Source: Candidatus Omnitrophota bacterium (GTDB lineage: Bacteria > Ratteibacteria > UBA8468 > MWAK01). Taken from it: DNA of 43,252 nt. Both the position numbers and the translations under genes were made by a program. The stretch is from contig JAZDPL010000068.1 in assembly GCA_043797665.1 (NCBI GenBank), positions 1 through 43,252 on the forward strand, given 5' to 3'. Shown piece by piece: positions 1 to 43,252 of this stretch. The first letter of the stretch is position 1. Every line of letters begins with the position of its first letter. The notes under the pieces were generated by a model, which was not told where the DNA came from, searched no databases, and saw nothing but the letters and a program-made list of their open reading frames with translations.

Positions 1-2332
1 GCATACACAAGGAGCGGGCAAAAGTTATTCCATGGTGTTTTTTACCACCAAAGTACATCGCAAAATCGGCGGCAATTATACTTTCTTGATATGTACAGAT
101 CGAGATGATCTGGATACACAAATTTACAAAACCTTTGCCGGCTGCGGCGTGGCCGATAATGACAGAACACCTTGCCGACCGAGTAGTGGCAGACATTTAG
201 TCGAGCTTATGAGTCATCACAAGGCTTATGTATTTACCACCATTCAAAAATTCAATCAGGAAGTAGATCCGGATGAAGGCTATACCAAACGCAATGACAT
301 TATTGTGATTACCGATGAAGCGCATCGCACTCAATATGGCACGCTTGCCCTGAATATGCGTAATGCCCTGCCAAGAGCCAGCTTTATCGGGTTTACGGGT
401 ACACCGTTATTTAAAGATGATGAAATCACCGCGAAGGTTTTTGGTGATTATGTTTCCACGTATGATTTTAATCGGGCGGTAGAAGACAAAGTGACTGTGC
501 GGCTCTATTACGATTCGCGGGGTGATACTCTGGGTGTAGCCACCAATGATATCAATGAGCGGATTGCCGAAAAACTGGAAGAAATTGAGATTGATGATAT
601 TGATGTAAGTCAGCGACTGGAAAAAGAACTCAAGCGAGATTATCACATCATCACCGCGGAAAAACGGCTTAATCAAATTGCCAAAGATTTTGTCGAGCAC
701 TACGCCACCTCTTGGGAAGCCGGCAAGGCGATGTTTGTGTGCATCGATAAATTAACCTGTGTGCGGATGTATGAATTGATCAGGCAATACTGGGATCAGA
801 AAGCAGGGGAAATAGAAGAATCCTGGAAAATGGCCGCGGGAGAAGAAAAGGATTATCTTTCCAATCAGCTCATCTGGATGAAAGAGACAAGGATGGCGGT
901 AATTGTGAGTGAAGAGCAAGGCGAGGTTGAAAAGTTTAGAAAATGGGGTTTTGATATCACGCCCCATCGACGACTTATTAAGAATGGCTTTGAACTCTCC
1001 GACGGAACGCGAATTGATGTGGATTCTGCTTTTAAAAAAGAAGAACACCCATTTAGAATTGCGATAGTCTGCGCGATGTGGCTTACCGGATTTGATGTGC
1101 CGAGTCTGGCAAATCTGTATTTAGACAAACCTCTTAAAGCCCACACGCTGATGCAGGCGATTGCCCGTGCCAATCGAGTAAACGGCGATAAAAACAATGG
1201 TCTTATCGTTGATTATTGCGGTATCCTCAAGAATTTACGCAAAGCACTCGCTATCTTTACCGGCACAGGCGATACAGGCAGACCAGGCGGACTAGGGCCG
1301 GATGAACTGGATCCAACCAGAACCAAAGAGGAATTACTAGAAGACTTAAAACAAGCGATTGGCTTGGTAAGAGATTTTCTAAATGAACGAAAAGCATCGC
1401 TTGATGCAATAATCAACGCTAGCGGCTTTGAGAGAAACAAGGCGATTGTCGCGGCCAAAGAAGCGGTGAACGAAAACGATGAAACCAGAAAGAAGTTTGA
1501 GGTGATGTGCCGCGAAGTATTTATTAAATTCAAAGCGTGTCTAACAATTCCCGGCGTGAATGCCTATCGTAATCAATACGGAGCAATAAATATCATCTAC
1601 AAAAGTCTGCAAAAAGATCGTGACCAAGCAGATATCAGCGATATCATTAAACAACTGCATGAGGTTATTGATGAGGCGATTACCGTTACGTCCGACAGAG
1701 GTAAAGAACCTAACAAGCCGTATGATATCAGCAAGATTGATTTTAACCGGTTGCGGGCAGAATTTGAACATGCGAAAACTAAAAATACCGCCGTGCAAAG
1801 TCTTAAAAGCGTGATTGAGAAAAAACTGGAACGGCTCATTCAAAGGAATCCTCTCCGGACAGACTTCCAAGAACATTATGAAAAGATAATTGATGAGTAT
1901 AATAAAGAAAAAGACCGCCAAAACATTGAAGCCACCTTTGAGGCGTTATTGGAATTTGTACAAGATTTGGATGAGGAAGAAAGCCGAGCAGTACGAGAAG
2001 GACTGGATGAGGAGACGCTGGCTATATATGACCTTTTGGTAAAACCAGATTTGAAACCACAAGAAATCCAAAAGATAAAGAAGGTATCCAAAGAATTGCT
2101 GGAAACACTGAAAGAAAAATTGAAGGATTTGTATAAGTGGCAAGACAAGGAACCAACAAGAGATGAGATAAAAGTTTTAATTAGAAATTTTCTGTGGGAT
2201 GAAGCAACCGGCTTGCCCGTAGAATATTACACTCAGAACGATGTAGATAAAAAAACCGAGGCTGTTTTCTATCATGTCTATCGGGCATATCCAACGGTGC
2301 CATCGCCGTATTATGCAAGCGTGGGTAATTAA
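1..2332 (+). CDS. hsdR: Type I restriction enzyme R subunit, 5'-truncated by window edge
   Basis: The frame is open upstream of ATG 32 and reads HTQGAGKSYS (Walker A) from nt 2. Contains DEAH (ITDEAHRTQYG), GFTGTP, MWLTGFD, LYLDKPL and QAIARANR helicase motifs typical of HsdR. Confidence 0.95.
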   Translation, partial: HTQGAGKSYSMVFFTTKVHRKIGGNYTFLICTDRDDLDTQIYKTFAGCGVADNDRTPCRPSSGRHLVELMSHHKAYVFTTIQKFNQEVDPDEGYTKRNDIIVITDEAHRTQYGTLALNMRNALPRASFIGFTGTPLFKDDEITAKVFGDYVSTYDFNRAVEDKVTVRLYYDSRGDTLGVATNDINERIAEKLEEIEIDDIDVSQRLEKELKRDYHIITAEKRLNQIAKDFVEHYATSWEAGKAMFVCIDKLTCVRMYELIRQYWDQKAGEIEESWKMAAGEEKDYLSNQLIWMKETRMAVIVSEEQGEVEKFRKWGFDITPHRRLIKNGFELSDGTRIDVDSAFKKEEHPFRIAIVCAMWLTGFDVPSLANLYLDKPLKAHTLMQAIARANRVNGDKNNGLIVDYCGILKNLRKALAIFTGTGDTGRPGGLGPDELDPTRTKEELLEDLKQAIGLVRDFLNERKASLDAIINASGFERNKAIVAAKEAVNENDETRKKFEVMCREVFIKFKACLTIPGVNAYRNQYGAINIIYKSLQKDRDQADISDIIKQLHEVIDEAITVTSDRGKEPNKPYDISKIDFNRLRAEFEHAKTKNTAVQSLKSVIEKKLERLIQRNPLRTDFQEHYEKIIDEYNKEKDRQNIEATFEALLEFVQDLDEEESRAVREGLDEETLAIYDLLVKPDLKPQEIQKIKKVSKELLETLKEKLKDLYKWQDKEPTRDEIKVLIRNFLWDEATGLPVEYYTQNDVDKKTEAVFYHVYRAYPTVPSPYYASVGN

Positions 2333-2429
2333 TTTGAATTACATGAACAGTGGGTGTTTAGGAATTTTTCAAATCAAATTCGGAATGTGAATACAGAAAT
2401 AAAATCCGTTATTATTCCATGAGCGATAT

Positions 2430-5400
2430 TCAGTCCGTCGTAATTTCCGCAACGTGCTCCTGCCGATCGTCAACAAGGTGAATATTCCCGTCTTTTTGTT
2501 CGACCCCGTCAACCGTTATGTTTGTGACCAGGTTTCCGCTTCCGGTCTGCGCGATGGTAATGTGGTAAACGGTCTCCCGGTATCGGTAGTGTATCTTGAA
2601 TGACTTCCAGTGTTCCGGCAGGCAAGGGGCAAACCGCAGCATATTCCCTTCCCGCTGCAGTCCCATAAGCGATTCCAGGATAAGCCGGTACATCCAGCCG
2701 GCCGCGCCCGTGTACCAGGTCCATCCTCCCCGGCCGTTGAGAGGCGGAGAAGAATACACGTCGGCGGCAACGACGTACGGTTCCACTTTATACGTTTGAA
2801 TGGCTTCGGGGGTTTTACCGTGGACAATAGGGTTTATCATGGACAGCAGATCCCAGGCCCGCTGTTTTTCTCCCATATTCGCGAAGGCCGTGATTACCCA
2901 GATGGCGGCGTGCGTGTACTGGCCGCCGTTTTCTCTGACGCCGGGCAGATACCCTTTAATGTAGCCGGGTTTCATCGGAGAGGTGTTGAACGGCGGCGCA
3001 AGCAGCAGGATGAGACCTTCATCGCGCCGGACAAGGAATTGCTCCACGGCTTCCATGGCCGTCCGGGACCGCCGTGCATCTCCGGCGCCGGACAGGACCG
3101 ACCAGCTCTGAGAAATTGAATCTATCCGGCATTCATCGTTGACTGCGGAACCGAGCGGGTCCCCGTTATCGAAATAGGCCCGGCGGTACCATTGTCCGTC
3201 CCAGGCATGCCGGTCGATATTTTCGCCCAGCCGCGCCGCTTCATCGAGACAGCGCTGCGCGAATGCCGTATCACCGCGTTCACTCGCGAGCGCCGAGAAC
3301 TGCGTGAGCACGTTATAGAGGAAAAATCCCAGCCAGACGCTTTCCCCGTTCCCCTGTTCGCCGACCTGGTTCAGACTGTCGTTCCAGTCGCCTGACCCGA
3401 TGAGCGGCAGGCCGTGTTGTCCGTACTTTAAACCGTTCTCAATAGCTTTTACGCAGTGTTCGTACACCGTGCCGGTTTTGCCGGTGCGTTCGGGGAGGTC
3501 GTAGTAGTCGGTTTCATTCGTGTTCAGAGGCCGCCCCTGGAGGAAATGAACCGGTTCGTCCAGCACGCCGCGGTCTCCGGTTCTCTTCACATAGTAACCG
3601 GTGACGAAGGGCAGCCACAGATAGTCGTCCGATATTCGCGTGCGCACGCCGCGCCCGGTCGGCGGGTGCCACCAGTGCTGTACGTCTCCTTCCTGGAATT
3701 GCCGCGACGCGCACAGGAGGATGTGTTTCCGCGCCAGGTCGGGTTCCGCGTGAATGACCGCCATCACATCCTGGAGCTGGTCACGGAACCCGACAGCGCC
3801 CGAGGACTGATAGAACCCGCTCCGCGCCCATATCCGGCAGGCAATCGTCTGGTAGAGCAGCCAGCCGTTGACCAGAATATTGATTTCCTGGTCCGGTGTC
3901 TCTACGTTCACGGTGCCGAGCGCGTGATTCCAGTATTTCCATACCTGTTCCAGTGTCTGTTTGGCGGACTCCGGTTCCCGAAACCGCCGGACCAGACTGC
4001 GGGCTTCGTCGGCGTTCCTGCCCGCTCCGAGAATGAATACAACCTCTTGTTCTTCGCCTTCCTGCAGTTCAATCTGGACCTGCAGCGCGGCGCACGGATC
4101 AAAGCCGGCACCCGTCCTGCCGGAAAGCCGGGTCCGGTGCATCGCCGCAGGGTCGGCGAGACTGCCGTTCCGCCCGATAAATTCCGTCCGGTTGCCGGTC
4201 ACGTTTCGTTCCGCCCCGCTCACCTCAAAGAAAAAAACGCGGTCGGGAAAGTCTGTGTTAAACGGATTCCACGCAAAAAAAGCGCGGCTTTTCGGGTCGA
4301 TCCCGCTGACGATGTGCATCTGCGATTTCTCCCGGAATCGTCCCAGAGCCAGTTCCAGGTAGCCGGTCAGGGAAAGCCTCCGTTTGCGGTCGGATTCGTT
4401 CCGCACTTTCAGTAAAACGAATTTGACGGGGGCGTCGGTCGCGACATATGTCCACATTTCCGAACCGATGCCCTGGTCTGAGTACTCAAATACCGAATAC
4501 CCGAATCCGTGTCTGGTTACGTAGGGCATTTTCCCGCGGGCGGGCAGGGGCGTGGCCGACCAGAACCGGCCGGTTTCTTCGTCCCGGATGTAGAACGCCT
4601 CTCCTCCGCGGTCGGTCACCGGGTCATTGTACCAGGGTGTGAGACGGAATTCATGGGAATTTTCGCTCCAGGTGTACGCCGTCCCGCTTTCGGAAATGAC
4701 CGTGCCGAACGACGGATTTGCGAGCACGTTCACCCACGGAGCCGGGGTCCGGCGGGAAGGAGTCGTACAGATTACGTATTCACGGCCGTCGTGGGTAAAT
4801 CCGCCGATGCCGTTGTTGAAAATCAGGTCGCGCTCCGGCATTTTCTCTACACCCGGTAATTCCGTAGCGAAAAGATGGGCCGGCCTCAAGACAGGGATAT
4901 TTGGTTCCGGATATCCCGGGCGCTCCATCTGTTCCGTAAGGCTGCCGGTGTCGCTGATGACGATACGCGCAGCCGTTTGCATCAGAACCTTGTCTTCGTC
5001 CGATATCTGGTCGCTCCGCCTGATGAAAACACCTCCCGGGACGTCGACCAGGTGGGCCTTGGTGCCGGTGGTAACCAGTGCCAGAATCCGGTCGTGGAGT
5101 ATTTGCCGGTAGCCTGACTGGTCCTCGTTCCAGACGAGGAGATCAACCGACAGCCCTTTCATGCGCCAGTATGCATGGGCATCCAGCAGCTGTTTCGCCA
5201 GGCCGATTTTCGATTCGTCGCCTATCCGCAGGAGCACAATCGGCAGGTCGCCGGAGATGCCGTAGCCCCAGAGTCCGGATTGGCTGCGCCGGTTCTTGGC
5301 CAGCAGACCCGGGCCGGCCCTGCGGAAGATGGATGCATACAGGAGCGCACCGGCGAGCCGTCCGAACAACTGCGCGTCGGGTTCCGTAATGCCGAGTTGA

Positions 5401-8400
5401 TGCAGAACCACCTGGCTGTGAGTCCAGGCGAGAGCGAAGATGCGGTCCGCGAAATACTTGTCATGGTATTTCCCCGCCATGGCAAGCGCATCGTCATGCG
5501 TCTGCGCGATGCCGAAGATCAGGTCCACGGATGCGGTTTGTTCCGGTTCTATCGTGATAGTCGCGCGAATCGCCACGATCGGGTCCAGCACGGACCCTTC
5601 GCTGTCGGAAAGTTTCCCCCCGCCATGCATCGCTGCGGGGTCGCGGGGCGTTCTCCCCCTGCCGATGAACTTCGCCCGGTCGGTTTCGTAGGAGACGTCG
5701 CCGGGCGTCGCGTTGTGCACCGTTGCCAGATGCACCAGCCAGACGGGTGTTTCCTTATCCGAACTGGGCCTGCGCGTGCACAGAATCGCCTGCCGTGCCC
5801 GGACGAGTTCCGTCTCCAGGAAAAGTCCGTTGAAGAGGGGATGCGTTGCCTCGGCGTCCGGAAGCGCCAGTACGACCTCGGCGTAACTGGTCAGCTCAAT
5901 CGTCCGCCGTTTCCGTGTGCCGTTGGTTATGCTCACACGCCGGAGCTCGACATCGTCTTCGGGCGAGACCGCAATCTCCGTGTGCGAACGGAACGGACCG
6001 TCCTGGCGGCGGAACTCCGCCCGGGCCTGCGAAAAAATTGCCTCGTAGGCTTTCGACGTCCGGAGTACCGGCTGGGAGCTGACGGACCACGATTCCCCTG
6101 TGTCCGTGTCGCGGACATAACAGAACGTGCCCATACTGTCGCACGTCGCATCCTCCCTCCATCGCGTCACCGCGAGGTCCTTCCATCTGCTGTAACCGCC
6201 GCCGGCGTTGGTGATCATCACGTGATACCGGCCGTTCGACAGCAGATGCACTTCGGGGGCCGGCGTATCCGGGTTGGTGAAAACCCGCATGAGCGCGTTA
6301 TGCTCCCCGGGTTCCCGCCGGATTTCCAGCTCGTCCGACATACTCGGAAAGAACGGCTTGACATCGGGAACCTTTTCTTGCAGGAGTAGTTCCGCCGCTT
6401 TGAACGCCGCGTCCCGTTCAAAGCGTCTCTGCATCGGACGATTCAGCAGGGTATGGGCGGCTGCAAGCAGAACCATGCCCTGATGGTGGACCATAAAGGA
6501 GCGCACCACGGCCTTTGATTCTCCGCGCGCCAGTCGCGCCCTGGTATAGTCAACCGCTTCGTAGAGACCGTACTTTCCTGCGCTTCCCTCTCTGGCCAAT
6601 CGCTCCAGGTTCTGACAGGCGTCTTCCGGTTCCACCATGAGTGCCAGCGCCGATGCGTACGGAGCGACGACCAGGTTTTCCGCCAGGCCCCGCTTGAAAC
6701 CGAGACCGGGCACGCCGAAAGCGGCATAAAGGTAATTTTTGTTTGCGTCTATTGAATTGTATCCGGATTCGGAGAACCCCCAGGGGACCCGGTGGTCCGA
6801 CCCGTGCTTGATCTGCCATTTAACGACCGTCCGGTACGTCTGGCTCAGAAGAGTGTTTTCATAGTTCGGCGTCACCAGAAGCGGCATGAGGTATTCGAAG
6901 AGCGACCCGCTCCACGAGAGTAAAACCGGCTCTCCGCCGAAGGCCGTCACCAGCCGGCCGAGAGAAAACCAGTGTTTCAGCGGCAGACGGCCCTGAGAAA
7001 TCAGCACGAAGCTGGCCAGCCGAGATTCCGAGGCGAGCAGGTCGTAATGAGACTCGTCACGCCGGTGTTCCCCGACGTTGAATCCGACGGCAAGAAGATG
7101 TCGCGATTTGTTGTACAGGAAGTCGCATTCCATGTCGGCGAACATCGCACACTGCCGAGCGAGAGCTTCAATGGCGGCCATGCGTTCCTGCGCGCGGGCG
7201 ACCGCATCGTTCATCGCCTGACGCAAATGCAGGAGCCGGTTTTCATCGGTGCGCACCGCATCCCGGGTGTCCGGAATCCGATCAACCAGCGACAGCACCG
7301 CCGAGCCCGTGCGCACAATGTCGCGGAGCGTCGGGATGTTTTCAAACCGTACCAGAAAGGACTGCAATTCTTCTCCGGCTTCCTGTGTCAGACCGTCCAG
7401 AGTGTGTTCCGGAACCGGAAGCATCCCCGTCCACGGAGCGAGAGACGCAATCTCTCCGAGAAAATTCGCACAAAGGTCTTCGGCGGCGCGTGCCCACAAG
7501 AGGGCCTCACTGCCGTCCGGTGGGCGGAGTATGCCGACCGCGTTACTTAACTCTGCCGTAATCCGGGAAAGCAGATCCCTGGTTCCTCCGAGCGCCCGGG
7601 GAGGTTTTCCCATCCCGTTCCGGAGTTCTTCGACCATCTGCCGTACCATATCGGGGGCGGAGTTCGCGGCCCGGTCCCCGGCAGGAGCAGTTTTATTGTT
7701 CGGCAACCCCTTAGCCGCCTCGAGAAATAAATCCAGGGCGTCGGTGAGCCCGTCGAACATCCGGGCAGGCAGAATGTCCTGGTCGAGCAGTTCCAGAAGG
7801 CCCTGGCGCAGGATCAGAAGAAAGCACTGCAGGTTTCCGCTGTCGACCGTGGAAACATACATCGGGGGCAGAGGTTTCAATGTCCGGGTATCGTACCAGT
7901 TGTAGAAATGGCCGTGGAACCGGTCCATCCGCTTCATCACGTCCAGCGTCTTCCCGGTCCGTTCAAGCAGTCCGCCGACCGAAAGGTATCCGAAATCGTA
8001 CGCCGCCAGATTCGCCGCGAGCGAAAACCCGATATTGGTCGGCGAAGTCCTGGGTGCAGCCCTGGCAACCGGCTGTTCCTGGTAATTGTCCGGAGGGAGC
8101 CAGTTGGATTCGGGTCCCTGGAACGTTTCAAAAAAAAGCCACGTTTTCCGGGCGAGTCTCCGCAGGAACGCCGTATGGCGATGCGACAGGACCGTCTCGC
8201 GCCGGACGCGCGGCAGACTGATCCACCAGGCGAGCGACGGACAGAAGAACCAGGGGATTAGGACCACCAGAGGCATCAGGTGAATTCCGGAGATGAAACC
8301 GGCGAGGTAGACGGTAACGCAAAATGCGGTGAGAGGCGCAATCCACATCGCTTTCCAGAAGGAACTATGATTCGGGATGACCTTTCGTTCCGCGTCGCTG

Positions 8401-11189
8401 GCCGCCGTCCACTGCAACAAAGACCGGTGCGTAAACAGCAATCTTCCGATCGTCCGCAGGATAGCATCCAGACCGACGTATGTCTCGTACGGCAGAAAAA
8501 TCAGGGTGAATACCGTCTGGACCAGGTACCTGCCTACGGAACGAGATGTTTCGCGCAGACGGAACCGGAGCGTCAACCCCCGTGCTTTCCGGATGAGGTC
8601 CAGGATTGCCGAAAGGAGCGACGGACCCAGAATAATGCCGGTCCCCACGGCGGTCCAGAGCCATGCCGGCCCCGTTGCGATCCATCCCAGAAGCATCATC
8701 AGTGTCAAAGCGGACGGCACAAGACTTCGGCGGAGGTTGTCAAAAATCTTCCAGCGCGAGAGCGCGGAGAGGGGATTTTTGAGCCGGGAACCTTTCGGAC
8801 CCGGGACACGTGGAAACAGCCACGCGGCGATCTGCCAGTCGCCCCGGGTCCACCGGTGCTTACGGTTTACGTCTGCCCTGTACGTGGATGGGAAGTCCTC
8901 GTAGATCAGGACGTCGCTCACCAGCGCCGTTCGCGCATAGCATCCTTCCAGGAGGTCGTGGCTGAGGATTCTGTTTTCCGGGAATACTCCTTCCAGTATC
9001 CGGGTGAACGTGTCGACATCGTACAGACCCTTTCCGATGAATGAGCCCTCGTGGAACAGGTCCTGGTACACGTCCGAAATCGTGCGCGTGTACGGATCGA
9101 ATCTCGGGTCCCCGGAAAAGACCTGCGCGAACCGGGAACGGTTTGCGCTCAGGAGGCCGACTCCGACGCGCGGTTGAAGAATGCCGTATCCCTCACAAAC
9201 ACGCTGTTTCCGTTCGTCATACTGCGGACGGTTCAGCGGATGTTCGATGACCGACACCAGCTGACGAGCCGAGCCGTGAGGCAGCTGCGTATCCGCATCC
9301 AGCACAATCACGTATTTTACCTTCTGAAGCACCAATACGTCGCCCAGGACCACGGAAAACCGGTCTTTCGCGCCTCCCCGGAGAAAAGCGTTGAGGTCCG
9401 CAAGTTTCCCGCGCTTGCGCTCATAACCCATCCAGACCTGTTCTTGCGGGTTCAGTCGCCGCGGACGATGGAACAGGAAAAATATATCCGTCCTTTCGTA
9501 TCCGTACTTGTTATTCAGTGCCTGTATCCCGTCCCGGGCAACTGCCAGCAGCGCATCGTCATCCGGCATCGATTCCCGGGGCGCGTCGCAGAAATCCGTG
9601 AGCAGAGCGAAATGCAGGTGTGCGTCACGGTTCCCCAGGTAGCGGATTTCCAGTTGACGCAGCAGGTTTCTGATACCTTGCCGGCTGACGAGCAACGTCG
9701 GGACAATCACGAGCGTGCGGGCGTTCGGCGGGATGCCGTCGGGAAAATCCATTCTGGGCAGATACCGCGGCCGCACCGCCATCATGACTACCCGGTTGAC
9801 CAGCTCAACCGCAAGCTGGCTGACCGCCAGAAAAACAAACAGGCAGAGGGCAACAAACGCCGGCACGGACATCCGGTATTGAAAGCACGGGATAAGCAGT
9901 TCGGCCGTACCCAGAACGGTGAGAAAGAATATCGTACCAAGATAGAGCACCAGAGAACAATTCCGGCACGCATCCCGGCAGGCTTTCTCGAGCCTTCGGA
10001 AGAAAGGCAGGCGCACCCCGGCCGCCTGCTCCAGATCAGGCCGGCCCTTGTCCACCAGGTAGTATCCCACGTGGGACACCTGTCTGTTCTGCTCTTTGCC
10101 GGCCGTCTTTTTTCGCGTCAGCCGCACCGCCGTTTGTGCAGCCTCAATTTCGGTCAGGTCGCTTTGTCTGGCGATGTCTTCTATGACGTGCCGGTACTGG
10201 TCACGCGAGGCAAAATCCATGTGAGCGTATGTGTCGGAAGAGTCCTCGCGCAGGGTTTGCTCCACGATGCTCACGGCCTCGATGAATTCGTGCCAATCCG
10301 TATCGTCCACAAAACGCATGCTGTTGATGCTGTTCGCGACGGATACCTGGTCGGCGGCCTGCTGGCGGTTTTCTTCCTGGACGGCCTGTTCAATCGTAAG
10401 CCCTTTTTCATCAAGGCGCTGCTCAATCCACGCGATCGTGAAAGCGAGGGCCGGACTCTGTCCCTGCAGGCGGCGAGCGAACTCCGCAACGAACGGGGTT
10501 TGCATGAGTTTCTCCGTGCGCGCCAGGTCGGCCATTAGAAGAATAAGGTCGCCCGGTTGCCGTTCCGCTGTTTCCAGCAGTCTGTCCGCCCAGTCGTTGG
10601 CCCTGTTCCGCTCACTCCTGTTTAAGATGATGCGCGCCACGATGCGCCGCAAATTCTCGATCAGCGCAAGCCGCAGCATGATCGGGGTCGCCCACAGTTC
10701 ACCCATGTTCAACGGGGTCACCGCTTGATATCCTTTTATGAAACCGATGAAACTTCTTGTATCCACACGTCCATCAACGTGGGAGATGAGGTCAAGAACG
10801 ATGTCATATACACGCGGGTAGCCGGCCATCGGTCCCGGGAACAGCCGCGGAAGTTCCCGACTGTAGCCTCTCGGCAGGTGCTGGCGCGCGGTGCGGATAT
10901 GTTCTTTGATCAGGTAGAAATTGTCCAGGAACCACTCGTCGGCGGGAGAAATCTCCTTTTCCTGCGCGGCCGCCTCCGCTATAAGCCGGTGGGCTGCCCG
11001 CAGGACACGTTCGTTTCCGGAAAGACGCTCCAGAAGCCGGTCGCGGCCGCGTTCCGGACCGATCCGGTGCTTTCCTGCGAGTTCGGCGGCGTGCTGTTCC
11101 AGTTGTTCAACGCTGAGCAATTCCGCCCGCAGGGGCTGTTCTCCGCCGCTATCCCGGAGCGGTTTATATCTTTCCTTTCCCAGTTTCAA
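2430..11189 (-). CDS. ndvB: Cyclic beta-1,2-glucan synthase (Cgs/NdvB/ChvB): GT84 region, TM segments, cyclising domain, C-terminal GH94 phosphorylase-like region
   Basis: 2919 aa. Motifs: WFLDNFYLI, GYERKRGKL, LDADT, FIGKGLYDVD, LSHDLLEG, RWTRGDWQ, PPDNYQE, RTSPTNIG, YDLLASESRL, GFRDQLQD, GSGDWND, ENGGQYTHAA, GRGGWTWYTG. AGGAG lies 9 nt before the TTG start. Confidence 0.95.
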   Translation of the reverse strand: MKLGKERYKPLRDSGGEQPLRAELLSVEQLEQHAAELAGKHRIGPERGRDRLLERLSGNERVLRAAHRLIAEAAAQEKEISPADEWFLDNFYLIKEHIRTARQHLPRGYSRELPRLFPGPMAGYPRVYDIVLDLISHVDGRVDTRSFIGFIKGYQAVTPLNMGELWATPIMLRLALIENLRRIVARIILNRSERNRANDWADRLLETAERQPGDLILLMADLARTEKLMQTPFVAEFARRLQGQSPALAFTIAWIEQRLDEKGLTIEQAVQEENRQQAADQVSVANSINSMRFVDDTDWHEFIEAVSIVEQTLREDSSDTYAHMDFASRDQYRHVIEDIARQSDLTEIEAAQTAVRLTRKKTAGKEQNRQVSHVGYYLVDKGRPDLEQAAGVRLPFFRRLEKACRDACRNCSLVLYLGTIFFLTVLGTAELLIPCFQYRMSVPAFVALCLFVFLAVSQLAVELVNRVVMMAVRPRYLPRMDFPDGIPPNARTLVIVPTLLVSRQGIRNLLRQLEIRYLGNRDAHLHFALLTDFCDAPRESMPDDDALLAVARDGIQALNNKYGYERTDIFFLFHRPRRLNPQEQVWMGYERKRGKLADLNAFLRGGAKDRFSVVLGDVLVLQKVKYVIVLDADTQLPHGSARQLVSVIEHPLNRPQYDERKQRVCEGYGILQPRVGVGLLSANRSRFAQVFSGDPRFDPYTRTISDVYQDLFHEGSFIGKGLYDVDTFTRILEGVFPENRILSHDLLEGCYARTALVSDVLIYEDFPSTYRADVNRKHRWTRGDWQIAAWLFPRVPGPKGSRLKNPLSALSRWKIFDNLRRSLVPSALTLMMLLGWIATGPAWLWTAVGTGIILGPSLLSAILDLIRKARGLTLRFRLRETSRSVGRYLVQTVFTLIFLPYETYVGLDAILRTIGRLLFTHRSLLQWTAASDAERKVIPNHSSFWKAMWIAPLTAFCVTVYLAGFISGIHLMPLVVLIPWFFCPSLAWWISLPRVRRETVLSHRHTAFLRRLARKTWLFFETFQGPESNWLPPDNYQEQPVARAAPRTSPTNIGFSLAANLAAYDFGYLSVGGLLERTGKTLDVMKRMDRFHGHFYNWYDTRTLKPLPPMYVSTVDSGNLQCFLLILRQGLLELLDQDILPARMFDGLTDALDLFLEAAKGLPNNKTAPAGDRAANSAPDMVRQMVEELRNGMGKPPRALGGTRDLLSRITAELSNAVGILRPPDGSEALLWARAAEDLCANFLGEIASLAPWTGMLPVPEHTLDGLTQEAGEELQSFLVRFENIPTLRDIVRTGSAVLSLVDRIPDTRDAVRTDENRLLHLRQAMNDAVARAQERMAAIEALARQCAMFADMECDFLYNKSRHLLAVGFNVGEHRRDESHYDLLASESRLASFVLISQGRLPLKHWFSLGRLVTAFGGEPVLLSWSGSLFEYLMPLLVTPNYENTLLSQTYRTVVKWQIKHGSDHRVPWGFSESGYNSIDANKNYLYAAFGVPGLGFKRGLAENLVVAPYASALALMVEPEDACQNLERLAREGSAGKYGLYEAVDYTRARLARGESKAVVRSFMVHHQGMVLLAAAHTLLNRPMQRRFERDAAFKAAELLLQEKVPDVKPFFPSMSDELEIRREPGEHNALMRVFTNPDTPAPEVHLLSNGRYHVMITNAGGGYSRWKDLAVTRWREDATCDSMGTFCYVRDTDTGESWSVSSQPVLRTSKAYEAIFSQARAEFRRQDGPFRSHTEIAVSPEDDVELRRVSITNGTRKRRTIELTSYAEVVLALPDAEATHPLFNGLFLETELVRARQAILCTRRPSSDKETPVWLVHLATVHNATPGDVSYETDRAKFIGRGRTPRDPAAMHGGGKLSDSEGSVLDPIVAIRATITIEPEQTASVDLIFGIAQTHDDALAMAGKYHDKYFADRIFALAWTHSQVVLHQLGITEPDAQLFGRLAGALLYASIFRRAGPGLLAKNRRSQSGLWGYGISGDLPIVLLRIGDESKIGLAKQLLDAHAYWRMKGLSVDLLVWNEDQSGYRQILHDRILALVTTGTKAHLVDVPGGVFIRRSDQISDEDKVLMQTAARIVISDTGSLTEQMERPGYPEPNIPVLRPAHLFATELPGVEKMPERDLIFNNGIGGFTHDGREYVICTTPSRRTPAPWVNVLANPSFGTVISESGTAYTWSENSHEFRLTPWYNDPVTDRGGEAFYIRDEETGRFWSATPLPARGKMPYVTRHGFGYSVFEYSDQGIGSEMWTYVATDAPVKFVLLKVRNESDRKRRLSLTGYLELALGRFREKSQMHIVSGIDPKSRAFFAWNPFNTDFPDRVFFFEVSGAERNVTGNRTEFIGRNGSLADPAAMHRTRLSGRTGAGFDPCAALQVQIELQEGEEQEVVFILGAGRNADEARSLVRRFREPESAKQTLEQVWKYWNHALGTVNVETPDQEINILVNGWLLYQTIACRIWARSGFYQSSGAVGFRDQLQDVMAVIHAEPDLARKHILLCASRQFQEGDVQHWWHPPTGRGVRTRISDDYLWLPFVTGYYVKRTGDRGVLDEPVHFLQGRPLNTNETDYYDLPERTGKTGTVYEHCVKAIENGLKYGQHGLPLIGSGDWNDSLNQVGEQGNGESVWLGFFLYNVLTQFSALASERGDTAFAQRCLDEAARLGENIDRHAWDGQWYRRAYFDNGDPLGSAVNDECRIDSISQSWSVLSGAGDARRSRTAMEAVEQFLVRRDEGLILLLAPPFNTSPMKPGYIKGYLPGVRENGGQYTHAAIWVITAFANMGEKQRAWDLLSMINPIVHGKTPEAIQTYKVEPYVVAADVYSSPPLNGRGGWTWYTGAAGWMYRLILESLMGLQREGNMLRFAPCLPEHWKSFKIHYRYRETVYHITIAQTGSGNLVTNITVDGVEQKDGNIHLVDDRQEHVAEITTD

Positions 11190-11252
11190 CCGGCATCACT
11201 CCTTTCCTTCGTATCACCCGAAACCCAGCGAAAGCATACTGCGCCTTACTTT

Positions 11253-11282
11253 ATTGTACCCCTTTCTGCGTTCTATGGTCAA
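11253..11282 (-). promoter_or_regulatory. Putative sigma70 promoter for the glucan synthase gene
   Basis: Minus strand reads TTGACC-18 nt-TACAAT, about 65 nt upstream of the start codon. Confidence 0.55.
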
Positions 11283-11303
11283 TTGTTTCCTAAGGCTAAA
11301 TTG

Positions 11304-11326
11304 ATTGCGACTGGAGGGTGGGGTAG
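11304..11326 (+). repeat. 23-bp G-rich direct repeat, copy 1 (ATTGCGACTGGAGGGTGGGGTAG)
   Basis: Identical to 22934-22956. Confidence 0.9.
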
Positions 11327-11344
11327 GGGGGATACTACAAAAAA

Positions 11345-11380
11345 TTTCAACGAAAATAGAGGCGGGAAAAAGTGTGACAG
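11345..11380 (+). repeat. Degenerate copy of the island-end (arm-site) sequence
   Basis: TTTCAACGAAAATAGAGGCGGGAAAAAGTGTGACAG matches 41639-41674 at 32 of 36 positions. Confidence 0.8.
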
Positions 11381-11440
11381 AATTCTTTTTTCTTCGTCTT
11401 CGGAAAGGATCCTATCCCGCTTATTCTTGTGAGAATTCCA

Positions 11441-14400
11441 TTATTTCTTATAACTTTCGTCCGGAAAAAGTTCTTCCGATTCGGTCAATTTTTCGTATAC
11501 TATTATTTTCGTTTTTCCTAAAAGTCCGGATGGCAGACTTTTTTCAAAAAGATTTGATAGGGTATTGGTGATTTTTATTTGAATCTGGTTTGTTCCTTTC
11601 CTTAGTTTTCCCGATATATCAAACCGATAAGGTGTCCAGAGACGCACTCCCGCGGGATGGTTGTTGATATAAACCTCTACCACGTCCCGTGCTTTTTCCA
11701 CCTCCAATATCACCTCTTTTTCTTTCCCGGCCTTATTAAGGTATATACTCTGGGAATAAATGCCTGTTCCAGAATAATGCGGGTAGCCGAATTTCGTCCA
11801 GTCCCCCGATGCGGTTCCGCCCTGGGTCCGCGTAATCTCCAGGTCATCGGCCACGACGAAATCTCCGTAAAGCGCGATAAAAGGAGGGGTGTTGGGCACT
11901 TTATAATCCGGAGTTCTGGTTTGGAAACGAATGGTATTTGAGCCCTTTTTCACATATTTTGAAATGTCAAACCCTATGTTGCTGTTGTCCCAGACGAAGG
12001 TCTCTTTGCCCTCTCCGGCCGGAATACCGTTGATGGTCAATTCTCCGGGCTCTATTTGTTCCGTGATAAGTTCTAAATGATTTGGCGTATCTTTAATAGA
12101 AAAACTGCCCTGCAACTCATAATTTTCGCCTGGTTTCAGTTCTTCTTTGAAAGGAAATATTCCCTTTTCGCCACATGACAGCCATCTTCCATGGCAGTTT
12201 TGTTTTACCGAAAGGACCAGACGTTTCATATTGCTTCTTTCCGTCGAAAAATTCCAATTTGCCGGTATGATATATTCGCGTATCTTCTTCCGTCTCTCTT
12301 TTGGCGCAATCCCTGTTTTCTTTCCTTTTTCAATTATCAAAAAGAGTGATTCGTAAGGAGAAAAGCGCAGCGGTACCCTTATCCCCTTGTTTTCTTTCCG
12401 GAATGCGGTAAACCTGGTCTCTCCCTTCACCGGATCAAATATCTGCGGAATTCCCTTGAGAGAAAGATGCACGGATGTATTGATTGTTTTGGGACCCCGG
12501 TTAACCATGTAAAAGGAAACAGCACGGGCTAATGAACGCTGCAGCATCCATATATTCTCCCCGTTTTTACCGAAATCCACTTCAGCCGGAAAAGATTTAA
12601 GAAAATTTCCCAGGGTCTTGATAAAACCCGGATTGTATTTATTGACGATGTCATTCGACAAAATGAACGATGCCCTGTCTTTCCGGACGAGCCGGCTTTC
12701 GTACCGCCGGCCTGTCCTGGCCGGGTTGTTCAAGTTAATTATCCGATCATTGACATCCCGCACGGAAACCTTAAACAATTTCTGCATGTCCTCGATAATG
12801 TTCCAGTCATCCGGTGTTTGCCAGGGTATGAAATTCAGCACCAGTACGTGGCCGCCTTGCTGGACGAATTTTTCAATCCTTCGGAAGAGGTTTTCGGTCA
12901 GAGCGGTCAATGAGGGCAAAATAAGCATGGAATAACTTTCCTTTCCAACCAGGATCTTCCCATTTTCTATCTTAGCTTTGTTGATCAAGACTTCTTCGAA
13001 AATAACATCAAAATCTCTCCGGAGCTTCAAAAGATTGTTGGTAAGAGTAATAAAGCTATCCTGCATAATTCTTATCCTGGAAGAGGATGTCCCCTTCCAG
13101 TTTATTTCGCACCAGACGCTGGTGGTAGGATAAAGTACGGCGATGTCTGCCCGGTGTGCTCCTTCAGAAATCCCGCGGCAGGTGCACGCCACATAATCGG
13201 AAAAAACATGATAGTACTTCCAGAAAGGCTGTTGGTTGAGGTGAGAAGGCGGATAACCGCATCGTTCCTGAACTTTCCGGAAACCTTTGATAGTATAATA
13301 ACCGCACTGGAACTGAAGCCGATTGCATCCCAGTACTGCTAACCAGTCAAAGACCTTTTTCATGTCCTGGAAATTTAAACCCCAGCCGCTACCCGTATAA
13401 GTTTCACTCAGAATATAGTCGCGGTTGCATAGATGAGCAACACTGCTTACCAATTTAGGTCCGACATTCGCCTCTCTTCCGTACATTCTCTGTTTGGAAT
13501 AAATGCTGTCAACACCGGGTATATGAAAATATTTGAGATGGGCATAAAGGTCACCTTCATGAAAAGTTGACCTCAAAAAATCTTCTTCCAAAAACAGGTG
13601 CCCGGTAAGTTTAATCCGATGTCGCCGGCACCAGTCGAAAACCTGTTTCGTGTAGGACCCGACAAAAGTATCCGTCACCAATTTCCAGTAATCAAAACGG
13701 GTTTTCGCATGACAGCCTCCATCAAAAACCAACTCCGGAAGTTTAGGCCTCAGGTCATATCCATGCTTTTCTTGGAACATCTTAAACAAATTTCTTGTCC
13801 AGGGAAATCCCAGGCAACTCCTCTTAGATGGTGGAAGTTTATTTTGCTCATCCTCCCAGCGCGGGTAAAAACCCGGCTCATCCGTAAAAATCCCGGGTAT
13901 CAACCGGCCAAAATCCTTTCCAAACCGGGCATAGTATCTTTCATGGGTATAATCAATAAACTTTTTGACGGCAGCCGAAGAGAGGACGTCCAAAAAGCCC
14001 CGCTGCGTCCAGGAAAATCTTGCATAGATGGAAGACGGAGGAACCTCTTTTGTCGTAGCCTCGCTGAAGATAATTTCCCTCTTTTCCGAAAGTCTCTGCC
14101 TCAGCAATACCTTGCCGGGTACCTCAGACCTGTTTGTTTTTTCCCTTATAATGCACAAGAGGACCATGGCCGTGTACTGCGGGTAATCCTTCAGGACATA
14201 GCCACCGGCAGATCCGCTCGGCCAGCTGTACTCGTCGTAAATCCAGTACCTCATATTCAGCTTTCTGGCCTCGGAGACCACCGTTTTTATTTTTTGAAAA
14301 TAATCATTATTCAGATACCCGTTTTCATAACCCCATCCGGGCATGATGAAAAAATCATATATTCTCTGGCGAAAGATTTCCTCCAACTGTTTCTTTATTT

Positions 14401-14485
14401 CCACCTTGCTTATGCGACTATTCCAGCACCACACAAGACAAGGTCTGAAGGCATCTAATGGATTCGCAATTCTAATCTTACCCAT
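11441..14485 (-). CDS. Glycoside hydrolase, GH106 (alpha-L-rhamnosidase)-like, with C-terminal GH2-type sugar-binding domain
   Basis: 1014 aa. Motifs: RP.LVWCWN, WIYDEYSWPSGSAGG, IFTDEP, LTGHL..EE, PGVD, SETY; C-terminal GDW...GYPHYSGTGIY, GVRLWTPYRFDI, PSGLLG. Confidence 0.8.
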   Translation of the reverse strand: MGKIRIANPLDAFRPCLVWCWNSRISKVEIKKQLEEIFRQRIYDFFIMPGWGYENGYLNNDYFQKIKTVVSEARKLNMRYWIYDEYSWPSGSAGGYVLKDYPQYTAMVLLCIIREKTNRSEVPGKVLLRQRLSEKREIIFSEATTKEVPPSSIYARFSWTQRGFLDVLSSAAVKKFIDYTHERYYARFGKDFGRLIPGIFTDEPGFYPRWEDEQNKLPPSKRSCLGFPWTRNLFKMFQEKHGYDLRPKLPELVFDGGCHAKTRFDYWKLVTDTFVGSYTKQVFDWCRRHRIKLTGHLFLEEDFLRSTFHEGDLYAHLKYFHIPGVDSIYSKQRMYGREANVGPKLVSSVAHLCNRDYILSETYTGSGWGLNFQDMKKVFDWLAVLGCNRLQFQCGYYTIKGFRKVQERCGYPPSHLNQQPFWKYYHVFSDYVACTCRGISEGAHRADIAVLYPTTSVWCEINWKGTSSSRIRIMQDSFITLTNNLLKLRRDFDVIFEEVLINKAKIENGKILVGKESYSMLILPSLTALTENLFRRIEKFVQQGGHVLVLNFIPWQTPDDWNIIEDMQKLFKVSVRDVNDRIINLNNPARTGRRYESRLVRKDRASFILSNDIVNKYNPGFIKTLGNFLKSFPAEVDFGKNGENIWMLQRSLARAVSFYMVNRGPKTINTSVHLSLKGIPQIFDPVKGETRFTAFRKENKGIRVPLRFSPYESLFLIIEKGKKTGIAPKERRKKIREYIIPANWNFSTERSNMKRLVLSVKQNCHGRWLSCGEKGIFPFKEELKPGENYELQGSFSIKDTPNHLELITEQIEPGELTINGIPAGEGKETFVWDNSNIGFDISKYVKKGSNTIRFQTRTPDYKVPNTPPFIALYGDFVVADDLEITRTQGGTASGDWTKFGYPHYSGTGIYSQSIYLNKAGKEKEVILEVEKARDVVEVYINNHPAGVRLWTPYRFDISGKLRKGTNQIQIKITNTLSNLFEKSLPSGLLGKTKIIVYEKLTESEELFPDESYKK

Positions 14486-14504
14486 AAACTTCAGCCTCCA
14501 ATTT

Positions 14505-14734
14505 CCTTGAACCTACAGGAATTGATATCTTAAGTAGGTTCAAGGGGGGATTGCCAAGGCGAGGACTCCATCATCAAGATGGAGGGTGGCGAAGAACCCC
14601 CTTGCTCAGTAGAGAGAGTAACAGGGAACGTTAGTGACCGCCATAGGACGGGGTCCCCAACCCTTGGTTGGGGGTGTAAACTCCCTTTGGAACGGGTTCC
14701 CTACCATCAAGGTAGGGGATCCGAGCGAAGCGAG
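14505..14734. repeat. Multi-hairpin intergenic element (REP/MITE-like or structured RNA)
   Basis: Inverted repeats at 14505-14516/14534-14545 (12 bp), 14566-14584, 14655-14673 and 14693-14723, plus 14541-14548/14597-14604. Ends in GAGCGAAGCGAG. Confidence 0.65.
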
Positions 14735-14801
14735 GTGCGACTTGTCATATTTACAGAATGTTTATAATTAGCCGGTGAACTATCCGGAGATACCTCATGG
14801 T

Positions 14802-16646
14802 CTATTTCAGGCGAGCACCCTTTATCGGAATGGGTGGTTCTTTTGCATCGGAATATGCCCCATACAGTTTGAGCGCGATATTGTCCATGAATTCAGGCAC
14901 GGCAATCCGGATTCCGTTCACATCGCAGGCAACCGTCTCTCTTTTGAGAATAGTTCCCTCCCAGGTGTCCCACCATTCCGCGGTCAGGAACTTTGCCCGG
15001 CGGAAATGAACCGGGCGTTCAAGGAACACATCGGCATGCGCGGGATGCGCGGCCGCACCACAGAATTCGCCCCGCCTGTCGTGAAACCAGTAAAATGCCC
15101 GGGCGGGTCCCTCCAGGCCGTACACGTCCAGGTGTTCGGACAACCGGGAGAAAAACTTTGTCAGCCGGTACCCGGCAAGGTCCTCGCCCGCGACAAACCG
15201 CGCGAGACCGGTGTGACAACCGTACAAATTCAGGCGGTCGATGTAATTGTCCCACCACGACAGGCCGGCTGCCGCGCACTTGCGCATGAACGTGATCCAG
15301 ACAAAATCGTGCAAATGGACACCGCGGATATCCTGCTCCTGTATGCCTTCGGGTCTCCAGTCGATGCCGCCTTCCGAGATGAAATAAGGCTTCCGGTATT
15401 GTTCCCGCTCGTCCGTTGAATCGGTGATGGATTCTATTAGCCTGCCGGTGTAGGGATGCACGTGAGTGGCATCCATCGTGCGTATGGACCAGAGCTGTTT
15501 GTCGGTTCCATTGGAACCGAGGTCAACGGAAACCATTCTCCGGGCCGGGTCCAGCGACCTGGCATACGCGGACATTTCCCGGTACCATTTCAGGATGTGT
15601 TCGTGGCCTTCGGGTTCCCGCCACCCCTGGATGTTGTTCACTTCGGAGAGTAAAGTCCATTGAATAATCGCGGGACTGTATCCCCATCGGGCAATATAGT
15701 AGCAGATGAGATTCTTCCAGAACCTTCGTGCTTCGGGGAGAGAGAAACACTCCACCGGTTCCCCGCAGGGACCGCCCTTCTTGACGGAGAGAAGATTGAC
15801 GGTATCGAATACGCACCATTCCTTCAGGGGGAACGCGTCGCGGTTGAAGGTGTTCCATTGTTCCAGACAGAGGATAAGATAAAGACCCGCTTTCTCCGCC
15901 GCTGCGATATCGAGGTCCCACCTGTACGCGGTTTCCAGGTCCATGAAACCGAGCTTTCCCGACGCAAAGTGGGTACATCCCATACCGGTGTTCATGTGGA
16001 ACCTGGTAATGGTCTCTCCGTGCGCGGTCATGGTTTTCCAGAGCGCTTTTCTTTTCTCGAGCCCGGAAAAGCCAAAGATGTTGTGGCCGACGAAAAAGGC
16101 GGTTTGACCGTTGGAAAACTCAAGATAATGCCAATCCCGGGGACTTACGCGCACAAATCCCCTGGCGGAGGAATCCGGGATGACGGTGAAATTGACCGGC
16201 ACACCGGCGGGATACAAAGAGACCGGTTTTCCCTTGCGGGAAACCCGTATTCTCAAAGAATAAACACCCTCCGTTTCCGGAGTGAACCTGATTCTCCAGT
16301 GCGCGGGAGACGCGCCGGGAATGAATTTTTTTGGAATCCCGACTTTCTTATCATCCGGCTCTTGACACCGGTATTCCTTGTACCAGAATGCGGGCACGAC
16401 AATCTTTCTTCCTGACGGGCCGATGAATATACCGTCAACGGCGATCTCATCCCGGTCAAACGGATTGGAAAACGCTTCCTTCAGATGAAAGGGTATCTCC
16501 AGCATGCCGTAGATCGGGACCGTCTCCGGGCTCGCGAGAAACGACACACCGTTTCCGGAGGCCTCATTGCTTTGAATTTTTGCCGCAGAAGTTTTTTTCA
16601 AAAAAACCATCAACACTAACCCCAGAATAAAAAACACCCTTTTCAT
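14802..16646 (-). CDS. Secreted DUF5060-domain protein with GH5-like (clan GH-A) catalytic domain
   Basis: Signal-peptide-like N-terminus. NPFD...IAVDGIF.GPSG...VPAFW and WRIRFTPETEG match DUF5060. YYIARWGYSPAIIQWTLLSEVN (acid/base), HVHPY and KPYFISEGG (nucleophile) match clan GH-A. Confidence 0.75.
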   Translation of the reverse strand: MKRVFFILGLVLMVFLKKTSAAKIQSNEASGNGVSFLASPETVPIYGMLEIPFHLKEAFSNPFDRDEIAVDGIFIGPSGRKIVVPAFWYKEYRCQEPDDKKVGIPKKFIPGASPAHWRIRFTPETEGVYSLRIRVSRKGKPVSLYPAGVPVNFTVIPDSSARGFVRVSPRDWHYLEFSNGQTAFFVGHNIFGFSGLEKRKALWKTMTAHGETITRFHMNTGMGCTHFASGKLGFMDLETAYRWDLDIAAAEKAGLYLILCLEQWNTFNRDAFPLKEWCVFDTVNLLSVKKGGPCGEPVECFSLPEARRFWKNLICYYIARWGYSPAIIQWTLLSEVNNIQGWREPEGHEHILKWYREMSAYARSLDPARRMVSVDLGSNGTDKQLWSIRTMDATHVHPYTGRLIESITDSTDEREQYRKPYFISEGGIDWRPEGIQEQDIRGVHLHDFVWITFMRKCAAAGLSWWDNYIDRLNLYGCHTGLARFVAGEDLAGYRLTKFFSRLSEHLDVYGLEGPARAFYWFHDRRGEFCGAAAHPAHADVFLERPVHFRRAKFLTAEWWDTWEGTILKRETVACDVNGIRIAVPEFMDNIALKLYGAYSDAKEPPIPIKGARLK

Positions 16647-16675
16647 TTCTTATGCTCTCCTTTCAGGGTAATGAG

Positions 16676-17512
16676 TCACGGCGAAGAAACGCAGCGAAAC
16701 CCGAAGTTGTTGAGCCTGAGGGTCGGATAGCCCCAGCTGCGAAACGCCGAACGGCAGTCGTCGGCGGCAAGGCCCCAGCAGCCGCCGCGCAACACGCGGC
16801 TCTGACGGATAACTGGGCCTTTGGGATTATCAGCCGGGCTGGTTTGATAGTAGTTTGCTTCATACCAGTCAGAACACCATTCCCAGACATTGCCGGTCAT
16901 ATCATAGAGACCAAAGACGTTGGGTTTCTTGGTGCCGACCGGGTGGGTCTGGTTGCCGAGGTACCAGGCGTAATCTTCCAGGTCTCTCTCGGCGTCTCCG
17001 AAGCAGTATTTGGTGGAGGAACCGGCTCTGGCTGCCTTCTCCCACTCTGCCTCGGTGGGAAGGCGCTTGCCGTAGTAGTTGGCGTAGGCGGTGGCATCGG
17101 GCCAGGAAACCTGGACTACCGGGTAGTTCATTTTAGAAGAGATGCCCTGGTCATTACCAAGGGGGTCTTTCCAGGAGGCGTTTTTATTCTGATTCCAGGA
17201 TTCCCCGTTCCCGATGTAACCGCCGCCTTTTTTTTCGGCTTCGGTTACATAACCGGTGGCATCCACAAACTTCTTGAATTGGTCGTTGGTTACCTCGTAC
17301 TTGTCTATGTAGTAGGCGTCAAGGAAAACCCTGTGCCGGGGGTGTTCGTTTTCATAACCTTCACTTTGGGGGGAACCCATCAGAAACTCTCCGGCAGGGA
17401 TGAGAACCATAGGGGCACCGTCTTTTCCGATAATCTCCTTTTGCTCGGTGCTAAGAACACCGGCCCACATGAAAAACATTATAACTGCGATTCCGGTTAA
17501 TACTCTATTCAT
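16676..17512 (-). CDS. Exported FGE-sulfatase-domain (SUMF1/C-type lectin fold) protein; probable start ATG 17512
   Basis: Motifs: MVLIPAGEFLMGS, E.PRHRV.LD.YYIDKYEVTN, PVVQVSW.DA, RLPTEAEWEKAAR, PN.FGLYDMTGNVWEW, RVLRGG.W, GFRC. AAGGAGG precedes ATG 17512, followed by a hydrophobic N-terminus. Confidence 0.9.
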   Translation of the reverse strand: MNRVLTGIAVIMFFMWAGVLSTEQKEIIGKDGAPMVLIPAGEFLMGSPQSEGYENEHPRHRVFLDAYYIDKYEVTNDQFKKFVDATGYVTEAEKKGGGYIGNGESWNQNKNASWKDPLGNDQGISSKMNYPVVQVSWPDATAYANYYGKRLPTEAEWEKAARAGSSTKYCFGDAERDLEDYAWYLGNQTHPVGTKKPNVFGLYDMTGNVWEWCSDWYEANYYQTSPADNPKGPVIRQSRVLRGGCWGLAADDCRSAFRSWGYPTLRLNNFGFRCVSSP

Positions 17513-17558
17513 TTGGAATCCTCCTTTTGCCGGTTGACGCAATAAAAGTACAATAAGG

Positions 17559-18881
17559 TCAGATTCCGGACTGGTATTTCGTCAGTTCTTCAAAGAACAG
17601 CCTGGTACCGTCGGAATCGAAGGAACCGCTATGCGGGAAAAACCTGCGGAGGCAATAGAAAGAGAGAATTTCCGGTGCGTACCTCTTGATGAAACCCCAC
17701 CGTTCCCGCTCCTCTGACGGAAGAATGGCTCGTGACATATCGTCCAGGCGGTGAACCATGAGGCCGTGCTTTTCCCGGTGTGTGCCGAGGAGCGAGAGAA
17801 ACACTTCGTGGATTTCATGCATGTCCCGGGGATACGAGTCGGTGCCGAATTCATGGATGACGTATGTTATCGCCGGATGCTTCGCAAGCAATTCCACGTT
17901 CATACCGTACTGGTAGCCGTTGAGAGGAATCTTTGCCGGCCGGCCGGCAACGGCGCACCGTTCGTAAGGTATGAGCCACTGGGAAAGGCCGAAATAAACG
18001 ACTCCTCTCCATCGCGGGTTGTTGCGGTTGAGAGCGTGCATCTGTTCGGACAGGGGCAGAATCCAGTGCTTGAAGAATGTATGGCAGAGGTAGTTGTACC
18101 AGTGCCGCCAGACCCCCGTGCACCGCGGTAGCTCGGCGTAACTGCGGGTGCCGTCTGGTGCACCAATGGTGAAACCGGGATAGCATTTCGTTTTCCCTTT
18201 TCCCTGCGCCTCCATCTCTTCGGCGTGGACGGGAAACGCATCAACTGTTCTGTTGTTGTGCGTTACATCGTGTTGTCTGCAGTATTCGCGCCACTGTTCC
18301 AGGGAACTGTCGCTGTATACGGGAGAATGCCAATAGTCCTGTCCCGCCGAAAAACTTGAGACAACCGCAAGATTCGCGCCGAGGTGTTCTTCCGGCCAGA
18401 AAAGTCCGTGAAGTAGGTTCGGCTCAAAGTGCTTCAGAAACGTATCGTAATAAACCTCCCTGAACCACTTGACGGCATCGGGATTAAACCTGTCTATGTC
18501 GGGGCGTCTCTTGACGTCGCGCACGGCCGGATGGATGAGACCTTTCTCATCCATCATCCAGGATGTGAAACGCGCAGGCGGAACGGGAAGATTGTCAATC
18601 TGCTTGTAAATCCGGGGGCCGAGCCATAAATCTATGGCATAGTCCTGTGCAAGTTTTGCAACCTCCACGACGCCGGCAATGTCCTGGTCCTGGTATACCA
18701 TGGGCACGAAGTCAACGCCGTTGAGCTTATCCTTGAAATGTTCAAAATAAGGACGGGCATCCTTTGCGCAGGAATACACCCACTGTTCATTGCCGAACTT
18801 GCGCCAGAGGACTTCCGCGCCTGTTGCGCACAATTCCTGTGCCAGGAAATAGCCATGCCGTATCGGATTGACCTTATACAC
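17559..18881 (-). CDS. Hypothetical protein, possibly a divergent TIM-barrel glycoside hydrolase
   Basis: 440-aa ORF co-oriented and tightly packed in the GH cluster. GLFWPEE and YVIHEFG resemble acid/base and nucleophile strands (weak evidence). Confidence 0.55.
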   Translation of the reverse strand: MYKVNPIRHGYFLAQELCATGAEVLWRKFGNEQWVYSCAKDARPYFEHFKDKLNGVDFVPMVYQDQDIAGVVEVAKLAQDYAIDLWLGPRIYKQIDNLPVPPARFTSWMMDEKGLIHPAVRDVKRRPDIDRFNPDAVKWFREVYYDTFLKHFEPNLLHGLFWPEEHLGANLAVVSSFSAGQDYWHSPVYSDSSLEQWREYCRQHDVTHNNRTVDAFPVHAEEMEAQGKGKTKCYPGFTIGAPDGTRSYAELPRCTGVWRHWYNYLCHTFFKHWILPLSEQMHALNRNNPRWRGVVYFGLSQWLIPYERCAVAGRPAKIPLNGYQYGMNVELLAKHPAITYVIHEFGTDSYPRDMHEIHEVFLSLLGTHREKHGLMVHRLDDMSRAILPSEERERWGFIKRYAPEILSFYCLRRFFPHSGSFDSDGTRLFFEELTKYQSGI

Positions 18882-18919
18882 AGTGTTAAAAAGTAGTCCG
18901 GGGTATTGGAGAAGGAGAT

Positions 18920-21511
18920 TCAGCGGTTAAAGACAATGTTGAGTTTCCCCCCTTTCTGAACGGTAACCGAATCTTTAAAGACGACCGTGATATTTGCCTG
19001 ATTCTGCTTCCGGTCGGCATCAATCTGTTTTCCCGCCAGGGTTACCAGCATATTTTTAAAAGATATTTTTCCGGAAATAAGTTTTACGTATTTCAGTTCC
19101 AGGCTGCCGTACTTGACCTCAACCGCAAATTCCGCCTTACCCCGGGAAAACTTTTGATGGTAGGTGCCCCAGCCGGAACCGACCGAGAAGAATGCGTTAA
19201 AATCGTCTTCGGATATCCTGGGAGAAAATCCAATAGTTTTTTCCGGCGCCGAATAGAAAAAACCCGATAAAGATAGAAGTAAGGCATAACTTGACATCGC
19301 CCGGGCGTAATGGTGGCCGCACTCAATCTCGTTCCAGGGATTGCGGCGTTCGCCGTCATACCGCTTCCGGACTCCCGAAACGACAGTCAGCCCTTCTTCA
19401 ATCAATCCTTCGTATATCAGATGGCTGGCGAACTGATATTCAATGCCGGTCCAAACCTCGTCTGCAAAATAGAATCCGTAACCGGGTCTTCCGCCACACG
19501 GCCATGTTCCGATGAGTAGCCCCGGTTCCTCGTTGAGTGCATAGATGCGGAGGAAGTTGGAATGTTTATGCATAGAGGGTAGCCAGTTGTATTTGAAAAT
19601 AGCTTGAAGTGCTCTGCGGATATGTTTCTGGCCAAAAAGGTACCCGAGGCCAAGCATTTCAGCGTACCACTGTCCGATCATCTGGTCGGAAAGACACCCC
19701 TTGCCGTACTGCCACTTCGGCCAGGGGAATTTGTCATCGCGGCCCCTGTCTTCTGTGATCTTACGGTAGGTTTCCGGCCAGACCAGATGGGCGTCCGGGT
19801 TTACCTTTTGTTCGTAGTATTCGCCGTTGAAGAGGTTCTTGTCGTACCAGGCAGAACCCTTCAGGAAAAGGGCGTGGTATTCCTCCGCTTTGTCATCTTC
19901 GCTGAGATGGCGGGCTATTTCCTCCGCTGCTCTTAAAGCACCCAGATAGAGACTGCCCATCATGGTGTTGGGGCCGTAGAATTCTATGTCATAAGTATTG
20001 TGCTGCATTCCCTCCATTACGCCGTCCTTATCCGCATCCCAGTATTTCCAGGCGAATTCCAGCGCTTTTTTGGTGTAAGGCCAAACCTTTTTAAGCCAGT
20101 TATCGTCTCCGCTGATTTTCCATTCCCGGTATATTTGCATTACCACGCCCATCTGACCATCGGCAGCCGGATGGTATTGCCAGTCTGCTTGCTTGCCCAG
20201 CGGCAGCGATAGCCGAAACTGGAGCATTCCGTCTTCAGCCATGTTGTTCTTGTAATCGGCCTCCCGCATTGACCTCTGCAGGTTGGGGAAGAGGTAAGGA
20301 AGCGCCTGGGCATAGTTCCAGACATGGGTGCAGGAACCCTGGCAGCAGCCACCTTCATTGCCGCATCCTTCAAATCCATAGAAAGTTCCGTCGGTGAGCC
20401 GGAGACAGGTCGTGGTCTTCAGGATTGACATCTGGGAACTGATGGCGTCAAGGACATAGGTTGGAAGTTTGGAACTGAAAAGGGAGTCGTGGAAAATCTT
20501 TGTCTCTTCGTAGAGCCGGTTGAAATTTTCCGCGACATAACCTGCCACGTCCCAGGCGTCGTCCCAAACCGTTGCGTAATAGTTCTTCCAGGTAACCGGC
20601 TGGCACTTATCAGCTTTACAGCCATCCCAGTAATGTTCGAAAATCGGGAAATACCAGGCGATAAAGAAAGGTATGGAAATGGTTTCCCCCGGTCCAATTT
20701 CAAAGTCTGCCGCAATGGTGCCGATTTCGGCTTCGCTTTTGCTTTCCTGAGGAAAATCCGCTTCTTCCGCAATCGCCTCCCAGAACTTGTTGAGACTGTT
20801 TTCTTTCCAGGACGGCCAGACCTTTGTTTTTTCCCAGGTGGTCGTCAGAGCCATGTTACCGAAACGGGGGGAATCTTCCTTGAACTTGCTGGTTGTTAAC
20901 CACAAACCGGTTAATCCGTTTCCCCTTTTTGCCTCATTCTTTCGGCCCTCTTTTTCCGGATGGCCGATCAGATTGCGCAGGTTTCCAAAAATTGTACCGG
21001 AGACTTTTTCACGGCCGGTATTCTTCAGATGATAACGCAAAACGGCCACCGGAATGCTTGAGTCTTTATCGTTCAGGGGGATGAAAGGGTTGAATGCTTC
21101 CAGAGATACCTTCAGAGGAACATCCGGATCTTCGAACTCGACGTTGGCGAAAGGGTAGCTGCCGGTGAAAGAGACTTTCCGGAAGTGCGGAAGACCTTCA
21201 CCGATATCTCTCCGTGCGGAATGTCCCCCGCCAACATAGGTTCCTCCCGCCGGTCCCTGGAGTACTTTAAGAAGAGGAACTCCTTTTTTACGATTGATTC
21301 TCAAGGAAAAGAAACTGTCCCTGAAGACAAAACCCTTGGCCGGACGGTTCATAATCTCCCATTCCCGTAATTGTCCCCAGCCGCCCAGGGAAATCATGCC
21401 GGTGCCGATGCCGCCCAGGGGGAACGAAACTTCGTCAAGGTTTCTGCCCTTTAAGGTTTTCTGCGGCCCGAATCGGCAGAGTTCTTTTTTCGGATAAATT
21501 TTCGTTCTCAT
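18920..21511 (-). CDS. GH116 family beta-glucosidase/glucosylceramidase
   Basis: Motifs: FPLGGIGTG, FNPFIP....SSIP, GSCTHVWNY, AADGQMG, QHNTYD, FNGEYY, GCLSDQ.IGQW, EVWTGIEY, RNPWNEIECGHHYARAMSS. Confidence 0.9.
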   Translation of the reverse strand: MRTKIYPKKELCRFGPQKTLKGRNLDEVSFPLGGIGTGMISLGGWGQLREWEIMNRPAKGFVFRDSFFSLRINRKKGVPLLKVLQGPAGGTYVGGGHSARRDIGEGLPHFRKVSFTGSYPFANVEFEDPDVPLKVSLEAFNPFIPLNDKDSSIPVAVLRYHLKNTGREKVSGTIFGNLRNLIGHPEKEGRKNEAKRGNGLTGLWLTTSKFKEDSPRFGNMALTTTWEKTKVWPSWKENSLNKFWEAIAEEADFPQESKSEAEIGTIAADFEIGPGETISIPFFIAWYFPIFEHYWDGCKADKCQPVTWKNYYATVWDDAWDVAGYVAENFNRLYEETKIFHDSLFSSKLPTYVLDAISSQMSILKTTTCLRLTDGTFYGFEGCGNEGGCCQGSCTHVWNYAQALPYLFPNLQRSMREADYKNNMAEDGMLQFRLSLPLGKQADWQYHPAADGQMGVVMQIYREWKISGDDNWLKKVWPYTKKALEFAWKYWDADKDGVMEGMQHNTYDIEFYGPNTMMGSLYLGALRAAEEIARHLSEDDKAEEYHALFLKGSAWYDKNLFNGEYYEQKVNPDAHLVWPETYRKITEDRGRDDKFPWPKWQYGKGCLSDQMIGQWYAEMLGLGYLFGQKHIRRALQAIFKYNWLPSMHKHSNFLRIYALNEEPGLLIGTWPCGGRPGYGFYFADEVWTGIEYQFASHLIYEGLIEEGLTVVSGVRKRYDGERRNPWNEIECGHHYARAMSSYALLLSLSGFFYSAPEKTIGFSPRISEDDFNAFFSVGSGWGTYHQKFSRGKAEFAVEVKYGSLELKYVKLISGKISFKNMLVTLAGKQIDADRKQNQANITVVFKDSVTVQKGGKLNIVFNR

Positions 21512-21514
21512 TTC

Positions 21515-22720
21515 TTATTTCCTGTTAACCACTTTTTTCATCTTTTTCATCTCCGGCGTGATGACAGACTTTCTTTTCGCTGTCTGTCGTTCCGCAGGAT
21601 TATCGAACTTAAGCAAAAGCGGCAGCCTTTTTTCCACCGGCAGCAGGTCAAACGGCTTGTGCGGTTCCAGTTGGTACCAGTAGGCGGTACTGGAGTAGTC
21701 GTTAGCGGTGTGGTTAGCGTGGCCGTGTTCGATGGTGACTTTGAGCGATTTTTTAAAATGTACCGGATTGGTTAAATGGAAAACGTAAGAGGTCTGATAA
21801 CCGCCGGCAAACCGGTTGTGGTTTGTACCGTCCCATTTAGGGTTGCGGCCGACGACCGAATTTCTTTCAAAGATGGAGGAACCGTTTAACAAAAATGCAT
21901 TTTCCTGCACACCCCATGCCTGATTAAAATAGTCCTCGCTGCCGGTGCCGTGCAGGGATGGCGGCCACTGCTCGCCGTCTACGAAGATCATATCGTCGCC
22001 TTCTCCCCACCAGGTGTCGTAGAAGTTGGTTACCGAAAGGTTACAACCGATGTAGTGGCCGGTTCCCGATGCCTCCATAATCACATAATTATTTAATTGT
22101 GCTATCTTGCCTTTGTTGACGACGTTCGCCTCCGGCGTGTTGACGTCAACCTCCGGACCCCAGCCCGGCGTCGGGTTTTCCCGGCGCCACTGGGTGTGAA
22201 GATAGGCGACATCATTATCAATCTTTCCGTCGTAGGTTTCGTAGTTCACGTAAAAATATTGATGATAGGCACGGCTGCTTTCATTGACAAGTTCTATTTT
22301 GGCGTGTCTGCGGAAAGGCATTTGCAGGTAGCAGTTTAAAGCGCAGCCGGCCCCGAATTTATAAGGATGGGCGGTGGAGGCGGTGAAGGGCAAGGAACAG
22401 AAGGAATTGACCAGGGAATGGCCCAGGCAGAAAAAGTCGCCCAGGGGGACGTTGATGCTGGGGTTCTTCTCCCCGTCCCAGTAAATTTTCAACACCACTT
22501 CCCGGTAGAGGAAAGGTTCCCCGCCCTGGGTCATCCAGAGGTGGGTGATGCACCCCGGTCCGTCTATTTCCGCCAGGAGCCGTTTTTCACCCGGCTCAAG
22601 ATTCCAGTAATCGTTATTCCTGCCGGTTACATCGTAACTGGAAACTCTTTTGGTCTTTGCCGATCTTATCCGGCAGAGTCCGGATAAGATTCCTTCACCT
22701 AACGCTCCGTTCTTATTCAC
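21515..22720 (-). CDS. DUF2961 / GH172 family glycoside hydrolase
   Basis: Motifs: SSYD.TGRNND, GPGCITHLWMT, YWDGE..PS..VPLGDFF, NCYLQMPF, WWGEGDDMIFVDGE, GTGSEDYF, TIEHGHAN, SSTAYWYQ. GGGAGGA precedes the GTG start. Confidence 0.9.
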   Translation of the reverse strand: MNKNGALGEGILSGLCRIRSAKTKRVSSYDVTGRNNDYWNLEPGEKRLLAEIDGPGCITHLWMTQGGEPFLYREVVLKIYWDGEKNPSINVPLGDFFCLGHSLVNSFCSLPFTASTAHPYKFGAGCALNCYLQMPFRRHAKIELVNESSRAYHQYFYVNYETYDGKIDNDVAYLHTQWRRENPTPGWGPEVDVNTPEANVVNKGKIAQLNNYVIMEASGTGHYIGCNLSVTNFYDTWWGEGDDMIFVDGEQWPPSLHGTGSEDYFNQAWGVQENAFLLNGSSIFERNSVVGRNPKWDGTNHNRFAGGYQTSYVFHLTNPVHFKKSLKVTIEHGHANHTANDYSSTAYWYQLEPHKPFDLLPVEKRLPLLLKFDNPAERQTAKRKSVITPEMKKMKKVVNRK

Positions 22721-22780
22721 CCCATCCTCCCTTTATGCGATAAATCACACCGCTGCACCGTTTTATTCTGCGGCAGCCCC

Positions 22781-22861
22781 TTAATATTTCGGCATACGTT
22801 CCAGGGTCAATTTCGCGCGCCCGGCAATTTCTTCCGGGACGGTTATGGCCGGCTTCAAAAG
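22781..22861 (-). pseudogene. Short 3'-end remnant resembling the quinolinate synthase NadA C-terminus
   Basis: Translates LLKPAITVPEEIAGRAKLTLERMPKY*, similar to the NadA terminal motif I.VPEEIA..A...LERM. No upstream gene body is present. Confidence 0.5.
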
Positions 22862-22898
22862 GAAATATTTTAGCCTGAGACACTAGCTTATTTATTAT

Positions 22899-22926
22899 AT
22901 TTTACTCCGATATATCTGTTTGTCAA
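22899..22926 (-). promoter_or_regulatory. Putative sigma70 promoter for the glycoside hydrolase cluster
   Basis: Minus strand reads TTGACA-16 nt-TAAAAT, with TATAAT 5 nt further downstream. Confidence 0.55.
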
Positions 22927-22933
22927 CTAAGTA

Positions 22934-22956
22934 ATTGCGACTGGAGGGTGGGGTAG
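22934..22956 (+). repeat. 23-bp G-rich direct repeat, copy 2
   Basis: Identical to 11304-11326. Confidence 0.9.
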
Positions 22957-23121
22957 AGGGGGTGGGCAGGTCCCTTCTTCCTTGCAATCGTAGCTACGCA
23001 TTATCCTGGCGTAACATCTCCCCTCGGGTGGTATCTATGTATCACTTTCCCCTGAAAAGTCCGTAATAGAGTGAAAAATAGGCAAGAAATTATCTAACTG
23101 ACAGGTTTGAACGTCTTTCCT

Positions 23122-24351
23122 TTATTTCTCTTTGTCTTGATATTTTTTCTGGATGGAGTGGATAATATCGCGGATAACAAAGAACGAGTCAACAAGTTCA
23201 GGGTCAAACTGTTTTCCTTTTTCTTCCTGAATAAGTTGTAAAACTTTCTCTTCCGGCCAGGCATCCTTATAGGCTCTCTTGGAATGGAGGGCATCATATA
23301 CGTCTGCCAGGGATACGATTCTGGCCGCTAACGGGATTTCTTTTCCCTTTTTTTTCTTATTTGTGAAGATAATTTCTCCATCTTTTTCTTCAAATTCACC
23401 CGGATAACCTGTTCCGTTCCACTTTTCGTGGTGGTTTAAACAGACTTCCGCAGACATAATATCTAAATCAGAGGTTGCATTTTGAAATAAACGTGAGCCA
23501 AAGATCGTATGGAGTTTCACAATGGTAAATTCCGATTCGGTCAATTTTGCAGGCTTTTTCAAAATAGTGTCGGAAATTCCCACTTTCCCGACATCATGTA
23601 GCATTGCGGCTATTCGTAGGTTATCCCTGAATCTTTTAACCTCTTCTTCTCTTATTCCCCGGATATTTGCCCACTTCCGGTAAATTTCGATGGAATAGGT
23701 TGCCACCCGGTTAACATGTGCACCAGTTTCAAAGGGGTCGCGTAATTCAGCCATGCGTATCATTCGTAAGAATATTTCTCGGGTCATTTGTGCTCTTTCA
23801 ATTACAACTGCTACCTGGGAGGCAAGGTACTCGACACATAATAGGTCTTCGTCGGAAAACGGAATTACCTGATCGTTGGTATTAATCTTGTTGATTATCT
23901 GTAAGACTCCCACCACAATTTCCCGGCTGGTTTTCAAAGGGACGGTTAAGATAGACTGGGTACGGTAAGAAATTTGTTGGTCAAAAGAAGGATTAAAGGT
24001 GTAGGGGAATTCAGCAGGTATGCGATAGGCATCTTCTATAATCACCGGTTTTCCTGTTAAGGTAACATATCCCACGATCGATTTATCAGTAATGGATAAT
24101 TCCTGGTTTAGATAAAGATATTTATTGCTATCGGTGGCCATTTTCGTAAAGAGCGAAGCATTTTGAACATAACCGAATCTCAGTTTTTCTCCTTCCACAA
24201 GGTAAATGGACCCGGCGTCTGCAGAAGTGAACTGTCTGGCTTCAGTCAGAATTCTGTCCATGAGGGCATCTAAGTCTTTGATATGACTAATCTTCTCGGT
24301 TACTTCGAGAAGTTTTTTGAAGATATCCAAAGGCTCTGGATTTCTATCCAT
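23122..24351 (-). CDS. GAF + HD-GYP domain c-di-GMP phosphodiesterase
   Basis: GAF motifs: ADAGSIYL, YRTQSILTVPL, VGVLQIINK. HD-GYP motifs: ELRD.FETGAHV.RV, LHDVGKVGI, HHEKWNGTGYP, ARIVSLADVYDAL..KRAYK, GKQFDP. Confidence 0.92.
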   Translation of the reverse strand: MDRNPEPLDIFKKLLEVTEKISHIKDLDALMDRILTEARQFTSADAGSIYLVEGEKLRFGYVQNASLFTKMATDSNKYLYLNQELSITDKSIVGYVTLTGKPVIIEDAYRIPAEFPYTFNPSFDQQISYRTQSILTVPLKTSREIVVGVLQIINKINTNDQVIPFSDEDLLCVEYLASQVAVVIERAQMTREIFLRMIRMAELRDPFETGAHVNRVATYSIEIYRKWANIRGIREEEVKRFRDNLRIAAMLHDVGKVGISDTILKKPAKLTESEFTIVKLHTIFGSRLFQNATSDLDIMSAEVCLNHHEKWNGTGYPGEFEEKDGEIIFTNKKKKGKEIPLAARIVSLADVYDALHSKRAYKDAWPEEKVLQLIQEEKGKQFDPELVDSFFVIRDIIHSIQKKYQDKEK

Positions 24352-24448
24352 TTTCTCCTCGACATGGACAAATTTGCTTGATTTAAGTTTGCGGTTTGAT
24401 ACTGGTCCAGGTCGTTTGTTTGGGTAATGGTTTTCCCTCCCAAATTTA

Positions 24449-24499
24449 CCTCAGCGGATTAGCAATCCGCCGCACTAAACCAGGCTATGCGACCTCTCC
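24449..24499 (-). pseudogene. tRNA-Ser(GCT) 5' fragment, left att core
   Basis: Minus strand reads GGAGAGGTCGCATAGCCTGGTTTAGTGCG-GCGGA-TTGCTAA-TCCGC-TGAGG: acceptor 5' strand, D arm and a perfect anticodon arm with GCT. No T arm or 3' acceptor strand follows. Confidence 0.85.
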
Positions 24500-24573
24500 A
24501 GTTCGTAAAACCCTTGTCCTGCAACGGTTTCCGTGGCTTTGTCAGAAACCGGACTTTCTTCCTTTTTACCAAG

Positions 24574-24591
24574 GTGTGACAGGTGTGTGAC
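24574..24591 (+). repeat. Putative integrase arm-type site (GTGTGACAGGTGTGTGAC), left
   Basis: Two GTGTGAC units 11 bp apart, identical to 41666-41683, about 70 bp inside the left core. Confidence 0.75.
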
Positions 24592-24707
24592 GAAAATCGG
24601 TAAGTGTATTTTATCATAATACCGGTCTAAATCTCAATGAGAGAAATTCCTTTCCATAAAATCCCAGCGTTCAGGGTGTCCATTCGAGGAGAAAAACGGG
24701 TGAAATA

Positions 24708-24716
24708 TGGTATAAT
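24708..24716 (+). promoter_or_regulatory. Extended -10 promoter element upstream of the Schlafen/AlbA gene
   Basis: TGGTATAAT, followed by GGAGG before ATG 24742. Confidence 0.55.
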
Positions 24717-24741
24717 TGGTTCATAATGAGGGAGGGCGTAT

Positions 24742-26256
24742 ATGGCATTACCGATTAATATTCATGAACTGCTTCACGTCCGCGTAATCGAAAGCGAGCG
24801 CCTTGAGTTCAAGGAAGGATGGAATCCGGAGGCGGTTTTGCATACGATGTGCGCCTTTGCCAACGATGTCAATAATTGGGCCGGCGGGTATATTGTGATC
24901 GGTATCGCGGAGAAAAAAGGTGTCCCGGTTTTTCCTCCGAATGGCCTTTCCCCGGCCGAAATCGCCAAGATTCAGAAAGAACTTTTGGGTTTATCGCATA
25001 AGATAAAGCCGGGATATTTCCCGGTCGTAGAGGTAACGAAGTTTGAAGGTCAGGATATTGTTATCATCTGGGTTCCTGGCGGAATGGAGCGTCCTTATAA
25101 AGCCGCGGTGAGTTTGGCTAAGGGCTCAGGATACGCGTATTATATCCGTCGCAGCTCAACAACCAGACGAGCAACCGAGTCGGATGAGCGCAGTTTAATG
25201 AAACTTGCCAACACCATTCCTTTTGATGACCGCGTTAATCATAACGCAAGTCTGAATGATCTGAACATTACCTTGATTCAGGAGTATTTGGCTGAAATCG
25301 GCAGCTCCTTATCAAACGAAGCATCAAAAATGCCGTTTGCGGATTTGTGTTTGCGCATGAATATTGTTGAAGGGCCAGCGGAGTATATAAAACCAAAGAA
25401 TATTGGTCTGATGCTCTTTAACGATAATCCTCAGAAGTTTTTCCCTGTCGCGCAAGTTGATGTTGTGGAATTTAAGGATGAGGTCGGAGATGCGTTTGCG
25501 GAAAAGATTTTTACCGGCCCCGTTCATAATCAGGTGCGCGCGGTGCTTGGCTATTTGAAAAATTTAGTGGTTAAGGAGTTTGTACGTAAGGTACCCGGCC
25601 GAGCAGAGGCAGACCGGTTTTTTAACTATCCGTACGAGGCGCTTGAAGAAGTCTTGGTCAACGCAGTCTATCACCGCAGTTATGAAGAACGTGAGCCGGT
25701 TGAAGTGCGGGTATATCCTGATAGGATTCTTGTTCTTAGCTATCCCGGGCCGTTACCACCGCTTAGCAAAAACAATATCAATAAGCCGATCGTCACTTCG
25801 CACCGATATCGCAACCGCCGTCTGGGCGATTTCCTTAAAGAGCTTCATTTAACCGAGGGTCGTTGCACCGGTTTTCCTAAGATTCGCCGGGCGCTCAAAA
25901 AGAACGGCTCTCCACCCCCTGTTTTTGAAACGGATGACAACCGGGAATATTTTATGGCAACGATCAAGATTCATCCGAAGGCGAAAAAGATGGCAGGGCA
26001 GGCTGAGGAAGAAAAACAGGATCAGGGGTTGGTAGAAGGGTTGGTAGAAGGGTTGGTAGAAAGTCAGAAGAAGATATTGGATTTGGTGAAAGACCGCCCG
26101 TCCATATCAAAAAAAGAATTAGCAGAGCATGTTGGAATTAGCGAGACCGCCGTTGATAAAAATATTGTGCAGTTAAAAAAGAAAGGGTTCTTAAGGCGCG
26201 TTGGCCCCGATAAAGGCGGGCATTGGGAGGTGGTGTGCCACCAATACCAGGAATAG
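24742..26256 (+). CDS. Schlafen/AlbA_2 domain + HATPase-like (RecG-C-type) domain + C-terminal wHTH protein
   Basis: ESERLEFKE and CAFAN....GGYIVIGI match AlbA_2. YPYEALEEVLVNAVYHRSY, YRNRRLGDFLKEL and EGRCTGFPKI match the ATPase-like domain. The wHTH ends RRVGPDKGGHWEVV. Confidence 0.88.
   Translation: MALPINIHELLHVRVIESERLEFKEGWNPEAVLHTMCAFANDVNNWAGGYIVIGIAEKKGVPVFPPNGLSPAEIAKIQKELLGLSHKIKPGYFPVVEVTKFEGQDIVIIWVPGGMERPYKAAVSLAKGSGYAYYIRRSSTTRRATESDERSLMKLANTIPFDDRVNHNASLNDLNITLIQEYLAEIGSSLSNEASKMPFADLCLRMNIVEGPAEYIKPKNIGLMLFNDNPQKFFPVAQVDVVEFKDEVGDAFAEKIFTGPVHNQVRAVLGYLKNLVVKEFVRKVPGRAEADRFFNYPYEALEEVLVNAVYHRSYEEREPVEVRVYPDRILVLSYPGPLPPLSKNNINKPIVTSHRYRNRRLGDFLKELHLTEGRCTGFPKIRRALKKNGSPPPVFETDDNREYFMATIKIHPKAKKMAGQAEEEKQDQGLVEGLVEGLVESQKKILDLVKDRPSISKKELAEHVGISETAVDKNIVQLKKKGFLRRVGPDKGGHWEVVCHQYQE
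26026..26061 (+). repeat. In-frame tandem repeat (GGGTTGGTAGAA)x3 encoding GLVE x3
   Basis: Three perfect 12-bp units in the linker before the wHTH. Confidence 0.9.
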
Positions 26257-26516
26257 AGCGCTCATCTTGGTTCTCTTTGACAGCGGTGCCAGGATAGAAG
26301 AGCTCCTCAATGTTCGGTTGGCCGATTTGACAAAGACAACCCTCAGGTCCAGCTTTTTCCCCTATGACCTATGATAGCATAAGAGTTTTCTTGAAAGAAA
26401 TAGGCCAGAGGATTCTCAAGAAGAATGTATACCCGCATTTATTCAGACACAGCTCGGCAACTTACCACTGCAATAAACTGAACCAATATCAATTGTGTTA
26501 CCGGTACGGATGGAGC
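26234..26516 (+). pseudogene. Tyrosine recombinase/integrase remnant (internally deleted, frameshifted, truncated at both ends)
   Basis: One frame reads RNRALILVLFDSGARIEELLNVRLADL (box I Arg). A second frame reads KNVYPHLFRHSSATY...LCYRYGWS (HxxR and GW). The catalytic Tyr region is missing. Confidence 0.85.
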
Positions 26517-26908
26517 AGTGCTTTTATAATTGCTTTTTTCTGCGATCCATTCATACACCAACCATAATCGTACCAGTTGATTCTGTTTAACTTCCTATAC
26601 TCGAACCGTTCGCCAATTTCTCTATATATCCTTCGAACAATATCTATTCCCTTTTTCGTCAGACCGTAAACTCGACCTGGCTCACCATTTTTAAGTTTTA
26701 AGGTAAGGCATCTGATTATTCTGCGCTGTTCGAGTTCCTTTAAAGTTTTTCCAATCTTTGGTTTGTCTTTTAGGTCAAGTCTTTTGATGACATCGCCCGT
26801 AATCTCGGAAACAGTCCTGGGTGCGTTTAATACCGCCACAATAGCCTTTTTCACTCTATTTTCACAAATATAATTATATGGGTATTGCAAAATTTTTCTT
26901 TTTTCCAT
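26498..26908 (-). pseudogene. Winged-helix DNA-binding protein, probably C-terminally truncated (tandem wHTH)
   Basis: KAIVAVLNAPRTVSEI...LKELEQRRIIRCL...GRVYGLTKKG, then a second unit starts (GSQKKAIIKAL) and runs into the integrase remnant. ATG 26908 is the likely start. Confidence 0.6.
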
Positions 26909-27066
26909 TAGACAGGGTATCTCCCAGAATTTATAAATGTTTCCGCCATGCATATTTCGCCGCAAGGTAGCCATCCAGTCGCAATTAGTTTTATTTTCAA
27001 GTATTTCCGTCAACCAACTGAAACGCCTTAGCCGCAGATTATCTATGGTAACTTCTATTTCCTATG

Positions 27067-27075
27067 TGTTATAAT
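27067..27075 (+). promoter_or_regulatory. Extended -10 element upstream of the HTH-MTase-kinase-receiver genes
   Basis: TGTTATAAT, about 40 nt upstream of ATG 27115. Confidence 0.5.
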
Positions 27076-27114
27076 GTGAAATAATGTTAAATTACATACA
27101 AGAAGAGTTTGTAT

Positions 27115-27288
27115 ATGCCTAAAACTTATTTAACGGTCAGGGATGTAGCAAAGCAGCTTGAGCTTACCGAGTACAGGGTAAGGCAGCTTATCCGCGAGAA
27201 GCAGATTCGGGCTACCAAGATTAAGCGGTGGAGAATTAGGCCTGAGGATTTGGGGAGTTTTATCGATAGCCGGAGCAACTTAAAATGA
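27115..27288 (+). CDS. Excisionase-family (HTH_17) small DNA-binding protein, 57 aa, absent from the ORF track
   Basis: MPKTYLTVRDVAKQLELTEYRVRQLIREKQIRATKIKRWRIRPEDLGSFIDSRSNLK* fits the YLT..(E/D)VA..L......V...I....I.A.K....WRI...DL..F pattern. Confidence 0.85.
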   Translation: MPKTYLTVRDVAKQLELTEYRVRQLIREKQIRATKIKRWRIRPEDLGSFIDSRSNLK

Positions 27289-27320
27289 AGGGATAGGTGG
27301 AATTCTTTTAAGGCGAAAAA

Positions 27321-28574
27321 ATGGTGAATTTAGGTTCCGTTAAAGTAGATAAGAGTTGGTCGTTTGCTGATATAAGCCGAAAAGAAACACTTTATGCTAC
27401 ACATGGCTACCATCGTTATCCTGCCAAATTCATTCCACAGTTAGTTAGAAGAATAATAAGGGGATACTCTAAACCAGGAGACCTTGTTTTAGACAGTTTT
27501 GGGGGATGTGGTACTACGTTGGTAGAATCCAAACTAAGCGGGCGCGAAAGCATTGGTTTGGATGTGAATGAGGTGGCTGTGCTTATGGCAAAAGCAAAAA
27601 CGATTGCCTTGGAACCTGATACTCTGGAGCAAAGAAATAAGATTTTATTGGAAAGAATCGCAAACAATAAAGACACTAGCAATTATTTTAAAAATGCAAA
27701 TAAACGTTTACAATATTGGTTCAAACCACAAGAATTCAATAAACTAAGAGTTATCTGCGACTGTATTCAGAAAGAAAAGGACAGCAAAATAAGATTATTT
27801 TATAACTGCTGTTTCTCAAATATTTTAAAAAATTGTTCAATTTGGTACTCAAGAAGCATCAAGCCCATGCGGGATGATTCTAAAAAGATAGCTGAGCCTG
27901 CTTCTGCGTTTACTAACCACCTCGATTATATGACGCGAAAAAACAAGGAGTATGTTGAATTGTTACAGGCAAAAAAAGTAGAAAATGTTTCTTGCCAAAT
28001 GAAAAAGGGCAATGCTAGAAAAATAGATTTGCCTGATAATTGCATTGATTTAGCTGTGACATCACCGCCTTATGTTACTTCCTATGAGTATGCGGAATTG
28101 CATCAGCTTTCAATCTTATGGTTTAATTTTGCCGATGATATCAAAGAAATTAAGAAGAATTTTGTCGGGACTTCTTCGCGCGAAAGAGCCAGAAGAAATA
28201 TTGATAGTGAGTTGGCAAAGGGAACCGTCAAGAGGCTAATCAAGGTTAACAAAAGACTAGCCAAACATGTCAGCAATTATTATTACGATCTTGAAAGATG
28301 TTACCGCGAGATACACAGGGTTCTTAAAAAAGGTAAGCATGCTTGTATTATAATCGGGGATACTGAACATAGAGATATTAAAATACCTAATGCAGAGGTT
28401 ACTATTCAGCTATTAGAAAATATTGGCTTTGAATGCAAGAGGATTATTAAAAGGAAATTATCTTCCAAGATTTTTACTCCATATAGGGATAAATCAGGAA
28501 AATTTACTGATGCCGATCATGGAGGAAAAAGAAAAATATATCAATACGAATATGTAATTTTCGCCAAGAAATAA
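27321..28574 (+). CDS. DNA amino-methyltransferase, probably N4-cytosine (alpha motif order)
   Basis: THGYHRYPAKFIPQ; motif I (VLDSFGGCGTT) precedes motif IV (VTSPPY). Confidence 0.88.
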   Translation: MVNLGSVKVDKSWSFADISRKETLYATHGYHRYPAKFIPQLVRRIIRGYSKPGDLVLDSFGGCGTTLVESKLSGRESIGLDVNEVAVLMAKAKTIALEPDTLEQRNKILLERIANNKDTSNYFKNANKRLQYWFKPQEFNKLRVICDCIQKEKDSKIRLFYNCCFSNILKNCSIWYSRSIKPMRDDSKKIAEPASAFTNHLDYMTRKNKEYVELLQAKKVENVSCQMKKGNARKIDLPDNCIDLAVTSPPYVTSYEYAELHQLSILWFNFADDIKEIKKNFVGTSSRERARRNIDSELAKGTVKRLIKVNKRLAKHVSNYYYDLERCYREIHRVLKKGKHACIIIGDTEHRDIKIPNAEVTIQLLENIGFECKRIIKRKLSSKIFTPYRDKSGKFTDADHGGKRKIYQYEYVIFAKK

Positions 28575-28607
28575 AAGCTCTTTTGATGATTCAGAAGGAG
28601 AGCCACA

Positions 28608-30869
28608 ATGGGGAAACAAGGGACCTTTCAACCTAGACCGCACGCCCGTATCATTGCGATGATAGGCGAGCAGCTTATCAGAAATGAGAAAGTTGCATTA
28701 ATGGAGCTAATAAAAAATTCTTATGATGCTGATGCTTCGTGGGTGCAAGTACGTTTTATGAATTTTAACGAAGAAGACAGAGAGTTAGAAATAAAGAAAA
28801 ACTCTATAATTGAAATCGAAGATGATGGTATTGGTATGTCTTTTAACGTTATTGAGAAATCTTGGGTAAATCCTGCTTCCCCTTATAAGTTTTTGCTGAA
28901 AAAAAGAGGTAAAGAAGAAACAAGGAAGAGGAGAATTATTCAAGGAGAAAAAGGCATAGGGAGGTTCGCTGTATATAAACTCGGTTCAACGGTAGAGATT
29001 TTCACGAGACCAGAAGAAGACAATAGAGACGAAGTCTATTTAAAAAGCGATTTGTCTATTTATGATGATGAACTTATAGGTAAGAAAGAAGAGAAATCTG
29101 ATAAACCTCTTTATTTGGATGATATCAAATATAACTACGAAATCAGATCTCCAAAAGTTATCGAACAGAGAGAGTTTATGTTTAAGAATAGCAATCTCAA
29201 AAGACCTAACCACGGTACGTTCATTCGAATAACTAACCTAAGGGGGCATTGGACAACAGATAAAATTAAGGAAATATTTGGTGATTGCTTAAAATTGATA
29301 TCTCCTTTTAATGATGCCGATTTTAGTTGTGATATTGTTGTTAATGGTAGTACTTTTTTTACAGAGAAAGAGCAAGAGCATTTGAAAGATTTATTAGAAC
29401 TCGCTCCAATTAAGATAGAGGGGAGCGTTGATGCTAATGGAAACGTAAAATATAATCTTGGCGAAAAGGAAAAAGAAGAAAAAGAGGGGGAAAAGGTAAT
29501 AACCTTAAAGGAGATGTCAACTGATTCCGAAATTCGAGAGAAATTTTTTGATAAAAAAGGTAATTTAGTAAGGGAACCAGAGTGCGGTCCGTTCAATTTT
29601 AAATTTTATGTTTTCGACCTTGACCGCAAGGCCTCTCTTGAATCTTCTTTATCAAAAGAAGACAGGGATATTATAAAAAGTCATAGAGTGTATCTCTATA
29701 GAGATGGTATTAGGGTTTATCCTTACGGGGACCCTACGGATGATTGGTTAGAAATTGATATAAAAAGAGGAACTGTTAGGGCTGGGAGCTATTTAAGCAA
29801 TGATCAAATAATTGGATATATTGAAATCACTAATAAGCGTAATTCTGCTCTTAGGGATAAAACTAATCGAGAAGGGTTGATGGATATAGGATATAGCTAT
29901 GAAGACTTCAAAGCTCTTAATTTATGGATTTTAGGTTTTCTTAGGACAGAATTTAGAAAATATAAAGATGATCAGCAGGATAAAAGGAAAAAAAATGAGG
30001 AGGAGGAAGGTATCTTAGCTACGGAACAGATAGTTAAAGAAAATATAGATGTTCTCAAAAAGTATTTTGAAGACAAGGAAGATCTTAAGGGTAGCAAGTT
30101 AATAAATTTTCTTGCTGAGAATTATGATAAAGAGAAAAATGTTCTGAATGAAAGAGTCGAGATAGTCGAAGATCTCGCTGGCGTGGGGATAACAGTGGAT
30201 GCCGCTTCTCATGATTTGATGATTATGATGGAGCGAGCGAAAGAAACCCTTAATCTTCTTTTTGAGATGCTGCAAGTTAAAGAAATTGACGTCCCAAAAT
30301 TAAAGGAAACAACTGAAAAAGTTAGAGGGCAATTTGCATTTATTGAGGATCAATTGCATGGGATTCAACCTTTATTTAGGTCTTCAAGGAGATACAGCAA
30401 GAATTGGAGAATAAAAGAAATTATTAAAAAAGTAAAATTGTATTACAGTGTGCCGATTAAAGATAGGAAGATCAATGTCGTTGTTGAAGAAAAGGGTGCG
30501 CCTCTTGTTGTGAAATGCACAGAGGGCATTCTTTTACAGGCGTTTATAAATCTAATAGATAATGCAGTGTATTGGCTAACAACAGCAGATAGGAAAGATA
30601 AGACAATTAAGATTATTATTAATGGGAATAAGTCAGAGGTTATTTTTTCTGATAATGGTCCGGGTATCAAAAAAGATGATCAGCCATATGTTTTTAAACC
30701 ATTTTTTACCACAAAAGGCGTCAAGGGTAGGGGTTTGGGGTTGTATATCACAAGGCAACTGCTCGACCGTTACGATTTCTCCATAGAGCTTATTGAAAAA
30801 GAAAAAAATAAAATTATGGCCGGGGCAAATTTTTTAATAAACTTTGGCGATACCGAATCTGAAGACTAG
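28608..30869 (+). CDS. MORC/GHKL ATPase fused to a C-terminal histidine kinase
   Basis: N-terminal motifs: ELIKNSYDADA, EDDGIGM, GEKGIGRFA, HGT.I.ITNL. Middle: YRDGIRVYPYG...DDWL, DKTNREGL. C-terminal: H-box ASHDL, NLIDNAVYW, DNGPGI, FKPFFTTK, GRGLGLYI. Confidence 0.9.
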   Translation: MGKQGTFQPRPHARIIAMIGEQLIRNEKVALMELIKNSYDADASWVQVRFMNFNEEDRELEIKKNSIIEIEDDGIGMSFNVIEKSWVNPASPYKFLLKKRGKEETRKRRIIQGEKGIGRFAVYKLGSTVEIFTRPEEDNRDEVYLKSDLSIYDDELIGKKEEKSDKPLYLDDIKYNYEIRSPKVIEQREFMFKNSNLKRPNHGTFIRITNLRGHWTTDKIKEIFGDCLKLISPFNDADFSCDIVVNGSTFFTEKEQEHLKDLLELAPIKIEGSVDANGNVKYNLGEKEKEEKEGEKVITLKEMSTDSEIREKFFDKKGNLVREPECGPFNFKFYVFDLDRKASLESSLSKEDRDIIKSHRVYLYRDGIRVYPYGDPTDDWLEIDIKRGTVRAGSYLSNDQIIGYIEITNKRNSALRDKTNREGLMDIGYSYEDFKALNLWILGFLRTEFRKYKDDQQDKRKKNEEEEGILATEQIVKENIDVLKKYFEDKEDLKGSKLINFLAENYDKEKNVLNERVEIVEDLAGVGITVDAASHDLMIMMERAKETLNLLFEMLQVKEIDVPKLKETTEKVRGQFAFIEDQLHGIQPLFRSSRRYSKNWRIKEIIKKVKLYYSVPIKDRKINVVVEEKGAPLVVKCTEGILLQAFINLIDNAVYWLTTADRKDKTIKIIINGNKSEVIFSDNGPGIKKDDQPYVFKPFFTTKGVKGRGLGLYITRQLLDRYDFSIELIEKEKNKIMAGANFLINFGDTESED

Positions 30870-30884
30870 GGTTAAGGAAGAAAA

Positions 30885-32099
30885 ATGGATCTGTTAAAAG
30901 GCATTGCGGTCGTTATTGATGATGGTATAGGCGGAGAACCAAATATTGATAAGATAATTGCTAAGGTTCTCGCTAAAGGAATTCCCACGGCTGAATTTAA
31001 GGATATTCAATCCGCAGAAAAATGTATTCATAATTTCCTTACAGTAAATTTTATTATACTTGACTGGAAGATGGTTTCTGCGCCAGTTGGGGCCCCTATT
31101 GGAGTAGGAGTAGGTCAGGGATTGGTTGCAGCTACTGAATTGAAAGTTGTTGAATTTATCAAAAAACTGAAAAAACATTGTTTTGCTCCGATTTTTATTT
31201 TTACAAATGAAAATCCAGTTGACGTCTTGGCCAAACTACGAGAAGCAGGTTTATATTTTGACCAAGAAGGTCGTGATTTCATTTATGTTAGAAGTAAGAA
31301 CGATATTCTGCAGGACGACAATCTATTTACCGAAACCGATCAATGGATTCATAAAACTCCCTCAATCTATATATTGAAGGTTTGGGATGGAGAATTTCTC
31401 AAAGCAAAAAATGAACTATTCTGGGATTTATACAAGAAAAGTAATGGCTGCTGGCCAAAAGTTTTATGGGAACATTATGAGAGCGAGAAAGAAACCCCAT
31501 ATTCTTGTATAAATGAAGTGATTTTTCAACTTATTTCGAGCAGGGTAAGTTTGAAAGGTATAGAAAAAGAAAAGATTACAGGATTGGCTATGAATCCAGA
31601 ATTAAGTGAAATAAAGGATATTTTCAGAAAAATTATGTTTCAAGATGGCGAATTGTGCAGTGGAACTTTAGAAGGTGTCAAGCCGGGAGACATTTTTAAA
31701 AATAATGATAAATATTTCTTGAATATTCGTCCAGAATGTGATACAGCATCTTATAGACAGGGCAGAGATAATATTTATGTAATTTGTGGAACTAAAGTAC
31801 CAAATGCAAACTTAAAGGATCTTAATTATATAGAGTCTGGTTTAATCCCAAAAATTAACGAAGACTTCGTTTGGCTATTAGATGGTGATGGAGTTGTCAA
31901 GTTTAGTTTTAACGAAGTTGAGTGGTGGAAATTCGAGGAAAATAAGGGTAAAAGGTTATGCAGACTTCTTCCGCCATATATCACGAATATTCAACAGAGA
32001 TTTTCTTCATATTTAGGGAGGTTTGGGGTGCCTAGATTGCCCAAAGCAATTGAAAAGGATATTTTAAAGATTGAAGCTACAACAACCCCTGCTACCTAA
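30885..32099 (+). CDS. Receiver-domain protein with a large uncharacterised C-terminal domain
   Basis: VVIDD, IILDW (phosphoacceptor Asp), IFIFTN and RSK fit a REC fold. The C-terminal ~270 aa contain PGDIF, RPECD and R.GVP.LP. Starts 15 nt after the kinase gene. Confidence 0.78.
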   Translation: MDLLKGIAVVIDDGIGGEPNIDKIIAKVLAKGIPTAEFKDIQSAEKCIHNFLTVNFIILDWKMVSAPVGAPIGVGVGQGLVAATELKVVEFIKKLKKHCFAPIFIFTNENPVDVLAKLREAGLYFDQEGRDFIYVRSKNDILQDDNLFTETDQWIHKTPSIYILKVWDGEFLKAKNELFWDLYKKSNGCWPKVLWEHYESEKETPYSCINEVIFQLISSRVSLKGIEKEKITGLAMNPELSEIKDIFRKIMFQDGELCSGTLEGVKPGDIFKNNDKYFLNIRPECDTASYRQGRDNIYVICGTKVPNANLKDLNYIESGLIPKINEDFVWLLDGDGVVKFSFNEVEWWKFEENKGKRLCRLLPPYITNIQQRFSSYLGRFGVPRLPKAIEKDILKIEATTTPAT

Positions 32100-32185
32100 A
32101 AATCAAAAGATTTAACTCTCTTCCACTGAATCATCTGAAGATATACAAAGTGTAGCAAGCTATTGCACAAATTTCTTATGGGAAA

Positions 32186-32884
32186 ATGGTGGAGAAAAGC
32201 AAGGTAACAGGTATTAAAAGTTGGCCCGAAGATGACAGGCCGCGGGAGAAGTTGCTCAAGAAGGGCGCGGGGGCTTTGAGTAATTCTGAGCTTCTGGCGA
32301 TTCTTTTGCGTACCGGTACCAAAGGTACAAGCGCTATTGACCTTGCCCGCAAGATTTTGAAGAAATTTAGCACGTTTCGGAACATGGTGCATACCGATTC
32401 GCGCGATTGGAAGGGATTTAAGGGTTTAGGTGGGGCTAAGATTGCCCACATTCAGGCCGCACTTGAAATTGGGCGGCGCTATCGACAGAACGATGTGTCC
32501 ACCGGGAAGCGGAAGATTGTCTCTGCTAAGGACATCGTGGACATTGTCAAGCCCCAGCTCCGCGACCTTAAGACGGAGGTTTTTAAGGTCGTCTATCTTG
32601 ATAACAATAACCGCATTATCGACATCTTGGATTCTGCTGTCGGCACTGTTGATCAGATTTTCCCGATTGTCCGCGAAATAATCCATGCCGCTTTACAGAA
32701 GTTCGCGAAATCAATCGTTTGTGTCCACAATCACCCCAGTTCTGAGTCTGTTCCCAGCACGCAAGATAAGAAATTTACCCAAGACCTATGTAATGCAGGG
32801 AAGCTTATGGACATAAAGGTGCTGGATCATATCATAATTGCTGGCGATAAGCACTTCAGTTTTGCTGATGAAGGGATGGTATGA
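32186..32884 (+). CDS. radC: RadC / JAB-domain protein (full length)
   Basis: Motifs: DRPREKLL..GA.ALSNSELLAILLRTG, G.G.AK, HNHPS, PS..D, VLDHIII, SFADEG. Confidence 0.93.
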   Translation: MVEKSKVTGIKSWPEDDRPREKLLKKGAGALSNSELLAILLRTGTKGTSAIDLARKILKKFSTFRNMVHTDSRDWKGFKGLGGAKIAHIQAALEIGRRYRQNDVSTGKRKIVSAKDIVDIVKPQLRDLKTEVFKVVYLDNNNRIIDILDSAVGTVDQIFPIVREIIHAALQKFAKSIVCVHNHPSSESVPSTQDKKFTQDLCNAGKLMDIKVLDHIIIAGDKHFSFADEGMV

Positions 32885-34374
32885 ATAGCGAAAAAATAAC
32901 ACTATCACAACTTGATCAGTATCTTTCCAAAGCCGCATGGATTCTTAAGGGTCCGGTAGATGCGGCTGATTTTAAGGTCTATATATTTCCGCTTCTTTTC
33001 TTTAAACGAATTTCAGATGTTTATGACGAGGAATATAAGCAGGCGTTAGAAGAGTCAGTCGGTGACGTTGAATACGCGAGATTGCCGGAGTTTCACCGGT
33101 TTATTATCCCAGAAAACTGTCATTGGAATGATGTGCGACAAGTCACAAAAAATGTGGGGCAGGCTCTTCAATATGCGTTCCGCGAGATTGAGAAGGCTAA
33201 TCAGAAATTTCTTTACGGAATTTTTGGTGATGCTCAATGGACAAATAAAGAACGTCTTTCGGATGAGCTTTTAATTAACCTGATTGAGCACTTTTCCCAA
33301 TACAATCTTTCAAACAATAACGTTGAGCCGGATATTCTTGGCCAAGCCTACGAATATTTAATTAAGCACTTTGCCGATTTAACGAATAAGAAAGCCGGGG
33401 AGTTCTACACACCGCGTTCGGTGGTTAATCTGATGGGTAGGATTATTGATGCCAAACCGGGCGAGTCAATTTATGACCCAGCCTGCGGAACCGGCGGTAT
33501 GCTTTTGGAATGTATCAATCACCTGAAGGAAAAGAAGCAGGATTATCGAACCCTCAAAATATTCGGGCAAGAAAAGAACCTTACAACCTCTACCATTGCT
33601 CGGATGAATATGTTTCTTCATGGTGTTGAGGATTTTAATATTGTGCGTGATGATACCTTACGAAATCCTGCGTTTTTTGAAGGCGATAATCTTGCCACAT
33701 TCGATTGCGTAATTGCAAACCCACCGTTTTCTCTTGAGAAATGGGGCGCAAAGCAATGGGAAAAAGATCCATATGGACGTAATATTGCCGGTGTGCCGCC
33801 TGACAGCAATGGTGACTTGGCATGGGTCCAACACATGGTTAAGTCTATGGAATACCCAAATGGTCGCGTGGCTGTTGTTTTGCCTCATGGCGCGCTATTT
33901 CGTAAAGGCAAAGAAGGAGTTATTCGCAAGCAACTCTTAAAGATGGATATCGTTGAAGCAGTTATCGGCTTGGGTCCTAACATATTTTACGGGGCGTCTA
34001 TTGCCGCATGTATCTTGGTGTTTCGGGCAATGAAAAAGAAGGATAAGAAGAACAAAGTGCTCTTTATTGATGCGGCAAATCAGGTGCGAGTGGGACGAGC
34101 GCAAAATTTCCTGGAGGAAGAGTATATAAACCGAATTTATAGTTGGTATCGCAATTATAAGGATGTTCAAGACCATGTTAAAGTTGTATTTCTTGATAAT
34201 ATTGAGGCAAATGATTTTAATCTGCATATTCCGCTCTATGTTGAAAAAAAGATAGAAGATAATCTTCCGACCGTTAAAGAGGCGCTCAAGAATCTTAAGT
34301 CGGCATTTAATGGGGCAGTCAAGGCGGAAGATAAAATGAAAGAACAACTGAAAGAATTTGGACTATTGAAATGA
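32881..34374 (+). CDS. hsdM: Type I methyltransferase subunit M1 (NPPF)
   Basis: Motifs: GEFYTPRSVV, YDPACGTGGML, GQE.N, ANPPF, VLPHGALFR. Confidence 0.95.
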   Translation: MNSEKITLSQLDQYLSKAAWILKGPVDAADFKVYIFPLLFFKRISDVYDEEYKQALEESVGDVEYARLPEFHRFIIPENCHWNDVRQVTKNVGQALQYAFREIEKANQKFLYGIFGDAQWTNKERLSDELLINLIEHFSQYNLSNNNVEPDILGQAYEYLIKHFADLTNKKAGEFYTPRSVVNLMGRIIDAKPGESIYDPACGTGGMLLECINHLKEKKQDYRTLKIFGQEKNLTTSTIARMNMFLHGVEDFNIVRDDTLRNPAFFEGDNLATFDCVIANPPFSLEKWGAKQWEKDPYGRNIAGVPPDSNGDLAWVQHMVKSMEYPNGRVAVVLPHGALFRKGKEGVIRKQLLKMDIVEAVIGLGPNIFYGASIAACILVFRAMKKKDKKNKVLFIDAANQVRVGRAQNFLEEEYINRIYSWYRNYKDVQDHVKVVFLDNIEANDFNLHIPLYVEKKIEDNLPTVKEALKNLKSAFNGAVKAEDKMKEQLKEFGLLK

Positions 34375-35855
34375 TGACACAACAGGCTTTAAAGAAGTAT
34401 TTATGGGGTGCGGCAACGCTTTTGCGCGGGCTTATTGATGGTGGAGATTATAAGCAGTATATCTTCCCGCTTTTATTCTTTAAGCGTATTTGTGACGTCT
34501 ATGACGAGGAATATCAAAATGCGCTTAAGGAATCAAGCGGGGATTTAAAATTCGCGGCGTTTGCAGAAAACCATCGGTTTCAAATTCCCAAAGGCGCACA
34601 TTGGAATCATGTGCGCGAGAACACCAAGAATGTCGGCGTGACCATTGAAAAGGCTATGCGCCAAATCGAGAAAGCCAATCCCGATACGCTATTTGGTATA
34701 TTTGGTGATGCGCAATGGACGAATAAAGACCGCTTGAGCGATGAAACGCTTATTAATTTGTTAGAGCATTTTTCATCGGAGATTTTATCGATCAAAAACG
34801 TTCCCAATGACGAGCTTGGCCAGGGATATGAGTTTCTCATTAAGAAATTTGCGGATGATAGCGGGCATACAGCCGCGGAGTTTTATACTAACCGCACAGT
34901 TGTTCAGTTAATGACATTAATTGTGGGTCCTAAGTCGGGCGAGTCGATTTATGATCCAACTTGCGGTTCTGGTGGCATGCTTTTGTCATGTGTTAATAAG
35001 CTCAAGACTGATGGCAAAGAATATCGTTCCCTTAAACTTTACGGTCAAGAGCTGAATTTAATGACGTCGGCTATTGCGCGAATGAACATGTTTTTGCATG
35101 GTATAGAAGATTTTAAGATTGTGCGCGGCGACACCTTGAAACACCCGGCGTTTTTAGAGAGGGACAAACTGAAGCAATTTAATATCATTCTTGCTAATCC
35201 GCCGTACTCCATCAAGCAATGGAATAGAGCGGAGTTTGAGAAAGACCCTTATGGTAGGAATATCTATGGTACCCCGCCACAGGGGACTGCGGACTATGCC
35301 TTTCAACAGCACATCATTAAAAGTCTTGATGAGAAAAATGGACGATGCGCTATTCTCTGGCCGCATGGGATTTTATTTCGCGATGCTGAGGTAGATATGC
35401 GCAAGAAGATGATTGAGTCCGATGTTGTGGAGGCTGTAATCGGTTTAGGACCGAATCTGTTTTATAATGCGCCTATGGAGGCTTGCGTTTTAGTTTGCAA
35501 TAAGGGCAAAAAGAAAGATCGGCGAGAAAAAATTCTTTTTATCAATGCCGTAAACGAAGTAAAACGTGAGAGCGCATTCAGCTATTTAACGGCTGACCAT
35601 ATTGATAAGATTCATAAAGCATTTGTTGGATATAAGGATATTGATGACTTTGCGAAAGTTATGTCGGTTAAGGTTGTTCTCGCAAATAGCGGTAATATGG
35701 CTATTCCATTGTATGTAAACGCCCAAGGGAATAGGAAGACAGATAAAACGGAAATATCTTTGGGTACGTTGTTAAAAAATTGGCAAAAAAAATCTGACAG
35801 CTTAAGGAAAGATCTGGCTGATATGATAAGTGACCTGTCGGTGGAGATGAAATGA
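34371..35855 (+). CDS. hsdM: Type I methyltransferase subunit M2 (NPPY)
   Basis: Motifs: AEFYTNRTVV, YDPTCGSGGML, ANPPY, WPHGILFR. Clear paralogue of the upstream HsdM. Confidence 0.95.
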   Translation: MMTQQALKKYLWGAATLLRGLIDGGDYKQYIFPLLFFKRICDVYDEEYQNALKESSGDLKFAAFAENHRFQIPKGAHWNHVRENTKNVGVTIEKAMRQIEKANPDTLFGIFGDAQWTNKDRLSDETLINLLEHFSSEILSIKNVPNDELGQGYEFLIKKFADDSGHTAAEFYTNRTVVQLMTLIVGPKSGESIYDPTCGSGGMLLSCVNKLKTDGKEYRSLKLYGQELNLMTSAIARMNMFLHGIEDFKIVRGDTLKHPAFLERDKLKQFNIILANPPYSIKQWNRAEFEKDPYGRNIYGTPPQGTADYAFQQHIIKSLDEKNGRCAILWPHGILFRDAEVDMRKKMIESDVVEAVIGLGPNLFYNAPMEACVLVCNKGKKKDRREKILFINAVNEVKRESAFSYLTADHIDKIHKAFVGYKDIDDFAKVMSVKVVLANSGNMAIPLYVNAQGNRKTDKTEISLGTLLKNWQKKSDSLRKDLADMISDLSVEMK

Positions 35856-36964
35856 CGATTGATACTTCAAGATGGAATAAAGTTGCCTTTGGTGATATTG
35901 CCAAGTGTTTGACAATAGCAACGAAGGACCCGTTGTCAGATGGGCTTGATAGATATGTCGGCCTTGAACATATTGAACCGGGCAACATCCATATTAAGTC
36001 TTGGGGGAATGTGGCGGATGGTACGACTTTTACGCGGGTATTTCGAAAAGGACAGGTTCTTTTCGGCAAAAGGCGCGCCTATCAAAAGAAAGCGGCCATG
36101 GCGGAGTTTGATGGAGTGTGCTCGGGAGATATTCTTGTCTGCGAAGCGATTTCTAATGCTGTATTGCCGGAGTTATTGCCGTTTATCGCTCAGAGCGACC
36201 GCTTTTTTGATTATGCGATTAAAACATCTGCTGGTTCATTGTCGCCAAGGACAAAATTTAAAGATTTAGCAAAGTTTACGTTTATGCTATCACCAAAGCT
36301 CAACGACCAAAGGCGTATCGCGGATTTGTTGTGGAGTATTGATGACGCCGAAGAGAGTTATGTTGTTCTAAGCATTAGGTTAGAACAGGCTTTCTGGCCA
36401 TATTTTGAACAATTGTTGTCAGGGCATAAACAAGTCAAATTGCGCGATGTGCTTATTCCTAAAAAAAATCAAAGCGTTTACCCACATAAATATCAAAAGT
36501 ACTTAGGCATGGAACATATTGATAGCGGAGCATTCGTTTCCAAGCGATACGGCAATAGTGAGGAAGCCAAAGCAAATACATTCATCTTTCAAAAAGGAGA
36601 TTTGTTATATGGTAAACTAAGACCATATTTAGATAAGTGTGTTATTGCAAGTTTTGAAGGAGTTTGCTCAACAGAAATTCTTGTTTATGATGTTCAAGAT
36701 GGTTTCTCGAAGGATTTGGCGCTTTTTTATATGCATTCACCTTCATTCGTTAATTATGTTACAGGTCGAGGATATGGAACCAAAATGCCAAGGGTTTCAC
36801 ACGACATTATTTCTGAATATGTTATTTTGATGCCTTCAAAGGATGAGCAAAAAATAATTTTGAGTAAATTTGAGACTTTGCAAAAAAACGCAGAGAATTT
36901 AAGTATCAACTTGGAAAAATGTAGAGCAATTAAAAAACAAATTATTAACCAGGTATTCGGATAG
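35852..36964 (+). CDS. hsdS: Type I specificity subunit
   Basis: Two TRD-like halves with helical spacers (DQRRIADLL..ID; P..DEQK.I), positioned after hsdM. Confidence 0.9.
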   Translation: MTIDTSRWNKVAFGDIAKCLTIATKDPLSDGLDRYVGLEHIEPGNIHIKSWGNVADGTTFTRVFRKGQVLFGKRRAYQKKAAMAEFDGVCSGDILVCEAISNAVLPELLPFIAQSDRFFDYAIKTSAGSLSPRTKFKDLAKFTFMLSPKLNDQRRIADLLWSIDDAEESYVVLSIRLEQAFWPYFEQLLSGHKQVKLRDVLIPKKNQSVYPHKYQKYLGMEHIDSGAFVSKRYGNSEEAKANTFIFQKGDLLYGKLRPYLDKCVIASFEGVCSTEILVYDVQDGFSKDLALFYMHSPSFVNYVTGRGYGTKMPRVSHDIISEYVILMPSKDEQKIILSKFETLQKNAENLSINLEKCRAIKKQIINQVFG

Positions 36965-36966
36965 GT

Positions 36967-37809
36967 ATGTTAAAAGGACAGCTTAAACTACAGAAACTTA
37001 TGGATGTAGGAACGTCAAATCCGATTGTGGCTGGTTTGACTATCGGATTGCATAATATTGTTGAAATGGCCCAGATTGACCATGATGCGAAAAATACGAT
37101 CAATACCGCTAATTTGAACATAGCGCAGAGTCTAACTAAAGCCGAGAAAATAGGGCTTCAGGTTTGCAAAAATATTGAAGCCGTTATGAAGGATTTAAAT
37201 GAGACCGGGGTGCAGACTCAGTCTTCTGGGTGTTGTGTAAATTTACCGTCGACTGATGGGTTAGATGATGTTCGAGAAGTCTTGAAATACGGCAAGCAGG
37301 CGCTTCAAGAATTGGTGAAGATTATTAATTTATTCTGTGATACGGGTTGCACTAATCCAAATTATAAAAAGATATGCGACAAGTTGGGGGCGGTTTACGG
37401 AGAATCTGACTCGGTGTTTTTGCAAGTTAAACAAGATCATGATGGATGGTTGAAGAAATTTTTAGATTTACGGGATGCGGATGAACATCCAAATTGTATC
37501 CCAAAAGGTAAAAAGCTTTATTATGACTTCGATATTACTTGGTCAGAACCTCATCAAAAATGGGTTGTTGATGCTCCTCATTTTTATGAAGGCACATTTG
37601 TTTACGAAATGATTAAAACTTCAATTCACAATATTTTTACTTTTGCTGAAGAGATAAACATATTATTTTTACAAAAGCATATGCTTGAAATGGTTCAGAT
37701 TTGTAAAGTACCGGAAGGTCAGCAGGCGGGGTGGGGTGGACGAAGATTTGTGATACAACCTAAGCCGCCTTTTTATCCCAAAGATACAAAACCTGAGGGG
37801 AAAATATGA
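36967..37809 (+). CDS. Hypothetical protein with HEPN-like RxxxxH motif inserted between hsdS and hsdR
   Basis: 280 aa, helical-looking, with WLKKFLDLRDADEHP. Starts 2 nt after hsdS and overlaps the hsdR start by 4 nt. Confidence 0.65.
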   Translation: MLKGQLKLQKLMDVGTSNPIVAGLTIGLHNIVEMAQIDHDAKNTINTANLNIAQSLTKAEKIGLQVCKNIEAVMKDLNETGVQTQSSGCCVNLPSTDGLDDVREVLKYGKQALQELVKIINLFCDTGCTNPNYKKICDKLGAVYGESDSVFLQVKQDHDGWLKKFLDLRDADEHPNCIPKGKKLYYDFDITWSEPHQKWVVDAPHFYEGTFVYEMIKTSIHNIFTFAEEINILFLQKHMLEMVQICKVPEGQQAGWGGRRFVIQPKPPFYPKDTKPEGKI

Positions 37810-40775
37810 CTTTTAACGAACAAAATACTATTGAGCAGTATGTGATCTCAAAACTTACCGGCCAAAAATTAGGTGGTACGGGTGACAGCGCACGTCCAGA
37901 GTACGCTCAAACTGTTCAGTGGAAATATGTGTCGGCAGACGAGCTTGGTCGTGATGAAGGCGAAGTTATCATTGAGAGTATGCTCAAAGACGCGCTTATT
38001 CGTATTAATCCTGAAATACGCGCTCTGCCTGAACGCGCGGATGAGGTCATTTATAAGCTCCGCGCGATTCTTTTGTCAGTTAATGAAATCGGACTTGTAC
38101 GAGCGAATGAGGAGTTTACAAAATGGCTCCAAGGTGAGAAAACGATGCCCTTTGGCGAAAACAATCAGCACGTTTCGGTGAGGCTTATTGATTTCGAAAA
38201 GCTATCCAACAATAGTTTTATCGCGACAAATCAATACAAGATTGTCCGCGGTGCCACCAAAATTCCGGATATGGTTTTACTTATTAATGGTATTCCGGTG
38301 GTCATCGGGGAATTTAAGACACCAGTGCGGCCGTCTATCTCTTGGCTGGATGGCGCGGTGCAGATTCACGACGACTATGAAAATACTATTCCAGAGCTTT
38401 TCGTACCGAACATCTTTTCTTTTGCTTCAGAAGGGAAAACATTCCGTTATGGCTCCATCCGTATGCCGCTTGAAATATGGGGCCCTTGGCGTGATGAGAC
38501 AAAGAATGACACGGCAATAGAAGAACTTCTTGGTTTCAAAGAGGTAGAGGTGGCGATTGAATCAATGCTTAAGCCGTCTGTGATCTTGGATATGCTGCAG
38601 TATTTTACAATATTTGCGACAGATAGAAGGAATCAACGGATAAAGATCATTGCTCGCTATCAGCAGTATGAGGGCGCGAATTTAATTGTTCAACGTGTCA
38701 AAGAAGGTGTGGTTAAGAAAGGGCTTGTTTGGCATTTTCAAGGATCGGGAAAGTCGCTTTTGATGGTCTTTGCCGCGCAAAAGATGCGCCAGATGCTTGA
38801 ACTTAAGGGTCCGACCGTATTAATTGTTGTTGATCGCGTTGATCTTGACACTCAAATTACCGCTACTTTTAATGCATGCGATGTGCCCAATATCGTGGCA
38901 ACCGATAGCCGGGAAGAATTACAACGTCTTTTAAAGCAGGACACGCGCAAAATTATTATTACTACCATGCATAAATTTGCGGAGGCGGACGGTCTTCTCA
39001 ACGACAGGAAAAACATCATTGCCTTGGTTGATGAGGCACACCGAACTCAAGAAGGCGATTTAGGACGTAAGATGCGCAATGCATTACCGAATGCCTTTTT
39101 CTTTGGTCTTACCGGTACGCCAATCAATAAACGGGATAGAAATACGTTTAGAACTTTTAGCGCGGAAGGAGACTTGTCCGGATATCTATCCAGATATTCA
39201 TTTGAAGAATCTTTGCGAGATAAAGCAACGCTCCCGCTTCATTTTGAACCTCGGCTTCTGGATATTCACGTTGATAAAGAGCTGATAGATGCGGAATTCG
39301 CTCAAATGACGGAAACGTTATCTGAGGAGCAAAAAGCATTGCTTGTGCAGAAAGCAGCTCAAATGTCTGTGTTTCTGAAATCACCGGATAGGGTGCGGAA
39401 AATTGTCGAGGACATTGTTCAGCATTTTCATGAGAAGATTGAGCCGCAGGGATTTAAAGCGCAGATTGTATGCCCGGATCGATTCGCCTGCGAACAGTAT
39501 AAGCAAGAATTAGACAAGTTTATTTCGCCTGAGGAGAGTGTGGTCGTAATATCAACTAATCATTCTGATGATGAGGCTTTCAAAAAGAAGTATCGAATGG
39601 ATCGCGATGAACAGGAGAAGATTTTAGACAGGTTCCGCGATCCAATGGATCCGCTTAAATTTGTAATCGTAACAGCAAAGCTTTTAACAGGGTTTGATGC
39701 GCCAATATTGCAGGTTATGTATTTGGATAAGGCAATGAAGGATCACAATCTTTTACAGGCAATTTGTCGCACGAACCGTGTCTATAAAGATAAAACGCAT
39801 GGATTGATTGTAGATTATTACGGTGTTTTTGATAATGTGGCCCAGGCTTTAGAATTTGATGAGGCTTCAGTACGACAAGTGATTACGAACATAGGTACAC
39901 TTAAAGAAAAATTGAAGCAAGCAATGGCCGAGTGTCTTGAACATTTCCCGAGCGTAGATAGAAGCATTGAAGGATACGAGGGGCTTTTGCTTGCTCAAGA
40001 ATGTGTGAATACAAATACAAAGCGGGATGCTTTTGCAAATGATTATAGCTATCTGTCGTTATTATGGGAGGCATTATCACCGGATGCTATTCTTAATGTT
40101 TACGAGAATGATTATCGTTGGCTGACGAAGGTCTATGAATCTGTTAAGCCGCCATCCAGCGATACCGGCCGTCTTCTATGGCATGCTTTAGGCGCTCAAA
40201 CCATGAAGCTAATTCATGAGCATATCCATGTTGAGAAGATTAGCGATGATTTAGAGAAGATTATCCTCGATGCTGATGTTGTCGAGGATTTAATGAAAAC
40301 AAATGACGCCAAGAAGACAAAACTGATTGAGATTGAAATTATTAACCGTCTGCGAAAACACAAAGGTAACCCTAAATTCGAAGAACTTGGCCAGCGGCTC
40401 GAAGAGTTACGTGATAAGGTAGAGAGAGGACTTATTAATAGTGTGGATTTTCTTAAGCACTTGATTCAGTTGGCCAAAGAAGTCGTTCAGACTGAGAAAG
40501 AAGAAGAAACGCAAGAAGAGCGAAGGGGGGCCAAGTCAGCTCTTACCGAGCTATTCTTGGAAGTGCGCACGGACCAGACGCCTGCTATCGTAGAGCGTAT
40601 CGTCAACGACATAGATGAAATAGTTAAGGTGGTACGTTTTCCGGGGTGGCAATCTACCGCCGCCGGTGAACGTGAAGTCAAAAAAGCCCTGCGTAGAACG
40701 CTCCTTAAATATAACTTACACACCGACCAAGACCTATTCGACCGGGCGTATGGATATATTAGGGAGTATTATTGA
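37806..40775 (+). CDS. hsdR: Type I restriction enzyme R subunit
   Basis: Nuclease motif PD..LLINGIPVVIGEFK; helicase motifs WHFQGSGKS, VDEAHRTQ, GLTGTP, LLTGFDAP, QAICRTNR. Confidence 0.95.
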   Translation: MTFNEQNTIEQYVISKLTGQKLGGTGDSARPEYAQTVQWKYVSADELGRDEGEVIIESMLKDALIRINPEIRALPERADEVIYKLRAILLSVNEIGLVRANEEFTKWLQGEKTMPFGENNQHVSVRLIDFEKLSNNSFIATNQYKIVRGATKIPDMVLLINGIPVVIGEFKTPVRPSISWLDGAVQIHDDYENTIPELFVPNIFSFASEGKTFRYGSIRMPLEIWGPWRDETKNDTAIEELLGFKEVEVAIESMLKPSVILDMLQYFTIFATDRRNQRIKIIARYQQYEGANLIVQRVKEGVVKKGLVWHFQGSGKSLLMVFAAQKMRQMLELKGPTVLIVVDRVDLDTQITATFNACDVPNIVATDSREELQRLLKQDTRKIIITTMHKFAEADGLLNDRKNIIALVDEAHRTQEGDLGRKMRNALPNAFFFGLTGTPINKRDRNTFRTFSAEGDLSGYLSRYSFEESLRDKATLPLHFEPRLLDIHVDKELIDAEFAQMTETLSEEQKALLVQKAAQMSVFLKSPDRVRKIVEDIVQHFHEKIEPQGFKAQIVCPDRFACEQYKQELDKFISPEESVVVISTNHSDDEAFKKKYRMDRDEQEKILDRFRDPMDPLKFVIVTAKLLTGFDAPILQVMYLDKAMKDHNLLQAICRTNRVYKDKTHGLIVDYYGVFDNVAQALEFDEASVRQVITNIGTLKEKLKQAMAECLEHFPSVDRSIEGYEGLLLAQECVNTNTKRDAFANDYSYLSLLWEALSPDAILNVYENDYRWLTKVYESVKPPSSDTGRLLWHALGAQTMKLIHEHIHVEKISDDLEKIILDADVVEDLMKTNDAKKTKLIEIEIINRLRKHKGNPKFEELGQRLEELRDKVERGLINSVDFLKHLIQLAKEVVQTEKEEETQEERRGAKSALTELFLEVRTDQTPAIVERIVNDIDEIVKVVRFPGWQSTAAGEREVKKALRRTLLKYNLHTDQDLFDRAYGYIREYY

Positions 40776-40790
40776 TGGTAATAATTGAAT

Positions 40791-41375
40791 ATGAAAAATA
40801 ATGTGGACAAACAGGTAAAGAGACAGCAGGTAAGAGATAATTTAATATCTGTTTTTAATTCATCTATTGACGTACGTGTCAATAGATATCTGGATATTGG
40901 GCATCAGTGGATTATCGGAAATCATCATTTTGCAAAAGCGTCCTCTGAATGTATCAACGTTTATCGTGATGGCCATTTTATTGCTGCTGTAATGATGAGC
41001 CATAGCATCAACGAAGGTATTATTATGTTTGTGGCAAGGCGGGTTAAGTTGCCCAAACATAAAAGCGATGGTAATACAAAATCAATAAAAGAATTGATCA
41101 GCGAATTAGAACAACAGAAAACGATGTCAAAAGCGTGCATAGATGCCTCGCGGGGAATATACGGAAGCTATAGAAGTGATATTCATCACATGAATCCAAA
41201 AGTGGGCAGTATCGATTTTTGTTCATTAGCGCGAGAAAATCTTAAACGATTAGCGATAATCGAAGGAGAAATTTTTGGAGCGAATATAATTGAAGGTAAA
41301 TTAAAGCCTTATCATCCAGTTTATTGGGATTTGAACGCAGACGGTACGGTTTCCGCATTTTTGCGTTTAGAGTGA
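40791..41375 (+). CDS. Hypothetical protein, HEPN/DUF4145-like
   Basis: ECINVYRDGHFIAAVMMSHSINEG helix, I..LI..L, and YRSDIHH (RxxxxH). Start is either TTG 40785 or ATG 40791. Confidence 0.65.
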   Translation: MKNNVDKQVKRQQVRDNLISVFNSSIDVRVNRYLDIGHQWIIGNHHFAKASSECINVYRDGHFIAAVMMSHSINEGIIMFVARRVKLPKHKSDGNTKSIKELISELEQQKTMSKACIDASRGIYGSYRSDIHHMNPKVGSIDFCSLARENLKRLAIIEGEIFGANIIEGKLKPYHPVYWDLNADGTVSAFLRLE

Positions 41376-41665
41376 TAAATATTAAGATTGTTACATCAAA
41401 AAAGATACGCACCTGAGCTGAGCTGGAAAATTGTCTGCTATGGCGTTGTATGCGCTCAGAATACAGGTGTTTACTCGTTATCCCTACTTGTAGAGAGTAA
41501 AAACATTAATTATGCCCAGTCGTAATAGATATAACACCCTACCGAGAACAGGTCAAAGGGGGTATTTCAGGAGGGTTATCTCGTAAAAGCCATCTTGTTA
41601 TGCTTATTTTTCTTTCAAATCCCTTGGTAGTAAATGGTTTTCAGCAAAAACAGAGGCGTGAAAAA

Positions 41666-41683
41666 GTGTGACAGGTGTGTGAC
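41666..41683 (+). repeat. Putative integrase arm-type site, right
   Basis: Identical to 24574-24591, about 130 bp inside the right core. Confidence 0.75.
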
Positions 41684-41711
41684 AGAAACCGTTGAAAATG
41701 AGGGAAGTGAC

Positions 41712-41742
41712 GAGATTCTTCGGCTTACGCCTCAGAATGACA
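41712..41742. repeat. REP-like half element (GAGATTCTTCG...CTCAGAATGACA)
   Basis: Imperfect palindrome ATTCT...AGAAT that resembles the widespread GTCATTCTGAG/GAAGAATCTC repeat family. Confidence 0.5.
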
Positions 41743-41813
41743 TGTTCGTTGATACGCAATGGATTTCCGGGGATTAGCTCAAGAAAAAACCTCTGATTAA
41801 AATTGAATTTTAA

Positions 41814-41857
41814 GGATTAGCAATCCGCCGCACTAAACCGGGCTATGCGACCTCTCC
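41814..41857 (-). pseudogene. tRNA-Ser(GCT) 5' fragment, right att core
   Basis: Minus strand reads GGAGAGGTCGCATAGCCCGGTTTAGTGCGGCGGATTGCTAATCC, then diverges within the anticodon stem. Confidence 0.85.
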
Positions 41858-41902
41858 AGTTCTACAGCGACTTTTATATATTATACCGCAAAAATCGTAA
41901 TA

Positions 41903-41949
41903 TTGACAGTTCTGTGGTTCAAATGTTACTATAGTAATACTAAGTAATA
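41903..41949 (+). promoter_or_regulatory. Sigma70 promoter and probable RHH operator of the TA operon
   Basis: TTGACA-18 nt-TACTAT. The palindrome TTACTATAGTAA (41926-41937) and repeated AGTAATA overlap the -10. AAGGAGG RBS follows. Confidence 0.7.
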
Positions 41950-41963
41950 ACAAGGAGGAATCT

Positions 41964-42200
41964 ATGGGACGAACGACACAGGTAATCAGTATTTCCGTAC
42001 CACCGGAAATGACCGGCCAGATTGACCGGTTGGCTAAAGATGAGAGCCGAACGAGAAGCGAGTTGCTCCGGGAGGCTTTAAGGCGGTATCTGGAAGAACA
42101 GACCTGGAGAAAAATTTTTAACTACGGAAGGATGAAAGCCGGAAGTCTGGGGATTACCAGTAAAGAAACAGAAGAAATTGTTGATGAATACCGCCGGTAA
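41964..42200 (+). CDS. Ribbon-helix-helix (CopG-family) antitoxin
   Basis: VISISVPPEM...IDRLAK.E.RTRSELLREALRRYL; overlaps the PIN gene. Confidence 0.88.
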   Translation: MGRTTQVISISVPPEMTGQIDRLAKDESRTRSELLREALRRYLEEQTWRKIFNYGRMKAGSLGITSKETEEIVDEYRR

Positions 42201-42603
42201 AAAAATAAAGGTGGTTCTGGATACCAATGTTCTGATTTCCAGCCTCCACTTTGAAGGTAATGAAAACCGGATTTCAGTATTGTTTTATCGGGGCATTATA
42301 GAGGTGTGTCTATCGCCTTTTATTCTCAGGGAGCTGGAAATAGTACTGGAGAAGAAGTTCTGCTGGGAGAAAAAGCAAGTCAGGATTCTGTTAGACAAAA
42401 TCAACGATATCGCCATCATCGTCCATCCAAAACACAAGATTTCTGAAATTAAAACCAAAGAGGCTGATAACCGAATTCTGGAATGTGCCGTGGAAGCGAA
42501 TGCAGATTATATTGTTACCGGAGATGCCAGGCACTTACAATCACTGAAAGAATTTCAAGGAATTCGGATTTTGTCACCGGCACAGTTTTTGGCTATCTTT
42601 TAA
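42184..42603 (+). CDS. PIN-domain toxin (VapC-like)
   Basis: Motifs: VVLDTNVLIS, S..ILREL, ADNRILECAVEANADYIVTGD..HL, I.ILSPAQFL. Start is either TTG 42178 or ATG 42184. Confidence 0.9.
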   Translation: MNTAGKKIKVVLDTNVLISSLHFEGNENRISVLFYRGIIEVCLSPFILRELEIVLEKKFCWEKKQVRILLDKINDIAIIVHPKHKISEIKTKEADNRILECAVEANADYIVTGDARHLQSLKEFQGIRILSPAQFLAIF

Positions 42604-42737
42604 CCCGGAATTGATTGCCAAAGTCGGAGTAGTAAATAATGGTAAATCAAAATCCAGAACAAATACAGACAATAAAATATCAGCTTCAAAAGCTTGATAT
42701 TGAATAATATAGATTGCAGAAAAGGATAGGGGTTACA

Positions 42738-43232
42738 ATGAAGAAAGGAAGGATTAAATCAGGGGAGGGGGTACTGATAGGGAACGCTGGAGAATATTAC
42801 GTAATGGGGGAGTTATTAAAAAGAGGAGTAATTGCAGCGCTTGCTCCCCGAAACGCACCTTCTTTTGATATTCTCGCGACGAATAAAAAGAATCGTGCGA
42901 TAAACATTAGAGTAAAAACTAAATCTGGTGAACTTCCAATCTGGCAATATTCCATAAAAAAAGACGGGGAAATATTTCATAATCTTTCGAGGGAAAATGA
43001 TTTTACTGTTCTTGTAGATCTGGGAAGAAACACCAGAGAAATGAAATTTTATGTGGTACCGACACATGTGATAGATGTGTGGTTGCGGAAAGATTTCGAG
43101 ATATGGCGTGACACTCCCGGCAAGAATGGCCATCTTCGCAGTCGCACCATGATAAAGAGGATATTGAGTGAGAAAATACACGCCCAGGAGTTACGCAAGC
43201 ATCTTGATGGCTGGGATGATTTATGGCGTTGA
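42738..43232 (+). CDS. Small PD-(D/E)XK-fold nuclease-like protein
   Basis: GNAGEYYVMGELLKRG...FDILA......IRVKTK fits the G..GE / D / xVK restriction-endonuclease-like pattern. Start is either TTG 42714 or ATG 42738. Confidence 0.7.
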   Translation: MKKGRIKSGEGVLIGNAGEYYVMGELLKRGVIAALAPRNAPSFDILATNKKNRAINIRVKTKSGELPIWQYSIKKDGEIFHNLSRENDFTVLVDLGRNTREMKFYVVPTHVIDVWLRKDFEIWRDTPGKNGHLRSRTMIKRILSEKIHAQELRKHLDGWDDLWR

Positions 43233-43252
43233 TTTTTCTTATTTTAGAAAAC

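Follow-up and report, generated by a model that had tools for sequence, protein, structure and literature searches.

A mobile methylase, MORC-histidine kinase and receiver cassette with a predicted MazF/CcdB-fold output domain

We describe a self-contained mobile trio of genes, encoding a DNA methylase, a MORC-histidine kinase and a receiver, in a 43,252-nt stretch of Candidatus Omnitrophota DNA (hereafter, the window). The C-terminal output domain of the receiver is predicted to adopt the MazF/CcdB/ToxN fold. In our leading, albeit tentative, reading, the trio defends against foreign DNA, with a mark made by the methylase, a relay run by the MORC-kinase and a phospho-switched MazF/CcdB-fold output.

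Four same-strand ORFs occupy positions 27115-32099 (+), with intergenic gaps of 32, 33 and 15 nt. They encode a small, excisionase-like HTH_17 protein (57 aa; 27115..27288, +; Pfam HTH_17, E = 1.9e-10), a DNA methyltransferase (417 aa; 27321..28574, +; Pfam N6_N4_Mtase; PADLOC MTase_II, E = 2e-52), a MORC/MutL-type GHKL ATPase joined to a histidine kinase (753 aa; 28608..30869, +; Pfam) and a receiver protein (404 aa; 30885-32099, +). The GC content of the block is 0.355 compared to 0.481 in the genome, a value equally low in 1 of 938 genomic 5-kb windows, which bears out the co-oriented, AT-rich arrangement of the original prediction. The absence of a restriction endonuclease holds as well: no nuclease family in Pfam or PADLOC matches the four proteins, and NCBIfam yields below-cutoff matches only, one of the N-terminal ATPase of the kinase to BbrUII/HgiDII and others of the kinase and the methylase. 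A promoter scan remained at chance level (23 vs 18.3 +/- 4.0).

The neighbourhood survey envisaged in the original prediction was carried out on 91 non-redundant related loci, with adjacency scored where enough upstream sequence was available (at least 300 nt for the kinase and at least 2.7 kb for the methylase). The kinase adjoins the receiver in all 74 loci with at least 300 nt upstream, and the cognate methylase precedes the pair in 51 of the 53 loci with at least 2.7 kb, the remaining two having a different methylase adjacent; thus, the trio is conserved together. The three genes have correlated pairwise identities (Spearman 0.71-0.88 over 47 loci, among which kin are not independent). Neither a nuclease nor a fourth gene is common to these loci, the largest recurrent neighbour group consisting of 6 XRE genes, and Pfam detects no nuclease in common among 148 flank proteins; an HNH_3/AP2 gene lies near a single one of the 91 loci, and no HNH nuclease is present in the window. 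The distribution is patchy: the cassette is found in 0 of 60 related genomes, yet archaea and several bacterial phyla carry it. A cultured carrier is Allorhizobium pseudoryzae DSM 19479, on plasmid NZ_CP049245.1 (WP_165225903/900/897). Viral contigs contained no match, nor did phage genomes, the latter searched with a related receiver.

In the window, the cassette likely belongs to a 17.4-kb, AT-rich integrated island bordered by 49-nt repeats that correspond to the 5' half of tRNA-Ser(GCT) (left, 24456..24504, minus strand; right, 41814..41862, minus strand; 98% identical); complete tRNA-Ser(GCT) genes are present on contigs C32 and C59. A broken tyrosine-integrase remnant persists as two short ORFs (26201..26567, +) with weak PHROG matches (E = 5e-4 and 3e-3). 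Separate from the trio are radC and a type I restriction-modification (R-M) operon (two HsdM, HsdS, an unknown ORF and HsdR; 32186..40775, +). This downstream type I system was considered as the cognate nuclease and rejected, since its genes are not conserved together with the trio.

The original prediction comprised four genes, of which the trio, with GC content of ~0.35, stands as the core. The HTH gene (GC 0.466) is likely an accessory controller outside the core cassette: a homologue lies upstream of the trio in only two other surveyed loci (L001 and L018), and an XRE gene takes this position in six more. The methylase, with the motif order F-G-G followed by SPPY, is likely to be of the N4-cytosine type, judging from its motifs and relatives. 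The SPPY motif, which is generally associated with an N4-cytosine (m4C) product, is present in 45 of the 48 cassette methylases, and distant phage relatives are annotated as cytosine or N4-cytosine methylases. Palindromes avoided in the cassette genes, compared with synonymous shuffles, reflect only general host signals (GATC, CTAG) that appear in controls too.

The kinase contains HATPase_c_3 (residues 28-139) and HATPase_c (642-732) domains recognized by Pfam, the second GHKL domain following an H-box that reads SHD and includes His535 (30210-30212). The MORC/MutL-type part carries a DKxxREG motif that we take, from its position rather than from a fold, to be S5-like; a sequence search of the PDB with this part gave no match. 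Among 58 full-length kinase homologues, E33 and N37 are kept in at least 95%, and D72, G113-K115-G116, K418, H535, D536, N652, G684 and G686 in all 58. No TM-like stretch is present in the kinase, where the highest 19-residue hydropathy is 1.43, in line with the earlier assessment. In the receiver, D12/D13/D60/T107/K138 are all present, with the phospho-acceptor Asp60 at 31062-31064, and D60, K138 and T/S107 are each found in 108 of 108 homologues, so that the phosphorelay residues of both proteins are intact, as predicted, and conserved.

The receiver domain proper (residues 1 to ~157; 30885..31355, +) is delineated by conserved residues, an AF2 model (pLDDT 91.9) and a fold match (VIA Z 13.1 to receiver domains). 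The ~270-aa output region of the original prediction consists in fact of two parts, a helical linker (residues ~158-250; 31356..31634, +), apparent from the predicted secondary structure and the dimer interface list, and the output domain (residues ~262-385; 31668..32039, +), which emerged as MazF/CcdB-like from the structure prediction and fold search that had been suggested for the C-terminal part. When the output-domain model was compared to 48,161 chains with VIA, the top 15 matches were all MazF/Kid/CcdB/ToxN (MazF, Z 10.1, rmsd 3.1, 102 aligned; CcdB, Z 9.9, rmsd 2.8, 95 aligned), the next, unrelated one reaching Z 3.6; Foldseek gives the same superfamily. A short beta1-beta2 turn presumably resembles that of CcdB, and the domain lacks a DNA-binding HTH fold. 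The predicted fold is thus shared with the MazF/PemK/Kid RNases, the CcdB gyrase poison and ToxN/CptN/AbiQ. Unlike these toxins, the domain is fused to a receiver, has no antitoxin gene and bears its own Cys-Asp/Arg signature, with no detectable sequence similarity: HHalign against 25 MazF sequences gave 0.2-0.4%. No CcdB family member turned up in 6 genomes, so that the alignment comparison covered MazF. The PDB, searched by sequence with the receiver and output-domain profiles, gave no match, and Pfam, NCBIfam, PADLOC and PHROGs leave the receiver unnamed except for a weak DUF6678 match. The output-domain profile matches 825 clusters at 50% identity; 77 short homologues, mostly on short contigs, may be fragments. 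No such fold assignment was found in the accessible literature searched, with partial subscription coverage, and we consider it new. The C-terminal domain, previously proposed as the effector, is the only effector candidate and now has a predicted toxin-superfamily fold; a shared fold alone shows no function.

The most conserved positions of the output domain are Cys285-Asp286 (31737-31742) and Arg379 (32019-32021): in 361 sequences, C285 is invariant, and D286 and R379 are each kept in 356. CcdB contacts gyrase via Asp23-Thr27 and Glu87-Ile101, according to the accessible part of PMC5086665. These segments match the Cys-Asp and Arg motifs by secondary-structure order, a register and not superposed coordinates, which places the motifs, by prediction, on the CcdB gyrase-binding face. 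Because a strictly kept Cys would be unusual for a plain binding patch, a catalytic or metal-binding site is favoured. The full-length receiver is predicted to form a homodimer with a score of 0.79 (best control, 0.00), passing a mark attained by 20 of the 30 solved pairs and by one single chain among 23; the runs have at least 92% of contacts in common and pLDDT of at least 79. The predicted interface consists of the linker and the receiver edge, that is, surfaces other than strand 6 and the C-terminal helices used in MazF/CcdB; the output domains scarcely touch (only at 263 and 360-364), and the model contains no composite Cys-Asp/Arg site. Direct coupling analysis (DCA) ranks high the pairs 267-380, 283-377, 287-378 and 359-378, which are compatible with a MazF-type dimer; these couplings failed a tree-based co-change test.

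Under the defence reading, the methylase would mark host DNA, and the MORC clamp would load onto DNA and gate the kinase. Unmarked or invading DNA would cause transfer of phosphate from His535 to Asp60 of a receiver that, at rest, is predicted to be a homodimer held by the linker and receiver edge, with output domains not paired as in MazF. Phosphorylation could then rearrange the dimer such that Cys-Asp and Arg assemble into a functional site on the surface corresponding to the gyrase-binding face of CcdB, and this site might attack or block a DNA or protein target.

The gene arrangement itself is already known. HEF_HK (PF19191) and Response_reg_2 (PF19192) pairs near R-M genes were described by Bellieny-Rabelo, Pretorius and Moleleki in 2021 (PMC8011034), a study that, in its accessible text, contains no experiments and identifies no further known domain in its receivers. 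As in those pairs, a soluble kinase with HATPase_c_3, H-box and HATPase_c adjoins a divergent receiver, with a methylase upstream. In contrast, the window receiver has 404 aa rather than ~600, the methylase is of the SPPY type without Vsr rather than a C5 methylase, and the SHD H-box is unlike that of HEF_HK. PF19191 matches neither the window kinase nor 7 related kinases at E = 0.01; PF19192 does not match the window receiver but detects 20 of 108 homologues at E <= 0.1 (best, 2.5e-6), and in the ESM Atlas the receiver falls with unnamed clusters at 0.91-0.92, the PF19192 cluster being at 0.76-0.85. The window clade thus appears, from sequence, to be a sister of Response_reg_2 and not a formal member. 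The C-terminal domains are homologous (HHalign 95%, E = 4e-8), and all 9 canonical PF19192 proteins compared bear the Cys-Asp motif. The MORC/paraMORC ATPases of prokaryotic R-M operons (Iyer et al. 2008, PMC2292703) also combine an N-terminal GHKL ATPase beside DNA methylases with patchy lateral spread; their partners in the accessible text are nucleases and helicases, and 'receiver' and 'two-component' occur there 0 times.

The mark gene varies among loci. C5 methylases accompany some kinase-receiver pairs, and in Methylorubrum pME152, sspABCD lies directly upstream of the pair, with SspE/FGH not recognised within 12 kb. The P-x-C-D motif is present in 4 of 5 Ssp-linked receivers, for which HHalign gives 87% (E = 4e-6). 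Since the output domain also terminates canonical Response_reg_2 proteins and Ssp-linked receivers, it looks like the common effector of the family, and since C5, N4-type and phosphorothioate marks are exchanged beside the same pair, the mark is most simply a self label. A broader and more doubtful proposition is that the pair is a general nuclease-free restriction module for any such mark, in which unmarked DNA prompts phosphorylation, and this drives a pairing of the MazF/CcdB-fold domains that creates a new Cys-Asp-Arg active site. If so, this would be a toxin-fold enzyme run by a two-component relay instead of by an antitoxin, with chemistry unlike that of MazF/CcdB.

Alternatively, although this seems unlikely to us, the pair might lack anti-phage activity of its own and either regulate or aid another modification-based system (the methylase itself or a nearby R-M or Ssp module) by protein contact on its CcdB-like face, or maintain the element by killing cells that lose the methylase. 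The location of the conserved motifs on a CcdB partner-binding face agrees with such an accessory or addiction role, as do R-M genes immediately downstream in 8 of the 91 related loci; for the Ssp-linked pairs, of which 3 of 5 adjoin a restriction module in the form of SspF or SspG/H, an accessory role fits equally well. The 2021 authors, too, speculated in the accessible text that the signalling controls R-M systems (PMC8011034). However, housekeeping or unrelated genes flank the cassette on both sides in many loci (e.g. L004, L007, L008, L011, L053 and L097), the output is devoid of the DNA-binding HTH fold, and the invariant Cys suggests chemistry.

Still less probable, in our estimate, is a mode of action like that of Ambrosia (AbrR-A-B-C-D; bioRxiv 10.1101/2025.09.30.679545), in which the kinase would sense infection itself, be it a phage protein or a structure in the DNA, methylation would not be a protective self mark, and the output would work with or on methylated DNA. 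Ambrosia is a validated anti-phage methylase/HATPase-kinase/receiver system and, in a comparison of gene content only, likewise clusters a small regulator, a DNA methylase, a HATPase/histidine kinase and a receiver with the conserved Asp; the trio follows an XRE or HTH gene in 8 related loci as well as in the window. In the available portion of that preprint, every gene is required, defence is lost in the D60A mutant, infection raises expression, AbrA methylation gave phage no protection, and host toxicity was not seen. Hence, a relay of similar kind can be required for defence, and the findings speak against a general validity of simple self/non-self logic; the original view that such systems had no mechanistic characterisation is in part outdated, the Ambrosia relay being dependent on the receiver Asp. 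Ambrosia, however, has an N6-adenine methylase, a wHTH receiver and a separate HNH nuclease, the latter two missing from the window, where the output has the predicted MazF/CcdB fold, and the exchange of marks is simplest if the mark denotes self. A predicted, unvalidated HATPase + REC system in a figure legend of the DefensePredictor study (PMC13092281) could be related.

That the output is a MazF- or ToxN/AbiQ-like ribonuclease with a rebuilt active site, unleashed by phosphorylation to abort infection through RNA cleavage, strikes us as decidedly improbable. Of the top 15 fold matches, 14 are RNase toxins or their complexes, ToxN and Kid themselves differ in the active site (PMC5086642, accessible text), and N280, R282 and R360 are retained within the window clade; N280 and R282, however, are not conserved in other clades. 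The MazF catalytic residues are Arg29 and Thr52 (PMC11394972, accessible text), and their equivalents, assigned by secondary-structure register (Arg before strand 2, Thr after strand 3) rather than superposed coordinates, vary: position 276 is K in 133, R in 44 and S in 37 of the 361 sequences, and 303 and 304 are not Thr. The long beta1-beta2 loop of MazF is missing as well, and the domain is probably no mRNA interferase of the MazF type. Decay of an R-M operon that lost its endonuclease, a notion suggested by the nucleases in many canonical Response_reg_2 regions (PMC8011034, accessible text), is hardly tenable, being already contradicted by a trio that stays intact and nuclease-free over dozens of loci at ~35-46% mean identity with invariant catalytic residues; with no extra endonuclease in common, the cassette is not the deleted remnant against which the original prediction had cautioned.

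Hundreds of kinase-receiver cassettes near DNA methylases had no identifiable effector; for their output domain, a fold can now be predicted and three residues proposed as candidates for catalysis. If the defence reading is right, a MazF/CcdB-fold protein would be gated by His-Asp phosphorylation and not by an antitoxin, and chemically different DNA marks would be read by signalling.

The original prediction described four co-oriented genes in an AT-rich block, and both features stand: the ORFs are separated by 32, 33, and 15 nt, and GC content is 0.355 in the block vs 0.481 in the genome. Pfam matches across these ORFs are HTH_17 (57-aa accessory gene, 27115-27288, plus strand, as are the rest), N6_N4_Mtase (SPPY methylase, 27321-28574), and HATPase_c_3 with HATPase_c (MORC-kinase, 28608-30869); the 404-aa receiver protein (30885-32099) has no at-cutoff match in Pfam. 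The cassette is enclosed in a 17.4-kb stretch, probably an island, whose borders are 49-nt direct repeats (24456-24504 and 41814-41862), each a copy of the 5' half of tRNA-Ser(GCT) rather than of the more usual 3' end. Besides the cassette, this stretch carries radC, a type I restriction-modification (R-M) operon, a Schlafen/AlbA gene, and the remnant of an integrase. The receiver was not found in the 60 related genomes searched, of which 31 have a completeness of 90% or more. Another partial copy of this tRNA gene is located on a different contig of the source genome (C71:10771-10798); the complete gene occurs twice, close to the ends of contigs C32 and C59. The type I R-M operon includes a tandem pair of HsdM genes (32881-35855), one with NPPF and the other with NPPY, as in the two-methylase m6A/m4C subgroup; two ORFs in or after this operon (280 and 196 aa; 36967-37809 and 40785-41375) are matched by no family of Pfam, NCBIfam, PADLOC, or PHROGs. 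Outside the repeats, a second HsdR gene lies at the left end of the window (32-2332), and the right end (42714-43232) has a weak PD-(D/E)XK match together with a PIN toxin-antitoxin pair.

Searches yielded 173 receiver homologues at E <= 0.001. An alignment of 108 of these led to 17 loci in genomes and 80 in metagenomes (80 of 86 confirmed ones kept), and removal of six with identical receivers left 91 for analysis. The MORC-kinase directly adjoins the receiver in all 74 loci with at least 300 nt upstream, and the cognate methylase lies upstream of the kinase-receiver pair in 51 of the 53 loci with at least 2.7 kb, so the trio is conserved together. The exceptions are L063, with a different DPPY methylase at the methylase position, and L078, with only a divergent methylase on the opposite strand. 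The 211 flanking ORFs form no homologous group larger than one of six XRE genes, and a Pfam survey of 148 flank proteins (146 of these ORFs, at least 95 aa and trimmed to 600 aa, plus two from locus L129) detected no recurrent nuclease as a fixed partner. Pairwise identities of the three cassette genes correlate (0.71-0.88, 47 loci). Given these neighbors, the lack of a recurrent nuclease, and the correlated identities, the cassette is, to judge from sequence comparison, complete as it stands. In three loci, a second, divergently transcribed methylase of another subfamily is head to head with the cassette (L078:799-2019, where it is the sole methylase; L091:300-1562; L129:3334-4524). In L089, one kinase is followed by two tandem receiver-output genes (1503-4078), and a homologous 330-350 aa protein without a Pfam match follows the receiver in L006:11178-12236 and L043:817-1815.

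The region originally regarded as a ~270-aa unknown output domain splits into separate linker helices (158-250) and a subsequent domain predicted to adopt the MazF/CcdB fold. The AlphaFold model of the complete receiver protein (pLDDT 91.9) matches receiver domains, with MazF lower in the list. For residues 238-396 modelled separately (85 sequences, pLDDT 89.7), the 15 best structural matches among 48,161 chains are all MazF, Kid/PemK, CcdB, CptN, AbiQ, or ToxN; S. aureus MazF (Z 10.1, rmsd 3.1, 102 aligned), MazF-mt3 (Z 10.0), and CcdB (Z 9.9, rmsd 2.8, 95/95) are tied, vs Z 3.6 for the best unrelated chain. Foldseek comparison with PDB and viral models gave the same MazF/CcdB-type result, and no sequence similarity of the output domain to MazF was found. 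The full-length homodimer model scores 0.79, the best control 0.00; 20 of the 30 solved pairs reached the score mark, as did 1 of the 23 single chains. Between runs, at least 92% of the contacts are shared, with pLDDT of at least 79. The predicted interface is formed by residues 5-9 and 29-55 at the edge of the receiver and by the linker helices (158-250); the output domain adds only residues 263 and 360-364, so that MazF-type pairing is absent from this model. Four pairs compatible with such pairing are among the top 28 from DCA, and a tree-based co-change test lent them no support; one could hypothesize that phosphorylation drives pairing of the output domains.

The kinase and receiver residues, initially read as intact, are conserved across 58 kinases and 108 receivers: E33 and N37 are kept in at least 95% of the full-length kinases, D72, G113/K115/G116, K418, H535, D536, N652, G684, and G686 in 58/58, and receiver D60 and K138 are invariant, with T or S at position 107 throughout. 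The methylases carry SPPY in 45 of 48 cases and DPPY in one, with no motif matched in two; SPPY presumably denotes N4-cytosine methylation, a reading with which annotations of distant phage relatives agree. Among 361 output-domain sequences, C285 is kept in 361, N280 in 360, D286 and R379 in 356 each, R282 in 354, and R360 in 347, and G268, P-x-C-D, and R-x-G alone persist in more distant clades. P-x-C-D directly follows strand 2 and R-x-G is located at the end of the last helix. Mapped by register, without superposed coordinates, these motifs appear to correspond to segments that are reported to bind gyrase in CcdB (PMC5086665) and to be in contact across subunits in MazF-mt3, possibly a protein-specific feature according to its authors (PMC11394972).

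The most likely reading, held at somewhat below even confidence, is that the methylase would mark self DNA, the MORC clamp would gate the kinase upon unmarked or invading DNA, and His535-to-Asp60 phosphotransfer would switch a putative effector of predicted MazF/CcdB fold that would act by way of a Cys-Asp/Arg site. That the cassette is an accessory or addiction module seems considerably less probable; R-M genes (type I, III, or IIG) are present downstream in eight loci, and housekeeping genes flank the cassette on both sides in many. Slightly less plausible still is infection sensing without a protective mark, as in Ambrosia, the validated relative in which, as the preprint describes it, the receiver Asp is required, methylation does not protect phage, and no toxicity to the host was observed; Ambrosia combines a wHTH receiver with an HNH nuclease (bioRxiv 10.1101/2025.09.30.679545), whereas the present cassette is nuclease-free with a predicted MazF/CcdB-fold output. 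A rebuilt RNase causing abortive infection is improbable; the catalytic Arg and Thr described for MazF (PMC11394972) map, by secondary-structure register, to K276 and 303/304, positions that vary. A remnant that lost its endonuclease is highly improbable, the trio being conserved by itself with no nuclease as fixed partner in the flanks.

The output domain also occurs in receivers next to C5 methylases on plasmids of Acaryochloris and Campylobacter, and in a receiver from an Enterobacter plasmid; profile E-values among 11 sequences are 2e-10 to 1e-13. In Response_reg_2 (PF19192), all nine of the retrieved proteins of at least 500 aa contain Cys-Asp, and seven of these, aligned, match the output domain (HHalign 95%, E 4e-8). 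A MORC-kinase/receiver clade adjoins Ssp phosphorothioate genes in all five plasmid loci examined (L135/L158 at NZ_CP073634.1 110168-120816, L156, L157, L159, L133): the pair immediately follows sspABCD in Methylorubrum pME152, is convergent with sspABCD in Ensifer, and lies beside SspF or SspG/H in three further loci. P-x-C-D is present in four of five Ssp-linked receivers (HHalign 87%, E 4e-6), and this clade may represent a partner of SspABCD not previously described.

Soluble HATPase_c_3 + H-box + HATPase_c kinases beside divergent receivers, mostly with C5 methylases in contrast to the SPPY methylase here, were described in PMC8011034, which, in the sections consulted, assigns these receivers no other known domain and presents no experiments; receivers are not mentioned in Iyer 2008 (PMC2292703). 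Searches of open-access papers and preprint main texts turned up no description of such receivers as having a MazF/CcdB fold. The architecture is already known, and the additions are a nuclease-free SPPY-methylase clade, the predicted output fold, and the link to phosphorothioate genes. The output-domain profile covers 825 clusters at 50% identity, and the partners of the Stenotrophomonas and Pseudanabaena MORC-kinases are short receivers without this domain. At the level of sequence, the predicted MazF/CcdB-fold domain appears to be the common output of the receiver family, though not with every MORC-kinase.
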